Notes: a model not told the origin generated them from the sequence alone. A DNA stretch of 64,000 nt from an uncultured virus (IMG/VR IMGVR_UViG_3300020411_003822) (IMGVR_UViG_3300020411_003822); one strand, 5' to 3'. Positions 1-64,000 are shown, numbered from the stretch's first letter. Made by a program: numbers and translations.

Positions 1-809
1 AACAACACATCAAGCCCAATTAACAAATCTCCCATTTCCTTTACAGTCAAACCTCTCCCTGAATCATACGATGAAGTGGACATGACTGTACCATGAGGGA
101 GTAATTCGAGCATGTGGCCTATTTCTTCGGCTTGGAAGTGATTTGAACCCTTAACCCATAATCGAACATCTTCTTTGTCTGCAGCAAACCGTACAAAAGC
201 CTCGATGTTTTCCTTTGGACATTTCCTCAAAGACATGTCGCCCAAAAATCCTACCAAAAAGCATCCTGTTGCATGCCTAAATGTTGCAGAAGCACGCACT
301 GCTCTATGTGATGAAGACTGCTTAACCAATTCGGGGTCATATCCATGAGGCAAATATGACGGTGCAGGGAAATGTTGGTGAATAACCTCTGCGCCAAACC
401 TGCTGATGCCCGCCAATTCATTTGCAGAATGCAAATCTGATATGTCGTGCGTGTTTAGATCATCTCCATCAACAGGAACCATCAGAAGAGAATTACGAAT
501 GCCTTTCGTCAATTGCCCCCAATTGCGAAAGTTACCAAGACCAATCAAGCACCAATTTTCAATGAGATTTCTCTTACGCCAATCCAGAATATGACTTGCC
601 AAATCGTTAGAAGTAAGTTTGCCAGGTAATTCTGAACAACCGTACACTTCAACCCCGTTTAATTCGAACATTTGTCCAGCGTAACCGTAATCACAAATAT
701 GTGCAACAGAATATCCAGCGGCTTTCAAGCGTTCTCCAATCATTCTCAACTGACTACCGTAGCCCGTCTGTAGCATGGGTGGGTTTCCCAACAACACTAC
801 GCCGTCCAT
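1..809 (-). CDS. Glycosyltransferase family 4 (GT-B), partial, runs off the left edge
   Basis: Own translation from ATG at 809: MDGVVLLGNPPMLQTGYGSQLRMIGERLKAAGYSVAHI...FLVGFLGDMSLRKCPKENIEAF...GLDVL. Typical GT4 N-terminal 'TGYG' and 'RK...IEAF' motifs. Not in the ORF track. Confidence 0.75.
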   Translation of the reverse strand, partial: MDGVVLLGNPPMLQTGYGSQLRMIGERLKAAGYSVAHICDYGYAGQMFELNGVEVYGCSELPGKLTSNDLASHILDWRKRNLIENWCLIGLGNFRNWGQLTKGIRNSLLMVPVDGDDLNTHDISDLHSANELAGISRFGAEVIHQHFPAPSYLPHGYDPELVKQSSSHRAVRASATFRHATGCFLVGFLGDMSLRKCPKENIEAFVRFAADKEDVRLWVKGSNHFQAEEIGHMLELLPHGTVMSTSSYDSGRGLTVKEMGDLLIGLDVL

Positions 810-829
810 GATGACTCCAGCCCTTTCAG

Positions 830-842
830 CCGTTTGAAGTTA
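830..842 (-). promoter_or_regulatory. TATA-like leaderless promoter TAACTTCAAACGG
   Basis: Identical 13-mer at 62670-62682; both lie exactly 20 nt upstream of an ATG. Confidence 0.6.
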
Positions 843-851
843 AGCAAAACA

Positions 852-1076
852 TCAGTGGTAAGCCATATCGAAGTCTTGTTTCTCAGTAGCTATGTCATTT
901 AACTGCAACATCATTAAAGCAATTGTTGCAGGTGAGAGAGAGATATTGGATAATTGCGACCTGATACTTTGTGCTATTTCTATCCCCTGCTGTATTTGTC
1001 CATCCTCAAGATTTTCGATTTCTTTGAGGGAACGAACGACAAGATCTATCCAAAGTTGTTCCTCGCTACTCTCCAT
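852..1076 (-). CDS. Hypothetical protein
   Basis: 74-aa helical ORF; CCTTGATAACC about 22 nt upstream. Confidence 0.55.
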   Translation of the reverse strand: MESSEEQLWIDLVVRSLKEIENLEDGQIQQGIEIAQSIRSQLSNISLSPATIALMMLQLNDIATEKQDFDMAYH

Positions 1077-1178
1077 TACCCGCGCCTTGTCTGATACGGG
1101 TTATCAAGGTTACTCGAACTGGTGTGATGGATAACCATTATACGGCTTGTGAAAGTGACGCCGGTTAAGGGGACTGAA

Positions 1179-1367
1179 ATGGCGGAATCACGGGGTAAAA
1201 CAATTCATGTAAGTGGAGAAGTGCATGCAAGATTATCAGCAATTGGTCGATTTCAAGACTCCTATAACGACATCATCAAGCGTTTACTCGATGAAAAAGA
1301 ATCTGCAGAAGCAGAAAGTGATGATTCGGGGGAAGACCATAATGGGCAAGAAGAAAGTAGTGAATGA
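1179..1367 (+). CDS. Ribbon-helix-helix (archaeal antitoxin-like) DNA-binding protein
   Basis: KTIHVSGEVHARLSAIG...SYNDIIKRLLD is a classic archaeal RHH pattern; acidic tail. Confidence 0.7.
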   Translation: MAESRGKTIHVSGEVHARLSAIGRFQDSYNDIIKRLLDEKESAEAESDDSGEDHNGQEESSE

Positions 1368-1734
1368 GATTGAAAGATTGTACCAAAGAAGCGGTACAAG
1401 TGTGCTATCGTTCCAGCATATAATGGACAATGTTGATGAAAAAAGATCAACCCTTCTTGGCGTCTTGTCCTCTCATCCACGATTATTCATGAAGCTGAAG
1501 AAGAATGTGTGGAAGTTAATCCCAGCAGGCGTAGCCGACTTAGAAACGATTTGTGCTGAATACGGCATAGATCGTGAGAAAATGGAATCAGTTATGGACG
1601 ATTCGGGCTCTCTACGGTATCATTGGATTAGAGTACAAAAAGAAGGCGATGGATTCTCCAGAAGAGAAATCCACTACATGATTCACACGATGAGAAAGGA
1701 CGGAAAATTATCCCTTCCTAATTCTACGCAGTAA
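1342..1734 (+). CDS. Hypothetical protein, possible winged helix
   Basis: ATG at 1342 with GGGG upstream; 'STLLGVLSSHPRLFMKLKKNVW'. Confidence 0.5.
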   Translation: MGKKKVVNEIERLYQRSGTSVLSFQHIMDNVDEKRSTLLGVLSSHPRLFMKLKKNVWKLIPAGVADLETICAEYGIDREKMESVMDDSGSLRYHWIRVQKEGDGFSRREIHYMIHTMRKDGKLSLPNSTQ

Positions 1735-2682
1735 TTGCACATCATTTGCAGGCATAGTAGGCTTCGAAGGCGGATTACGAATAGGTGGATCCCCCTGCAT
1801 TCTTTTTGCATACTTGTAAATCTGCCTTCGTTCTACAAACGCAAACTGTGCAATCCGTACTCCCGAATAATGCCTGGTTCTTGTCCTTGAGGGAATATCT
1901 GCCCGTTGAGCGGCAAGGTAAATTGCCGATGCCGCTTGATTCTTTGCAGGGACATTAGACAAAGGTATTGCACACAACTCCTTCGCCATTTTGTTAATCT
2001 CTTCGTTGTCTGAACCCATCCTGGCTAACACATTTGATACAATGTTGGCGGCACTGGGTGGAATCAATTTAATCAGATCCATCTCTCTTGCTTGTTTGAT
2101 GAATCGTTTGACTACCTTCGGTACTGGAGATTCAGAATGAGCCTTACACAAATCTTCAACTGGTATTGGAAGGTCTGCATTCCGTGATGCAATGTGCAAA
2201 GCAGCAATAACAGTAGTTTTGTGTCCTCTGCCTCCTTTGCTGGAACCTGCATTGTGAAATTTCTTGAATAAGAAATGTGCTTCGAGTAACGCTTGATTAG
2301 GCATTTGGAAATCAAGTGCAATCCTATCCATTTCTTCTTTTGCCTCATCAATTCTTCTTCTCGCACCCGTTTTAGACAGGGTAGAAGATGATGATTGAGT
2401 ATAGGTGCCAGCCTCCAAGTCAAACTTTGTATCAGATGTTTCCAATATATCCAGATCCTTCCTCAAACCACAAACCCCGCAAGCCACTTCCCATGTATTG
2501 CTGCTCCCGTCTACATTGCCCACATCTAATCGTTCTAACAATCTATCAAGGCTATCCCAATCCTCCTGTCTGATAGCCCACAACACGCACCCATCTGGGA
2601 CATATCCCTGGTCGCATGACTCTCCGTCAAAGGCTTGCGCCTCCAAAGGGGCGTACTCAGAGACATTGGTGATGACCGCCAT
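1708..2682 (-). CDS. tfb: Transcription initiation factor IIB (TFB)-like protein
   Basis: Zn-ribbon half EVACGVCGL, then two cyclin-like repeats (IALDFQMP...GRGHKTTVIAALHIASRNADLPIPVEDL; AASAIYLAAQ). Confidence 0.8.
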   Translation of the reverse strand: MAVITNVSEYAPLEAQAFDGESCDQGYVPDGCVLWAIRQEDWDSLDRLLERLDVGNVDGSSNTWEVACGVCGLRKDLDILETSDTKFDLEAGTYTQSSSSTLSKTGARRRIDEAKEEMDRIALDFQMPNQALLEAHFLFKKFHNAGSSKGGRGHKTTVIAALHIASRNADLPIPVEDLCKAHSESPVPKVVKRFIKQAREMDLIKLIPPSAANIVSNVLARMGSDNEEINKMAKELCAIPLSNVPAKNQAASAIYLAAQRADIPSRTRTRHYSGVRIAQFAFVERRQIYKYAKRMQGDPPIRNPPSKPTMPANDVQLLRRIRKG

Positions 2683-2714
2683 TAAACAGCCGAAAAGGTC
2701 GTTGGTTATGAAAC

Positions 2715-3192
2715 CCGATGGCCAAAACTATTGATAAAATTGTAAATTATGTGAAATATGGTTGCATAATTTGCCAGAAATCAATAATTCACAGATCACA
2801 GAGTAGCTTTGCTGCAGAAATAACCTGTCAAAAAGGCAATTCTGTGTCTCTGTATTTAATGGCCGATGGCCAAAACTATTGATAGCATTATACAATGCAT
2901 GAAATATGGTTGTGTAAATTGGCATTTTCGAGATCTATTCGAAATTGCTCTTTCACACGCAAATTGAAGTGGTTTGCAGTCATCTGTCTTAATGACCGAT
3001 GGCCAAAACTACTGATAGCCATCATTTTATGATGAAATATGGTTATCAAAAACAGTATTTTCGACTGATTGTCTTGAAAGAAGCTGTTCCAGGAGATGCA
3101 ATTCCTTGCAGATCATGGCCGATTCGAGGCATCTGTCTTAATGGCCGATGGCCAAATATACTGATATTTCTATTACAAATATGAAATATGGG
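2715..3192. repeat. Four bipartite ~48-bp direct repeats (CCGATGGCCAAA...GAAATATGG), iteron/origin-like
   Basis: CCGATGGCCAAA at 2715, 2863, 2996, 3145, each followed by GAAATATGG exactly 38 bp later; AT-rich; lies at the strand switch. Confidence 0.85.
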
Positions 3193-3273
3193 TCTAAATC
3201 TTAGGATTCCTGAGGCCCAATGTAATGAGGGCAGCAATAAAACGCTGTTTTCGACACACTAAACACTACAAAA

Positions 3274-3315
3274 GTCATGTCCCTAAGGGGGCGATGACCC
3301 ATTGTAATGAGGGGG
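3274..3315 (+). promoter_or_regulatory. Repeated CCCTAAGGGGGCGATGACCCAWTRTAWTGAGGG element
   Basis: Copies at 3281 and 4997, diverged copy at 34969, partial at 3217; each precedes a structured non-coding segment. Confidence 0.5.
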
Positions 3316-3335
3316 AGAGAACCCCTAATCTAAAC

Positions 3336-3870
3336 ACAATAGTTGGTGGGATTACGATCCCTCACGAACCAACTGGAGAATCCTCTTTTGCAAGAGGGTG
3401 TATCTGGTATCAATGGTTCACCAACTGTACACCAACGAGGAAATTACAAGCTTCGGGACTTATGTCCCTGGAACCTCGTTGATGCTAAGGAACGAGACGG
3501 CTCGGAAGCGAATCCGAGCCATTAGAATACGGCATAGCAGGGGCAAGTAATCCCTGTCCGTAGGACAATCCCGAAAGGGCGAAGTTCCTCACGCCAACTT
3601 CATGGAGCAGAAGTTGGTACAGTAAGCCATAATGATTGAGGTTTGCGGCATGCGAGGATGATGAAATGAGTAAGAGGCTTTGATAACACTCCGTCAATTC
3701 GGAGGGAATCTATCATCGATTAGACATGTATTGAGTGCATAATTCGCAAGATGAAATGCATAACAGGACTCAGGTTACTCGGTTCTAACGGTCTTTGACC
3801 TATGAACCAGTCGATACGCAGCAATTTATTGCTGAGGAAATTTGAGAAAATGGCGCAAATCAATTAATCA
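3336..3870 (+). ncRNA. Candidate large structured non-coding RNA
   Basis: No credible ORF; many stems (AGTTGG..CCAACT, AACGAGG..CCTCGTT, GGCTCGGA..TCCGAGCC, CCCGAAAGGG); bounded by TCTAAAC and ACTTAAC motifs. Confidence 0.5.
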
Positions 3871-3900
3871 ATCACTTAACACTTAACACAAACTAAACAC

Positions 3901-4191
3901 ATGTCGTCCAAGAAGGAACAGACAGAAACATGGCAAGAGGCAGTCAAGAGGATTCGAGAAAATAATTCGCATCTAAGGAACAGCCACCGCCATACACAAA
4001 GTGGGTTCAATAAAGAACGCCGACAGAAACTCAATGCAAAAGGCATTGGAGTAAATCGGGGAGTGAACACCACTTCACAAACAAGAACTTGCAATGGTTG
4101 CGGAAGATTAGTGCACGCAAGAGGGGTGCATCACACCTCTCAAAGCACACTTAATTTCTGCAAGTCATGTGCAAGGTTCTTTGGAAGATAA
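3901..4191 (+). CDS. Basic zinc-finger protein
   Basis: CNGC...CKSC; preceded by tandem ACTTAAC ACTTAAC..ACTAAAC. Confidence 0.65.
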   Translation: MSSKKEQTETWQEAVKRIRENNSHLRNSHRHTQSGFNKERRQKLNAKGIGVNRGVNTTSQTRTCNGCGRLVHARGVHHTSQSTLNFCKSCARFFGR

Positions 4192-4240
4192 CACAAAATG
4201 CCAACAGGGGCGCTACCATAGTGCCCCTGTTGGTCTAAAC

Positions 4241-4621
4241 ATGAACTTTACAGACGCGAAAGCATGTGTATTGGCTTCATACAATGGCGTAGAACAATTT
4301 TACCGTAGGTGCCACATGGCAAATAGCACTTTAGCCGGTCTAACTGGCAACAAAGTGGTATTCGGACTCGCTAAGAGTTCAATTACGGGTGTTCAGGGCG
4401 GCCATGTATGGACTGAAACACCTGATGGCGTAATCCAAGATGCATTGGAGGACTATTGGTATGACCATGAGCACATACCTCCTCAAATGCACGAATTTCT
4501 AATCAACAACTTCTATGGGGAAGGACGGCCACTTCGAGAGTGGCTCACCCAACCCATGATTGATTTAGCCGAGGCTGGGGGAAACCCCATCCTCGAATGG
4601 AGAATGTCAAGAGGTGTATGA
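4241..4621 (+). CDS. Hypothetical protein (weak transglutaminase-like C/H/D pattern)
   Basis: Start at TCTAAAC-ATG; RRCH...GHVWTETPDGVIQD. Confidence 0.55.
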   Translation: MNFTDAKACVLASYNGVEQFYRRCHMANSTLAGLTGNKVVFGLAKSSITGVQGGHVWTETPDGVIQDALEDYWYDHEHIPPQMHEFLINNFYGEGRPLREWLTQPMIDLAEAGGNPILEWRMSRGV

Positions 4622-4628
4622 TCTGAAC

Positions 4629-4979
4629 ATGATCCAAACGCAACAAATGGCGAAGGATTTAGGCACAGCCTTGAATAATATTCTGTGGGAAAAATACAGG
4701 AATTATCCCTGGCTGATTATACATTATCATAGATCTTTGAACAATACTTTCCTCATCGATATGGGGGAAGACAAACTTCGAAGAATGTATGCAGTATTGG
4801 AAGAATACGGAATCAAACCAAGTATTGCTGCTCTCAACGAGCATCAAAAACCTGTGATTAGTTACCGATTCTTCAACAGGAAAACAAATCAAGAAGAATA
4901 TTGGGATTTTCAATTTGAATGGGTGGCTTGTAATGAGGCAGCCCGACTTCAAATTGACCTAATTCCAGCATCGAACTGA
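4629..4979 (+). CDS. Hypothetical protein
   Basis: Starts at TCTGAAC-ATG; stop is the TGA of ACTGAAC at 4975. Confidence 0.65.
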   Translation: MIQTQQMAKDLGTALNNILWEKYRNYPWLIIHYHRSLNNTFLIDMGEDKLRRMYAVLEEYGIKPSIAALNEHQKPVISYRFFNRKTNQEEYWDFQFEWVACNEAARLQIDLIPASN

Positions 4980-5019
4980 ACACATATGAGTCACCCCCCT
5001 AAGGGGGCGATGACCCAAT

Positions 5020-5370
5020 ATATTGAGGGATAGTATTCCCTCACCAATCATGTAGCTAATTGGCTGAGGAAAAGGCCATTGATCGAGTGCGAAGAAAAGT
5101 AACGAGGGAAAAAAAAGACACAGCACTCTCCCTTACGACATGACAGGGGTAAAACCCAAACAAATGCCTATTGAGAAGGGCAGTTATGAGGTCGAGCAGA
5201 AGAAGCGAGCACGATAGTGTGAGGACCTTACTTCGCTACCCGCCGAGTAAAATCGGTGAAAGACCAATGATTACTGCAGCGAAAGCACCACCAAACCAGT
5301 TTAATTACAGGTAGTGTGGCTTCAAAATAGGAACTGAAAGAATTTGCAGGTAGCAATTGGAGACGGGAAC
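5020..5370 (+). ncRNA. Candidate structured non-coding RNA
   Basis: ORF-free; hairpins (TGAGGGA..TCCCTCA, GGGTAAAACCC, GCGAAAGC); ends at ACTTAAC. Confidence 0.35.
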
Positions 5371-5557
5371 TATACACTTAACATGAACAATATTATCATA
5401 GGAGATAGGATGAAACGCTACGAAGTAGTAACTGAAGAAAAAGAAAAATATGGAATGAAGGTAACAGTCATTCGATTCAAAAGATACAGACCGATAGCGA
5501 AATATGATCCTTTCTCAATGTTCTAATCCCATAAGGGATACTTTACAATAATTTGTA

Positions 5558-5600
5558 CCACAAACCCCCCAAGCGGTGAGCCGTTTGGGGGCTTTTGTGG
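5558..5600 (+). terminator. Strong hairpin followed by ATGAACTCAACA
   Basis: CCACAAACCCCCCAAGCGG-TGAG-CCGTTTGGGGGCTTTTGTGG; the same ATGAACTCAACA follows the 12088 terminator. Confidence 0.45.
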
Positions 5601-5794
5601 CATGAACTCAACACAAACCGACTCGCAACCATCGAGCCAAAGAAAATATGAGATAGAAGAATGAATCGCATGCGGGGTGGGTTGGTCTGTACTACTATAC
5701 ACTTAACACTAAACCTGGGGAGTGCTTTGATTGTTTACACAGGGAACGGAGCCTCGGTTTGATCACCAAATAGCCGAAAAAACAATCACTTAAC

Positions 5795-6240
5795 ATGAAC
5801 AAATCCTGAGAGGTAAGTCGATTTATCGACTAATGTATCTCCAGGTGTTGAAGGTCACAAGAGGCAGAAGCCAATTCTGACACGAAGACAGATATTGAAG
5901 AAACCAATGCATCTTTTGAGCGAAACTGTCCGTCACGAGGGGCGAAAGCCCGAAACTGTTGGCGGCGAGGCGAATGAGGATGCATTGGTGGAACAGAACT
6001 GTGGCGCTCTCCTTTGGAGAGTCGATTTGAGAGAGTGGAAAAGGTCTAACATCAGACACCGCCACAACATCAGGGATGATGGAAAATGTTTGGAATAGTA
6101 ATGTCGTGAAGCATCACGGCTGGAGGGCAGAGGTTCTGAGAGGAACTAAAACCCTTCATACACCATATCTGATTCAAAGTTGGTATCGGTCACACAAACC
6201 GATACAGCCCCATGTGTGGGGTCAATAGAACCAATTGTGA
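5795..6240 (+). ncRNA. Candidate structured non-coding RNA
   Basis: ACTTAAC-ATG opens only a 4-codon ORF; stems CCTGAGAG..CTCCAGG, CCAATGCATC..GATGCATTGG, GGGCGAAAGCCC, CTCTCCTTTGGAGAG. Confidence 0.45.
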
Positions 6241-6248
6241 AACTAAAC

Positions 6249-7742
6249 ATGGCGAGTAAGTCAGGGAAAGGAGCCCCGTCAGGGGGCAATGGAAAGAAAT
6301 TAGGACAGAAAATGCAGAAGAAGATCGCTGCCATGCTTATGGCAATGATTGGCTTTGCGAAACTCTGTCTTGGAATGAAGAAGAAGAGCGAAGAAGGCAA
6401 CCCAGTGTTGCGTGTCACACCGCAGGGCGATTCAGGTAGAGAATACCTATTGACTGTAAGTGACCCAGCAGAAGTGAAGACCTTAGCCAGTGAACAGGAT
6501 AGGTTAGCGGCCATTATGAGTGGCCAAGAAGATCCTAACATCACAAAGGCAAATACAACCGGTTTGAATAAGCAGGTTGAGAAGGTCATGAAGTTACTTT
6601 CATCGTTGCAGAACCTGGAACGGTATGCAAACATGGTGTTTGGTATTGGTGATTCACCAAATCAGATTAACCTAATCATGCCGGACAAGAAGACGAAGTT
6701 CAACTTCTCAATGCGCGACTTGAAGCGGTTGGTCGGAATGGCCAACAATGCAACAGGAAACAAGCGTATGGAGCAAATGAACGAAATCGATTTCTGCATA
6801 AAACTTCTCGCAATGCAAGGGCAACTTGAGGTTGGCAAAACCTTCAACGGGCCCTCATTAGTCGTGGTATACAAGCCCAATAAGAAGGCAGTAAAGTTCC
6901 ACGAAAAGAAAGTCATGTATTGCATGACAATGGAAAACGGAATACCAACATGGAAAAAAGGCAACCTCGAACTCGTTGCACGAGACAAGCGAGGCAAGGT
7001 CGTATTCTGGACAAAAATCAACAAGGAATTGAAGAACGCAAGATTCGTTGATAAGACCAACAAGAAGGCAGTAGCCAAAGATTGGTTTTTCCAGATAAAA
7101 CAAAAACATGGTAAATGGGTTTTGGACAAGAAAACGCAACAAGTCCTACAGGCAGCCAAAGAAGCGGGTGTCTTGAAGGGCTACTCATTCGGAAAGGAGT
7201 GGGCTGACGACATTGAAGCACCAGTAAAGAAGTTGAAATACACTCTCGCTGGATTCATTATGTCTACAACAAACGCAGTTAGCACAGGCGTGGGGCACAT
7301 TGTTCCAGCAAGTCTGAGAGACGCTTTTTGCAAAATCAGCCTCAAGAGACTTCTTGAAGGACACCCAGATGAAGTGTCCCTACTGAATGAAGAGAACACC
7401 GCCCTATTGGGTGAGTTGAAATCGTTGCTCATCTTGGACGACTGGAAGATCCCAGCAATTTTCACCACTAACAACAGTGAGTGGAGCCCATTTGATCCGA
7501 AAAATCTCAGTGAGTTAATGGATTCTGGACTGTTGAACAGCGTCATCAAGAACGATGTGAAGGCGCTATCAAACGCAGCATCCGCAGACCAACTGGAATG
7601 TGTTCCACATGCAAGATTGCTCAACCGGTACTGGAAATGGACCGAAGTAGCAAGCACATGGACTGCGAGCGAGAATCACGATGAGATGATTGACCTCGTT
7701 TCTGTACCTGCTCAAGAACCGGCACAAAAGTCGGCAGAGTAG
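6249..7742 (+). CDS. Large lysine-rich hypothetical protein (497 aa)
   Basis: Long ORF; start moved to ACTAAAC-ATG. Confidence 0.8.
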   Translation: MASKSGKGAPSGGNGKKLGQKMQKKIAAMLMAMIGFAKLCLGMKKKSEEGNPVLRVTPQGDSGREYLLTVSDPAEVKTLASEQDRLAAIMSGQEDPNITKANTTGLNKQVEKVMKLLSSLQNLERYANMVFGIGDSPNQINLIMPDKKTKFNFSMRDLKRLVGMANNATGNKRMEQMNEIDFCIKLLAMQGQLEVGKTFNGPSLVVVYKPNKKAVKFHEKKVMYCMTMENGIPTWKKGNLELVARDKRGKVVFWTKINKELKNARFVDKTNKKAVAKDWFFQIKQKHGKWVLDKKTQQVLQAAKEAGVLKGYSFGKEWADDIEAPVKKLKYTLAGFIMSTTNAVSTGVGHIVPASLRDAFCKISLKRLLEGHPDEVSLLNEENTALLGELKSLLILDDWKIPAIFTTNNSEWSPFDPKNLSELMDSGLLNSVIKNDVKALSNAASADQLECVPHARLLNRYWKWTEVASTWTASENHDEMIDLVSVPAQEPAQKSAE

Positions 7743-7749
7743 AACGAAC

Positions 7750-8050
7750 AGCAACAAGGGACTTCTCACAACTCCATCTTCGATAGAGAGAAAAAATAGA
7801 TTACAATGTGAATGGGGAAACGAGGGTGAACTGCCCGATGACATCTCCATGCCAGTAAATCCCACGAGGATTGCGCCGTAGGCAGTAGGCCGTAGGCTTA
7901 ATCGTGGGGCTAATGAGTAAACACCAACCGCAAACGGGTTCGAATCGGAGCGGTTCGGTATTCTTGATTCTCAATGAAATCAAAACAAGCACACGGATGG
8001 ATACCAGAGGGTGACGCCAATGAAGGTATCCATCCACTTGGTGCATAGGA
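7750..8050 (+). ncRNA. Candidate structured non-coding RNA upstream of tRNA-Lys
   Basis: CCCACGA..TCGTGGG enclosing two GCCGTAGGC hairpins; GGATGGATACC..GGTATCCATCC. Confidence 0.45.
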
Positions 8051-8068
8051 ATTTACAGAACACAAACA

Positions 8069-8142
8069 GGGCCTGTAGCTTAGCCAGGTAGAGCGTCCGG
8101 CTTTTAACCGGACGGCCAGGGGTTCGAATCCCCTCAGGCCCG
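8069..8142 (+). tRNA. tRNA-Lys (TTT)
   Basis: Acceptor GGGCCTG/CAGGCCC; anticodon arm TCCGG-CTTTTAA-CCGGA; T-loop GGTTCGAATCC; CCA not encoded; flanked by motif variants. Confidence 0.95.
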
Positions 8143-8161
8143 CTTAACACTAAACACGCAG

Positions 8162-8467
8162 GTGGAAAAAATGAAACTAAGCGAAATAAGAGAAAGATGT
8201 GGGATTGTACTACAATTACCAGCGAACAACAGGAGCAAAGAAAGATTGAAACTACCGGTTTCAATTGAGAACGGAAAGATATTGTGGGATAAAAGAACCC
8301 CAAACAATCTTCGTAAAGGCTCAATCCGCAAAGAACAACACGGACTATGGACTAAAATCTATGAGAATTGTGTTGCAGAAGGAACAATGTTCAACTGGGA
8401 AACGAGAGGAAATTCCATCACGCTTTCACAAGATGAACTAAGCCAAATCGTAGAAAGATTTGCTTGA
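8162..8467 (+). CDS. Hypothetical protein
   Basis: ORF; AGGTGG upstream of ATG at 8171. Confidence 0.6.
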   Translation: MEKMKLSEIRERCGIVLQLPANNRSKERLKLPVSIENGKILWDKRTPNNLRKGSIRKEQHGLWTKIYENCVAEGTMFNWETRGNSITLSQDELSQIVERFA

Positions 8468-8645
8468 GTTACAGACATTGGAGGAAATATACCTCGTTGC
8501 ACTCCAACAGCAGCGTCTCATTGACCTTTCGGGGTCAATGACTGCTTAGGATAATAGCCGTAAATGTGCCGGCTTTAACATTCCCAATTATGGGAAATCC
8601 GCCGATACAGGGGGTCAGCCCCCTGTATTGGCTCTAAAACTTAAC

Positions 8646-9020
8646 ATGAGTAAACTTCCAGTTCAAGTGAGCAGAGAAGGTGATCTAAATTTCAAAAGAG
8701 CCTCAAAGGCTTTCGAGAAATTAGCAAAGGCATCTAATGAAGGATGCGAGAAAAGCAAAGAACGGGCCGAGTCACATGCAAGTGATTGGGACGAACGAGC
8801 AGAAAGATGCCAAGAAGTAGGAACACAAACCGAAAATGTTGGCGGAAAATCAGTCGAGTTTGACTCGAATGATTGCAGATTAATGGCAAGAATTTGGAGA
8901 AATTGCACTGAACATGACCGAATTATGGTTATTTTGGGCGTTGGGACTGCTCTATTTGATGCACAGATCCCAACGAAGTTGGACTTACGAAATGGCGCAG
9001 AGATTAGAAGAGTCACATAA
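8646..9020 (+). CDS. Hypothetical protein; reads through the motif at 8907
   Basis: ACTTAAC-ATG start. Confidence 0.6.
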   Translation: MSKLPVQVSREGDLNFKRASKAFEKLAKASNEGCEKSKERAESHASDWDERAERCQEVGTQTENVGGKSVEFDSNDCRLMARIWRNCTEHDRIMVILGVGTALFDAQIPTKLDLRNGAEIRRVT

Positions 9021-9105
9021 GGCTAATATTGTCTATCAGACCAATAATCTTCATGCATCGTTAAATGTTATTAAGGAGCAGATAGAACTCCTCAAAGAAG
9101 ACTGA
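8914..9105 (+). CDS. Small membrane-anchored protein
   Basis: Motif to motif; N-terminal hydrophobic stretch. Confidence 0.6.
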   Translation: MTELWLFWALGLLYLMHRSQRSWTYEMAQRLEESHKANIVYQTNNLHASLNVIKEQIELLKED

Positions 9106-9107
9106 AC

Positions 9108-10064
9108 ATGGTAAGCAATAGCAGCACCGGTAAGGAATACAACCCTGGAGGGTTGAAGGCACTGACAAAATATTTCACTTACGCAGAAATTGGTAAGCAG
9201 GGATTAGGCAGTGGTAAGGTGGGCGATTTTGCGAATATCAACGAATTAGAAGGAAACTTCGACATATTGGAGAATATTGACGGAACAGTGGCAGGCTACA
9301 ACTGCCAACAGATTTCCATAGATGATGAAAGCACATGGCCCGTTTGGGTCCGAATCGAGGCACAAGGCTTCCGCATGGATAACATCCTGGAATCTTTTGG
9401 TTGCCCGTGCTCGACACCAACTCCAGTCGAAGACCCAATCAGGGGAGAAGTGTACTGTCAAGAATGTGGATACATCAATGACGGATTACAACACTTCGAT
9501 GAGGACATGGACATGGACCTTGCTGAAGATGAATACGAATACGAAGAAGACCAATACTATGGTTGGACCGAGAACGATCTGTTTAGGGCCTTCGGGCTCC
9601 ATGCTCAAATCAGGTTTGAGGAAACAGCAGTAGAATATCTTGAGTCAGAAGAGGAAGAACAAAAGAAGAGGATTGACCGAATATGGCAAGATAGCCGAAG
9701 GCCCTCTATACAGTTTAACTTCGATGCAGATGGATACTACATCGGTAAACGGGAACAACCTCCACCGTTGGAATACGATGCTCGTTATATTGCGGAAACG
9801 AATATGACCGTAAAAGTCAGGAATATGATGACTGGCGAGTATGTAACAAAAGTGATTCACAAAATCAGCAATGAATGGAGCCCAAACAGCGAAAGAATTG
9901 GGCTGGGAGTAACAATGAAATCCCAGCACGACCAAAAGGTATGGCACGCTCGTAAGCAGTTTGACGACCATTTCGCAAGATGTAACGGGCACCCAGGTAA
10001 CTGTCTTGAATGCCACAGAACCGACAAGCGGCTTCAAAAGTTGATTGCGCATAGATCCCACTAA
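9108..10064 (+). CDS. Protein with internal TFIIB-type zinc ribbon
   Basis: CPCS..VEDPIRGEVYCQECGYI; acidic middle; C-terminal CxxH..CxxC. Confidence 0.7.
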   Translation: MVSNSSTGKEYNPGGLKALTKYFTYAEIGKQGLGSGKVGDFANINELEGNFDILENIDGTVAGYNCQQISIDDESTWPVWVRIEAQGFRMDNILESFGCPCSTPTPVEDPIRGEVYCQECGYINDGLQHFDEDMDMDLAEDEYEYEEDQYYGWTENDLFRAFGLHAQIRFEETAVEYLESEEEEQKKRIDRIWQDSRRPSIQFNFDADGYYIGKREQPPPLEYDARYIAETNMTVKVRNMMTGEYVTKVIHKISNEWSPNSERIGLGVTMKSQHDQKVWHARKQFDDHFARCNGHPGNCLECHRTDKRLQKLIAHRSH

Positions 10065-10128
10065 AGAATGAAACTGGATTCTACGGAAGGAGTAAAACAG
10101 CGTAGGAACAGAAAACAGATAGCTGAAC

Positions 10129-10284
10129 ATGGCAAAGACACCGAGTGGAGAAAGACCACGAAAGAAATCGGTCCGAAAGGAGCGAAGAAAACATGGCAAA
10201 TACCGTAAAGGTGGCCGTAAAGGAGAAAGAAGTAACATTGGGGAACCAGGAAAAAACAATCCCCATGTTAAGAAAAAAATCTGA
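10129..10284 (+). CDS. Very basic 51-aa peptide
   Basis: GCTGAAC-ATG to the TGA of TCTGAAC; MAKTPSGERPRKKSVRKERRKHGKYRKGGRKG... Confidence 0.55.
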   Translation: MAKTPSGERPRKKSVRKERRKHGKYRKGGRKGERSNIGEPGKNNPHVKKKI

Positions 10285-10286
10285 AC

Positions 10287-10568
10287 ATGACTTCGGACAT
10301 TAAAGTGCTTGCAGCACTGGAGAAGGATGAGATTGACCCTTTCTGGGTAGACCAGAAGGGCAAATCAATGCGAGTGAACAAAATCACCCGCGATGTATGG
10401 ACTACAGTATTACCCTACGAAATAATTGGAACAAAGGATTTTGCAGAAATCACATATGTTGCCCCTGACGGCAAGATTGGATTTTACGAAATGCCTTTCC
10501 ACAGATTCAAATTATTCGTTGAGAGTGGAATCTTCCATCCTTTAGAGGTAATCGAGAACGAATACTGA
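10287..10568 (+). CDS. Hypothetical protein
   Basis: Motif-bounded ORF. Confidence 0.65.
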   Translation: MTSDIKVLAALEKDEIDPFWVDQKGKSMRVNKITRDVWTTVLPYEIIGTKDFAEITYVAPDGKIGFYEMPFHRFKLFVESGIFHPLEVIENEY

Positions 10569-10739
10569 ACATGACAACATATCCAGAGAGATTTGATGTT
10601 AGGGAGTTGGTTAAACTCGATATAGAGGAACTAACAGGATTACACTTGGCTCTAAGTGAAGATAAGAGGAGGGTTGATGACGCAATAGCAGTCAAAAACG
10701 GAACCAAAACACTTGGAGAGTGTAAAGAATAATCTGAAC

Positions 10740-11051
10740 ATGACCGAAACTATGACTGAATTAGTTGAGGATGAGACGATGATCCAGATACCAGCAGAAG
10801 ATTTTGCTTGGCTTATCGGAATAAGTAATGACGCATTGAAGGAACTCAAAAAGCACAGGGAAGCCGGAACTCGCATAGAGTCAGATTACCTGTATGAATT
10901 CATTCAACATATGGGAGATAAACCATTACACAAGATTCTTCTCGAAAATTGCATCGAACCGGAACCAATATGCTGCCTTACATGCGGCAGTTGTGATGGT
11001 TGCGATTGCGAAGAGATACAAGCAGCAGACGCAATGATTGCGTATGTATGA
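10740..11051 (+). CDS. Hypothetical protein with Cys cluster
   Basis: TCTGAAC-ATG; CCLTCGSCDGCDC. Confidence 0.6.
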   Translation: MTETMTELVEDETMIQIPAEDFAWLIGISNDALKELKKHREAGTRIESDYLYEFIQHMGDKPLHKILLENCIEPEPICCLTCGSCDGCDCEEIQAADAMIAYV

Positions 11052-11061
11052 TACAGAACAC

Positions 11062-11301
11062 GCCCTCATTGAGTAAAGATTGGAGCATCAGGCCAATCTT
11101 TCTCAAGTTCCATGATTGAGTGAAGTTGGAGTGTTTACCAATCTTCCTCAAGGAACCCTGCTTCAGTAACAGGTGGGGGCACCTTAACACTAAACACGCC
11201 CCCAGAATTGGTGAAGATAAGGCCGTGGACGAACCTGCAAAGGAAAGCCTCGCGGACGAATCTTGATTCAAGGAACCCCCTGCGTCAAAGCAGGTGGGGG
11301 C
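11062..11301 (+). ncRNA. Two tandem homologous structured RNAs (11062-11180 and 11198-11301)
   Basis: Each closed by GCCC(T/C)CA...TGGGGGC; shared TCAAGGAACCC..CTGC..CAGGTGGGGGC; separated by CCTTAAC-ACTAAAC. Confidence 0.6.
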
Positions 11302-11316
11302 ACCTCAACACTAAAC

Positions 11317-11688
11317 ATGTCTCAATACATCAATGTAGTGGACAAGGATTCGCTCATGGCAGCATGGGCGTGTGGGCAGGGACCAAACAAGACCAAGTGC
11401 ATTATCCCAAATGTCGTAATTGATTACGGTCAAGGGGAATATGCCGCCAGGGACTTAGTAGGTTACTTGCAAAGAATCAGTTACGAAGACGGCTCTGGCT
11501 TGTCCTTCGAAATCTCAATGTATATCAATTGCACTAAGATGGAAGACGAACCAGAAATGGAACTCGTACATGGGTATTTGGATCTTCGCAAGACGAAGAA
11601 CAACAACACCCAGGTAATCGTGGGCGACAACAACATTCAGGTAAGTGGAAACATGACTCTGAATGATTCCGTTGTTATCCGTGATTGA
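11317..11688 (+). CDS. Hypothetical protein, paralog of 11708
   Basis: GYLQRISYEDGSGLSFEISMY. Confidence 0.7.
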   Translation: MSQYINVVDKDSLMAAWACGQGPNKTKCIIPNVVIDYGQGEYAARDLVGYLQRISYEDGSGLSFEISMYINCTKMEDEPEMELVHGYLDLRKTKNNNTQVIVGDNNIQVSGNMTLNDSVVIRD

Positions 11689-11707
11689 TAATTACAGAAC
11701 ACTAAAC

Positions 11708-12067
11708 ATGACAAACCGAAGAGGTATTTTTGTCGTTAGGAGTCTCAAGGACCTAATGTGGGCCTTCGAGAAACAAGAGGTAATCGAAATCCGAGATGTA
11801 AACGCCTTCAAGGGCACCGACATTGGAAAAATTACCCTAAGAGGAACCGTGCAGAAAATTGAATATGAAGACGGAAGCGGTAAATCATTCGTGATAAGAA
11901 TGTATGTCCATGACCAGTTTGGGAGACCCCATACGGTTGAAGGCCATGTATGCCTAAAGAATGGAAAACCGAAGCGTAAGAAATCAAAGAAAGCACGAAT
12001 TGTAAAAAACAATCACGAACCAGGAACTTGGAGAGGAGCAAATCTCCGAGACGAGGAGAGTGAATAG
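11708..12067 (+). CDS. Hypothetical protein, paralog of 11317
   Basis: GTVQKIEYEDGSGKSFVIRMY. Confidence 0.7.
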   Translation: MTNRRGIFVVRSLKDLMWAFEKQEVIEIRDVNAFKGTDIGKITLRGTVQKIEYEDGSGKSFVIRMYVHDQFGRPHTVEGHVCLKNGKPKRKKSKKARIVKNNHEPGTWRGANLRDEESE

Positions 12068-12087
12068 ACAGAACACAATACAAATAC

Positions 12088-12122
12088 GACCCATCACTGG
12101 GAGCCAGTGATGGGTCTTTTTT
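12088..12122 (+). terminator. Hairpin + T tract
   Basis: GACCCATCACTGG-GAG-CCAGTGATGGGTC-TTTTTT. Confidence 0.8.
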
Positions 12123-12155
12123 ACGGCCCTCCCGAAAAGGGGGTATGAACTCAAC

Positions 12156-12746
12156 ATGCCAAGAAGATATTCAGATAGAAGAATTTTCAGAGTGGTAAGT
12201 CACCCAAACGGTGAGTATGAAGTGATCTTCCGATGTAATGAGGAAGAGGCACAAAGGTTAGCCATCATCGACCAAACTCAAATTACAAGCAGCGAAACGA
12301 TGGAGATACAGGCGATATTTGACATGATTAAGAAAAAACCTGCTGACAACAATCTTCTCGAAAGAAGATTCGAAGTAGCTGTGCAAACTGGACCAGCGGT
12401 TCACGATACAGAGACAAGTCAAGCAGCAAAGCCCACCAGAAGAAGGTGGACACAAAACTTAGCCTATGCTTGGAGAATAATCGTCAATGCTGGAGAGAAT
12501 GGTATCACTGATGAACAAGCAGGTTTCCAATTCGCAAAAATGAGAGGAAGGCCTGTGTTAGACATTGGTAGCAGTTGGCGACCAACAAGAGGAACCTTAG
12601 TTGAGAAAAGACTGGTGAGAGATTCAGGGCGCAAAAGAGAATTACGCTCTGGAAACGAAGGAATTGTTTGGGTCGCTAACGACCTAAACTGGCAACCACC
12701 AGAATTGAACTCCTACATTGAGGATCCTCCAGAAGAGGAAGAATAA
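12156..12746 (+). CDS. Winged-helix DNA-binding protein (phage type)
   Basis: SSWRPTRGTLVEKRLVRDSGRKRELRSGNEGIVW. Confidence 0.6.
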   Translation: MPRRYSDRRIFRVVSHPNGEYEVIFRCNEEEAQRLAIIDQTQITSSETMEIQAIFDMIKKKPADNNLLERRFEVAVQTGPAVHDTETSQAAKPTRRRWTQNLAYAWRIIVNAGENGITDEQAGFQFAKMRGRPVLDIGSSWRPTRGTLVEKRLVRDSGRKRELRSGNEGIVWVANDLNWQPPELNSYIEDPPEEEE

Positions 12747-12752
12747 CTGAAC

Positions 12753-13085
12753 ATGGTCGAGAAAGTCGATTACGAAGAAGAGGGCGTGGTAGCACGCAAA
12801 CTTGTGGAGGAAATAATGACAATGAGAAAGGAAAGGGCTCATCACAACGCTGAGATTCGCAGAATCAAAAAAGAGGAAGACGAAGCAGAAAAAGAACTGA
12901 TGGAACTACTCAAAGCAAAACCAGCGGGTAGCCAAAGCATCACCTTAGACCGAAAAGTGGAAAAGGTTCTGATTGTCGGTATTGGTGAAAGAAGTGGTGG
13001 CGGACATTTCGTGGATGCATGGTCTAAACCAATCGTTGCATATGCAAAGGACGCAAAGCACGCAAACAAATTGGGGTTGGACTAA
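12753..13085 (+). CDS. Coiled-coil hypothetical protein
   Basis: Motif-started ORF. Confidence 0.65.
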   Translation: MVEKVDYEEEGVVARKLVEEIMTMRKERAHHNAEIRRIKKEEDEAEKELMELLKAKPAGSQSITLDRKVEKVLIVGIGERSGGGHFVDAWSKPIVAYAKDAKHANKLGLD

Positions 13086-13556
13086 TGTCAGAAATTAACC
13101 GTCTGAAACTATTCCCAGAAAGTTGGGACCTTTCGCTATGGACTCCATCAATTGATGAAAATTGTCGAGTAATAGAATCACACGGAGTATTCAACAAAAA
13201 TGAGATTGTTGTCATTGAAACAACAATACCTGGACAGGACTTCCTGTTCGTCTCTAAACTGTTGGATCCAAGTGCAAGGGGTGAAATCCCTAAATCAAAT
13301 CTTGAACAATTAAACTGAACATGGCAAAGATTTGCGAAAGAGAAGGCTGCAGAACAATAATTGCAGCAGGGTCAAGGCACAATTGCAGACAATGTGCAAG
13401 GTGCCTAAGGATTTACGGGAGGTGGACAAATGGGAAAAATAACACTTCAAGTGATTCAACCATCATTAGATGAAGGAGTTTGTTGGCTTCAGCCAAGAAC
13501 ATGCGGTAACTGCCCAGCCAATGGTTGTGGTAAGTGCCCAAATGCACAAACTGAAC

Positions 13557-14555
13557 ATGGGTCTTTTTGGAAAGAAGAAGATTAGTTGGGAAGATGACGA
13601 AGATGAAGTCATCGAAGTTCCAAACGAAAGTAAGGATATTGAAGAAATACCAACCAAGACCGAAAAACCACCCGAAACAGTGAGCAAAAAGAAAGTTGAA
13701 AGCACACCCAGGGAATTTGTTGCAACTAAAACAAGCAACGAACCCAGGAGAGTTTCAACAGTCACCGAGCGCCTAAACAGGCTAAGCATCAATCAACGAA
13801 TGCAACTTATGAGTGACATAGCTTCCTCTGTAATTGAGGGGCATATTGCTGCAGCACTAATCGGGGGTTCACCTGGACTTGGAAAAACACACGAAGTAGT
13901 GGAAGTATTGCTGAAAAGGAAATACAAAAGAGTGGAACATGAAGACTACCTCATTATCAGGGCTGGAGTATCAGCCTTTGGTGTTTACAAATTAGTGGTC
14001 CAATGGGCTGAAAAGGCACTTCAAGCCAAAGCAGACGCACAAGGGAAGAAGGGCGCAAGTGGGAAACCTGCAAAGGTGAAAATCCCAATCATTGTGTTCG
14101 ATGATGTCCCCATATGGTCTGACAAAAGAATGGTAGATTTGCTAAAGGCACTGATGGATACCAGCGACAGGAGAATTGTTTCGTGGCTAACGGATAGAGC
14201 AGCAATCGATCCTGAAGAAGCGAAGAGACTGGGCAAATTACCTGCCCAAGTAGAGTTCACCGGTGGCGTAATCGTAATCACTAATGAGGAAGAGAAGAAA
14301 ATGAACTCGGCCATCCTCGACAGAACAATGTATCTCCCTATCGAAGTAACTGATGAGGAGATGATGGTCCGAATGAGAACACTCATCGACAAAGTAGAGC
14401 CAAAGATGGACAAAGTCCTCAAAAGGAATGTTCTTGAGTGGCTATTGTCAGATGAGTATGAAGGACAAGAGCGTTCAATGAGAACTCTCGTCAAAGCACT
14501 CAAACTTGCTCGCGCTAATCCCAAGAATTGGAAGCGCATGGTGCAAGTTGTGTGA
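13557..14555 (+). CDS. AAA-family ATPase
   Basis: Walker A GSPGLGKT, Walker B IIVFDD, sensor ITN, Arg finger AILDR; start at the motif ATG. Confidence 0.85.
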   Translation: MGLFGKKKISWEDDEDEVIEVPNESKDIEEIPTKTEKPPETVSKKKVESTPREFVATKTSNEPRRVSTVTERLNRLSINQRMQLMSDIASSVIEGHIAAALIGGSPGLGKTHEVVEVLLKRKYKRVEHEDYLIIRAGVSAFGVYKLVVQWAEKALQAKADAQGKKGASGKPAKVKIPIIVFDDVPIWSDKRMVDLLKALMDTSDRRIVSWLTDRAAIDPEEAKRLGKLPAQVEFTGGVIVITNEEEKKMNSAILDRTMYLPIEVTDEEMMVRMRTLIDKVEPKMDKVLKRNVLEWLLSDEYEGQERSMRTLVKALKLARANPKNWKRMVQVV

Positions 14556-14810
14556 TACTGAACATGAAGAAAAAAGTCATTGTCTTATGGACAGATGATT
14601 TGGACAGAGAGCATGCTTACCTCATTGAAGGTAAAGACCTAATTGATCCAGAAGCATTTGCTTTTCACTTGCGATGTCACAAAACAGTAAAACGAGTGAA
14701 AACAATACAATTAGAAGAAATCAGGAACGAGCATGCACCTGTAATAATTCGTTCACTGCAACCACTTCCGAAAGAATTCGGAACACTGATGAAAGAGATG
14801 AAAACTGAAC

Positions 14811-15902
14811 ATGGGACGGAAGAAGAAGAAAACCGTTGAAAAGGAGGCAGATGACGGCATCCAACACATAATGTGGATGAACCGAATATTTGCAGATGAT
14901 TTGTATGAAGACCCTAAGGGCGAAGCCGTAGAAGACAACTATTCAGAAGTGATGAATAGTTTTGTCGCTTGGGCGGCTGGCTCGCACGGCGAGGGAATGA
15001 AGGATTTACTGGAACCTTCGCCAAGCAAGGATTACGAGGTACAAATACAGGGAGACATAGGCGATGACACTTTCAAAAAGTTCGCTATGGTCAGAAGCTT
15101 TTTGCGATTCAAATCAAGTCAAGATGAATGCGAAGAACACTTTTGTAACGCAGAACAGTTGGTAGAATGGGTCGCCACAAACGACTCCAAACACCGACTT
15201 CAAGGGGGAGATCTAAAGGAATTCGAGTTGATCATCCCACACATAACTGCGAATGCCGAAGAAATCGGAATCACATTTATCGAGGGGCAACCCCTTGAAG
15301 AATCAATCATTGACAATGCTACAGAAGCAACTCCTGACACAAATGCTGAAGAGGTACTCGAAGCAGCATTGGAGAAGCAAGAGCAAATCGCAAAGGAAAT
15401 TGAAGAAAAAGCAGAAGAGGAGCAGGTCGAACCTGAACCAGAATCTTCTGTTGAAGAAGAGAAAGGAACTGAAACTGAAGATGAAACCGAGGAAGAGCAT
15501 GTGCACGGTCCAAACTGTAATCATTCTCACGAAGAACTCGAAGACGATGAGTATGTGCACTTCAAGTACGAGGTCCTGGAAAGTCCACAAGAGGAAGACC
15601 CAAGAGATAGTGACCCCGAATGGGGCCTAAACGGGGATCCTTTACCTGTGGTAAGAGGAAGCGAAGGATTGGTTTCATGGTCTGCTTTAGCAACTGTTGT
15701 TGAAAAACAGGAAGGCATTGAAGACCTAATCCAGAAGAAACCAGATTTCGACAAAATGTTTGCATCTGCAATTGAAGAGATGCACAAAGATGGAGTAATG
15801 CAGAATGGCCGATGTCTAATTGACGCTATATTGGTCGTGCTGGAAATAGATCCACGAATGGCGCATCGAATAGTAGCAATCTACGAACAGGTGCAAAACT
15901 GA
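14811..15902 (+). CDS. Highly acidic hypothetical protein
   Basis: 363-aa ORF, Glu-rich, HVHGPNCNHSH. Confidence 0.75.
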   Translation: MGRKKKKTVEKEADDGIQHIMWMNRIFADDLYEDPKGEAVEDNYSEVMNSFVAWAAGSHGEGMKDLLEPSPSKDYEVQIQGDIGDDTFKKFAMVRSFLRFKSSQDECEEHFCNAEQLVEWVATNDSKHRLQGGDLKEFELIIPHITANAEEIGITFIEGQPLEESIIDNATEATPDTNAEEVLEAALEKQEQIAKEIEEKAEEEQVEPEPESSVEEEKGTETEDETEEEHVHGPNCNHSHEELEDDEYVHFKYEVLESPQEEDPRDSDPEWGLNGDPLPVVRGSEGLVSWSALATVVEKQEGIEDLIQKKPDFDKMFASAIEEMHKDGVMQNGRCLIDAILVVLEIDPRMAHRIVAIYEQVQN

Positions 15903-15904
15903 AC

Positions 15905-16336
15905 ATGGCACTCGCAGAACCATTTAGCGAAGAGAGTGAGGCATTTCAATGGAAGAAATGCAATACAACAAGCCAATGCTGCGTATCATGTGGTAATTCG
16001 ATGCAGAAGGGGAAAATAGCCCTTCTAATCAAAAATGCACACGACACCACAGAAAAAAAGCAGTATCTTTGGCTATGTTGCAGATGTATCTACCGATTTG
16101 CAGAAATAATCAAAGCGGGAATAGAAACAGATAGGATTTACCTACAAAAAAACAGCAGTACAGGAACTGGATGCATTCATTGCGGTGGAAGAGTCACCAA
16201 AGGACAGATTCACCTCAAACTATGCAATGCAAGCGATAGTATTCGAACAAAGAAAGAATTGTGGATTCACAGAAAATGCAGAATCCCATTTGCGAACAAA
16301 ATCAAAAGTAAACTTGTACTGCCACAGAAGAAATGA
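15905..16336 (+). CDS. Tandem zinc-finger protein (PARP-type-like)
   Basis: Two repeats of CxxCG....KG....W(L/I)(C/H)xxC. Confidence 0.6.
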   Translation: MALAEPFSEESEAFQWKKCNTTSQCCVSCGNSMQKGKIALLIKNAHDTTEKKQYLWLCCRCIYRFAEIIKAGIETDRIYLQKNSSTGTGCIHCGGRVTKGQIHLKLCNASDSIRTKKELWIHRKCRIPFANKIKSKLVLPQKK

Positions 16337-16639
16337 AATGGTAGGTATCAATAAGACTGAACATGGGGGTACAAGACGCACACGAACTGTTTGGGCGCGG
16401 GTTGTTACATTGGAACTTACTGGTTCAAAGAATTGACTTTGATGAATTCAAAGATATTCTTGAATCAGTAAGAGGATTCCGCATTTCTGAGGAATACGCC
16501 TTACAATGCTGGGAACTATTTCCAAATCCAATGGAATTGAAGTTGAAATTGAAAGGAGAATTTACAAAATTCTCGAAATTAGCAACAATGAGAACAAGTG
16601 GCTTTGGGATCCATAGAGATCTTACGCCATAAACTGAAC

Positions 16640-17758
16640 ATGGATGACTTTGTACACGATGCAAGGAGCTGTGGCTGGTGCAAGAAAGCATTAGCCGCAA
16701 AAAGGAGAAAGACATCACCTGTTGGTCCAGAATGCGAAAATAGCCTGCCTGAGCAGTGCAATGTCGCATTACTGAATCTAACACAACATTCTTCTGAGCA
16801 TGGCCATCCAGGCACAGCAAGTGAAAATGCCCAACGAGCAATTGACAACTATTTCGGAGATGAAATAGATTTGGTATTGACATTTGACATGTGGTTTTAC
16901 AATGACATAAGCGAGGCAACAATCAATGCTTTTTGGAATGATGATGGAGATCTAAAACATATCCATTTCATCAATCCTGACGGCGGAGACGACTTGCTTG
17001 ATGAAGAAGATAGGCCATTTTACAACAAAGAAGAATTGACACTACGAAGAAGAGTAGCAATGATGCTCGACAAAAGAACCAAGACGAAAATAGTCGTCAA
17101 GCACATCGATGCAGATTGGATTTGGTTCTTGAATGGAGGCCATTACAGTGGTCCAATATGTTCAAGAAGAAATCCAGAAGAAGTCGCAAAGGAAAATGGG
17201 TGGGATTATCCTATTCGAGTTTGCGGATATTGCAGCCTGATGGTTGCAGATTACGATATGATCGATGAGGCAGAAAGGATGACGGAGAAAATCGAACAAC
17301 AGAAAAAACAAATCTGTTGTTGTGGTTTAGGAGATGCAATTTACAAGAAACTGATAGACCAGTATGATGCGTCAGCATTACGAGAAAGTCTTGATGTTCG
17401 AATGGCAGACATCACCCGCCACGAATGGTTTAGAGAACATAACGCTGGCTTTTTGGGCTTGTTAGAACAATACACAGTTGATGGACATGACTACGAATAC
17501 CCTGGCTTGGTAAAACATGAACAAGTTGGAGAAGTGTTCGAAAATGGCGGCTACGAAATTGAATTCGATAGCGATTTAGGCCAAGACATCTTGGTAAACA
17601 ACATACTACCTATTTTTCTAAGAGGCCTAACAACAGGGTTCGATGAAAAGTGGAATTATGTGGTTGGTAAATTAACACAGCAAGAATATGGTGCCTGGAA
17701 AGACTGGATGACAGCAGTAATGCGACCAGTCGATTTTGACGGACCATATCTACTGAAC
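16640..17758 (+). CDS. Hypothetical Cys-containing protein; no stop before the motif at 17752
   Basis: Motif start at 16640; continues in frame into the 17759 gene. Confidence 0.6.
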
Positions 17759-18235
17759 ATGAGCAGAACAGTTGGACGACTGGAAAGAGCAACGGTGATA
17801 CCCATATTGAGGTTAGACCGTGACCCAGAACCACCACACTGGCAATCAGAATTTCCGGATTTACGCAGTATGACTGCTAAAATCGATACAGGCGCGAAAT
17901 CAAACACACTGAGAGTAGAGCAATTAGATTACAAGGAAAAAAGCGGCATTCAATATGTAGCTTACAAATTAGGGGGCGAATGGAGCCCCTGGATAGAGTT
18001 TGACAGAAAGGTGGTTAAATCATCAAACGGATTTGCAGAGAACAGGCCATGCATATTGTGCTGGTTTTCTCTTGGAATCGGTGATGAGCGGATCACGCAC
18101 GAATATGCGTGGTTCACAATTACAGAAAATACACAAATGAGAAACCCAATTTTGATTGGTCGAGACACACTTAGAGCAAATCGATTAGCAGTAGAGGTGT
18201 GGGAATCATTCAAATTGGGGAGACTCAGGGACTGA
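17759..18235 (+). CDS. Retropepsin-like (RimK/LysX-associated, 'ATP-dependent Zn protease' family) protease
   Basis: AKIDTGAKS...KSSNG...NPILIGRDTL; begins at an internal ACTGAAC-ATG. Confidence 0.75.
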   Translation: MSRTVGRLERATVIPILRLDRDPEPPHWQSEFPDLRSMTAKIDTGAKSNTLRVEQLDYKEKSGIQYVAYKLGGEWSPWIEFDRKVVKSSNGFAENRPCILCWFSLGIGDERITHEYAWFTITENTQMRNPILIGRDTLRANRLAVEVWESFKLGRLRD

Positions 18236-18237
18236 AC

Positions 18238-18486
18238 ATGGACGGACAGATGAGAGGTTCGGAACGGTTTACCTATGATAAATCATGGGAGGAAATTGAA
18301 GCAAAATTAGACGAGGCGGAAAGATTGCAAAACGCACACTACACTGCATTGCAAAAAGGTGGATTAACTCGAAAACAAAAGTTACACCACATGAAGCAAT
18401 ACAAAGGATTGGAAGGAGCGGTTGCAACTCTTAGGTGGGCTCTCGGAGATCCACAATTCGACCCACTGACAGGAAAGAGGGATTAG
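18238..18486 (+). CDS. Hypothetical helical protein
   Basis: Motif-started ORF. Confidence 0.65.
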   Translation: MDGQMRGSERFTYDKSWEEIEAKLDEAERLQNAHYTALQKGGLTRKQKLHHMKQYKGLEGAVATLRWALGDPQFDPLTGKRD

Positions 18487-18743
18487 ATGAGTAGAATACC
18501 CCTTGATGTCAAAGTAGGTGACAGAGTTACCAGCACCCAATTGAAAAAGCACGGTTTAGTAAGAGATACTCCCTTGCACAAAGGAAGTAAAACTTGGACT
18601 GTGGTTGAAATCAATGAAGGTACGACAACAATGTCAGGGTTTTCTGGAAAGAAGAAGAAAGCACCAAGAGAAATGAAGATTACCCGCATTGTCTTACAAG
18701 CACGAAATGGAGTAAAAACCAGAACATTCTGGTACAACTGAAC

Positions 18744-19295
18744 ATGGCCTTAGACAAGCGTAAGCGAAGGAAGGTAAATTCTTTGGTGCAGAAAATCTCT
18801 GCTCAAAGAAAATTGATTCGGACTGGCCGAATAGAAGGCAACCGAGAAGAGGAAAGAGAGATGTGTGTAGAAATCTCACATCTGATTGGCAATGCGAAAT
18901 GTGATTTAGGCATGCCAGCAGAACATTTCGAGCACAATCTAATTGACTTTGACACAGGATTGATTGAATGTCACTCCCTACCCGTCAAGGAAAAGGGGGA
19001 ATGGAAAATCAAGAGAGATGAAAAGAAGCAAAACGAACTCCGAATGGAGATCGAGCATCTTCGAAGTGGCAGAGCGGGCATTTATGTCAATCACGCCACA
19101 GGTAAGAGGATTAGTGAAAAGCGATTTTTGAAATTGACGCCTAAAGAACAAAAAGAATGGACAAAAGGCGGCATCATTACTCAAACATTAGTTCACGCTG
19201 ATAGAATTATTGCTGAAGAGAAAGGTCAAACAACAAAGGCCTTAGAACTCGCAGCATTAAATGGAGAATTCACACTCTACCAGGCGAAGGAATAG
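18744..19295 (+). CDS. Hypothetical protein
   Basis: Motif-started ORF carrying the YxHxxTGxxI module. Confidence 0.7.
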   Translation: MALDKRKRRKVNSLVQKISAQRKLIRTGRIEGNREEEREMCVEISHLIGNAKCDLGMPAEHFEHNLIDFDTGLIECHSLPVKEKGEWKIKRDEKKQNELRMEIEHLRSGRAGIYVNHATGKRISEKRFLKLTPKEQKEWTKGGIITQTLVHADRIIAEEKGQTTKALELAALNGEFTLYQAKE

Positions 19296-19306
19296 AGATA
19301 CTGAAC

Positions 19307-19600
19307 ATGGTTGGATATATTCCCAATAAGAGGAAGGAAACCAAAGGGGAAAGAGAATTTCCCTATGAGGAAGGAGATAACTTCGATGCAATAGGACACG
19401 GTTCATCGTGTCCTGTATGTGAAGCAAAATGGTACGAGGACTGTGAGCCAGGAGAACCTGGTTTCTACTGTGAAAATACAGATGCACGGGGCCAGCACTA
19501 CGAAGCAAGTTGCGAAAAGTGCGGTTATCAAGCAGTCATAGAACTGAAAGCCGTAGTAGCTTCACAATCTTGGAAAACTGAACATGCCGAATTGGTGTAA
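19307..19600 (+). CDS. Zinc-ribbon protein
   Basis: CPVC...CEKC. Confidence 0.6.
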   Translation: MVGYIPNKRKETKGEREFPYEEGDNFDAIGHGSSCPVCEAKWYEDCEPGEPGFYCENTDARGQHYEASCEKCGYQAVIELKAVVASQSWKTEHAELV

Positions 19601-20297
19601 CAATGAACTCGTGATAAAGCACGAGGATGAGGAAAAAATACAATCTCTCGGAGAGATTGTGAGGAAATACATTGAAGGGGGGGAAGAAGGTAAGTTCTTT
19701 GGACACATTCTTCCAGAACCTGAATATGAGGAAAATGAGAAAGGCGGCAGATACGAAAATATGCCAGCCTGGTGGAATTGGAGAATCGAAAATTGGGGTA
19801 CTAAATGGGATGCAAGTTTTGGAGACAACACTTCAGGCTATTCTCCCGTGAAAGGTTCAATGATTGGACGGGATGGATCCCTATGCTTGAACTTCGATAC
19901 TGCCTGGTCTCCACCATTTGGAGTGGTTGCAGAACTAATTAAACAAGGATTTCATGTAGAACACACTTACATGGAGCAAGGAATGGATTTTTGGGGTTGG
20001 GAAATCAACGGAGAAGTGATCGCAGATTCAGAAACACTTGTGGGTATGTCAGAATACTCTGTAGACTGTTTTGGTAACACCTATGCAGAATGGGATGAAC
20101 TCCCAGACGGAGCAATCGGAAAAGGTGTAGTCCAAGAAAAAGAAGTAGAGTTTGCTGATGGCAACAAATATACCTTCAAGAACTACGAGCATGACTGGGA
20201 ATTTGACGAAGAAAGATCCAAAATAAAGGCCCAACAACTCGGCATAACCGAGGAAGTTTGGGAAAGATGCAACCTCGCAGAAATTAGAGGAGGCTAA
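19584..20297 (+). CDS. DUF1281/YubB ferredoxin-like domain protein
   Basis: MPNWCNN...WNWRIENWGTKWD...FDTAWSPP. Confidence 0.8.
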   Translation: MPNWCNNELVIKHEDEEKIQSLGEIVRKYIEGGEEGKFFGHILPEPEYEENEKGGRYENMPAWWNWRIENWGTKWDASFGDNTSGYSPVKGSMIGRDGSLCLNFDTAWSPPFGVVAELIKQGFHVEHTYMEQGMDFWGWEINGEVIADSETLVGMSEYSVDCFGNTYAEWDELPDGAIGKGVVQEKEVEFADGNKYTFKNYEHDWEFDEERSKIKAQQLGITEEVWERCNLAEIRGG

Positions 20298-20312
20298 ATG
20301 AATAAACTGAAC

Positions 20313-21326
20313 ATGACGCAAATGACACTACCAGTTATTGCAAAGGAGCCAGTCCGCAATTTTACATTGGGACAGGGCAAGGAGAAAATTCCACGCAGAG
20401 AATTTGACAAAGGAATTGTAAGGGTAAAGGAGAACAACAAGACAGAACCCAATGTTACTGATACCGTAGAAGGCTGCACAGGCGGTTGCTACGGTTGTTA
20501 TGCCGCAAGAAGCATGAAAGTAAACATGGGTCGGAGAAAGTTCCACCTCCCAGTAATACAATCGTTGGTGCCGGAAATAGTTCAATACGACCTAATGAAA
20601 ATGGTCGAAAAGAACCCGCGCCTTGATTGGCTGAGAAATGGAGTATTTGGAGATCCTTCCTTAGATTGGGAAAGCGCAGCACAATTGTCTGAAGCTGCAG
20701 GGATGATAGGAATCAGAACCGTAATCATCTCGAAGTTTTGGACATTGCCAACAGATGAGCAACTTATCCGAATGGCATTAAGCGGCGCAATCATACATTT
20801 CAGCCTGATTCCAGGCTACGAATGGAGTCCAGACCTTGTAATCGGCAGAGCCGAGAAAAACAGAGTCAGGGACATTGTCAGTAAACTCATCGCATTTGAT
20901 GAAATGACAAGGCCGAGCGGTGCTAAAGAAGCTGACTCGGTAATCATTCGAATCTGCAGTGCGAAATTTGATAGAAGTACAGATGAGGGTAAGAAAATGG
21001 ACGACACTCAGAACTTTTTCACAGCAATGTGTGAGAGTCAAGGGTGGAGAATACTTGAAACACCCTGGAAGTTCGAAGGGTCATCTGACCCTCGATGGAA
21101 TTACCTCGACCATGAAGCAATGGGACGCACAAAATCCTATTCGACTGGTGAAGCAGGTAGAAAGAAGACAGCAGGGCCGATAATTTTCGATGGCGACAAA
21201 TACGCAGATTGGGAGACATTTGCAATTGCATGCGATACAACATGCGATGTATGTCCTAATCAATGCGGAACAACCGTTGAATATCCTATACAAATATTGG
21301 GAGCAAAAGTGGCAACTGTAAACTGA
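20313..21326 (+). CDS. Radical-SAM-like / phage gp88-like Fe-S protein
   Basis: CTGGCYGCYA (CxxxCxxC), R.GVFGDP, C-terminal CxxxCxxCxxxC. Confidence 0.6.
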   Translation: MTQMTLPVIAKEPVRNFTLGQGKEKIPRREFDKGIVRVKENNKTEPNVTDTVEGCTGGCYGCYAARSMKVNMGRRKFHLPVIQSLVPEIVQYDLMKMVEKNPRLDWLRNGVFGDPSLDWESAAQLSEAAGMIGIRTVIISKFWTLPTDEQLIRMALSGAIIHFSLIPGYEWSPDLVIGRAEKNRVRDIVSKLIAFDEMTRPSGAKEADSVIIRICSAKFDRSTDEGKKMDDTQNFFTAMCESQGWRILETPWKFEGSSDPRWNYLDHEAMGRTKSYSTGEAGRKKTAGPIIFDGDKYADWETFAIACDTTCDVCPNQCGTTVEYPIQILGAKVATVN

Positions 21327-21687
21327 ACATGACCGATGAGAAATTGGCAGAAGATGGAATACCCGTCAAAACCTGGATTGAGTATACTTCTGAATTTTCA
21401 GGAAGATTAGACGCACAGGAAGAGTTGGTATTGAACAATTTACGATGCGCAAAGTTGTGGGTTAAGCACAATTTGGGCGAAGAATGGCATTACTCAGGGA
21501 TCCATGCGAGGCACATGTATTGCTTTACTGGACCAATGATGTGGGCCATGCAAGTAGAGGAATTCATAATCGACATCAACAAGATGGGTTTACTTTACAA
21601 GAACTGGGTCGCAAATCTACCGGTTGATACTGATGTAATTCCGATTCATTGGTGGGATAACGCAGACGAGCGACCAGATAACTGAAC

Positions 21688-22593
21688 ATGACACAACCAT
21701 TGAAAATGAGATTGTGGGAATATCTCAAGGAGAAGAAAACACTCGTAGAGATATATGAGGCATTTGAAGAGAAGCCATCCACCATTAGGGGACGGCTGAA
21801 TGAGAACATTGGAATTTGCTTCAAAAGATTAGGGCGAGGCATCTACATTGCAACAGATGGAGAGGTTCAAGCCCTAATTATCAATGGAGATTTCAACGAA
21901 GTGATTGACGACCTTGAGGATTCATGCGTTGATCACATCATTATGGATTCTCCGTATGCAATTTTAGACAAGCAGATGTCATGGGGAACAACTCGTAAGA
22001 GAAACCTCAACGGCGGCTGGGAGTTTGAAACAATGGACATGAATGTTCAAATGTACAGGAAATTGCTACGGGTATTGAAACCAGGAGGGCACATGTTCTC
22101 CTTCATGCCCGCAAGCGCAAGCGATACACACGAATACATTGAAGGTCAAATCCAAATGGCTATCGAAGCCGGCTGGGATTACAACCGAGGATGGGTTTGG
22201 GACAAAGGACACATGGGAATGGGTTACAATGGCCGAGCAAGGCACGAACTGATCCAATTTTTCTCAAAGGGTAATAGGAAACTATACCCTGCTGGGCATC
22301 CCATGAGAAGAACTCCAGATGTTCTAAGGCACATCAGAGAACACAAGAAATACAGAAAGCACGAAACTCAGAAACCAATTGATTTGATTGCAGAACTGAT
22401 AGAATTCAGCACACTTCCAGGTGATGTTGTACTTGATCCATTTGCTGGGTCTCTTTCAACTGCAGCGGCAGCGTTGCAAACTGGAAGGAATTCGATTTCT
22501 ATTGAACTCGACAACAATATGATTCGTAGATGTTGCGGAATTACTGAACACTATGTGGAACAAGAAAACCCGCAAAAGGAGATGGATGCGTGA
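21688..22593 (+). CDS. DNA methyltransferase (N4/N6, beta class)
   Basis: DSPY, HETQKP, VLDPFAGS. Confidence 0.9.
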   Translation: MTQPLKMRLWEYLKEKKTLVEIYEAFEEKPSTIRGRLNENIGICFKRLGRGIYIATDGEVQALIINGDFNEVIDDLEDSCVDHIIMDSPYAILDKQMSWGTTRKRNLNGGWEFETMDMNVQMYRKLLRVLKPGGHMFSFMPASASDTHEYIEGQIQMAIEAGWDYNRGWVWDKGHMGMGYNGRARHELIQFFSKGNRKLYPAGHPMRRTPDVLRHIREHKKYRKHETQKPIDLIAELIEFSTLPGDVVLDPFAGSLSTAAAALQTGRNSISIELDNNMIRRCCGITEHYVEQENPQKEMDA

Positions 22594-22792
22594 AGCATTG
22601 AATGAAAGAGGTCCATTGACTGCAAAGGATTTAGTGTTGCATCTCGCAACAAAATACAGGGACATTGCCTTTAATGAAATTTGCAACATATTGGCCAAAT
22701 ATCCTGAGTTCATCAAGGTAGGCTACATTAGCCCCTATGAAAGCACAGCAAATAAAGTTCCACTATGGGGCGTTGCAAAGGAAGATGAATAA
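22553..22792 (+). CDS. DUF3860-like winged-helix protein
   Basis: NEICNILAKYPEFIKVG..W; paralog of 38653. Confidence 0.6.
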   Translation: MWNKKTRKRRWMREALNERGPLTAKDLVLHLATKYRDIAFNEICNILAKYPEFIKVGYISPYESTANKVPLWGVAKEDE

Positions 22793-23423
22793 CTGAACAT
22801 GAACTTACGGAAAGGCAGAGCATATCGCTTTGGAGAGATGTTGGGATTTGTAATAGCACATCTCATCATATTGGTTTGGTTCAAACCAAGACAGTTAATC
22901 AGAAATTGGAGGGGCAAAGGTGAATGAAGCTACACGCAACATCGTGCGGCCTATCTTCGGAACCATAGTGTTCGTCCCATTTCTGATTCTATGGTGTGTA
23001 TTGACAAACCAAGATATTGAGATATTTGGATGGTTTACGATTTATTCAACAATTGCATTTATCCCAATTTACTGGGGATATGAACAAATATCAAATCATT
23101 TTGAAAACTGAACATGGACGACAACGAACTATTCGTAATGGGGTTCACAGGAGAAGAGGTAAAAGCATTAATCTCAATGACTACAAAGGGATTTACATTC
23201 AACCTCGACCTACTTGATCATGTCATCGGCAGTGATGCCTATGCAGATGAAGTAGGAGTATGGAGCAGAGCGGAGACAATGTCTTCAGCATTGATTGTGT
23301 ACAAGGCATATCAAATGACATATGGTGTAAGTGCCATAGTCAAGCATGCTGGTAATCAATTGTGGGTGTGGAAAGCACCACAACGCACAATAGACCATGA
23401 GATGCTAACGGCTTAAACTGAAC

Positions 23424-24353
23424 ATGATGATACCAGTAGTGACACTACTTGGATTGGATAAGGACCCACAACGGTGGGACGCATATGATTGGGAGCGTTC
23501 AACAATAGATGAACACTGCCCAGAACTAACGAAGATTGATATTGAAGAATCAGTCGATTTGATGTTCAAATGTGCCGACATATACGATATTGCAATACCT
23601 CGATACTACTTCGTTCCAGAAGAAAATATGGAAGAAGGGGTGAGAGGAACAGCAGAGAGGGATAAATGCGTCAGGTTAAGCCTGACAGCACCAACTCATG
23701 TTGCGATACACGAAATGGCGCACATAATTGTATATCAGAAAAAACAATGCGGTGTAGAAGCACATGGAAAGGAGTTCTGTGGGGTTTTGGCCTTCCTCTA
23801 TGAGAGGCTTGGCTTTTGGCCACCACAAATAGAACACCAGGATATTGAAATCATGGACCGTGAGGAACTGTTCGATGCCGAACTACTTCCTGAATCTGAA
23901 TACAGTTTCAACAACCAAGTAAAACGCTGGTTGAGAACAAACGGCAGAATCGATAGGATCAACAAAGGATTGACTGCTTCGTTAGAAGAGCAAATGAAAG
24001 CATATTGCAAGGAAAACCCAGATGCTACTTGGCTTTCCCATGCATTAGATGCTGGGGCAACTCCCACAATGGTGATTGGAGAGCCACATAATGACGATTT
24101 CCTTGAATTTGCAATTAATCCATGCCACACCTTCGGGTTAGTGGGTGCATGGCAGTGTAGCACTTTTGAGGACTTCAAGAAAATTGTAAAGAAAAACGGA
24201 GTGAACAAAACTCTCAATGCTTTCAAGAACATAGTGATGGAAGAAATTGAGGGACAGTACGAAGAATACATCTCGTACAACTACGGAGAGTTCTTTTGCA
24301 TAGAAGAAGAAGAAGAAACTGAACATGTTACGAAATTGGCACACATTTGCTGA
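23424..24353 (+). CDS. HEXXH zinc metallopeptidase (SprT-like)
   Basis: IHEMAHII...HGKEF. Confidence 0.7.
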   Translation: MMIPVVTLLGLDKDPQRWDAYDWERSTIDEHCPELTKIDIEESVDLMFKCADIYDIAIPRYYFVPEENMEEGVRGTAERDKCVRLSLTAPTHVAIHEMAHIIVYQKKQCGVEAHGKEFCGVLAFLYERLGFWPPQIEHQDIEIMDREELFDAELLPESEYSFNNQVKRWLRTNGRIDRINKGLTASLEEQMKAYCKENPDATWLSHALDAGATPTMVIGEPHNDDFLEFAINPCHTFGLVGAWQCSTFEDFKKIVKKNGVNKTLNAFKNIVMEEIEGQYEEYISYNYGEFFCIEEEEETEHVTKLAHIC

Positions 24354-24897
24354 TGGGAGAATGGATGCTCGAACCGCTGAAAGCGTGCTTCGAGATATGA
24401 CAATGATCAGTTCGAAGGTGTTTCCCACTGATGACGGAGTTGGATGGGAAGTTGTAATTGACTACAAAGAAAATCAATACAGAGTTACACACGACAACTG
24501 TTTCTGGAGCGTAAACTATAGCACAAAGGAGGGGTTAATCGAACTTCTAAGTGCGGCTAAATCTCTAACAAAAAGAGACAGAGGTTTACATTTGATTATC
24601 TCATACATGGAACAAGGAGATCACGGAATGACTCACATGGAAGACATTCGGAGGGATTTCTCATTGTAGAATGTGTTAGATGCAAAGAAGATGAACCCAA
24701 TGAAAAATTATTGACGACAAACAAATTAGGTCAGCCTGTGCACAAAAACAGGTGCATGGCCAATACGGCACCACGCTGCATTTTTCACATAAATGGATGC
24801 AAAGGCAGGCAAGGAAACAACATGCATGGGGTTTGCGACAAACATTACGATGAATGGTGCGAGTCATATCGTCAAGCTTGGGAAAAGAAAACTGAAC

Positions 24898-25812
24898 ATG
24901 GGCAACGGATTCAAAACGAGGAAGATGCAGAGGAAAAGAAAACAAGATTGGGAAAACAGGAACAAAAAGAAAAAAGATTTCTTGATTTCCCTATCAAGAG
25001 ACGAATTAGCAGATTTGTACGAAAGAACAAAGCCAAAATGGACTGAGTTCGAAGTATTGGAAGGTGAAGCAGAGAAAAGAGGGGCAGATGAGGCTTGGAT
25101 AAACAGCCGATACGCTGTCTTCGTTTATCATGCCAATAACCGACTGAATAAAGTGCAAAACTGGAGTTTGATGCTCGATGAAGAGAATGCGGAGAAAATG
25201 AAGAAAGGAATGCCCGAATTTTATGATAGGTATTTCAATCCAGAAAACGCAACTGGATACATTCACCTTTCAATTCGCTCTCGTGAAAACGACCATTTGG
25301 CACATGACTGGAGAGATCTGATGCGAATCAAGAACGAACTGGTTGGTCCGGATAGAGAGGCAGTAGAAGTGTATCCTTCAATGAACAGGATTCACGACAC
25401 AGCAAATCAATTTCACTTATGGGTGTTACCCGAAGGAGAAATGACGCCTGCTGGATGGTTAAGTGCAGAAATTGTACACAAGCACCAAATTGAGCAATCA
25501 ACAAACCCGTTTATCCAAAAGGGTAATCAAAGAGAATTCGAAGAAGGATTTCTTGGAGAGTTTGAAGAACAGGCAAGAGTTGATGTTGATACTCATCCTG
25601 GCTACACACTCGAAACAGTCGAGAGAATGAAAAAGGAACTCGAAGATACTGAACATGAATTGCAGATGCAATCAAGGAGGAAACTGAAATGGGTAGTTTC
25701 AGTTGGACATGTTGCTGCGGGTGTGGCAGAGAAATCACCCCTGACTACAACGGGCGACAGGAGTATGACTGCGAAAGATGCGGCGAAAAAGTGCTTGAAG
25801 GAAAGGAAATAA
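24898..25812 (+). CDS. Conserved phage protein (DUF7694-like)
   Basis: HLSI...DWRDLMRIKNELVG..EAVEVYP...HLW; reads through the motif at 25648. Confidence 0.65.
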   Translation: MGNGFKTRKMQRKRKQDWENRNKKKKDFLISLSRDELADLYERTKPKWTEFEVLEGEAEKRGADEAWINSRYAVFVYHANNRLNKVQNWSLMLDEENAEKMKKGMPEFYDRYFNPENATGYIHLSIRSRENDHLAHDWRDLMRIKNELVGPDREAVEVYPSMNRIHDTANQFHLWVLPEGEMTPAGWLSAEIVHKHQIEQSTNPFIQKGNQREFEEGFLGEFEEQARVDVDTHPGYTLETVERMKKELEDTEHELQMQSRRKLKWVVSVGHVAAGVAEKSPLTTTGDRSMTAKDAAKKCLKERK

Positions 25813-26351
25813 TCGTTTTGATGCCTGATGGTAAAAACATCGAAGGGCACTATGGCGATTATGGAAACATAGAGCAAGACGGAGAAACTGTTCTTGAAAT
25901 GTTTGCATGGGTTGCTAAAGCCAATGTAGAAGGTTTCAATGACAATGAACCTAATTCAAATGAATTCTGGGAAGCAACCCGTGATCATCGGGATTGCCAC
26001 AAAGATGATGGCGAAGAAAAAGCCAGAATTGCTGGGATTTACGGAGACAGTCGCCGCAGACACAAAGAAACAGGCGAAATACTCACAGAAGAAGAATTCA
26101 GAAAACTGGAAGGTTGGGGAACAAGAGAGTTTTGGGACACAACTGGAAATGAGTATGAACAAATCAATGTTGGATACAAATTCCCAATCAAAATGGGATG
26201 GAAATACTGTTTGAAGATAGAGGACAACTACGAGGATTTTGAGCAATCAGAACCAGCACCAAATCAAGGATTCGGGAACATACACAAACTCGAATGCTGT
26301 GGTATGCTGGTTTGCTCAGAGTGTACGGACTCTTGTTGCGACAGATACTGA
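25689..26351 (+). CDS. Cys-rich hypothetical protein
   Basis: MGSFSWTCCCGC...GHYGDYG; ACTGAA-ATG variant start. Confidence 0.65.
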   Translation: MGSFSWTCCCGCGREITPDYNGRQEYDCERCGEKVLEGKEIIVLMPDGKNIEGHYGDYGNIEQDGETVLEMFAWVAKANVEGFNDNEPNSNEFWEATRDHRDCHKDDGEEKARIAGIYGDSRRRHKETGEILTEEEFRKLEGWGTREFWDTTGNEYEQINVGYKFPIKMGWKYCLKIEDNYEDFEQSEPAPNQGFGNIHKLECCGMLVCSECTDSCCDRY

Positions 26352-26353
26352 AC

Positions 26354-27229
26354 ATGACCAGTAAGTTACTCTACAGAGAACTGGTGAGGACGGAAATGAG
26401 TTGTGTGCCAACAGGCGAACACCACATAACAAAGATTTACGATTTCGTAAAAAAGGGATACCCAGAATTGTGCGATGATTCAATCGAGTGCAAATGGCAA
26501 CCTCCACAGGCAGCATGGAAGCATAAAGTGCGTAATGTGATAACGAGATTGAAGAAGACAGGAAGAATCGACAACGAAGAACTCGGAAGAGGTTGGTATC
26601 GAATCACTTTGAATATCCGATGGGATGAGAAGGTGATACTCGATGCTTGTTGTGGAGGGCGTCAAATGTGGCATCGCTCTAACAAAGAGCACCCAAATGC
26701 CCTGTTTATGGACATAAGACAAACAGAACAGGGCTGTATTGAACAGCAACCTAATTTCCAAGTAAAGCCCGACATATTGGGTGATTATAGAGATATGAGG
26801 GGGATTCCAACAAACACATTTTACCATGTGGCTTGGGACATACCTCATTTATTGAAATGGACAAAAGGTCTGATTACAACCAAATACGGTGCATTAGATC
26901 AAGGAAGTGGCAATTGGCAAGATGACTTGCGAAGGGGTTTCGAAGAAATCTGGAGAGTGTTGAAAATGAATGGGACACTGGTATTCAAGTACAACGACTT
27001 GAATATCTTGGCATCAGAAATGTTGTCTATTTTCCCAGTAGATCCACTTTACGGAGCATTGACGAAGAAAGGTGTAAACAACACCTTCTTTTTCGTTTTC
27101 ATGAAACTACCGGAAGATTGCCAACCTCTGCTCGATACAAGAGTCATAGAGGAAATGGATTACGACATCACTCTATTATTGAAAGAGATGAGAACTGAAC
27201 ATGGCTATATTGAGCAAAAAGCACGGTAG
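26354..27229 (+). CDS. SAM-dependent (DNA) methyltransferase with N-terminal wHTH
   Basis: ILDACCGGRQMW, WDIPH, EIWRVLKMNGTLVFK. Confidence 0.8.
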   Translation: MTSKLLYRELVRTEMSCVPTGEHHITKIYDFVKKGYPELCDDSIECKWQPPQAAWKHKVRNVITRLKKTGRIDNEELGRGWYRITLNIRWDEKVILDACCGGRQMWHRSNKEHPNALFMDIRQTEQGCIEQQPNFQVKPDILGDYRDMRGIPTNTFYHVAWDIPHLLKWTKGLITTKYGALDQGSGNWQDDLRRGFEEIWRVLKMNGTLVFKYNDLNILASEMLSIFPVDPLYGALTKKGVNNTFFFVFMKLPEDCQPLLDTRVIEEMDYDITLLLKEMRTEHGYIEQKAR

Positions 27230-27473
27230 GCTTAGGAAATGGCTTGTTGTTTGCCTTGAAGAAAAAGGCGAAGCATCAACTGGAGAAATTTACGATTTTG
27301 TAAACGACAAATTAAGATATGGTGTGACTATGAACCAACTTGGAAATTTTTTGGCGAGAGATCCAAGAATCGAAAAGTTGGGCGTTGTCGATAGATACAA
27401 TCTTGATCACCGAGTCAGACAACAAATATGGAGAATAAAAACTGAACATGACAAGTTTGAGAGAACATGTTAG
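27201..27473 (+). CDS. DUF3860-like winged-helix protein
   Basis: RYGVTMNQLGNFLARDPRIEKLG. Confidence 0.7.
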   Translation: MAILSKKHGRLRKWLVVCLEEKGEASTGEIYDFVNDKLRYGVTMNQLGNFLARDPRIEKLGVVDRYNLDHRVRQQIWRIKTEHDKFERTC

Positions 27474-28062
27474 GGAGGAGCTTGAAAAGGCTCGAAAGTT
27501 CGGAGAGAAAGTCCGTAAGGAAATATCCGAAGAGAAATGGATGCTAACAAGATGGACAGAAGACAAAGAAGACACCTTCACTGTTGAAGGTGGAACTATC
27601 GAATTTCTTGAAAGCAAAAGAAAGAGTAAAGGAACCAAGTCACATTTTGGTGGATTTGCACTACTTTCAGCCAGGGATGCTATTCACGCTTTGGATAGTG
27701 CACATAATGACGCACATGGAAGAGGTGGATGGCATGATGGCACCAAGAGATCAAAATTGGACTATTCCAGCAAAAATGCTGGTAACAAAATCGATTGGGC
27801 CGAAATGCAACCAATGGTGTTTCCCGTCAGGCAGTGGGATAAGATGAACAAAATCATCAGAGAACTCGCCCAAGACATCAATGATGGAAAAATCAAAATG
27901 CATTTCCCAGAATATCAAATTGTAGTCAATGGATACTACATTTCATTCTTGGAAGCAATTGGAGCAAAGGCCGATGGTGCATTCGATAAATGGATGAAAA
28001 AAGACAAGGACGCAATGAGCAACCCAGTTTGGCTGGGGGCAAATTGGTACGAAAGATACTGA
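27448..28062 (+). CDS. Hypothetical protein
   Basis: Motif-bounded ORF. Confidence 0.7.
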   Translation: MTSLREHVREELEKARKFGEKVRKEISEEKWMLTRWTEDKEDTFTVEGGTIEFLESKRKSKGTKSHFGGFALLSARDAIHALDSAHNDAHGRGGWHDGTKRSKLDYSSKNAGNKIDWAEMQPMVFPVRQWDKMNKIIRELAQDINDGKIKMHFPEYQIVVNGYYISFLEAIGAKADGAFDKWMKKDKDAMSNPVWLGANWYERY

Positions 28063-28064
28063 AC

Positions 28065-28616
28065 ATGACATTGGAAGAATCAGTGTTAGGAGTGGTGGAG
28101 TTTAGCGACACCCTATGTGTAAGTGACCCTGGCTACGGTATAGGGACATGGTGCGGAGAGTTTGATCTTGGAATCAAACCAGGAAAATACAAGGGGACTA
28201 CCTTGCGCGGTGAATACGAAGCGTGGGGTGAAAGAAATTGGCGGATTATGGCCGTCAAAGAAGATGAAATCATTACTGAATGGGAATTCGTAAAGGAACT
28301 TGGCGTAGATAGTGCAAGCATGTCCATCGTTTGCGGGTCAAAGTACAACGATGAGCACTTGGACATGAGAAATATGATGGCACAATGCGTCAGCGCAGTC
28401 GTAGATGGCGTAGGCTTTGTTTGCGACAGCGGTCTGGGCGATGGAGGATACGGTTTGTATCAGGGCCGAAATATGGAAAACGAAGTATGCGCTGTGAGCG
28501 TATCTTTCTTGTTCCCCGAAGACAAATTCACCGAAGATGAAAGAGAAAGCGGAGTACGATACGATGATGAAAGACTCATCGGGTACGCTGCTGGCACCGA
28601 TTGGTGGAAAAACTGA
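28065..28616 (+). CDS. DUF4241-like protein
   Basis: VSDPGY, GVDSA, SGLGDGGY. Confidence 0.65.
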   Translation: MTLEESVLGVVEFSDTLCVSDPGYGIGTWCGEFDLGIKPGKYKGTTLRGEYEAWGERNWRIMAVKEDEIITEWEFVKELGVDSASMSIVCGSKYNDEHLDMRNMMAQCVSAVVDGVGFVCDSGLGDGGYGLYQGRNMENEVCAVSVSFLFPEDKFTEDERESGVRYDDERLIGYAAGTDWWKN

Positions 28617-28618
28617 AC

Positions 28619-29455
28619 ATGGCATTAACACTGAAAGGTAAGTTAGTGGAGTCATTAGACCATGAGCAAATCATTTTAGATTCGCAGAGTGGCATGAGTT
28701 ATGACAAAATAGGTGAAAAGCATGGTTGTTCAAAAGGGACAATCCATCGTGTTCTGAGTTACTATGATTGCCTGAAATACAAAAAGCAATCATTTAGTGA
28801 AATGACAGAACTTGGTAAACGCAGAGGTTGGTCTTGTGGAAGGCCTATGACAAAATACAAAGGCGGATACCCAAATGGATTCTTGAAAAGATTGGACAAA
28901 GCAATGCAAATCACAGAGGACGATAAAGTCCTTCACCTATTTTCAGGAAGTATTCAAGGCAGAGAGAATGAAGATACAATGGATATTCAAGAAAAGAACA
29001 ATCCAACATTTCTTGCCGATGCAAGAGAAACATTCCCTATGGAGGACAACACTTACGATTACACAATATCAGATCCTCCGTATGACCTTGAAGAAAAAAG
29101 CGAAAACAAGGTGGTTCAAATCCATTACAGCAATCCGCTGTGGGAAACAGAACCAATCAAACCATATGCGTGGTTAGATGAAGCAGTAAGGGTGACGAAG
29201 CCTGGTGGTTTCATTTGCATTCTACATCATTTGGTTTACAAGACACCAAAAATACCTGGGACGAAAATCAACAGTTGTCGCAGATTTATGCAAGTGTCTG
29301 TAACATGTGGGCCAAACACCAGAGTTAGGATGCTGAGTATTTTTCAAAAATTAACTGAAAAAGAAATCGAAATAGAGCGTAAGAAAGACGCACTACAAAA
29401 GGCATTAGAAGATGTCATCATACCAGAAACTGAACATGAACCGAAAGGAGCGTAA
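28619..29455 (+). CDS. Adenine DNA methyltransferase-like protein with N-terminal HTH
   Basis: GGYP, LHLFSG, SDPPY, RVTKPGG. Confidence 0.8.
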   Translation: MALTLKGKLVESLDHEQIILDSQSGMSYDKIGEKHGCSKGTIHRVLSYYDCLKYKKQSFSEMTELGKRRGWSCGRPMTKYKGGYPNGFLKRLDKAMQITEDDKVLHLFSGSIQGRENEDTMDIQEKNNPTFLADARETFPMEDNTYDYTISDPPYDLEEKSENKVVQIHYSNPLWETEPIKPYAWLDEAVRVTKPGGFICILHHLVYKTPKIPGTKINSCRRFMQVSVTCGPNTRVRMLSIFQKLTEKEIEIERKKDALQKALEDVIIPETEHEPKGA

Positions 29456-30356
29456 GCGACTGGAGAGGAAAATGAAAAGGAACGAGAAAATCCTACCCCC
29501 TCTCGGTGTATTCGAAGATCCACCTTATCGAGCCCAAGAAACTGAATCTTGGAAATTGGCGAAAGGTGGACCTAACGAAGCGAGAGGATGGTTTAGTGGA
29601 ATAACCCCGCTACCAGATGGAATCTGGATTCTAAAGCGTGGTGAAACTACATGGATGAGTAATTCTCCTTTGGAAAGAGAAAGCCAATACCTGCCGATTT
29701 TAGCGGCCACAGGTAATGTGGTTGTAGGCGGACTTGGCATGGGATGGGTTGCATGGAACATGGCAATCAAACCCGATGTGGAGAGAGTAATCGTAATCGA
29801 AATGGATGATGAATTAGCTGATGCATTCCCTGCAATGTTGGGAATGGATTCGGAAGATGAATTGCCATTCGAAATATATCGAGGAAATGCTCTCACTACA
29901 ACAATAGACGATCTCGGCCTTCAGCATGTAGATTTGCTTTACATGGACATTTGGCCGGACATAAATCAACCCGAAGCCCCAGAAGACACCAAAACTGCAT
30001 ATGGAAACATTCCCGCAGACAAGGTGTTCTGGTGGACACAAGAATTGGAAATCGCAGATTTTTCAGGTGAAAGAAGAGATATACACCCAGGAAATCCGTA
30101 TGTGACAGTGACCAGAAAAGATGTGAAGGATTACATCAAACACATTGGTCTGCCACTTTCGGGACCAGAACTGGTTGATAATTTCAATATCCTGGTAGAG
30201 CGAGCGAGATACCACACCAACATGACTGGCTTGGAACTTACAGCAGGCATACAGTTGGAAGAAAACGGTTATCCAAGAATTGTCCAATTAGGCGAATCAG
30301 GAGAATTTATCGTTCGCAGAGGAAATGAGTTTCACCGAATCGTCAAAGATTACTGA
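29436..30356 (+). CDS. Spermidine-synthase-like class I methyltransferase fold protein
   Basis: WMS...VVVGGLGMG...VIVIE...DIW. Confidence 0.7.
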   Translation: MNRKERKRLERKMKRNEKILPPLGVFEDPPYRAQETESWKLAKGGPNEARGWFSGITPLPDGIWILKRGETTWMSNSPLERESQYLPILAATGNVVVGGLGMGWVAWNMAIKPDVERVIVIEMDDELADAFPAMLGMDSEDELPFEIYRGNALTTTIDDLGLQHVDLLYMDIWPDINQPEAPEDTKTAYGNIPADKVFWWTQELEIADFSGERRDIHPGNPYVTVTRKDVKDYIKHIGLPLSGPELVDNFNILVERARYHTNMTGLELTAGIQLEENGYPRIVQLGESGEFIVRRGNEFHRIVKDY

Positions 30357-30404
30357 ACATACAACAACTGTTAGATTAAATAGAATGGATCAATCCGACT
30401 AAAC

Positions 30405-31169
30405 ATGCTTACAGAAGCAGATTGTTTGCCTACGGGCAAAGATGAGGAAGCAGAAATCGAAGTGGTAATCGATGCAATAAACCAGCATCTAATCCACAAC
30501 GAAATTACGCTATTGGAAGATGGAAAAGCGAGTATCGGCGGATATGTGTTTGACACGGAACTGCTATACTGCTATCAAAACAATGAGCATCATGAAGAAG
30601 GTTGGCTTTACAACCACATTATTGGAATGCTCATAGAGAAATCGGTAGGTGAATGGAGAAGTAAATACATCATTGGAGAAGCCGATGAATCAATCCTTGA
30701 GATTGCGATTGTATTCTCAGATCTTGGAAAACTATCCACATTGAAGGATAGTCCCAAGAAGACATGGGAAGATGGCACGCCACAAAGCACTGCGTTTGGG
30801 CACGACAAAGCTTCTGCAAAACTACTTGAAGAAGCGTGGACATTGGATCAAGAAACTAAGTATAGTGACGAAGGCGTTGCTTACAGAAATTTCATTGCAA
30901 TCCATTGGATTGTAGAGGAGCACATGAATGCTCACAAACTTGCAGAAATGGATGAACAAGGCAAAACCACAATTCCAGATTGGCTCATGCCCCAGGTCGA
31001 AGGACTTGAAGCATGGGACTGGCCTGAGTGGGCAGACCTTGAGATTCCTCACGGTGCGAACATGGGCAAGAAGGCATACGCTTGGATAAGGCGTGGAGCC
31101 AGCATATTGCTTCGTATCAAGCAAGAATGTGATGAATACGGAAGGATTTCAAAGCAATCCTTCAACTGA
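30405..31169 (+). CDS. HD-domain protein
   Basis: HHEEG..YNH, SDLGK, GHDKAS, HM, DEYGR. Confidence 0.7.
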   Translation: MLTEADCLPTGKDEEAEIEVVIDAINQHLIHNEITLLEDGKASIGGYVFDTELLYCYQNNEHHEEGWLYNHIIGMLIEKSVGEWRSKYIIGEADESILEIAIVFSDLGKLSTLKDSPKKTWEDGTPQSTAFGHDKASAKLLEEAWTLDQETKYSDEGVAYRNFIAIHWIVEEHMNAHKLAEMDEQGKTTIPDWLMPQVEGLEAWDWPEWADLEIPHGANMGKKAYAWIRRGASILLRIKQECDEYGRISKQSFN

Positions 31170-31499
31170 ACATGGTTAGCTTGAGCATCAGCATAGTCTG
31201 TACAAGGGATCAAGGGGACACAAGGCCCCGTTATGAAAATGTGATGAATCGCTTGAAACAGATTCACACAGAAACAAGAGAAAGAAACCCTAAGGGGTTC
31301 ATGGATGAGTTAGAAATGCGATTGGAAGTTCACATGACGGACATTGCAGCCGAAATGGCCTGTACTGTAATTATGGTTGAAGACATGCATTTTGTTTTCA
31401 ACTTCACAGGATATGACGACAAAGATGTCGAAAAGGTCGTGAAACAAAAAGGAACTGCGAACAGTCTAACAATTGACTTCCGAGAACATTTTACTGAAC

Positions 31500-32657
31500 A
31501 TGCTGGAATATCGTTTGAAAGCGAATCTGGAAAGGGAAGGTAAACCCGTATTCTTTGCTAATCCTTCACCAAATAAGGTGGAGCAATACAAGGCAAAGGT
31601 CGGAAATAACTTCAAAATCGTGTTCTACAGGACAGAAGGGGCGATGGAAACATACGCAATACCATTCAGTGTACTTGAAAATACACTGATACCTGAAACC
31701 TTGAACACAAACAAAAACCCACGATGGATAACAATGATCATTGATGGGGTATTGACCGTCACATTCAACGGCGGCAAAAAGGTAAAAATCGACATATCAA
31801 TGTATTTAGAATTTGAATTGACTACAGAAGTGCGAGAAGGAGACTGTGCGAAAAACATGGAATCTATTGCAAGCGGTTCAGTAGCATGCATAATCACCTC
31901 GCCCCCCTACAAAGAGGGTGATGGTTACAGCGAAGAGTTGATGCGAAGTTGGCTGAAACAGGCCTACAGGATATTGAAGGATAGCAGTTGCCTATTCCTT
32001 AACTTCGGCCATCAGGCTGGAAAAAAGGAAAGAGCATTTGAAGTTGCGACAATGGCAGTTGATGAAGGGTTCGTGTGGAATGATACCATAGTTTGGGTCA
32101 AAAACCACTACACGCCTTTGAATGTGCCTACTCGTGTAAACAATCTGACAGAATTTATTTTCCTTCTCACAAAAGGAAAGCCGAAATTGGACAAACTCGG
32201 TATCGCAGTTCCATACGGAATGCCCTGGACAGTTAATCCAGGGGCACCTGCGCCTGAGAATAAACAATTGATGGAAAGATACGGAAGATTGCACAAATGC
32301 GGAGGAAATGTGTGGTACATCAAATACCAACCTATCACTGCAAAAAATCCTAAGAGACACAAGGACAGATTCCCAGTAGAACTGCCTCTAAGGGCATTGA
32401 AACTGGCGAATGTCGAAGGAACCATTGTAGATCCATTCAACGGAAGCGGAACAACCGGTGCTGCATGCATCGAATATTGGAACGAGTCCGAAGGAGAGAA
32501 GAGAATCAATTACATTGGTTTTGAATTGAATCCAATGCACATCAAATTTGCAAGAGATTGGTGGCTGAAGATTCGAGAAACTGAACATGACATTGGAAGA
32601 TGTTTTATTGAGAATAAGCCAAGTACAATCGAACTTGGACGAAGGAAGAGAGATTAG
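31500..32657 (+). CDS. DNA methyltransferase (N4/N6, beta class) with N-terminal extra domain
   Basis: ITSPPY, HKDRFP, DPFNGSGTT. Confidence 0.9.
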   Translation: MLEYRLKANLEREGKPVFFANPSPNKVEQYKAKVGNNFKIVFYRTEGAMETYAIPFSVLENTLIPETLNTNKNPRWITMIIDGVLTVTFNGGKKVKIDISMYLEFELTTEVREGDCAKNMESIASGSVACIITSPPYKEGDGYSEELMRSWLKQAYRILKDSSCLFLNFGHQAGKKERAFEVATMAVDEGFVWNDTIVWVKNHYTPLNVPTRVNNLTEFIFLLTKGKPKLDKLGIAVPYGMPWTVNPGAPAPENKQLMERYGRLHKCGGNVWYIKYQPITAKNPKRHKDRFPVELPLRALKLANVEGTIVDPFNGSGTTGAACIEYWNESEGEKRINYIGFELNPMHIKFARDWWLKIRETEHDIGRCFIENKPSTIELGRRKRD

Positions 32658-33525
32658 CACCTTCACATTAGAGGAATGCAAAAACAGATTCTTACACCAC
32701 ATTAAAATCATAAATCAGAAAACAGGAAAGAGCAACACTGAGGTGTTTTGGTCTTTCATTGATTGGAATTTCTGGATGACGATGTGGGAAACAAGAAAAG
32801 TGGCCGAAAAGTTAGAAATGACTGAATTCGCACCTTACGACAAAGAAACATGCAAAGAAAGAGCATTTGCAGCACGCGACTTCTTGTTAAAGGAGAAGTG
32901 TGGAGTATCGTTTGGAATCATGCAGAATTTGTGGGTTCAGGGAGTCGCAATCGGAAAATGCGACTTTCTGTTAGAACTCACTAACGCCAAAGACTTGAAC
33001 AAGAATCATAGAATGTTGAGCAAAGAATTGGGTCAATTCTTCACGCCTAAGTGTGTGACGGATTTGATAGCCAGAATGATTAGTTCTCCCGAAGATGATG
33101 AGAAAAGGAATTCTGTCTGTGACCCAGCCGCTGGATTCGGTGGGATGCTGATCTCAGACTGGTACAAATATGATGGAATGGCAAAACCAGCAGGTTCGCG
33201 GATTTATTTCGCTTCTGAATTATCAACAAGGACTGCGAGAGCATGCTTCTTGAATATGGTAATTCACAACATACCTGCAGTTGTAGATAACATCAACAGC
33301 TTGAGCCAAGAGAGAATTAGCCCAAGATGGTTCACACCATTGTTACTAATGATCATGAAATTAAGCCAACCAACAGAATGGGATGAGAATATTCTGTTGT
33401 CAAATCCTCCATTCACGAAAGAATTTGGATTACACTGGTTGGCTGACATGATGATGGAGGACTCAAAGGGCAATCCTGAATACAATGAATCCATGAAAAA
33501 ATGGAGAGAAAAATATTGTAACTGA
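32587..33525 (+). CDS. N6-adenine DNA methylase (type I HsdM-like, gamma class)
   Basis: GQFFTP, DPAAGFGGML, NPPF. Confidence 0.85.
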   Translation: MTLEDVLLRISQVQSNLDEGREISTFTLEECKNRFLHHIKIINQKTGKSNTEVFWSFIDWNFWMTMWETRKVAEKLEMTEFAPYDKETCKERAFAARDFLLKEKCGVSFGIMQNLWVQGVAIGKCDFLLELTNAKDLNKNHRMLSKELGQFFTPKCVTDLIARMISSPEDDEKRNSVCDPAAGFGGMLISDWYKYDGMAKPAGSRIYFASELSTRTARACFLNMVIHNIPAVVDNINSLSQERISPRWFTPLLLMIMKLSQPTEWDENILLSNPPFTKEFGLHWLADMMMEDSKGNPEYNESMKKWREKYCN

Positions 33526-33527
33526 AC

Positions 33528-33965
33528 ATGGCTCGTACACGAGACGAACTGCATGATGCAGTGGATAGGGTGATGGCTCGCTACATTACAGAAGCGGCTA
33601 TCAACAAAGAAGGTGACGACACCGGACTTGATTCTTGGTTTGAACCAAGAACCACTTATGGTTTCAGAATCGCCAAAGAGAAAATTGTAGCGTTTGATGG
33701 CTACACATTCGGAGAAAAAGCCGATCTAATCGGACAGAAACCGTATGAAGATTTGAGCGAAGAAGACAAAGCCCTCATTCCAGAAAGTCCCTATGCTCTA
33801 TTCTTCCTTATTGGAAAAATAGAGGGAACTGACGAATGGGTGTACACACACTGGCTTCAAGAAGATTGCAGATTTGCACAAAAAGTCGCATGCGACTGGT
33901 GGGATAGCGCAGAAGGTGATGTCCTTGAAGATTGGGGCATCGAATACGATGACATAGAAGACTGA
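33528..33965 (+). CDS. Acidic hypothetical protein
   Basis: Motif-bounded ORF. Confidence 0.65.
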   Translation: MARTRDELHDAVDRVMARYITEAAINKEGDDTGLDSWFEPRTTYGFRIAKEKIVAFDGYTFGEKADLIGQKPYEDLSEEDKALIPESPYALFFLIGKIEGTDEWVYTHWLQEDCRFAQKVACDWWDSAEGDVLEDWGIEYDDIED

Positions 33966-33967
33966 AC

Positions 33968-34885
33968 ATGACTGATGAAGATACTCGAAAGATGTTTCAG
34001 AATTGGGCAATGAGGGGTGTCATGCCTAACAGCCAGAAGAATGACTTCTGGACACCCAAAGAAGTGTTTGATGCATTAGATGAACGCTTTGGGCCATTCA
34101 CACTTGATGTGGCCTCAAGCGAAGAAAATTCACTTTGCATTAATTTTTACACAATGGAAGACAATGGATTAGAACAGAAATGGAATGGCATCGTTTGGTG
34201 CAATCCTCCATATGTCAAACAACTCTCTGCTAAATTGAACAAGGAGGGAGAGATTGTAAGAGAACAGATAGGTCGTGGAGATAATTCCACAATCAAGGAT
34301 TGGGTGTTGAAGGCATACCAATCAGTATTGTCAGGAGATGCAGACAGGGTGTTGGTATTGATCCCAACATACCTTTCGAATCATTACTGGCACGACATTA
34401 TTTTCCCTAAAGCATCACATCTTGTCTTTTTCAAGTCAAGACTGGACTTTCAAGGGCCACACATGCGAGCCGGAGGGGCATCAAGAAATCCCTCTGTTGC
34501 AGTGGTCTTTTCCAGAATGTGGAGCGGAGTGGGAATGCAGGTGTTGAGAATGTCTAACAAAGGCGAATGGCTGACAGAGGAAATCTGGGACAGGAAGACC
34601 TTAGAACTCAAATTGAAAAATGGAGTAGAGGCATTCGGACACGAATTAGAAGGAGACAAGTTTGTAGTGCTAAAGGGTTCAACAGCAAACTCAGAAGCAA
34701 GACCATCATGGAGGGAAACCGAAAGAAGATGGAGACAGAAGCTTGTCGAAGATGGTGCATTAAAACAGGTAGGGGAACAGATGATCTTCACCAGAGATGT
34801 AACATTCAACTCGAAAAGTGCCGCAGCATCACAAGTGAGAGCCGTACAATCAAACGGTAGGAAGTTGTGGGTTGAAGCAAACTGA
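33968..34885 (+). CDS. Phage Dam-type N6-adenine methyltransferase fused to a DUF4357-like domain
   Basis: WTP..FTLDVASSEEN..WCNPPY; C-terminal FVVLKGS...FNSKSAAA..NGRKLW. Confidence 0.85.
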   Translation: MTDEDTRKMFQNWAMRGVMPNSQKNDFWTPKEVFDALDERFGPFTLDVASSEENSLCINFYTMEDNGLEQKWNGIVWCNPPYVKQLSAKLNKEGEIVREQIGRGDNSTIKDWVLKAYQSVLSGDADRVLVLIPTYLSNHYWHDIIFPKASHLVFFKSRLDFQGPHMRAGGASRNPSVAVVFSRMWSGVGMQVLRMSNKGEWLTEEIWDRKTLELKLKNGVEAFGHELEGDKFVVLKGSTANSEARPSWRETERRWRQKLVEDGALKQVGEQMIFTRDVTFNSKSAAASQVRAVQSNGRKLWVEAN

Positions 34886-34889
34886 ACAT

Positions 34890-34964
34890 GGGCGCATAGT
34901 GTAGTGGAAATCATTCTGGCCTTCTAAGCCGGAGACCTGGGTTCGAATCCTGGTGCGCCCGCCA
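34890..34964 (+). tRNA. tRNA-Arg (TCT)
   Basis: Acceptor GGGCGCA/TGCGCCC, G73, encoded CCA; anticodon arm CTGGC-CTTCTAA-GCCGG; GGTTCGAATCC; its 5' G is the G of ACTGAACATG. Confidence 0.95.
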
Positions 34965-35083
34965 AATACCCTTAGGGTTGCGATGGCACAATGTAATGGA
35001 GGAGGAAGCAAAACCAAACAGTAGGTTAGCACGGACAGAAGTCCGTCCCTCAGTCGGCTATACGCCCCTCCTCCCTACTTAAC

Positions 35084-35521
35084 ATGGGATATACACACTT
35101 TTGGTATTTACCAGAGGGAAGGATCTCGGATGACAATTGGGAAGAATATTCCGAATGTGTCAAGACGATTGTAGAGCCCCACATTGGTGGGTGCATAGAA
35201 AAATTAGTTGTGAATGAGAATGTAGTGGCATTTGAGGGCGCACCAGCCCACGAAACCTTTAGTGTTCGAAGAGAACAATTTCTGGATTCATGGCAAAGAA
35301 AGAATGACAGAGTTTTCAATTTCTGTAAGACGGCTCGAAAGCCATACGACAAAATTGTAACGGCCTGTCTTACAAAAATGAAATCCGTCTTCAAAGATGA
35401 TGTGAAAATCGCCAGCGATGGAGAGGCAGAAGATTGGGAGACTGGATTTGAATATGCAAATGCAAGCGAAGAAGAAATCAAGAATCTGATAGCAGATCTT
35501 GAAGAAAATTATGATAACTGA
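35084..35521 (+). CDS. Conserved phage hypothetical protein
   Basis: MGYTHFW...FCKTARKPYD..V.ACL. Confidence 0.7.
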   Translation: MGYTHFWYLPEGRISDDNWEEYSECVKTIVEPHIGGCIEKLVVNENVVAFEGAPAHETFSVRREQFLDSWQRKNDRVFNFCKTARKPYDKIVTACLTKMKSVFKDDVKIASDGEAEDWETGFEYANASEEEIKNLIADLEENYDN

Positions 35522-35538
35522 ACACCGAACAAATGTAT

Positions 35539-35591
35539 GCGGCCAATAGTGACGAGTAATCTCTACTCCGACCTATTGGCCGCTTTTTTTT
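35539..35591 (+). terminator. Hairpin + T8 tract
   Basis: GCGGCCAATAG...CTATTGGCCGC-TTTTTTTT, then a CCTCTTT-TGAA-AAGAGG hairpin. Confidence 0.75.
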
Positions 35592-36735
35592 CGCCTCTTT
35601 TGAAAAGAGGGTGACTAAACATGAGCACTAAAGGTGTAAACTTCTCGGTTCATATTGAAATCGAGAATGAGGAGGAACTGCTCTTGGTAAGAGATGCAGA
35701 ATACGAACTTCTGGAAAAGGACATCAGCTTCGATGCTGGGCAAACAATCGGTATGCCCACTGTAAGAGATTGGTTCCTTGAAGAGATTCCAGAAAATGGA
35801 ATGAAGCAAATTCAATTGGCTTTGGACGAATTAGAACGGAAAGGACTGAATTATGAAACAATAGTATCGGGAGATCTGATAGAATGATAGGCGAAGTGTT
35901 ATTTGCATTAATCATCATCATGGGACTTTTCTTTGGATGGGAAATTCTTGTAGCGAAATTTCCCGATTTGTTTACCAGTAACTACAACATCGGAAAGGAC
36001 GGTGGAGACAGTGAAGAGTAGATTTGATAGCCCAACTTGGAGAAACTACATCAAGGACTTCTGTAAAGCAGGGGTCATTAGATTAGACGCCCAATACGAG
36101 GCACAAGGCGAATTAATTTCATTATTCGAACAAATGGAGAACTGAACATGATACCAGGTCAGCGATACAACACAACCAAGTTCAAAAGAAAGAATCACCA
36201 CCATGCAGTTGCTAATTCAAAGCGATTCCTCATGGAAAAAGGTATTATTGATGAGAACTGGAAGAGAATTGACAGGAAGGACTGAACATGACATGGGAGG
36301 GATTAGATGAGAAAACTGACTGAAGCTATAGTGGCAAATCTTGAACACTATGCGCAGATGGTAATAGAAGAGTCAATGTCCGTAAAGGAACTTTCAGAAG
36401 TTCTCGGTGTAGAACCTGATTCAGAACATATCAGGGAAATATTGGGATTGGTTGAAGAAATACGGCATAAACTCGGAGAAACTAATGCAAAGGCCCGAAG
36501 ACTTCTTCATTTGTTGAAGTATGGGCCTGACGACTGAACATGAGCAAATTGCAAGAAGGGCAAGTGTGGAATAACAGGTATCACGGAAGGCCATCAACGA
36601 TTGTTGAGGTCTTTGTTAAAGATGAAAAGATCTGGGTTCGGTATCGAGTGGAACAACCATATTATCGAGATGAACCAGAAGAAAGAGCACTGGATGAAGA
36701 ATTATTCAAAGGACTTTACACCCTTTGTACTGAAC

Positions 36736-37131
36736 ATGTCTGAGAGTGTACTCAAAGGGCTAAGGGAGAAACTGCAAGAAGCATTAGACAATGCTGACTT
36801 GAGCAGTTTCGGAAATGTAAGCGTCTCATTGGGGCGCATGAGGTACGAAAGGGGAGATATATTCCCTGTAAGCGTAAGTTTGGAAGTGGCTAACAGATCC
36901 GAAGATGGTAGCGTTCTATCATCTAAAGCAAAGGATTTTCAAAGATATGCCAATTCATACGGTTTGAAACCTGAAATGTTGGGCCAAACATTTGTGTGCA
37001 ATGGAAAAACATTCACAATCACTGGGCTCAATACCAGGGCAAGGAAAATGCCAATTCAAGCAAATGACGAGAATGGCAGCGGATACAAATTTACAGTGGA
37101 CCAAGTAGTTCGCTTTATGGCCGATAACTGA
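36736..37131 (+). CDS. Conserved phage hypothetical protein
   Basis: YGLKPEMLGQTF..NGKTFTITGLNTRARKMPI. Confidence 0.7.
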   Translation: MSESVLKGLREKLQEALDNADLSSFGNVSVSLGRMRYERGDIFPVSVSLEVANRSEDGSVLSSKAKDFQRYANSYGLKPEMLGQTFVCNGKTFTITGLNTRARKMPIQANDENGSGYKFTVDQVVRFMADN

Positions 37132-37339
37132 ACATGACTAAGCGAAGAGTCGTGAAGGTTGAAGGAGCTGTATTCAGTAAGATTGCCGGTTTAATGATGG
37201 AGGCTCACAAGGAGCACGAAATGGTCCGAGATGAGACAATTGGATATGTGATTGCCCGTGATCCAGAAATCACGGTAGGAATGGTGCATTATGTGATAGA
37301 TGCGATGTCGCATGCATTCGCGCCAGCAGATGACTGAAC

Positions 37340-38269
37340 ATGAGTCTTGTAGACCTGGTGAATGAACATGCACAAGGAAAAAGGAAGGTGCCCGAAGGCG
37401 CACACACAGTAGGATTGATTTACCGCAAAATAACCTTAGGACCGAAACCTGTAATTCGTAGGTTTACCGAGTACCAAAACAAATATGGGTATGTGCGACT
37501 TTACCTCAACGATATTGAAGGAATCATTGAGGTAGCCAGAAGGGGATACGATTTTCATGCTTTCTTCGACAAAGAAGGAAACATACTGAACATGAGCCTA
37601 ATGGTTGCTCTCCTAAAGGAGAAAGAGGATAAGGAAAAAAGAATCTTAGAGTTCTGGGCAGAAGGCTACACTGAGAGAGAATATCGAGAATTAAATGGGG
37701 AAGAATACAACGACAGTTGGTATGGCCATGATGACGAAATACACAAGCAGTGGAAAAAAGTAGTGGTTAAACATGAAAGAAAGTTTCAACGACTCACAGA
37801 CTGCGGAATGCCAGAAGATAACTGGGCAAAGGACGAAGAATGGAATGTGTTTTTCTTAGAACACAAACCTTCAAAGTTTCAATATCGAGTGTCTCTAATG
37901 AAATACTCCAATGGCATAATGACAAGTGGTAGTAGATACAGTTCAGGGCCTCCAAGTTATCAAGGCTCTGCTTCGGGTGCTTGGCTCCCATACTGGGTGT
38001 CAAGATTGACGAACTATCATTCATTGATGACTATTGATGAATATGAAAAACACATTTATGCGATTCACGCAGATGCATTGAAAATAATTGATAGATTCTT
38101 CGAAAAGAAACCCAGAGTGAGACAAAAAATGATTGATTCTCTAAATGAGCAAATGAATCACGATAAATTTCGTGGGCTCCATTATGAGAATGCTTCAGCG
38201 AAGCACATCGCACGGGTTCTCGAAGAAAGAAAACTGAACATGTTTGGAGTTGATTCTGAATATGGATGA
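37340..38269 (+). CDS. Probably two units (37340 and 37592) joined in frame across motifs
   Basis: Internal ACTGAAC-ATG at 37585 and 38233, both in frame (LNM). Confidence 0.6.
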   Translation: MSLVDLVNEHAQGKRKVPEGAHTVGLIYRKITLGPKPVIRRFTEYQNKYGYVRLYLNDIEGIIEVARRGYDFHAFFDKEGNILNMSLMVALLKEKEDKEKRILEFWAEGYTEREYRELNGEEYNDSWYGHDDEIHKQWKKVVVKHERKFQRLTDCGMPEDNWAKDEEWNVFFLEHKPSKFQYRVSLMKYSNGIMTSGSRYSSGPPSYQGSASGAWLPYWVSRLTNYHSLMTIDEYEKHIYAIHADALKIIDRFFEKKPRVRQKMIDSLNEQMNHDKFRGLHYENASAKHIARVLEERKLNMFGVDSEYG

Positions 38270-38652
38270 GGAAACAATGGATCAAGAAACTATTGATACG
38301 AGCAAAGAAAGTATCGCACTGATACTAAGAAAGATGGAAACGGCAGATATTGAATTCTGCAACGAAATACGGGCACAAGGACTCAATTTTTTCGTAGAGT
38401 TTACACGAGAATACTTTGGTGAATACATGAAGCCCGTCCAGATGAGTGGCACAGATGAATACATGCTGACGCCGACTCCGCAAACAGAAAATACAGACCT
38501 TATTGGATTACCAAGAAAACCAATACCCGATAATGTAACAATTTTGGGTGTTGATTTCACAAAAACAGAAGTTGAAACTTGCATAAGGCTGTCTAATGTT
38601 CATCTTGAATGAACAGAAATTTCATAATGCCAATCTACTTGGGGTAGAATCC

Positions 38653-38889
38653 ATGAAGACCAGGAAATTGAAAATGAGGATAATTGAGTACCTTGCATTA
38701 AATGGTCCTCAAACTACAAACCAAATACAGGACCACATAAATTGCACCACAAGGCATGGGACGACTTCACAACAACTTGGAAATGTCCTTTCGAAGAACA
38801 AGGACTTCAAGAAAGCCGGAACAGCCTTGAGAGCGGGAATATTGAGTGGTTCATATGAGGTAGTTGTTTGGGACTTAGTCAAGGAGTAA
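38653..38889 (+). CDS. DUF3860-family winged-helix protein
   Basis: MKTRKLK...RHGTTSQQLGNVLSK.K...GILSGSYEV..W closely matches the marine Group II archaeal family as I recall it; GGGG Shine-Dalgarno-like site. Confidence 0.8.
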   Translation: MKTRKLKMRIIEYLALNGPQTTNQIQDHINCTTRHGTTSQQLGNVLSKNKDFKKAGTALRAGILSGSYEVVVWDLVKE

Positions 38890-39176
38890 CTGAACATGAC
38901 ACGCTGTCCAAGTGAGGATTACGACAGTTGGGAGATCCAACAGGAAAAAACGCACGAATGGATGAAAAAGATTCTAATCAGTGCAATAGAGGAATACAAC
39001 GGTGGAGCAGACTTCGATGAAGTCTTCTGCATCGAAGATAGTGAACAAGACAAAAACGGACGACACACAATGTCAATTTCATTCGACAAGACGAAAGTTG
39101 AAGTTGAATATGAAAAATACGAGGAAGAGCGATACCAAGAGTTCCTTGAAGAACGAGAACTCAAGGAGGACTGAAC

Positions 39177-39530
39177 ATGACTGGAGATGAACCGGTGGAA
39201 GAAGGAACCGTTTGGGTCTTGGTAACACCAAGAACTGGAACGGTATGGCATGCAAAGAGGATTGAAGATCCTTCTTTTGAAGGATTACAAAAAATCCTTG
39301 CTGCAGACGGACAAGAAACAGCCTACATCACGCAGGTTCCAGTGGCATACAGGCCAATGGACGGGATTGAAGAAATGTGGGTAAATGAAGATGGAGCATA
39401 TTTCACAGAAAAAGATGTAAACATTCCAGCAACAAAATTACTGGACAATCCAGGCCCCGCACTATTGGGGAATGTTGCAATCAGATGGGATGCCTCTATG
39501 AGTGACATCAAATTCTGGATGGAAAACTGA
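39177..39530 (+). CDS. DUF3846-like protein
   Basis: MWVNEDG...NIPATKL...LLGNV. Confidence 0.6.
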   Translation: MTGDEPVEEGTVWVLVTPRTGTVWHAKRIEDPSFEGLQKILAADGQETAYITQVPVAYRPMDGIEEMWVNEDGAYFTEKDVNIPATKLLDNPGPALLGNVAIRWDASMSDIKFWMEN

Positions 39531-39532
39531 AC

Positions 39533-40123
39533 ATGGGATACCATACAGAATTTGAAGGTTCATTCAAATTAGATGAACCTTTGACTGGGAATCAGGTAAA
39601 CTACCTGAAGGAATTCGCAAGAACAAGGCGAATGAAAAGAGATGTAGAGGAATACATCAACGGAGACCGAGTTTGGTCGGCTGGCGTTCACAATCTATAC
39701 GAAAGCGTTGGACTCCCAATCGGAGAAGAAGGCGCTTATGTTGCAGACGGAGCCGGATGGGAACTCGGAGAACACATGAACTTGTGTCTAATGGAAATCG
39801 AGGTAGAAAGCTACGATGGTTCAACATTCAAGACGGACTCATACAACAACGCACCTATCGGCCAACCAGGTCTTTGGTGCAAATGGGTTCCAACCGATAA
39901 CGGTAAAGAGATTGAATGGAACGGCCACGAAAAATTCTACGACTATACAGAATGGATAGAATACATCATCGAGCATTTTCTAACACCGTGGGGTCGAACG
40001 CTCAATGGGCAAGTTCGCTTCTATGGCGAAGGCATAGATGATCGAGGTGTGATTTACATCAAGGACAATAAGGTGGAGCGGGTGTACGATGAAATATCGA
40101 ACCGAGGCCCATCTTGGGACTGA
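39533..40123 (+). CDS. Conserved phage hypothetical protein
   Basis: MGYHTEFEG...QPGLWCKW...EKFYDY.EWIEY. Confidence 0.75.
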   Translation: MGYHTEFEGSFKLDEPLTGNQVNYLKEFARTRRMKRDVEEYINGDRVWSAGVHNLYESVGLPIGEEGAYVADGAGWELGEHMNLCLMEIEVESYDGSTFKTDSYNNAPIGQPGLWCKWVPTDNGKEIEWNGHEKFYDYTEWIEYIIEHFLTPWGRTLNGQVRFYGEGIDDRGVIYIKDNKVERVYDEISNRGPSWD

Positions 40124-41348
40124 ACACACGGAGGCGACTAAACATGACCGACTTTGAACGGATAGCATCCGAGATGAGAGAGGAATGGCTGGCGAAGCAC
40201 GAACCAGATGAAAACGGCTTTTGCCCCACATGCAAAGGAATTGGGCTGAATTGTATTGCAAACTCAGGGTTTTCCCCTGATCAAATAATTGCGGTGGAAC
40301 AAACCACATTAGAACTTCAGCGTTCAATTCGAACTTTAGAAAAGTTGGGCATTAGGGAACTCAAAGAATTGAAGTTTGCTCTAAGAAAAGCAAAACTGAA
40401 GCTTTACTCAATGCAAAACGAAAACAGATGTACTTGCGACAAAGAATACGGGGAAGAAGACCCAGATTGTGTAGCGTGCCTAAACCAATGGAGAAACGAA
40501 AGGTATGGGCCAGATATACACGATGTGGGCTGTGGATGCCATGAATGCGTCCCAGGCGGATTTGTTATCACTGTATACGATGGAGTGAATGTACGAGAAT
40601 ACTGAACATGTCATTAGTTGATGATATATTGGATGCGCATTCCAAACGGGATAGCGCAACGGAAACGATGGACACACACGGAACCATCATCTATCACGGA
40701 GAAGAAAGAATAGAGAAAAGATTTGGAAAAATCTGCTGGGCAGTAGGAACCTTTGAGGATTTGAAAGGCATCCACAACGGCCAATGGCAAGTTTTGAGTG
40801 GCAATGAAGTCGTGAGAGATATTACCTATGGGGAAGATGAAGTGACAATGGTTAGTGGGCTTGGCGAAGAACTCATAATCCCATTAGAAACAAAAATCTT
40901 CTATGAACCGTGGGAAATGGACAGAGGATCTTACATTTTCAAGATTGAGCAATTTGAGCGCCCCTGTAAATTGATGACGGAGTGGGATGAAATCACACCG
41001 AAAACTGAACATGAGTCTGATAAATGCTCTAATGAGGGAACTGGAAGAGGAAGAAGATGAAATAAGTACTCCCAGGTTGAAACAAATCAGAAGGTTTGCA
41101 AGCAACATGAGGGTCGGTCTATTTTACGATCATTCTGGATATGTAGAAGTCATGTACAGTTATGAAACGCCAGTGGCTATGAAGAAGTTGGATTTGGACG
41201 GTATGGTGACTGACAGATTTAGAACTGATGTAAAATGGAGTTCAACCACAACAAGACACATCAGTAAATGGGGGTGCTTGGGTGCTCCCGAAATAAGTCA
41301 AGACGAATTAGACCGATTCAACCCCTGGGAATATATGAAAAACTGAAC

Positions 41349-42095
41349 ATGGACGAAATTATTTGTCTGAAAAAAGGGACCTACGCCACTTTGGATAGGT
41401 CAGAGGTAGATTTTGGAGGCCTTCGTGTGAAGGTCACAGACAACTACATTGAAGGTTTTGGATGGAATCTGGAACTGGTTGAAGAAGATAAAGGCACATT
41501 TTGCTCGTATCTTCATGGAAGATACACTTACGAACTGGCAAGACACCTTATTTCAATGATGGAAGAGGAACTTGGATGGCAGTTCCATCTTGATGAACCA
41601 AGAGATTACATGAAAAACGGAATAGAGGTTCCTGAAGGAACAATCCTATTGTCAGGAAAAGAAAGAGCATTGTTCCATTTAGAAAATGCAATCGCATGTT
41701 TGAAATGGGACTTTGAAGAAGATGCAAAAACAAATGCAATTGAAGCACAACAACTCCTCAAAGGAGTCATAGCAGATGCACCTAAACTACTTGCTAAGTT
41801 TGCGGATTTGGTAGAAGGAAAAGATTACATCGACCTTGAGAAGCGAACAGCCAACAGCAACATGATAGGGCACCCAGAAGGAGTTGAAGAAGGGGACATC
41901 GTAGAATATCGATACTACCCTGACCCAAAAATGCACAGAGCAATTGTAGCATGGAACGCTGAAGAAGGAAGATATGTTCTTCAGACCTTTAGGAGAGAGG
42001 AAGTAAATCAATTCAAGGCAGATGGAATATCTGACTATTGTGATTTGGATCAAGCAGATAAGATAATCATTCTTGGTTCAACTCACCAAATGTAA
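41349..42095 (+). CDS. Hypothetical protein with a YopX-like C-terminus
   Basis: EGDIVEY...IVAW...IILGSTHQ. Confidence 0.55.
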   Translation: MDEIICLKKGTYATLDRSEVDFGGLRVKVTDNYIEGFGWNLELVEEDKGTFCSYLHGRYTYELARHLISMMEEELGWQFHLDEPRDYMKNGIEVPEGTILLSGKERALFHLENAIACLKWDFEEDAKTNAIEAQQLLKGVIADAPKLLAKFADLVEGKDYIDLEKRTANSNMIGHPEGVEEGDIVEYRYYPDPKMHRAIVAWNAEEGRYVLQTFRREEVNQFKADGISDYCDLDQADKIIILGSTHQM

Positions 42096-42330
42096 CTGAA
42101 CATGTCTGCATGGACGCCACGAGAGAGGGCCAATTACATGGCGAGAGTGATCAAGGAAGGAAGAAACACAAGTAGCAACAGGACATTTAGCGGCTGCTTG
42201 GAATGGAGCGAAGAGGAGAACAACGAGGTTCTCCGATTACTATGGGATAAGGCAAAAAGGTCTCCAAAGTTGAAAGAGAACCTTTTCAAGTACATAAGTG
42301 AAGATGCCTTCGACCAATTCAAAACTGAAC

Positions 42331-42771
42331 ATGTCTGATGCAGATGCAAAGATGGCGGAGAGGGCGGAGGCTACAAGAATAGCAATCGCACACAGTACGG
42401 GAACAAGTGGATACACCAAAGCATGTGGAATTAATCTACAACTTCTTTGTACAGATGGAGTATTGGGAGTTGCTGACGCAGCACAAGCATATTGGCTCAT
42501 CGACATTGTTGGGAGCTTGAAGTACGATGCTGCAGCAGCATCGTACATGGAAGTAGCGAAAAAAGAGCGCAGATTGATTGTATGCAAACTATCAGTAAAT
42601 GAAGATAGAACAGCAACATTCACTGCTCGCGGAATGGATCTTGAGGAAGATTTCTACACTCAAGAGATTCCATACACGAATTTCCCGTTAGAGGAAATTA
42701 CACTTTGGTATAACCTGCACGACCATGCAGGTTCAGGATACACAGTTTTGTATCTGCCAAGTGAACACTGA
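42331..42771 (+). CDS. DUF6876-like protein
   Basis: TDGV...AYWLIDIV...QEIPYTNFPL...LPSEH. Confidence 0.7.
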   Translation: MSDADAKMAERAEATRIAIAHSTGTSGYTKACGINLQLLCTDGVLGVADAAQAYWLIDIVGSLKYDAAAASYMEVAKKERRLIVCKLSVNEDRTATFTARGMDLEEDFYTQEIPYTNFPLEEITLWYNLHDHAGSGYTVLYLPSEH

Positions 42772-42773
42772 AC

Positions 42774-44009
42774 ATGACAAACGAAAGTGAGTCGGGCTCT
42801 ACAGATGTAGAGATGGAAGAGTTTGATGACTCCACCCCAGTGTGGGAAGTGCATCAACAAGCAGTCGTGGCGCTTCAAGCGCACGAAGGAGAAGGTTTCG
42901 AATCTCTGACAAGAGGTGGGAGAGACGCAACGGTGGTAGATTGGGATTTTAACCCACTTGTTCTGCCCTCGTATGTTCATCTCACTGAGCATCCGTCAGA
43001 TCAAGAAATAGAACCAGGATTTTTTACGGTCACAAACCGTAGCGGAAATGTAACATCTTTCCAAATATTCAATCCTGACTTGAGAACAGAGGAGCAACCG
43101 ATTGGAGCAGTACTTGGGGAAGTTTCGGAGAGATACGCAGCAGTGTCATATCCGATTACATTCGCCCCATTCGCAGAAATGTGTTCTGCTAAAGGGTGGC
43201 CGTGGGAAATCACTTGCTATGATCAAGGCAAAGTCGCCCGAATGGACATTGTCGTTGCTGACGCAGCGGAAATAGGAACCAACAAAGCCAACCGTAGGGT
43301 TGGTGATGTCTACAAATATGGACTAACCATTCACAACAGTTTGGACGGTTCAAGTGGACTTAGAGTAACAGCTTATGCAGAGAGACTCGTATGCACCAAT
43401 GGAATGGTAGCAATGAGAAAGAGAAATCTATTTTCTGCAAAACATACTGCTGGGGCTATCGGTTCCATTGACTTTGAGAAGTTCGCAAGAGAAATCGGAG
43501 AAATGGCTCTTACTGTGAAAAATGAAATCTTGCTCGTAGAAAGCATGAAAGGCATGAAATTGACTGATGAACTGTTCGACAAATTACAAGTCGAAGCAGC
43601 ACGCAGAGGAATCATCACAATGCCAAGAGTGTTTGAGATTACAGATCCTATCACTGGAAAAGTAATTGATTACGATGTCAAAGGAGGACACGGTTGGAGA
43701 ATTGGTCGAGAAGGCTGGGAAAACCCAGACCGAGACTGGGTAAAAGTAGAAGGTGAAGACATTGGAACCCTGTTCCAAGCATACCAAATAATGACTGGTG
43801 GATTGACCCACAAACCTGTATGGGATGGGCCAGCCACCTGGAATGGTGAAAAGCATTCCAGTCTAAATGGTTACACTTTGAACTTGAAAACATTAGAAAA
43901 GAGGCTTCATTCCGTTCACATCTTATTGAGCGAAGTAATGAGTGGCTCTCTAATTTTGGAAGAACTACCAACCTCCGAGCAAAAACTCGGAATTGAGTTG
44001 GTACACTGA
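42774..44009 (+). CDS. DUF932-family protein
   Basis: HNSLDGSSG...RLVCTNG..KH. Confidence 0.8.
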   Translation: MTNESESGSTDVEMEEFDDSTPVWEVHQQAVVALQAHEGEGFESLTRGGRDATVVDWDFNPLVLPSYVHLTEHPSDQEIEPGFFTVTNRSGNVTSFQIFNPDLRTEEQPIGAVLGEVSERYAAVSYPITFAPFAEMCSAKGWPWEITCYDQGKVARMDIVVADAAEIGTNKANRRVGDVYKYGLTIHNSLDGSSGLRVTAYAERLVCTNGMVAMRKRNLFSAKHTAGAIGSIDFEKFAREIGEMALTVKNEILLVESMKGMKLTDELFDKLQVEAARRGIITMPRVFEITDPITGKVIDYDVKGGHGWRIGREGWENPDRDWVKVEGEDIGTLFQAYQIMTGGLTHKPVWDGPATWNGEKHSSLNGYTLNLKTLEKRLHSVHILLSEVMSGSLILEELPTSEQKLGIELVH

Positions 44010-45656
44010 ACACATGTTAGTGCATAGAGCAAAAGACGGATTTAGGAGATACCCCTACGCTAAAGCGGAAGGGGATTGAATGACGCAGAAGTTAGCGTAC
44101 AGATTTGAGTTGAAATGCATCTTCGATGGTGTTATTTTCATTTGGCCCCCTGAAGAGGAGCCCCCACTTGAAGGCAACAGCGAATATGATGCATTAATGT
44201 CGAGGCCAATCATGTGTCCTGGTGATCCAGAGAAGATGATTCCTCCACACATAGAATTTGAGAAAAGTGACATGATGGAACCACGAGATATTGTGGAAAT
44301 CCTTAATGTCGTAATTACGGAGAGATAAAACATGGAAACGGCAATACCCTCAGTACCAAGAGCGATGGTAGTAAGGTGTGCCAATTGCCGCGCATTTGGA
44401 GTAATGACTCGCAAAGAACCACTGGAACTTTGCCCCGAAGGGCGAGTATTGGTGCAGTTCTTTTGCAGATGTGGTAAAGGAAAAGTGGATTTTGATAATC
44501 CATACTGAACATGACTGGAGATAATGAACCGGTTGAAGAGGGCATCGATTTAGATGCAATTAGACAGGAACTGGCGGAAGGCCAAGCAGAAATTGATGAA
44601 ATAGGCGAGCGTATTTCTCGATGGGAAGATTGTGAACACTGCGATAGCGAAGGTAATGTGAGATACGGGTCAAACCACGACTCCATAGAGCCTTGTGTAG
44701 TTTGTGAAGAGGAAATTGATGAACTTAGCGAGCGTATTACTCAATGGGACAAAAAACACAGAATGATGTGTCCCGAACCAGCGAGCGGTGCTGCAGGGCA
44801 CATTCATTGGCTCTTAGCCCGTTACACGGAATTGCTCGATGACATTCATGGAGAGAAATGTTTCACAGAAGAAGGGGCAGATCATGGACCTGAACTTGTA
44901 GCAAGAATCAGGGCATTAGGTCCTGATTATGTGAAGTGCTTTCTCCCTGCTGAATTATGGGACGACCAATTTCAAGACTGAACATGGACAAAGAGTTCAC
45001 GATTGTATGCTCCTACTGTGGGCATGAATGGAGAGAAGACGATGGAATGCCATGCAAATGTGAAGAATGTGAGGGTTGAACTTGGGTACAAGGGGCTATC
45101 GTCACAATCCAAATAGTAGCCAGGTAAAGTGTCCAGAGTGCGGTAAAGTGCAACGGATTCAGCGCAACACCGCCAAATGCCGAATATGCAAAACAGAGGA
45201 ATCTCGATGTCATCATATTCGAAACAGATGGACAAATGACATGCAACTATTGCTTTCATACATGAAAACTGAACATGAGCGAAGGATTCGTTTGTGACGA
45301 GTGTGGCAGACAAGCTACAAGGGCAGAAGGCACCAATTGGTGCGTAAACTGCGAAAGGGAATATCAAGCAGGGCTGAATGAAGCCATGCGAGTCCCCTGG
45401 CCGAGAGGAGTCGATTAAATGGACATCGGAAGATTAGAAAATAATGCACTGGAGAAAGCAGTGGAACTAATTCACAAAACCATATCAATGGTGGTAAATC
45501 AATCTTCAATTGCATTGACATTTGAAGGTCCCGATGAGATAGAAGACCTCTGGAACGCATGGGAATTGATTCAAACCTTCGGAGATTTACACGATAACGA
45601 AGGAATGTTTACCGAATTTGCATCAATTTACAATAGCGACAGAGGATACTGAACAC

Positions 45657-45902
45657 ATGTCTACGACAAAAGAGAAAATCATGGCAGTAGCAAGGAGAGT
45701 ATTGAGAGAATACGAAACCATGTCTGCATCAGGAATCGCTGAAAGGGTGAATTCTGAAACCAGAGATGGAGTTCATGTAGCCAGAATGGCAGGGTTGCTA
45801 AAATCAGCACCGGACATCGAACAGGTGCCGAGAACAAGAGAACCCATTGAGTGGAGACTCAAGGGGAATGTTGATGCGACTGAGACAGGTGGCGAAACAT
45901 GA
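45657..45902 (+). CDS. DUF3860-like winged-helix protein
   Basis: RDGVHVARMAGLLKSAPDIEQV..W. Confidence 0.55.
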   Translation: MSTTKEKIMAVARRVLREYETMSASGIAERVNSETRDGVHVARMAGLLKSAPDIEQVPRTREPIEWRLKGNVDATETGGET

Positions 45903-46270
45903 GCAGAATGATGAATCTGATACTGAGAAGAATAGCGGGAATAATCCTGGTCGGGTTTGCAATCGCCTATTGGGTTGCCAAATGGCAAGGGTATGATCTA
46001 CCAGGAATTGATTTGCCGCAATGGATGCATTCACCTGCATGGTGGACAGGAATAGCCGTAGTTGCAGTATGGGCTTGGTTGCCTGTACTGGCACCTGTGG
46101 GAAACAGAGAGGTATCTCTTGCACAAGAGATGCCGAGACAATTTCAAAGCCCTCAGCAAATTGAAAACGAGCCATTTGAAATGAATGGCATGTGGTGCAT
46201 AATTTGGAACGGGCAATACATGGTTTGGGACTCACAAAACAATCAATGGGTCCCCTACCGTGGAAACTGA
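45899..46270 (+). CDS. Small two-TM membrane protein
   Basis: Two hydrophobic segments. Confidence 0.6.
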   Translation: MSRMMNLILRRIAGIILVGFAIAYWVAKWQGYDLPGIDLPQWMHSPAWWTGIAVVAVWAWLPVLAPVGNREVSLAQEMPRQFQSPQQIENEPFEMNGMWCIIWNGQYMVWDSQNNQWVPYRGN

Positions 46271-47932
46271 ACATGGACGAAGAATTCACCGTATGGAGAA
46301 TCCAAGAAATCGTCTTGGCCGAGGAATGCCCTCTCCAAGACAGATTTGACAGAGAAGAATTGTGGTGTGACGATGTGGACTACACGGGTGGTCGCCTCAA
46401 CTTCATCGCTTTTGTGAGCAATTGGCCTCACCCCGATATTTCGGCAACAGAGGCGAAGCAATTGAAGGAGTACCTCGAACGAAAAGTGATTAACGAAGCA
46501 GAACGCCAATATCCCAATGGCGCAAGAGCGCGAATTTACTTGCCCAGTGGCCCCATAGAGGCGTATTGGCCGGATGAAGACTGAACATGAAAACTGAATT
46601 GGCATTAACATTCAACACTGGAATGTTTAGGCGGGACGAGCCGTTGGTGATCTATTCATCCAAACATCTCGGCCCAGTTACAGCAGAATCAACAATAGCA
46701 AGAATGATTCACCCCAAAGGGAGAGGCATTGGCTTTGCAAAGGCAAAGGATACAGGAATGATTGGAACCTTTCCTTTGGAACGACTGGATTATGCAGTAA
46801 AAATGACAATATCTCCCGAAATGTGGAACTTACTATCGGAGATAGACACGATTCTTGACAGTATTCAATCGCACAATGAAGCTTATCGAATAATTGGATT
46901 GCTTGATGGCGAAGGGTTACTGGAAAAACACAAGGAAATCAAAACAATCAGGGATAAAGCCAAAAAAATAGGTAGAGATATTAACCTTGATTACGGAGAC
47001 TGAACACATGTCCGAAGAAAAGACAAGTTTTCGTGAATGGATTGAGAGATTCTTGGAGAAAGTACCTGACGATGCGCTGATAAACTGCTGCATCGAGATG
47101 TCGTATTCTCAAGGAGCAAAAGGCGGTAAAGAGATCATGGTGACTGGTCTGCATCCTAACGATGCAGATTGGCAAAAGAAATACCCAAGCAGTAAAGATT
47201 GTTGGGGTGGAAACCCAGTAAATCGCGCCAAAGACTGAACATGTCGAGCGAAATTGACGACAGTGAGGATGGATTCGTTTGCCCACAATGCGATAAACGA
47301 TTCCAAGAGGGAGAATGTATGCCTGCAGTTGCTTTAGCAGCGCAAATCGGAAGAGAAGAAGATGTTGTATTATGTTCAATAAGATGTCTGGTAGGCTTCT
47401 TGAAAGAGCACGCAACTAACTGAACATTGAAAAGGAGAAGCATCTTGGAGAGAATTGGGCCGGAGTTTCTGATTGCTTTCATATCTTCTTCAACTTCAGG
47501 TGGTGGTTGGAAGTTTGGGGTAAACTTCCTCCTCTCCGGTCCACCTTAACTTAACATGGCAGACGACTTGCTGAAGGGAGTAGACATGGATTCTACATGG
47601 AGTTGGTACGGGGACTTGGAAGAGGTCAATCTCTTTACATACAGAGGGGAATTTCATAATGACAATTCCATTATGGTAAAAATAGTAAACGAAGAGGGGG
47701 ACAAATTGAAGGTCCGTTTTCACATTCAAGAGGTAGAGATCCTTGAAGTAATCAAGGCAGCTACCGAGAAAGACGAACTACTTGAATTACTGGACAACAT
47801 TTACGGCCTCCTTGAAGGAATGGCAGATGGAGCGGAAGACACAGAGGATTACGATGATAGCGAGAGAATCTTTGCAAATGCAAGAGATCGTGCGCATCGT
47901 GCCTGGGCTATCGCAAAGAACCTAAACTGAAC

Positions 47933-49201
47933 ATGAAGTTTTACACAGATGAAGGCAAATGCCTTAGGTGTGGGAAGAAACTTTCAGATCAAACATCAAT
48001 TGATTCTATGGTGGGTCCTGAGTGCAAAGGTTTGCACTGGAACCCCTTGAATACAGTAAAAACCGTTGTGAGCATATCGAAGTATTTGGATCCGAGAGGA
48101 ACCGAAGGCGATTCGGAGAGGAATCCAAGAGAATTTATGGAAGAAATGGAAGCAGACATTTTGTTTGCTTGCAAAAGCAAGGAATACACTTGGGAATCCG
48201 ATAATTACACAGGAAAACACGATGTAACGGAATTTGCTTTCGATGTCGAAGTATGGGTAAGAGCAGAGAAATTCTGCTCAATAATAACCTCAGGTTATGA
48301 AGATAAATTCAAGGAAGCAGTGGAATTGTCTCCAATCATCAAGATTGGGAATTTGAACAGTTGCCAAAAGCAACCGAACTTCGAAAATGTGGAAACACAG
48401 ATAAGGTTCGAATGGGTGAAATTCTACGGAATCGTATTTCCTGACGGAAGTATGAGAAATGGAATAATTGAAGCATTGGATCTGAATGAACAGGAATTTG
48501 CAATGATACCGAACAGTTTTGATGACTGGAATGAAAAGATATTGTCTCCATTCAAAGTGAATGTTAAGAGAATTTTATTTCAAGAGGAATTCATTGTAAA
48601 AATGAAAACTATGAAATTCATCTACTGTGATCCAATCGTAAATGCGATTACAGGCGATGATTTAGATTACAAGGATAATTACCCAGCGTGCCATGAATGG
48701 GAGTTTAGTGATAATCCGAGACTCGTAGAAGATTACTGGGCCGAACAAGTAGATTACAATCACGATGTCTATTGTGATGCAGTATTGTGCATAAACCATC
48801 TCCATTTCCTTCCTAATCTGAAATACAGAAAAAAGGAAATAGACGAATACGATGATGGACTGACAAAATGCATCCTTCGACAACTGGAGAAATGCTACTC
48901 GGAATACATGGAAGGTATGCCATACTGGTATGACGACAGTGATAACTTTGAATATTTCAATCAAAGAGTTTGTTGGTATGCCGCCAGGACAATCGCAAAG
49001 AACATCGGGCAATGTATTGGAAACATCACCCAAAATATGCCAGAAAAACCAGAGATAGAATTGACGAATGCCTTTGAAGGATTGAAAGATAAGGACAAGT
49101 ATTGGTCTTGGGTAAAAAAACTGCGGGAATACGATTACTACGGATTCGGCAGCGCGGATACAGATTTCCTCAATGCAATAAAAGAGGGAGCAGAACTGAA
49201 C
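47933..49201 (+). CDS. DUF6011-type zinc finger fused to an unknown domain; no stop before the motif at 49195
   Basis: CLRCGKKLSD..S....GPEC. Confidence 0.65.
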
Positions 49202-49546
49202 ATGTCAGGAACACCGTGGGGTAATCCCAGTGGAGTAGAAGCAGTTGCACCTGGAATAGACTGGGTGATAACAGGAAGGCACGGAGGATTGCGTGTTTCA
49301 AACGCAATCGCCAAAGAGGCAGGTATCAATCGATTACTTGCGTCAATGGGAGGAATGGGTGTCGGTTTAGCAATATACGAACGCCAGCATTGGTGGTTCG
49401 AAGAAGACTGTGCGTGGAGCATAGCAGTACTATTGCTACCGCAGCATTTCTCCGAAGAAAGCCAACAGGCAGCCGAACAATGCGCAGAACTTTATTTCCC
49501 TGAAGCATTTGCATTAGTCAAAGAACACAGGGAGGGTATTGAATGA
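49202..49546 (+). CDS. DUF7007-like protein
   Basis: TPWG...APGI..V.T..HGG...WFEEDCAW; starts at an in-frame internal motif. Confidence 0.65.
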   Translation: MSGTPWGNPSGVEAVAPGIDWVITGRHGGLRVSNAIAKEAGINRLLASMGGMGVGLAIYERQHWWFEEDCAWSIAVLLLPQHFSEESQQAAEQCAELYFPEAFALVKEHREGIE

Positions 49547-49676
49547 GCGAGAAAATTAAGGTAACAAGAGAAGAATGGCTTGAATATACAAGAATCATTC
49601 AAAAACAACTCAGTAGAAAACGATACGAGCAAACATTTCGTTATGCTTGGAACGGAATAGAACTGATAGACTGAAC

Positions 49677-49931
49677 ATGACTCTTATTGACGCAATCAAG
49701 CGAGAGATTACTGTAAGGCATACATGCAGAAGGTGCAACCGCCCTTTGACGGACAAAGAGTCAATTCAAAGAGGTATAGGCCCCATCTGTTTTGCAAAGG
49801 AACAAAAAGTTCGCCCATACCACTACTATGATTACAGGTTGGGCAAAACTGAACATGAGTCTCATAGAAGCGATTATGCGAGAGATGGAAGGAGGCGAAC
49901 AAGTTGTTTGTCAAAGATGGAGGAACCATAG
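49677..49931 (+). CDS. DUF6011 zinc-finger protein
   Basis: CRRCNRPLTDKESIQRGIGPIC. Confidence 0.75.
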   Translation: MTLIDAIKREITVRHTCRRCNRPLTDKESIQRGIGPICFAKEQKVRPYHYYDYRLGKTEHESHRSDYARDGRRRTSCLSKMEEP

Positions 49932-50736
49932 ATCTGAATACAGACCAAGCGGAGAAGCTATTGACATTGAAGGAGGCGGATACCACGCGAAATTAATTCC
50001 TAAAGCAACAGCAGCAGAATTTGTTCGAACACACCACTACAGCGGTTCATATGTAGCCGCAAGAGTAAATGTGGGGATGATTCGTGATAATGCTGAAGGT
50101 GGACAGGAACTTTGTGGAGTAGCCGGATACTCTGTACCAATGTCTCAAGCAGTGATTCCAAAATGGTTGAACTGTGAACCAGAAAACGGTATTGATTTAG
50201 GAAGGTTTGTTCTTCTCGATGATGTACCTGCAAATGGTGAAACATGGTTTCTAAAACAATCATTCAAACTACTCAAAGAGGATAAACCAGAAATTCAAGC
50301 CGTCATGGCTACATCTGATCCTTTGGTGAGAGTGAATTATTTGACAGGAGAAATTGTAATGCCAGGGCATGTGGGAACAATATACCAAGCCCACAATGGC
50401 GCATATCTTGGAAGAACAACGAAAAAAACAGTCATCAGTGGAAACGATGGCAATGTGATAACTGGTAGAACACTAAGCAAAGTTAGAAACCAAGAAAGCG
50501 GTAAGGATTATTCGTATCAGAAACTACTTGCTGCAGGCGCAACAGAAAAACAATCCTCCGAACAATGGAGAGATTATGTGAGAAGAGCAACAAGAGAACT
50601 GAATAGAATTCAGCACCCAGGCAACCATGTGTATGCTTGGCCTCTTGGTGAAAACAAAAAGGAAAACAGAGAAATCCGACAAACAATCGGAGCGATTAAT
50701 CCATCGGATTATCCGAAGGAAGTCGAAGTTTACTGA
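49855..50736 (+). CDS. Mom-family adenine-modification (GNAT-like) enzyme
   Basis: FVRTHHYSG, LGRFVLLDDVPANGETWF, SDP, GHVGTIYQAHN. Confidence 0.8.
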   Translation: MSLIEAIMREMEGGEQVVCQRWRNHRSEYRPSGEAIDIEGGGYHAKLIPKATAAEFVRTHHYSGSYVAARVNVGMIRDNAEGGQELCGVAGYSVPMSQAVIPKWLNCEPENGIDLGRFVLLDDVPANGETWFLKQSFKLLKEDKPEIQAVMATSDPLVRVNYLTGEIVMPGHVGTIYQAHNGAYLGRTTKKTVISGNDGNVITGRTLSKVRNQESGKDYSYQKLLAAGATEKQSSEQWRDYVRRATRELNRIQHPGNHVYAWPLGENKKENREIRQTIGAINPSDYPKEVEVY

Positions 50737-51328
50737 ACATGAGAAACCCTACTACGAAGGTGTTTGGAGTGTGCGATTTCTGCGGTTATGATGCAGAAGC
50801 AGCAGTAAAGTACCAAATGAAGCAAAACGGGGAAGAACTCTCAGAAGAGGAATACGAGAAAGAAGTCGCATTCTATCTCTTCGAGAGTCACGCTGACTTC
50901 TGCCCAGAGATGGCAAATATGGTCGAAGAATACGATAAGGAGAATACTGAACATGCCACGAATAAGTGAGTTGAAGCATCTCCTAAGAGAGATGACAGGT
51001 TTTATTGGCGCTACAATTCTAAATGTAGCAATAGGAGACGGAGGAGCTTTGTCCTTGTATGTTGTAGACAAAGAAGGGCAAGGCAATTGGTTAGACATCA
51101 ATAGTGATCCAGAAGGAAATGGTCCTGGCTGGATTCACATAGAAGAAGACGGAGGAGACCACGGTTTCAATCCAGGAACAAAAGAGGAATTGAAAAAAAA
51201 GATTATCAAAGAATACGAAGGGATTGATTTCGCTGACAGGATTCATCCAGCCTTCCAAGAAGAGGGTAAGGACGAAGATTACAGCGTAAGAGGAAAACTT
51301 GATGGATTTGGTAATCGAATTACTGAAC

Positions 51329-51574
51329 ATGGCGAGAACCGCAAGGATCAAGCAGAAGATAATTCAGTGCCTAACTGAATACGGAGAGGCAAGCAGCCAA
51401 GAGGTGTATGCTTATGTCAAAACATCAATGAGGCACGGGGCAACAATGAATCAAATCAGTAACCTCTTGTCAAAAGACAAGAGAATTGAAAAAACTGGCA
51501 TGACAAGTGTAGGAAGAGTCACAATGGAATCATACCAAGTAGCAACTTGGAAATTGAAGGAAGACAATAACTGA
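51329..51574 (+). CDS. DUF3860-like winged-helix protein
   Basis: MRHGATMNQISNLLSKDKRIEKTG. Confidence 0.75.
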   Translation: MARTARIKQKIIQCLTEYGEASSQEVYAYVKTSMRHGATMNQISNLLSKDKRIEKTGMTSVGRVTMESYQVATWKLKEDNN

Positions 51575-51895
51575 ACATGCGCAAGTACAAGGTAGCGTTG
51601 TCTCAAACAATTTATTGGGACATTGAAGTGGAAGCTGAAGATAAAGAGTCAGCAATAGAATTAGCAAAAGAAGAGGCATCGTTAGATGCCGCCAGCGATG
51701 GTGGTAAATTGAGAGTAGATGATGTCCAATGATAATTGAACTCACAAGAAGGGACGCAGAGGTTTTGATTTCTTTAGTGCAACAAGCACGGGAAAAACAA
51801 GCAAATCAACCAACAGTTGCACCAGAGTTGAGAACAATGGCATTGGAATACTATGATGACCTCTACGGAAGATTGCGAAAACAAGTAAACTGAAC

Positions 51896-53035
51896 ATGCA
51901 CGAAGGAATACAATTTCTATCGTTGGGAGGGGGTGTAGATTCAACTGCACTCCTGGCTATGCATCTCTGTCGAGATGAAGCCGCAGAAAAACTCGGAATC
52001 AGTCGAGAAGAACTGGATAGCAAACTACCCAATTTCGAATGGGTTGTATTTGCAGACCCAGGCTCAGAGTGGCAATCCACTTACGACAACATCGAGTACG
52101 CTAAAATGATCTGCGAAAAGGTAGGGCTCAATTTCAAAATTGTAGTTTACATGCAGAGATATTACCGCCACATTGATACCAATGAGCGTATCAAAGATTG
52201 GCAATACAGAGCATTGGAAAAAGAAGACAAGGAGAATTGGAAAGTTTCAATCGAAAGACAAACAATATTTGAATGGCTAACAGAGTTAAAACAAGATGGC
52301 TCAAAAGGAAGCCTACCTATGTTGCCTGGTTCTTCTCATCAATGCAGTGACCGATTCAAAGGCGGCGTACAGAGAAAATGGGCTGACAAAGAGTTCGGAA
52401 AAGATACAAACAAAGTATGGTCGTTAGGAATCGAAGCGAATGAAGATAAACGACACAAAAGATTCACTATGAATCGAGGAGACAGCAAATTTCCTCAGCA
52501 CCATTTCGTGTATCCACTAAAGGATCTCGAAATGACAAGAGAAGATTGCAAAGAAATGTTACGCCACCTACAATGGGATTATCGGGGAGACGGCAGCGAG
52601 GTTGAAAAGTCAAGTTGCATGTGGTGCCCGTGGCTATCCGATTGGGAAGTTGTAAGACTGGTAGAAGATGGCGGACAAGGATTAGAAGAAGCGAAAGAAA
52701 TTGAAAGATTGTTCTATGCTTCTTTCGACAAACATGCAAGATGGCATGAATTGGGTAAACCAATGGTCCCTTCTGGCGTAAGAGCCGCACCTGGGACTCA
52801 CGCAAAGCCATTCCAAACAGGAGTTTGCACACATGCAGAGTGCAGTAAGTACGCACCAGGAAACAAAACTGGCAAAGGAACACTGATTCAACTAAGGTAT
52901 GTAGAAGACGAAAATGGAAAACTTGTGAGAAAAAGCACAGGAAAGAGGCTTACAATGGAAGAACATGAAGAAGCGATTATCAATGGTCGCTTTGCAGAAA
53001 CTGAACACAAGGGGGGCAGGGAGTCATCGTCCTGA
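51896..53035 (+). CDS. PP-loop adenine nucleotide alpha-hydrolase (PAPS reductase-like)
   Basis: SLGGGVDS, FADPG.E, YPL, KSSCMWCP. Confidence 0.75.
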   Translation: MHEGIQFLSLGGGVDSTALLAMHLCRDEAAEKLGISREELDSKLPNFEWVVFADPGSEWQSTYDNIEYAKMICEKVGLNFKIVVYMQRYYRHIDTNERIKDWQYRALEKEDKENWKVSIERQTIFEWLTELKQDGSKGSLPMLPGSSHQCSDRFKGGVQRKWADKEFGKDTNKVWSLGIEANEDKRHKRFTMNRGDSKFPQHHFVYPLKDLEMTREDCKEMLRHLQWDYRGDGSEVEKSSCMWCPWLSDWEVVRLVEDGGQGLEEAKEIERLFYASFDKHARWHELGKPMVPSGVRAAPGTHAKPFQTGVCTHAECSKYAPGNKTGKGTLIQLRYVEDENGKLVRKSTGKRLTMEEHEEAIINGRFAETEHKGGRESSS

Positions 53036-53067
53036 GGCATCCCATCCCTACGGATACCCTGCTCCCC
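53011..53067 (+). ncRNA. Small motif-flanked stem-loop RNA candidate
   Basis: GGGGGCAGGG...CCCTGCTCCCC between ACTGAAC and CCTAAAC. Confidence 0.4.
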
Positions 53068-55497
53068 ACCTAAACATGACTGAAACTGAACCAGTTGAGG
53101 TAAAAGTTCTACCCTATGAAGGATATGAACTGACGGAATGGGAATTGCGTAGCAATCCCGACAAAAATGGATTGAGAAAGATAGAAGGAATTGATTGCAA
53201 GACATCGTGGCCGACAGAAGTTGAAGTCGGACAGCACCTTGTAAGAAATAATCTCACCTTAGAAGAAGTGAAAAAAGTAGAACGAGGACCAATTACAACA
53301 TGGATCTTGGGAGAATACATGCACAACGACAAAATTGTACAGTACAATGTCGAGAACCACAACAAACAATGGGTAATCATACTTGAAGAACAAACTGAAT
53401 TAGTCCAAGCGGAAATCAAACTTCATCTCAAAATGCGAGAAATTGCGCATGAGCATGTGAAGAAAAAAATCGAAGAAGCTGAGGCTAAGGGGGAACCTTT
53501 GTTCAAACCTACACGCTTCCGACACAAGGAAACAGGAGAGATTGTAACTCAAATTAACTTGATGCAGATCAAGAATTACGAGAAACTCGATGACTGAACA
53601 TGACTGGACAGGAACCAGAACAGGAAAAGGTTGGAGTTTGTGGATACTGCGATTTTGTGCAGGGATACCACCCTCACAACATGTTGCGTATTGACGAGAA
53701 CCCACGATTAGCATATGACTTTTGCAAGTCGTGCGGAGGGCATCATTTGCAACCAACATCACAATGCAAGGATTTCATACCGAGAAATCCAGATGTGTAT
53801 GAGGGTTCGATTTGGTTTTGCCAGGGCTGCGGTTCTGGAACTGAGTTCGAAATCACAATGAAAGAGGCCTTGAAAAAAGCAGATTACTGAACATGGACAC
53901 ATATTGCAGTTTATGTGGGGAACCTTTTGACATTGGAGAATTTTCATACATGGAAAGATTCGATGCAGAAGAGGCATCTAAGATATTCCGCCTATACGGT
54001 TGCGGGATCTTATGGAAAATGGAAATGAATCCAGAATTGTCTTTGGAAGAGGCAAAGGAATTCAAATGTAGCCCAAGAAATGTTGAGATGAAACACCTTG
54101 CAGATATGGCAGGCGCATTAGGCGACATCATGGGCGATGATATTGACGGATTAGCATCATTGATGGATGGATACTGAAATGAGCAAAATCAAGGAAGAAG
54201 CGATTGACTTACGATCATCCTTGCACAAAGTAAGGGAAATTTGCAAGCAAAATGCAAAAATGATAAATGAAATCCCAAGCAAATGGACTCGTGCACAAAG
54301 CGCGAAAGAATTTACGGGATTAGCCGATTACATCGGATGCTTACTCATAAAGGACGATAAGGGAAGAGAAAAGGCATTATTGCGCTGGGCGAAAAAAAAC
54401 AAATGAATACTGAACATGGCTCACTATTATTGCAAAAGATGCAAAAGACAAATGAAAATATCTTGGCAAGCACCCACTACCAAAATATGTGCAAGGTGCT
54501 GCAGAGAAGAAAGAGAGAGTACAGGAAAACCGATTCCTGGTCCTAAAGGACTGAACATGAAAGAAAAGGCCGATTGGTCCATTTGCGTTGATTGGGAAGT
54601 CGATGAAAATGATTGGATAACAGAGGAAAGAACAGAAAACTTGGCGAAACTATCCGTCTGTTTACTGTTCAACCATCGCTTTCCGAAGTGGATTTGGAAG
54701 GCACTTTGGTATAATCTGCCCTGGAAAGCAGCAGAAGCCACAGAGAAATACATCAAAGAACATTCAGATATTTTGGATGAAAAAGGATGGCCAGAAGCGA
54801 ATGAATACATCAAGGAATTGAGAAAAACAATAAAGCAAACTGAACATGAGTTGGCGATGCCGATGTGATGAAGATGAATTGCCAATCCTACGGGGATTGG
54901 TAGATGAGATCCTCTGCAAAGCGGAGGAAATGGAACAAAGCACGAACCGCTTTCTAAGAGAGGTTGGTGCAGAATTGAAGAAAACAATTTGGGAATCTAA
55001 CAATGAACCCAAAAACGATGGTTCACCTATCTGGTGGCCGAGACACGAAACGATTAACGGCAACATCTGCTTAATCGAAGAGATTCTTGATGAGAACCAA
55101 GAACCAATTAAGATGCGTGTTAAACACGAATACTGAACATGAGTATCTGCGGACATTGCAATACGGAAATTACATCTGAACCTATGAGCAAAGGTGTATA
55201 TGGAGGGGACTGGATTTCCAGTTGCCCTATTTGCGAATGGTGTAGTGAAAGCGAAGAAGATTCGAAGATTAAACAGGGATTAACCCTTGAGGAGCTTGTC
55301 GAACATAAAGCCAAATTGAATAGCGTATATGCGAAATTACACGATCTTGTATTTCGAGCAAGAAGTGCAAAAGGAGCATATAGGCAACATTCGACCAGCC
55401 ATACTCCCAACAAATCATTTGTGAACAGAACTATGTCAGAAGAAATAATGGTGGAACTTGGTGAAGCCATGAATCAACTTTTGGACAAAACTGAACA

Positions 55498-55587
55498 CCC
55501 TGCTGTGCAAGCGCACGGCAGGGCTATTTTGCGGCCTCGATGAAAACGGGGTCGCCTATTTTTTTTGGCCCTCATGAAAACGGGGTC
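55498..55587 (+). terminator. Array-end hairpin plus tandem T-tract/GAAAA elements
   Basis: CCCTGCTGTGC-AAGC-GCACGGCAGGG, then CTATTTT..GCC(C)TC.ATGAAAACGGGGTC twice. Confidence 0.65.
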
Positions 55588-55750
55588 ATTCTATGATTCG
55601 ACCACACTTTCTGCAACTACGAGGGTGGCATCCAGAGTGCCGAGGGCAGGGGTTTTCACATTTACATTCATCGGACATGCTCGCAGAATATCCGCTCGAC
55701 TTCATAACGGTGTCGCTACGATTAAACGGATGAAGCACTTGCCCTTTACC

Positions 55751-56050
55751 ATGACAACAGTTGGCGGTATGAATTGGAATGAATTTCGCAAGCAGCACAA
55801 AGGAGAGGACAAAGAGAGAATCTCCGAACTATGGAAACTATACAAAGAAGGAGAATACGACCCCGAAGCTTCAACAAACATCGACCCAAATCACGGACAC
55901 GATCTGGACTACATCGCAGAAGTAGAAGCAGAGATGGCCGAAGAAGCCGAAGAAAATGAAGTCAAGAGAGAACCTGAGCAACAGGAATACTTGAACGAGT
56001 TAAACAACGAAGAGAAAAGAACCGGTTTGAAATCAATCACTCACTGGTGA
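55751..56050 (+). CDS. Hypothetical protein
   Basis: ATG 21 nt after TTAAACGG; WNEFRKQHKG..ISELWKLYK. Confidence 0.6.
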   Translation: MTTVGGMNWNEFRKQHKGEDKERISELWKLYKEGEYDPEASTNIDPNHGHDLDYIAEVEAEMAEEAEENEVKREPEQQEYLNELNNEEKRTGLKSITHW

Positions 56051-59042
56051 AGTTATTTTTCATCGCTTCCATTCTCTCAAGGTAATCCTTGAACTCATGG
56101 TCTATCCATGTGATCGTGTCATAATTAGCACCATATCTGACTACTGTGCCAGGTTCCAGTTCACTGATTGGTATATCCGGCAATCTTTCATTCATCAATT
56201 TCCGCTCCTCTTTCGTTCTTTTCGGAGCCTTAATCAATTTCTTGTTGTAAACAGACCTTAACTGACTCTCAAACTTCTTCTCTTCTTTGGCAGTGGGTGC
56301 ACTTGTGCCCTCAGAGAGATTGTATTCCTCCAATAATGAATCCAATGATTGAATTGCATACTTCCAATCATCGATTAATTCTATGAATGAATCCTGAGCC
56401 AATAACTCTTCCTTCATTTCAGCCCAAACTCGAAGATGTTGTTGTTGCTCAATATCCTCTTTCCTTCCGCCTGCAGAAAGAGTTTCAAGAATAGAATCCG
56501 CTTCACCAGTCCAAGATTTACCCGTAACCTCAACGGCAAAATCATTCACTGCTGTATAAGCATCTTTCAATTGCGCTTTCAAAGCGAGAAGCTGTTTAGT
56601 CGGTACAGATGCATATTTGCCTTCTCCAGCCTCGCCAAGAGTTCCGTGTTTGTCCACTTGGCCAGCGATCTGACTTGAAAGTGGATGATTCATATCATCA
56701 ATCAATCCCATCGGTGCTGCACTAAGCAAAACTTGTGTCTGTCTCTCATAGGCCTGAGCAAGCACACTTTGGTAATGCCTGGGAACACCGTCAATAATCT
56801 CAGTTCGAGCACCTTTGGTCGCAGCCCTACCTGTTACGGAAGCAGAACCAGAGCGGGCGTTTGACATGACAATATCACTACACAAGGAATCAGCGAGTAA
56901 CAAGTAATGCTTGAAATGAACAGGAACAGTTTTCCCTCCAGAAAGTATCGTTTTCCCATTACCTTGAGCGTTGAACATATTGTGGGCAAGTTGCGCTCTT
57001 GCCGCTTCAATCCCAAGAACAAGTTCAACCTGCCTTGAATCACTTGTTGTTGTACGATTAAAATCAATTTTCAATTTCTGAGTCCCAGTCAAGTCATCGT
57101 TGTAATCATAATTCGATGCAGTTATGAAATGACCCTTGAAATTATTCATTCGACCATCATTGATGTCTTTGTAAGAAAGCAAAATGTAGTATTCATCCAT
57201 TATTGGATCGTTAATGATTCGACCTCCATGCATAAAGGCAAGCGGATAATCAGAGTTTTGACCTTTACGACTTGCACCTGGATAAGTCAAAAAGGAAATA
57301 TCATCAGGATAAATTGTGTATTCTCCATTCACCTTGTAATCAAGACTACCTATGTGCTTCGCAATATCGACTTGACCCATGTGATCTTCTGCTCTGTAAT
57401 CAGCAACCATTCCAATTTCCGCTTCTTCGTATTTTCCATCTTCAACATCTTTTGCCTCAATGGTTTGGTCCCATTCCTGATAGGGTTTGCCATAATTGAA
57501 TTGAACCACATTAGCGTTGATATTGTACCATCCGTGATGACAATTTCCACAACGCCTTAATTTCCGACCAAGTTCAGCAATCTCGAAATCATATCTATCT
57601 GATGTAGACATATCAATTTCAACCAAACCAACCGATTCATCTTGTAGCCTCTCTAATTCTTCATCAGTCAATCCTTCTGGGTTATCCTTGACTCCCGTAA
57701 TATCAAAGGAACTACCAGCAGTAGCTTCAGCGAGCAAATTCGAAACAACAGTCGCATCATATTCCGTCTGAGGCCATCTTGAGTCCCATTCTGGATCCTC
57801 CACCTTTTCAGTACCTTTCCTTCCAGCCTTGTGTACCAATTTAGCAAGAGTAACAGGGTGTTTACAGTTTCCACACACCTCCAAACGCATTAAAATCTGC
57901 ATCAAACTCATTTCAAGACGGAAGGTGAGGTATGGAAAAGTAAGTACAATGCCTGTAATTTTTTCATCACCTATCTCTACCGTCACGCCATTTCGGTCCG
58001 ACATCTTACAATTCTTCCAAATAAAGTGAAGCGGATTATCTGCATCCCCTACTGTTCTAAAGGAGCCATCAGATGTTCTCAGTTGCCGCCTAATGATGGT
58101 CCATAATTGTGCTACATCATTCAAATCGTTCTTCTTCAACTGGTTATACTCGAATGAGTTTCGATCAGACAATGCTAATTCAAGTTCAGATTCAGATAAG
58201 TTGCTATTCAACATTCTTTCATTCTTCAAGTAAATGAAATATGATTGAGACTTTGCCGCCTCAAGTTGTGCTTTGAAGGCTAAATTCTGCAATCTCTTAT
58301 GCTCATCAAGGACAGCCTGGTATTCTGGCAAAGGCTTTCCAGTCACCTCAACCATTTCGTCTAAAACTTCACTGTACTCTTGTTTCGTCTCATAACGCTC
58401 TTCCTCAGGAAATGACCTAACCTTCTCATACGCCTTTTCAAGCACCCCTGAAAGCATCAATTGAATATGAGCAGGTTCATTCTTTACAATACCGCAATGG
58501 TCGGACAAAACAGTTCTTTTCAAGCCCTTAGCAAGTTTTTCCGCCTTGTTCTTGTCGAATCTAATCTCCGGAGGTAACGCTAAAGCAACAAGTGCGTTCT
58601 TGTTCGGTGTCTTCCCTACCTCGATATTGAGAAGTTCTAATTCATCCTTGTTTGTAAGCACACCAGCATAGTGGAATGTTCTCATTCCTCCCTGATATGC
58701 AGGTTCAGAAATTGAAGTCGCAGCAATTGGGCCAATAGGCGTCATTGGATCTATCCTTGCTTCTAAAACAGATTTCTGTAAACCATCCAACACCTTCTTC
58801 ACAAAATCATTGGGAACATCACTCAATTTCCTGTATTTTTCTGTAAGAGGTTCCTTTGTATCGGCATCCACGGCACCCATCTTAGTGGCAACATCAAGGA
58901 GCATCAAGTCATTAACAGCATAATGTGTATTGTCCAGGGAATCCCTCAAAAGATTCTGCCAGTCCAGTACGAGGTCCGCCGCCATGAAGTCGCTAAGCAG
59001 TTCATCCGTATGAAGAAAGCGACAGTTGAAATTACGATTCAA
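56037..59042 (-). CDS. Divergent DNA-directed RNA polymerase subunit A''/Rpo1C-like, with large insertions
   Basis: PIGPIAATSISEPAYQGGMRTFHYAGV (trigger-loop region), LGIEAAR, KHYLLLAD. Confidence 0.85.
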   Translation of the reverse strand: MNRNFNCRFLHTDELLSDFMAADLVLDWQNLLRDSLDNTHYAVNDLMLLDVATKMGAVDADTKEPLTEKYRKLSDVPNDFVKKVLDGLQKSVLEARIDPMTPIGPIAATSISEPAYQGGMRTFHYAGVLTNKDELELLNIEVGKTPNKNALVALALPPEIRFDKNKAEKLAKGLKRTVLSDHCGIVKNEPAHIQLMLSGVLEKAYEKVRSFPEEERYETKQEYSEVLDEMVEVTGKPLPEYQAVLDEHKRLQNLAFKAQLEAAKSQSYFIYLKNERMLNSNLSESELELALSDRNSFEYNQLKKNDLNDVAQLWTIIRRQLRTSDGSFRTVGDADNPLHFIWKNCKMSDRNGVTVEIGDEKITGIVLTFPYLTFRLEMSLMQILMRLEVCGNCKHPVTLAKLVHKAGRKGTEKVEDPEWDSRWPQTEYDATVVSNLLAEATAGSSFDITGVKDNPEGLTDEELERLQDESVGLVEIDMSTSDRYDFEIAELGRKLRRCGNCHHGWYNINANVVQFNYGKPYQEWDQTIEAKDVEDGKYEEAEIGMVADYRAEDHMGQVDIAKHIGSLDYKVNGEYTIYPDDISFLTYPGASRKGQNSDYPLAFMHGGRIINDPIMDEYYILLSYKDINDGRMNNFKGHFITASNYDYNDDLTGTQKLKIDFNRTTTSDSRQVELVLGIEAARAQLAHNMFNAQGNGKTILSGGKTVPVHFKHYLLLADSLCSDIVMSNARSGSASVTGRAATKGARTEIIDGVPRHYQSVLAQAYERQTQVLLSAAPMGLIDDMNHPLSSQIAGQVDKHGTLGEAGEGKYASVPTKQLLALKAQLKDAYTAVNDFAVEVTGKSWTGEADSILETLSAGGRKEDIEQQQHLRVWAEMKEELLAQDSFIELIDDWKYAIQSLDSLLEEYNLSEGTSAPTAKEEKKFESQLRSVYNKKLIKAPKRTKEERKLMNERLPDIPISELEPGTVVRYGANYDTITWIDHEFKDYLERMEAMKNNFTSE

Positions 59043-59697
59043 TCATTTCTCGAAGACGCTTAGCCTTGACTGGGCCGCCACAAACCTTCACAAACGACTG
59101 CCAAGAACCATCCTTCTCAGGGTCTTTCCAAGATTCATATTCTCGTTGTACTTCCTCAGGAACTTCCATTATCATTTCCGCTGGAATATCTGGAGCGGAA
59201 CCATTTGATTCAATCACGGGAGTCATGTCCTCCTCGACAGGGATTTGTTCAACCTCTTGCTCTTCCTCTTTCTCTTCATCTTCTCTCGAAGAAATCTCGT
59301 TGAATAATTCAGGATCACTGTATAACACATTAGTGTATGAAGGCTCATCAGATTTGATTCTCTCTTCCATTTCGTCTAATTTCCTGATAACAAGCCCTGC
59401 GAATTGTTGGTTAGCTTGTAGCATAGCCTCCGCATTCAAATGATGCAGTTTCCTCAAATTGTCAATATGTCCTGGAAGCCAAACAGGTTCCGCCAAAATC
59501 TGCTCAAATAGCGACATGCGCTTATCCATAGCATCCAACCTTCTCACGATTGCCTCAAAACCCAACAGTATTTTCTTGGTATCGATTTCCGTAGTTTCTG
59601 TTCCCTGCATGGTATCTTGTGGAACATCAGAGTTTGCATCTTGAGGGATTTCTGGAACAAAGCCAGGTCGAAACGAAGAAGCCCAGTCATCTGACAT
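59032..59697 (-). CDS. Acidic coiled-coil hypothetical protein
   Basis: ORF; TTCAAACGG 21 nt upstream of ATG 59697. Confidence 0.7.
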   Translation of the reverse strand: MSDDWASSFRPGFVPEIPQDANSDVPQDTMQGTETTEIDTKKILLGFEAIVRRLDAMDKRMSLFEQILAEPVWLPGHIDNLRKLHHLNAEAMLQANQQFAGLVIRKLDEMEERIKSDEPSYTNVLYSDPELFNEISSREDEEKEEEQEVEQIPVEEDMTPVIESNGSAPDIPAEMIMEVPEEVQREYESWKDPEKDGSWQSFVKVCGGPVKAKRLREMIES

Positions 59698-59714
59698 GAA
59701 CAAAGCGATAACTC

Positions 59715-60212
59715 TCAGCCGTTTGAATGTGTGGGAGAAAGCATACTTGCAATTCTCGCCAGCCGATCTGCATCGGTATTCTCTTCACGGGGCAAATATT
59801 TGAAATCAATTCGCAGCACATTTGAAGTGAAATTGTTAATCAAGCCATTTCTAAGATACTGTACATAATTGTGCAATTCTTGTAATCGTGGCTCCTTGAC
59901 TTTGTATTCACCGTTAATTTGCCTGATAACAAGTTGAGAATCGCTGTAAATGATAACTTCCATTAGACCAACCACATCTAAAGGACCTCTTGTGACGGGG
60001 CCTCCAAGCCCTGTCTGCAAATACTTCAGCGCACCAATGACTGCATGATACTCTGCCTCATTATTCGTGGACTTAGGGGGGAGAGGTACTAAAAATCGAG
60101 CAGTGGGCCTCCATTCATTGAGATTCGGGCCAAATGCCTGCTCAACATGTACGCCAGAACCACTGCCTCGACCAACAAAATTAGATCCATCACAAAAAAT
60201 CTTCACTTTCAT
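59715..60212 (-). CDS. rnhA: Ribonuclease HI
   Basis: FCDGS, TNNEAEY, SDSQLV, PREENTDADRLA. Confidence 0.9.
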   Translation of the reverse strand: MKVKIFCDGSNFVGRGSGSGVHVEQAFGPNLNEWRPTARFLVPLPPKSTNNEAEYHAVIGALKYLQTGLGGPVTRGPLDVVGLMEVIIYSDSQLVIRQINGEYKVKEPRLQELHNYVQYLRNGLINNFTSNVLRIDFKYLPREENTDADRLARIASMLSPTHSNG

Positions 60213-60958
60213 TCACAATCACACTCCGAACCACAACTCATTGGCTCTCTTCTATCAATTCGTTTGAAACAATGACTGCACATCAATACGCCTTGACCTA
60301 ACACCGGCCAAGAAATGCCCCCTGGCATGTATTTCTCCAAAACATCATCGATTTCCTGTCCAAATTGAATAACATCTCTCCGACTCAATCGAGTAAAGGG
60401 TGCTTTTGCAGTTACTTGCGATAACGGATGAGTAAAACAATCCTCCAGTGGCCCACTTCCTTGCTGAATAATGCGCCTCATCGAAGCAATCCATCTCTTG
60501 CCCGACATTCTCAAACTCATTCTGTGCACGGGGTGAACAAGAAGATTGTCGCCAAGCCCCGCATTATTTGAAACAACCAGTGCTACTGCATTTGAGGCAT
60601 TGGGTGCACGAATGTCTATCTCTAATTGAGAATCAATATCAACAACATGCCAATCATATTCGTCACGATCTAACTCAAGTTCGAACGGCACCGGAGAATC
60701 AGACCAACTCCAACCTGTATGTTGCAGAACTTCTGTTGGAAGTTGAGTAGAGTAATGGGAACCTTCCGAATCAATAGCAACAATTCTGAAATACTTGTGT
60801 CCAGTTCTTTCTTCAATAAACAACCTGGATTGCTTTATTTCACAGTTTCCTTTACCTCTAATTTTAATTTTATGTCCTCTTTGCGGTCCTTCGAAAACAT
60901 TGTCTTGGTTGAACATAACAGGAGCGGGGAACCCTCTGCCTCTTGAAGCCTTCGTCAT
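60209..60958 (-). CDS. Hypothetical protein with C-terminal Cys cluster
   Basis: 249-aa ORF overlapping both neighbours. Confidence 0.65.
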   Translation of the reverse strand: MTKASRGRGFPAPVMFNQDNVFEGPQRGHKIKIRGKGNCEIKQSRLFIEERTGHKYFRIVAIDSEGSHYSTQLPTEVLQHTGWSWSDSPVPFELELDRDEYDWHVVDIDSQLEIDIRAPNASNAVALVVSNNAGLGDNLLVHPVHRMSLRMSGKRWIASMRRIIQQGSGPLEDCFTHPLSQVTAKAPFTRLSRRDVIQFGQEIDDVLEKYMPGGISWPVLGQGVLMCSHCFKRIDRREPMSCGSECDCE

Positions 60959-61467
60959 ATTTTCTTCCCCCCGAACAAAGCGCCAAAGATCATGGTAATT
61001 CCCTCAGCAACTTTGCCTAATGAAAGACCGGCCTGCTTTGATTCCCAAGTACCATGCAAAGCGTAATTCGCATAGTGCTCGCAGTTCCGTGTCAATAAGT
61101 TGTAATCATTGCGATGCAACATTTCTTTCGCTCTATCAAGAACAGGTATAGGCTCATCTGGAACTTCAACGATTTCAATATCTCTGCCTTCGGAAAAACG
61201 AACATAATCAGTCAAACCAACCCTGGTGCCAGTATGGCTATCGGGAGCATCAACAGATGGACTCCAAACACGATTTAGCAACCTTGACGACCAAGACTGC
61301 TCCGAAATCTCCCCCTCATAGACGCCCCCAAACTGATAGATTAGTTGCAATCTGGTATCAGGGTGATAATACTCAGAAGCTACACCATAATGGAAAAAAC
61401 TGCCTCTCTGAAACCTTCTTCGAAGAATTGCACCAGGAGGAAAGGGCATTTCGGGCTCTTCGTCCAT
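60955..61467 (-). CDS. LRAT / NlpC-P60 permuted-domain protein
   Basis: HYGV...YNLLTRNCEHYA. Confidence 0.8.
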   Translation of the reverse strand: MDEEPEMPFPPGAILRRRFQRGSFFHYGVASEYYHPDTRLQLIYQFGGVYEGEISEQSWSSRLLNRVWSPSVDAPDSHTGTRVGLTDYVRFSEGRDIEIVEVPDEPIPVLDRAKEMLHRNDYNLLTRNCEHYANYALHGTWESKQAGLSLGKVAEGITMIFGALFGGKKI

Positions 61468-61497
61468 GAGTGTCCTAACACTGTCTGCCTCATAGGG

Positions 61498-61896
61498 TTA
61501 ATCCCAATCAGTTATTGGCTGGTGTCGAGAAGCCACTAAAGCAAAAACTCCTACAGTCTTGTATCTTCCATCTGCAGCTTTCAATACTCTACTGTTAATT
61601 CGTTTGAAATCAGGGTGGCGAAACACACCGCCTACAATTCGAGGATCACAATCTGCTGGCAACGGCAGTTCCGACAATACATCTTCAATAGTCACCTCTC
61701 CACTATCAGTTGCAATTCTCACAGCAACAGACCTTGCTTCCTCTATCCAAGAATAACGCAGGGGTTTTGTAGTCGAGGATAATTCAAGTTCTCGCAGTTT
61801 TTCCTTTAGTCGTGAAGATTGATCACTGGGCAATTTGAACATGCTCGTAATAACTCGCATTACTTTCTCCACATCATCTGCCTTCATTGGCTTCAC
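61498..61896 (-). CDS. Hypothetical protein
   Basis: ORF; DPRIVGGVF. Confidence 0.6.
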   Translation of the reverse strand: MKPMKADDVEKVMRVITSMFKLPSDQSSRLKEKLRELELSSTTKPLRYSWIEEARSVAVRIATDSGEVTIEDVLSELPLPADCDPRIVGGVFRHPDFKRINSRVLKAADGRYKTVGVFALVASRHQPITDWD

Positions 61897-62318
61897 TCCA
61901 TAGGCGAAATTTCGATTAACACTGAGGGCGCTTCTCCTTGAGCAACTTGAACTTTCAAAACTTGTAGGGATGATATTTGCCGGTCATCATCAGCAAGCAT
62001 ACCAGAAGCAAATAGGGCATCCATGTAATGTTTAGCAATGTTATCCACATCAGGCCCGTTAGATTTCCACTGTGCTTGCAAAGGAGTTCTTTTCCTATGC
62101 TTTGATTTAGGGCACGCAAATTTAGCGACAATACGAACTGCAATAGCCCCAGTCATGCGCTGAAAATCCTCAGGCAGTTGGCTTTTCGCCATAACTTGAA
62201 TGTGAGCCTTACTCGATTTAGATTCCGCCTTCTCATATGCGATTGGCTTACCTGAGCGCGTTGAAAATCGAGGCCTACCCTGTGCCATAGGCGGCCCTGG
62301 AATCTCAATCTTGTACAT
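61893..62318 (-). CDS. rusA: RusA-family Holliday junction resolvase
   Basis: GPPMAQGRPRF, PDVDNIAK..DAL...DDRQI. Confidence 0.88.
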   Translation of the reverse strand: MYKIEIPGPPMAQGRPRFSTRSGKPIAYEKAESKSSKAHIQVMAKSQLPEDFQRMTGAIAVRIVAKFACPKSKHRKRTPLQAQWKSNGPDVDNIAKHYMDALFASGMLADDDRQISSLQVLKVQVAQGEAPSVLIEISPME

Positions 62319-62649
62319 GCTTATCCTCCAACTGATCCAAAACAAAAGCAACCATGTCCGTCCACTTAGACCAAGAATTGACTCGCTTTAATCTCCCTAA
62401 TTCATCCCTTACTTCGAGCGGAACATCACGACAAACGATGAACCCAGTATCTTCTTTGGTCCAATCAACTTGCATTGGGGTGATTTTCTCAGAGTTCTCA
62501 AGCACCCAGTAAGCCATATCTGCCCAAGAGTTCCAACCCATCTTGCGTCTGACTACAATCAAACGGTCCTTTACATCAAAAGGAAGCCCTCTCAGAACAA
62601 TATTTCCAGTTAGAACTGGAATCAGAACCTTCGGTTCATCGTCCTCCAT
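62305..62649 (-). CDS. Tandem RHH-like repeat protein
   Basis: Two repeats of R.(L/V)P.(D/E)V.D.L......W..W.DM; start 20 nt after the promoter 13-mer. Confidence 0.6.
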   Translation of the reverse strand: MEDDEPKVLIPVLTGNIVLRGLPFDVKDRLIVVRRKMGWNSWADMAYWVLENSEKITPMQVDWTKEDTGFIVCRDVPLEVRDELGRLKRVNSWSKWTDMVAFVLDQLEDKHVQD

Positions 62650-62690
62650 GCACATGCCAAGCCTTTGAACCGTTTGAAGTTAGGGCAAGA

Positions 62691-63422
62691 CTATCCCATT
62701 AATCGGCTCAAGACCTGCTCTGTTTCATCATTCTTTGTTAGCAAATTGGAAATTAAATTATCTTGGGGTTGTTTCTGTGAATCATCCTCCCAATATTCAT
62801 TGTATTCTGGATCAGGTGTACCATAATTCGATAATAACGGCTTATCCCTATCCTCTTCTTTCCGAATATGCTTGAGATAATTTGCAACTTTATCCATATC
62901 AAGTGTGTCTATGAATTGAGATGCTTTACGAATTTCATCAGAAATGCCACGAATGTCAATGTCGTCAAAGGAATGTAATCCAGGGGCGACCTCATCTCGA
63001 ACATTTTCAAGCAAATCCCTGATTGCGGGAACATTGATTCCATCAAGTTGCGTGTGGAAAGCTTCCAATCTGTTTGCGGCTACATGAAGCGACTCAAGCA
63101 ATTCCACCATTCTCGCCTCCATGAGATCTGCTTTATCTTCAACCCGTACCGTAACAACAGAAATCAACAGGTTTGTGCCAATTGTAAACGCCAAAGCAGC
63201 AGCAAGAATGTATGTCCATGCAGTCGGATAGATGTAACTCACAACTGGAGCAGACATTACCAATAAAGCAGTAAATACGAACAATATGGACCGAATGCGC
63301 TTATCATACTCGATAGATTCTCGCATACTGACAATGTCCTGTTCTAAACCAACAGGAGATTCCCATTCCTCCTCCTCCTCCTCATATATTGGGACAAGAG
63401 AAGGAAGCGACAAATCAATCAC
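62691..63422 (-). CDS. Membrane protein with coiled coil
   Basis: Two TM segments. Confidence 0.65.
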   Translation of the reverse strand: MIDLSLPSLVPIYEEEEEEWESPVGLEQDIVSMRESIEYDKRIRSILFVFTALLVMSAPVVSYIYPTAWTYILAAALAFTIGTNLLISVVTVRVEDKADLMEARMVELLESLHVAANRLEAFHTQLDGINVPAIRDLLENVRDEVAPGLHSFDDIDIRGISDEIRKASQFIDTLDMDKVANYLKHIRKEEDRDKPLLSNYGTPDPEYNEYWEDDSQKQPQDNLISNLLTKNDETEQVLSRLMG

Positions 63423-63943
63423 TCGCCTGATGTATTCGGCTCCTCTGAATCAGGTATGCCATCATTGTCATCGTCTTGATCTACATCATCAGGGATTCCA
63501 TCACCGTCAGTGTCCTTCTTGACGCCCATCATTTGTCCAAGACTGGTTACAGGCTTTACTGCAGCGCCAACAACGGCACCTGCGGCCTTTTGTGCAACAT
63601 TCTTTGGTTTTGGCTCTTCGACCTTCAATTCTGGAGCATCCTCATCTTTTTCTTCATCACGAACCCATTCTGGAACGCCGTCTTTCAAAACAAGATGCAA
63701 AAGAAGCCATTGTTGTGCAACAGTCAGTGGCGCATCCAAAGCCTTCTCCTTGAATCCTTCGAAACGCCTATCTGTCAGCCCACCCTTAATGAAATTAACC
63801 AACCGAGCAAGGTCAGGTTCCCCAGCACCCAAATATCGCTTACAACGATTTACCCAACTGTCTCTTATCCTGATTCCTTTTGTCAAGAAACCAGGAAGCA
63901 TTGTCTTTCCAAGATCATACGCATATAACGATTCATCACCCAT
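63419..63943 (-). CDS. Hypothetical protein with a DTDGDG calcium-binding-like repeat
   Basis: DTDGDGIPDDVDQDDDNDGIPD; GGAGTG Shine-Dalgarno site. Confidence 0.65.
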   Translation of the reverse strand: MGDESLYAYDLGKTMLPGFLTKGIRIRDSWVNRCKRYLGAGEPDLARLVNFIKGGLTDRRFEGFKEKALDAPLTVAQQWLLLHLVLKDGVPEWVRDEEKDEDAPELKVEEPKPKNVAQKAAGAVVGAAVKPVTSLGQMMGVKKDTDGDGIPDDVDQDDDNDGIPDSEEPNTSGE

Positions 63944-64000
63944 TTCTGTTCACACTCCTTTAGCCGCAGCCAATACTCCCTCAATTACTTGCCGATTCTC

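Follow-up and report, generated by a model that had tools for sequence, protein, structure and literature searches.

The presence of a gene for an A''-like RNA polymerase (RNAP) subunit in an uncultured virus raises the question of whether the virus brings its own polymerase or rebuilds that of its host. The largest RNAP subunit of archaea occurs naturally as two chains, A' and A'', of which A'' has the trigger loop and jaw along with part of the cleft/clamp core; an element can therefore supply the A'' half alone. The window, by which we mean the whole stretch of 64,000 nucleotides that was analysed, encodes a greatly expanded A''-like protein. A sequence-only reading had combined this protein with a TFB gene and an ACTNAAC motif to propose autonomous transcription by the element. 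The same reading called multisubunit RNAPs unusual in archaeal viruses, which is fair: the available part of a review describes archaeal viruses as encoding no RNA polymerase and as fully dependent on the host enzyme (PMC5569661).

The uninterrupted open reading frame at 56037..59042 lies on the minus strand; the plus-strand frame is interrupted by many stops. In each of the 11 homologs that extend over the N-terminus, the protein starts at the position of M20 (MAxDLVL...), encoded in the window by the ATG at 58985. This ATG is therefore the true start, and the gene (56037..58985, minus strand) encodes 982 residues plus a stop, not the 1001 residues proposed earlier; the upstream TTG at 59042 precedes the conserved N-terminus. 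Residue numbers follow the 982-residue version throughout. The protein matches Pfam RNA_pol_Rpb1_5 (PF04998) with an E value of 6.8e-13 and 49.1 bits (cut-off 28.5), and its closest PDB chains by sequence are archaeal Rpo1C (3.2e-13). Its score against the rpoA2 equivalog model TIGR02389 of NCBIfam is 75.5 bits, below the cut-off of 420.65. Judged by sequence, the protein is a genuine but highly divergent homolog of archaeal Rpo1C/A''.

Alignment to a 389-position HMM of cellular A'' yielded two core blocks, both on the minus strand, as are all parts of the gene. The N-terminal core (residues 37-180, 58446..58877) covers HMM positions 17-161 and holds the trigger-loop helices, while the C-terminal core (residues 639-782, 56640..57071) covers positions 257-374 and includes LGIEAAR (residues 657-663, 56997..57017). 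The trigger-loop core QGGMRTFHYAGV (residues 98-109, 58659..58694) retains Q98, M101, R102, T103, F104 and H105. Q98 and R102 to G108 are invariant in 17/17 family members, and V109 is found in at least 90%. The hinge reads YQGG in the element family versus TQMT in cellular A'', a change by which catalysis could be altered or lost.

Between the two aligned blocks lies a module (residues 181-638, 57072..58445) for which no sequence alignment to cellular A'' was possible. About 95 model positions in cellular A'' are represented here by 458 residues, an approximately fivefold increase. The first of two CGNC motifs (residues 371-374, 57864..57875) has both cysteines, C371 and C374, invariant in the family. 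In the second (residues 479-482, 57540..57551) C479 is invariant and C482 is present in at least 90% of 17 sequences. Together the four cysteines of both pairs form a putative metal site. Neither the insert and its four-Cys part nor the C-terminal extension gave a Pfam match below an E value of 0.006 or above any cut-off. A foreign domain was considered and rejected, as Foldseek with an insert-only model gave no match at E ≤ 0.001 and the best match, at 0.063, was an RNAP. In the predicted model approximately 160-190 residues of the module match the RNAP jaw, so that, structurally, the "insert" after the trigger loop appears to be an expanded jaw rather than a foreign domain. The several hundred inserted residues with two CGNC motifs noted in the sequence-only reading are thus present and conserved in the family, and it is their nature that has been refined. 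The trigger-loop motif and LGIEAAR were likewise present at the coordinates checked, as was the C-terminal extension of 200 residues (783-982, 56040..56639), which lies beyond the HMM-aligned blocks. The extension is predicted to form a long helical hairpin around residues 785-892, for which a structural search gave just generic coiled-coil matches (Z about 6), and its final ~110 residues are present in 6/12 sequences of alignment A1.

AlphaFold2 monomer models were of middling confidence (pLDDT 62.5 and 66.3). The RNAP fold was nonetheless recovered by both Foldseek and VIA-align from the model with a pLDDT of 62.5. RNAP largest subunits accounted for 50/50 among the matches listed by Foldseek, with 7oqy_C at 8.5e-4, and for the top 9 among the 50 matches listed by VIA-align, where 2waq_C ranked first (Z 11.2, rmsd 3.6 Å, 238 aligned residues). 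Chains of the African swine fever virus (ASFV) and vaccinia RNAPs were also among the structural matches. When the jaw module was searched, the top two matches were the plant Pol IV and Pol V chains, with Z scores of 8.1 and 7.0. On the predicted structure, this match is generic jaw similarity and denotes no specific kinship.

The A''-like proteins constitute a small family without a name, found in metagenomes only. The 17 copies from elements group into a single clade (SH-aLRT 100) that is separate from, and outside, the 45 cellular A'' sequences, to which it is joined by a long branch of 1.2+1.62. The tree fixes no point of attachment for this clade, and a position as sister to Poseidoniales is neither supported nor rejected (AU p 0.50). 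Within the family, identity falls to 27-29%, and the copy in the relative G001, the one complete genome examined, is 27% identical to that of the window. Of 71 columns that are near-invariant in the 45 cellular sequences, 35 are kept in at least 15/17 family members; the remainder are variable (27), replaced (7) or gapped (2). Values of dN/dS for the whole gene are 0.077 (G001/L168) and 0.112 (L163/L162), and those for the jaw are 0.11-0.12. Every region of the gene is under purifying selection, the expansion included. Among 1.84 billion representatives, the longest family-level match has 967 residues, and therefore there is no fused form.

A sequence known from metagenomes alone might instead be an assembly artefact, or simply an ordinary gene from the chromosome of some uncultured archaeon. 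We regard this as highly improbable. A survey of 185,579 species genomes kept 80 loci, and 0 of these were family-level; the best E value was 4e-12, and all lay in cellular rpo contexts. The same stretch recurs in sequencing runs of several independent studies. Single-protein queries of genome contigs and viral contigs returned no relative loci, whereas alignment-based searches did find them. The surroundings of the gene likewise argue against a cellular origin. In contrast to 25 cellular loci, where A' is found upstream of A'' at a distance of at most 200 nt, the window has no cellular rpo operon around the gene; the earlier view of it as element-encoded agrees with this. None of the window's 111 ORFs is a housekeeping gene (0/111), and the context is of mobile-element type, with methyltransferases, Mom, RusA, RNase H and plasmid/phage DUFs. 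The modification genes of these elements comprise at least 7 DNA methyltransferases plus Mom- and PAPS-reductase-like genes.

Directly upstream of the A''-like gene lies a gene for an acidic protein of 223 residues (50 D+E, 23 K+R; 59032..59703, minus strand). It occupies this position in G001 and in 7/7 related metagenome loci that reach upstream. The protein has no Pfam, PHROGs or NCBIfam family and no usable ESM Atlas match, and its own model has a pTM of 0.23. The remainder of the conserved cassette (59715..63943, minus strand) runs from RNase H (59715-60212) through a 249-aa gene, an LRAT/NlpC-like gene (60955-61467), a 132-aa gene and RusA (61893-62351) to 116-aa, 243-aa and 174-aa genes. 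A profile scan of the remaining cassette and flanking proteins at E ≤ 0.1 found nothing transcription-related. On the other side, a convergent 161-aa gene (55565..56050, plus strand) overlaps the end of the A''-like gene with its 3' end, and has the same position in L162, L163, L164, L168 and G001. In RNA libraries, two runs from one sample contain the same two contigs (166 and 153 nt), 100% identical to the window at 57772-57934 and 60149-60298; these could be DNA carry-over, and the rest of the stretch is without RNA cover. Three further RNA runs contain next to none of the stretch's words.

In the loci compared, the A''-like gene always lies within this RusA/RNase H cassette and never beside transcription genes. 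This recombination/replication-type setting, along with the tight linkage to the acidic 223-aa protein, would fit an exapted A''-derived scaffold of trigger-loop helices and jaw, serving for example as a DNA-binding or replication factor with the cassette and the 223-aa neighbour. We consider this improbable, however, since the residues that have been kept matter solely inside the RNAP active centre, both A'-contacting core flanks are retained, and the expanded jaw of the predicted model still matches RNAP jaws best.

The relative G001 provides a more complete view of an element with this gene. G001 is a 129-kb genome with direct terminal repeats (DTR), rated 100% complete, and it carries the A''-like gene (PF04998, 3.3e-19) along with thermosome (1.6e-101), RusA, serine recombinase, tail-fibre-like and terminase-like genes, a content that also argues against a cellular gene or an artefact. 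Neither PolB (PF00136) nor an HK97 capsid (PF05065) was found in G001 by Pfam, where a missing match is not equivalent to absence of the gene. The 64 kb of the window yielded no PolB, thermosome, capsid or terminase gene. A search for capsid and terminase genes was thus negative in the window and mixed in G001, which has a terminase-like gene and no PF05065 match.

Group D magroviruses are described as having a DNA polymerase, a thermosome, a resolvase and an archaeal-type "DNA-dependent RNA polymerase A" (Philosof et al. 2017, PMC5434244), and as marine and without a recognisable capsid gene in the available portions of that paper and of Xu et al. 2023 (PMC10160649). The window element is similarly marine and has a resolvase (RusA), an archaeal-type RNAP A and no recognisable capsid gene; in contrast, the DNA polymerase and thermosome that define group D are not in the window, and G001 has the thermosome without a Pfam PolB. 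By gene content the element is consistent with magrovirus group D, and its host is probably archaeal, judging from the literature together with gene content. The RNAP gene of group D occupies one sentence in the accessible text of PMC5434244, in which the A''-only state, the expansion and the missing partners are not stated, and the sections seen of the later papers PMC10160649 and PMC11706807 do not mention it. Within the literature covered, this sentence, which mentions the gene without analysing it, was the only one found on an RNAP subunit in an archaeal virus, although supplements might list the gene.

The decisive question is whether these elements encode the partners of A''. The window, the complete relative G001 and 8 related loci together supplied 1955 ORFs, which were searched with HMMs of cellular A' (25 sequences) and of cellular B (24 sequences). 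The best E values were 3.4 for A' and 0.48 for B, with nothing above 5 bits. As a positive control, a cellular A'' HMM run on the same 1955 ORFs found 10/10 copies, with E values down to 5.5e-38. The complete G001 has no match to PF00623 or PF00562, and the DxDGD motif is absent from each of its ORFs of at least 150 aa; the single DxDGD of the window lies in a Ca-binding-like repeat. The proposal of autonomous transcription thus found no support, as no A' or B is detectable in these ORFs, complete genome included.

An autonomous multisubunit RNAP would still be conceivable if the A' and B of the element were too divergent to recognise or were located outside the window. Jumbo phages have split and highly divergent beta and beta' subunits. 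Many ORFs are without annotation, several unassigned G001 proteins reach 790-1068 aa, approximately 30.8 kb of the window's contig lie outside the window and could carry partners, and the element has a TFB-like factor. We nevertheless judge such an enzyme a poor prospect: A'' is easily recognised, yet HMMs of the same type for A' and B find nothing, and neither the Pfam families nor DxDGD occur where G001 was searched for them. The longest of the unassigned G001 ORFs matches tail fibres, and "RNA polymerase A" alone is given for group D in the available text of PMC5434244. An element with the A'' half alone suggests that the host polymerase is rebuilt, rather than that the element brings its own.

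The TFB/TFIIB-like gene (1708..2682, minus strand) is real, as had been proposed. It encodes 324 residues with a two-cyclin-repeat core that scores 25.3 bits in Pfam (cut-off 23.6) and matches human TFIIB at 4e-4 over residues 99-290; against NCBIfam the protein reaches 28.6 bits, where the cut-off is 384. The N-terminus has four cysteines with non-canonical spacing that are conserved in the G001 homolog (BLASTP 2e-20), which is found alongside the A''-like gene of that genome, so that the two genes are co-conserved. The ACTNAAC motif fared differently. There are 115 copies in the window versus 29 expected, and 87/108 plus-strand copies directly abut an ATG. No copy lies in the minus-strand block with the A''-like gene, and G001 shows no enrichment of the motif although it has both the A''-like and the TFB-like gene. 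Because it is adjacent to start codons and not enriched in G001, we do not believe that ACTNAAC is the promoter of this polymerase, as had been suggested.

The possible partner of the element protein was modelled using residues 600-1068 of a Poseidoniales-clade A' as a stand-in, in complex with residues 1-185 of the element protein. The complex reached an ipSAE of 0.73 in 3/3 runs, while the best of 3 controls scored 0.00; in calibration, the ipSAE mark was reached by 116/157 solved complexes and 2/215 mismatched pairs. The runs had at least 72% of contacts in common, with a partner pLDDT of at least 61. In the predicted interface the A' bridge-helix region (995-1064) packs against element residues 75-100. 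Because archaeal RNAPs have already been solved, this result is to be read as likeness to a known interface and not as proof of binding.

We propose, with about an even chance of being correct, that the element protein substitutes for host A'', so that a hybrid host-virus polymerase is formed, which is supported by retention of both A'' core flanks (HMM positions 17-161 and 257-374 of 389). The element protein would join host A', B and small subunits, taking the place of host A'' in infected cells, and, with its trigger-loop core intact, the resulting polymerase would retain catalytic competence. The jaw, located where the downstream duplex DNA enters, would be about fivefold larger and bear a four-Cys element, and the helical C-terminal extension of 200 residues would be added. 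With the co-conserved TFB-like factor, the hybrid would redirect or adapt transcription to the genome of the element. A more specific version is tentative and somewhat less likely than not: the chimeric RNAP, with its swapped A'' and a virus-specific TFB paralog, might, in view of the modification genes of these elements, be tuned to transcribe or to favour heavily modified viral DNA, or might escape host factors that act at the jaw or secondary channel.

The modelled A' interface would equally be needed by a decoy or poison subunit that competes with host A'', yielding an inactive RNAP or sequestering host subunits for host shut-off, or that bars a host inhibitor. The loss of half of the cellular near-invariant positions and the TQMT to YQGG change are in keeping with such a role and count against the hybrid, and a jaw of this size might obstruct the downstream channel. 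A pure decoy, however, could dispense with the catalytic residues of the trigger loop, whereas Q98 and R102 to G108 have stayed invariant despite identities as low as 27-29%, and the host polymerase must remain active if an element that lacks an RNAP is to express its ~100 genes. We therefore consider a decoy rather unlikely, and retain the hybrid polymerase as our preferred reading.

Comparison with known systems places this hybrid in context. Cellular Rpo1C (TIGR02389; 2waq_C, 8cro_C) shares the N- and C-terminal core, MRTFHYAGV, the LGIEAAR helix and the fold. It has about 380-520 residues, a TQMT hinge and a place in the rpoH-B-A'-A'' operon, whereas the element protein has 982 residues with the fivefold four-Cys jaw and the 200-residue extension, a YQGG hinge, a RusA/RNase H cassette and a separate clade. 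The nucleocytoplasmic large DNA viruses ASFV and vaccinia, and jumbo phages, likewise encode homologs of the largest subunit. These viruses encode the whole catalytic core, with both double-psi beta-barrel subunits; in the element the A'' half alone is detectable. In plants, the paralogous largest subunits NRPD1 and NRPE1 act on a shared core to give the specialised polymerases Pol IV and Pol V. Both resemble our proposal in combining a catalytic-subunit paralog with otherwise shared subunits, but they are cellular paralogs of a whole subunit, whereas in the present case the A'' half alone is involved, and a mobile element or virus encodes it. Phage sigma factors and appropriators, and the archaeal virus regulators covered in the available part of PMC5569661, have the same proposed outcome, in which host RNAP is redirected to viral genes. 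These regulators are accessory or dissociable, whereas the element would replace a core catalytic half-subunit.

Since archaeal RNAPs can be assembled in recombinant form from their individual subunits, the hybrid hypothesis is directly testable in vitro. The complete DTR genome of G001, with its tail-fibre-like and terminase-like genes, argues that at least part of the group D assemblage consists of true viruses. The A''-like family appears to represent an intermediate strategy that was not found described in the literature searched, in which a remodelled catalytic half-subunit is combined with a TFB-like factor and other core subunits are undetected. If the hybrid polymerase is real, it would be the first case, as far as we have searched, in which a virus exchanges one catalytic half-subunit in the core of a multisubunit RNAP of its host cell. 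Should the protein assemble with host subunits, it would constitute a natural experiment in RNAP engineering, with both hinge and jaw altered, and a new mode of viral takeover that is enabled by the archaeal A'/A'' split.

The open reading frame at 56037..59042 is real: it runs uninterrupted on the minus strand, whereas the plus-strand frame of the same interval has stops throughout. Translation, by which the coordinates of its sub-features were checked, recovered the QGGMRTFHYAG, two CGNC and LGIEAAR motifs and the long C-terminal tail described in the sequence-only reading. The large size claimed there holds; the length of 1001 residues does not. Because the N-termini of all 11 database homologs covering that end align at M20 (MAxDLVL...), the real start is the ATG at 58985, giving 982 residues.

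The encoded protein is a true homolog of the archaeal RNA polymerase (RNAP) subunit A''/Rpo1C. In archaea the largest RNAP subunit is split into A' and A'', the latter supplying the trigger loop and jaw together with a portion of the cleft and clamp core. Pfam RNA_pol_Rpb1_5 matched with 49.1 bits (E 6.8e-13; cut-off 28.5), and the best sequence matches among solved structures were seven distinct archaeal Rpo1C/A'' chains (3.2e-13 to 3.9e-9), followed by Pol III and Pol II. An AlphaFold2 model built from a 17-sequence alignment had a mean pLDDT of 62.5 and a pTM of 0.45. Among the best 50 matches listed by Foldseek, this model retrieved RNAP largest subunits only (top hit 7oqy_C, 8.5e-4). VIA-align, which is independent of Foldseek, returned RNAP largest subunits as its top nine matches, led by Sulfolobus Rpo1C 2waq_C (Z 11.2, rmsd 3.6 Å, 238 of 367 residues). 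The RNAP fold was recovered.

Alignment to an HMM of cellular A'' (389 positions) matched residues 37-180 to positions 17-161 and residues 639-782 to positions 257-374, so both flanks of the A'' core are retained. The jaw, about 95 model positions in cellular A'', has grown to 458 residues (181-638) and the C-terminus carries 200 extra residues (783-982). Folded alone, the jaw region (residues 120-645) reached a pLDDT of 66.3 and a pTM of 0.59. Foldseek found no significant match to this model; the top seven VIA-align matches were all the jaw region of RNAP largest subunits. The model aligned with Pol IV 7eu0_A (Z 8.1, 187 aligned) and with residues 102-272 of Sulfolobus Rpo1C (Z 5.9, 161 aligned), Z values that are middling by the tool's guidance. 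Neither the insert nor the tail contains a domain detected by Pfam. A foreign domain inserted in A'' is disfavoured by the consistent RNAP-jaw matches and by the absence of a Pfam domain; the matches indicate that residues 181-638 are an expanded jaw. Within it lie two CxxC pairs, both on predicted β-hairpins, in which C371, C374 and C479 are invariant in the family and C482 is present in at least 90% of members. The two pairs probably form one putative metal site.

The element protein is not an ordinary A'': it scored 75.5 bits against the NCBI rpoA2 equivalog model, for which the cut-off is 420.65. At 35 of the 71 columns near-invariant in 45 cellular A'' sequences, at least 15 of the 17 family members match the cellular residue; 7 columns have a different, conserved residue, 27 vary within the family and 2 correspond to gaps. 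Among the retained positions are the complete catalytic trigger-loop core (Q98, R102-V109), the LGIEAAR helix, and G85, A89, S91, E94 and P95 in the helix before the trigger loop. The trigger-loop hinge reads YQGG, compared with TQMT in 44 of the 45 sampled cellular sequences, a set biased toward hinge motifs since these served as retrieval patterns. The two pairs with DNA available for region-by-region dN/dS gave overall values of 0.077 (G001, a complete IMG/VR relative, and the metagenome locus L168) and 0.112 (the metagenome loci L163 and L162), with 0.11-0.12 for the expanded jaw, 0.026 for the C-core and 0.10 for the tail. The entire protein, expansions included, is under purifying selection.

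Enlarged subunits also occur in cells. The Poseidoniales A'' (loci L047, L049, L067 and L069) reaches ~519 aa through a ~105-aa N-terminal extension (residues 17-121 of L047), and the A' of L069, in which DFDGD starts at residue 656, has 1068 aa. Both are expansions of the host enzyme specific to that lineage and have no relation to the enlarged jaw of the element.

A word-indexed search returned 11 close relatives (810-983 aa, 33-92% identity), all metagenomic and none with a database name beyond 'hypothetical protein'. When 1.84 billion cluster representatives were searched exhaustively with a profile, 35 proteins scored at E <= 1e-30. Some 10 of these are family members of full length (824-967 aa, 278 bits or more) and about a dozen are fragments; below the family members scores fell sharply to ordinary A''/Rpb1, at ~130 bits or lower. 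The longest family-level match in these representatives has 967 aa, so a fused A'+A'' form was not seen. Locus searches starting from an alignment recovered further copies, five full-length and three truncated ones on metagenome contigs (L161-L168) and one in IMG/VR (L081). No family-level copy was found among the 80 loci kept from 185,579 species genomes, all of them cellular rpo loci. The stretch 55500-60300 was partially present in 20 of the 24 public runs listed; eight of these, from six marine/seawater metagenome studies, contained at least 0.22 of the sampled words, and one of the eight may be the source of the window DNA. A DNA run from another study covered all 30 bins of the stretch at 90-99% identity.

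In a quick IQ-TREE analysis (62 rows, 401 columns, LG+C20), the 17 element copies formed a single clade (SH-aLRT 100) outside Poseidoniales, separated from the 45 cellular A'' sequences by branches of 1.2 and 1.62 changes per site. A tree with the family as sister to Poseidoniales was not rejected (delta lnL 0.006, AU p 0.50), and long-branch effects apply to this comparison. The family is a distinct lineage apart from these cellular A'' sequences, and the gene in the window does not sit in a cellular rpo operon. Among the cellular loci, L023, from a record titled as a Desulfobacteria bacterium MAG, holds an archaeal rpoA'-rpoA'' pair that clusters with Methanophagales/ANME-1, which is probably binning contamination.

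The window as a whole represents a mobile element or virus. Its genes are on the plus strand between ~3.9 and 56 kb and switch to the minus strand between 56 and 64 kb, in agreement with GC skew, and no housekeeping gene was found among the 111 ORFs scanned. DNA-modification genes (21688-34885, 49792-50736 and 51896-53035) comprise at least seven methyltransferases (N6_N4, N6, Dam+DUF4357 and PHROG MTase families), a Mom-like and a PAPS-reductase-like gene. The plus-strand array also carries tRNA-Lys(UUU) (8069-8143), tRNA-Arg(UCU) (34890-34964) and three DUF3860 paralogs (27201-27473, 38596-38889 and 51299-51574), all three of which match one region of G001 (80787-81014). Other genes encode DUF932, DUF6876, DUF7007, SprT-like, RusA, RNase H, LRAT/NlpC-like and TFIIB-repeat proteins.

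The A''-like gene comes last in a cassette (174 aa, 243 aa, 116 aa, RusA, 132 aa, LRAT-like, 249 aa, RNase H, 223 aa, A''-like) whose order is kept in G001 and in the seven related loci reaching upstream; a convergent 161-aa gene follows. The acidic 223-aa protein (59032-59703, minus strand; 50 D+E vs 23 K+R) is encoded directly upstream of the A''-like gene in every such locus. It has short conserved motifs (EDWAS.F.P, MTNV and W..FVKV.GGP.KAK), while neither a known family nor a confident fold could be assigned to it; it may be a partner or assembly factor of the A''-like protein.

G001, which holds L081, spans 128,784 bases with direct terminal repeats and a CheckV completeness of 100. It has counterparts of 25 of the 111 window ORFs (E <= 1e-5), among them those of the cassette, the PAPS-reductase-like gene and several of the methyltransferases, and further encodes an archaeal-type group II chaperonin (Cpn60_TCP1, 1.6e-101), PCNA, a serine recombinase, RusA and glycosyltransferases. 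Pfam and PHROGs revealed no capsid, portal or terminase among the 111 window ORFs. G001 has a fragment-length match to terminase large subunit (1.1e-12), an fn3 tail-like protein and a 2989-aa protein with strong tail-fibre PHROG matches (4.9e-97); searches of it gave no Pfam PolB and no HK97 capsid match. It looks like a tailed virus. The 2989-aa protein is one of several giant ORFs (L240:10015-18984, L241:9896-16351 and others, on pieces of G001); a 2151-aa protein combines guanylate kinase, DUF7831 and DUF5754, and several proteins of 790-1068 aa have no assignment.

The gene content of the window is compatible with membership of 'group D', whose defining DNAP and thermosome do not lie within it. 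In the available text of Philosof et al. 2017 (PMC5434244), group D is connected to magroviruses of Marine Group II archaea, then had no closed genome or morphogenetic block, and is left undetermined in nature; the existence of the A''-like gene in such elements was already in print there. The available portions of Xu et al. 2023 (PMC10160649) and PMC11706807 describe group D without MCP and do not contain the terms 'RNA polymerase' or 'RNAP'; the former reports enrichment in the cellular fraction and a possibly plasmid-like nature. A 2026 survey of archaeal viral genomes (PMC13465236) has RNA polymerase only as RdRp. Literature searches of main article texts found no published analysis of such an A''-like gene.

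The sequence-only reading had proposed autonomous transcription. PF00623 (Rpb1 catalytic domain) and PF00562 (Rpb2 domain 6), both of which hit 14 of 14 control genomes, had no match in G001, and D-x-D-G-D is absent from its ORFs of at least 150 aa. The sole D-x-D-G-D in the window, at 63514, is a Ca-binding-like repeat. HMMs built from 25 rpoA' and 24 rpoB genes just upstream of A'' in cellular loci were searched against 1955 stop-to-stop ORFs of at least 50 aa from the window, G001 and L161-L168; the best E values were 3.4 and 0.48, all below 5 bits. An A'' HMM used as control recovered 10 of 10 element copies (5.5e-38 to 1e-19). Since A'' is so readily recognised, equally old A' and B partners should be recognisable too, and their non-detection makes an autonomous RNAP unlikely. 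This search stops short of the ~30.8 kb by which the window's contig continues past window position 1: the metagenome locus L160, identical to window 62322..46040, is the start of a 93,127-base contig.

The product of the TFB-like gene (1708-2682, minus strand) matches the TFIIB cyclin core, with 25.3 bits in Pfam (cut-off 23.6), 4e-4 against human TFIIB (residues 99-290) and 28.6 bits against the NCBIfam TFIIB subfamily (vs 384); a canonical zinc ribbon is absent. Its homolog in G001 (L245:16130-17080, plus strand) is syntenic (BLASTP 2e-20, 25% identity over the full length), shares the same four N-terminal Cys in non-canonical spacing and, as in the window, adjoins a homolog of the gene at 1213-1734. 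The TFB-like and A''-like genes thus travel together.

ACTNAAC, proposed earlier to be read by the element polymerase, occurs 115 times in the window against 28.9 +/- 5.9 expected, a count reached in 0 of 100 shuffles. The plus strand has 108 copies, 87 directly followed by ATG (given as ACTGAAC, window 3800-56040), with A-rich positions -8 to -10 at the ACTGAAC starts. The motif stands at the in-frame start of 68 of 93 plus-strand ORFs; none of the seven minus-strand copies precedes a start, and the start-abutting motif is missing from the block of minus-strand genes. A 7-mer abutting start codons of tightly packed genes does not match a TATA/BRE-type promoter. ACTNAAC is not enriched in G001 and is therefore uncoupled from the A''-like and TFB-like genes. 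The pattern resembles a signal for translation initiation or re-initiation, or for RNA processing, that is particular to the long gene array of this element.

The A''-like protein is a stand-alone, constrained paralog with an invariant trigger-loop core, both flanks retained and no detectable A' or B partner, which suggests that it still works inside a mostly-host polymerase. We favour, at roughly an even chance of being right, a model in which it would take the place of host A'' in a hybrid enzyme. A complex model lends support: with the C-terminal portion of an A' from the Poseidoniales clade (L069, residues 600-1068, 22-row alignment) and element residues 1-185, ipSAE was 0.73 in three of three runs versus 0.00 for the best of three controls; the tool's calibration places 116 of 157 solved complexes, and 2 of 215 mismatched pairs, at or above this mark. 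The runs had 72% or more of their contacts in common, partner pLDDT was at least 61, and the predicted interface brings element residues 75-100 against the bridge-helix region of A' (995-1064). As modelled, the canonical A'-A'' interface is still compatible with the element protein; with archaeal RNAPs already solved, this is no proof of binding. The main rival, a decoy or poison subunit, is improbable, given that the catalytic residues are invariant and that the element itself needs transcription.

The enlarged jaw is located at the entry of downstream DNA. As these elements are rich in DNA-modification genes, its enlargement might be an adaptation to modified template DNA; evasion of host factors is a similarly reasonable, speculative idea. 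The earlier interpretation was half right: an element-encoded, expanded A'' of distinct lineage stands, together with a co-conserved TFB-like gene. What is new relative to 2017 is the architecture of the A''-like gene, its family, the absence of partners and the implied hybrid enzyme. Taken together, the data favour a remodelled host polymerase over an autonomous RNAP and do not support the reading of ACTNAAC.
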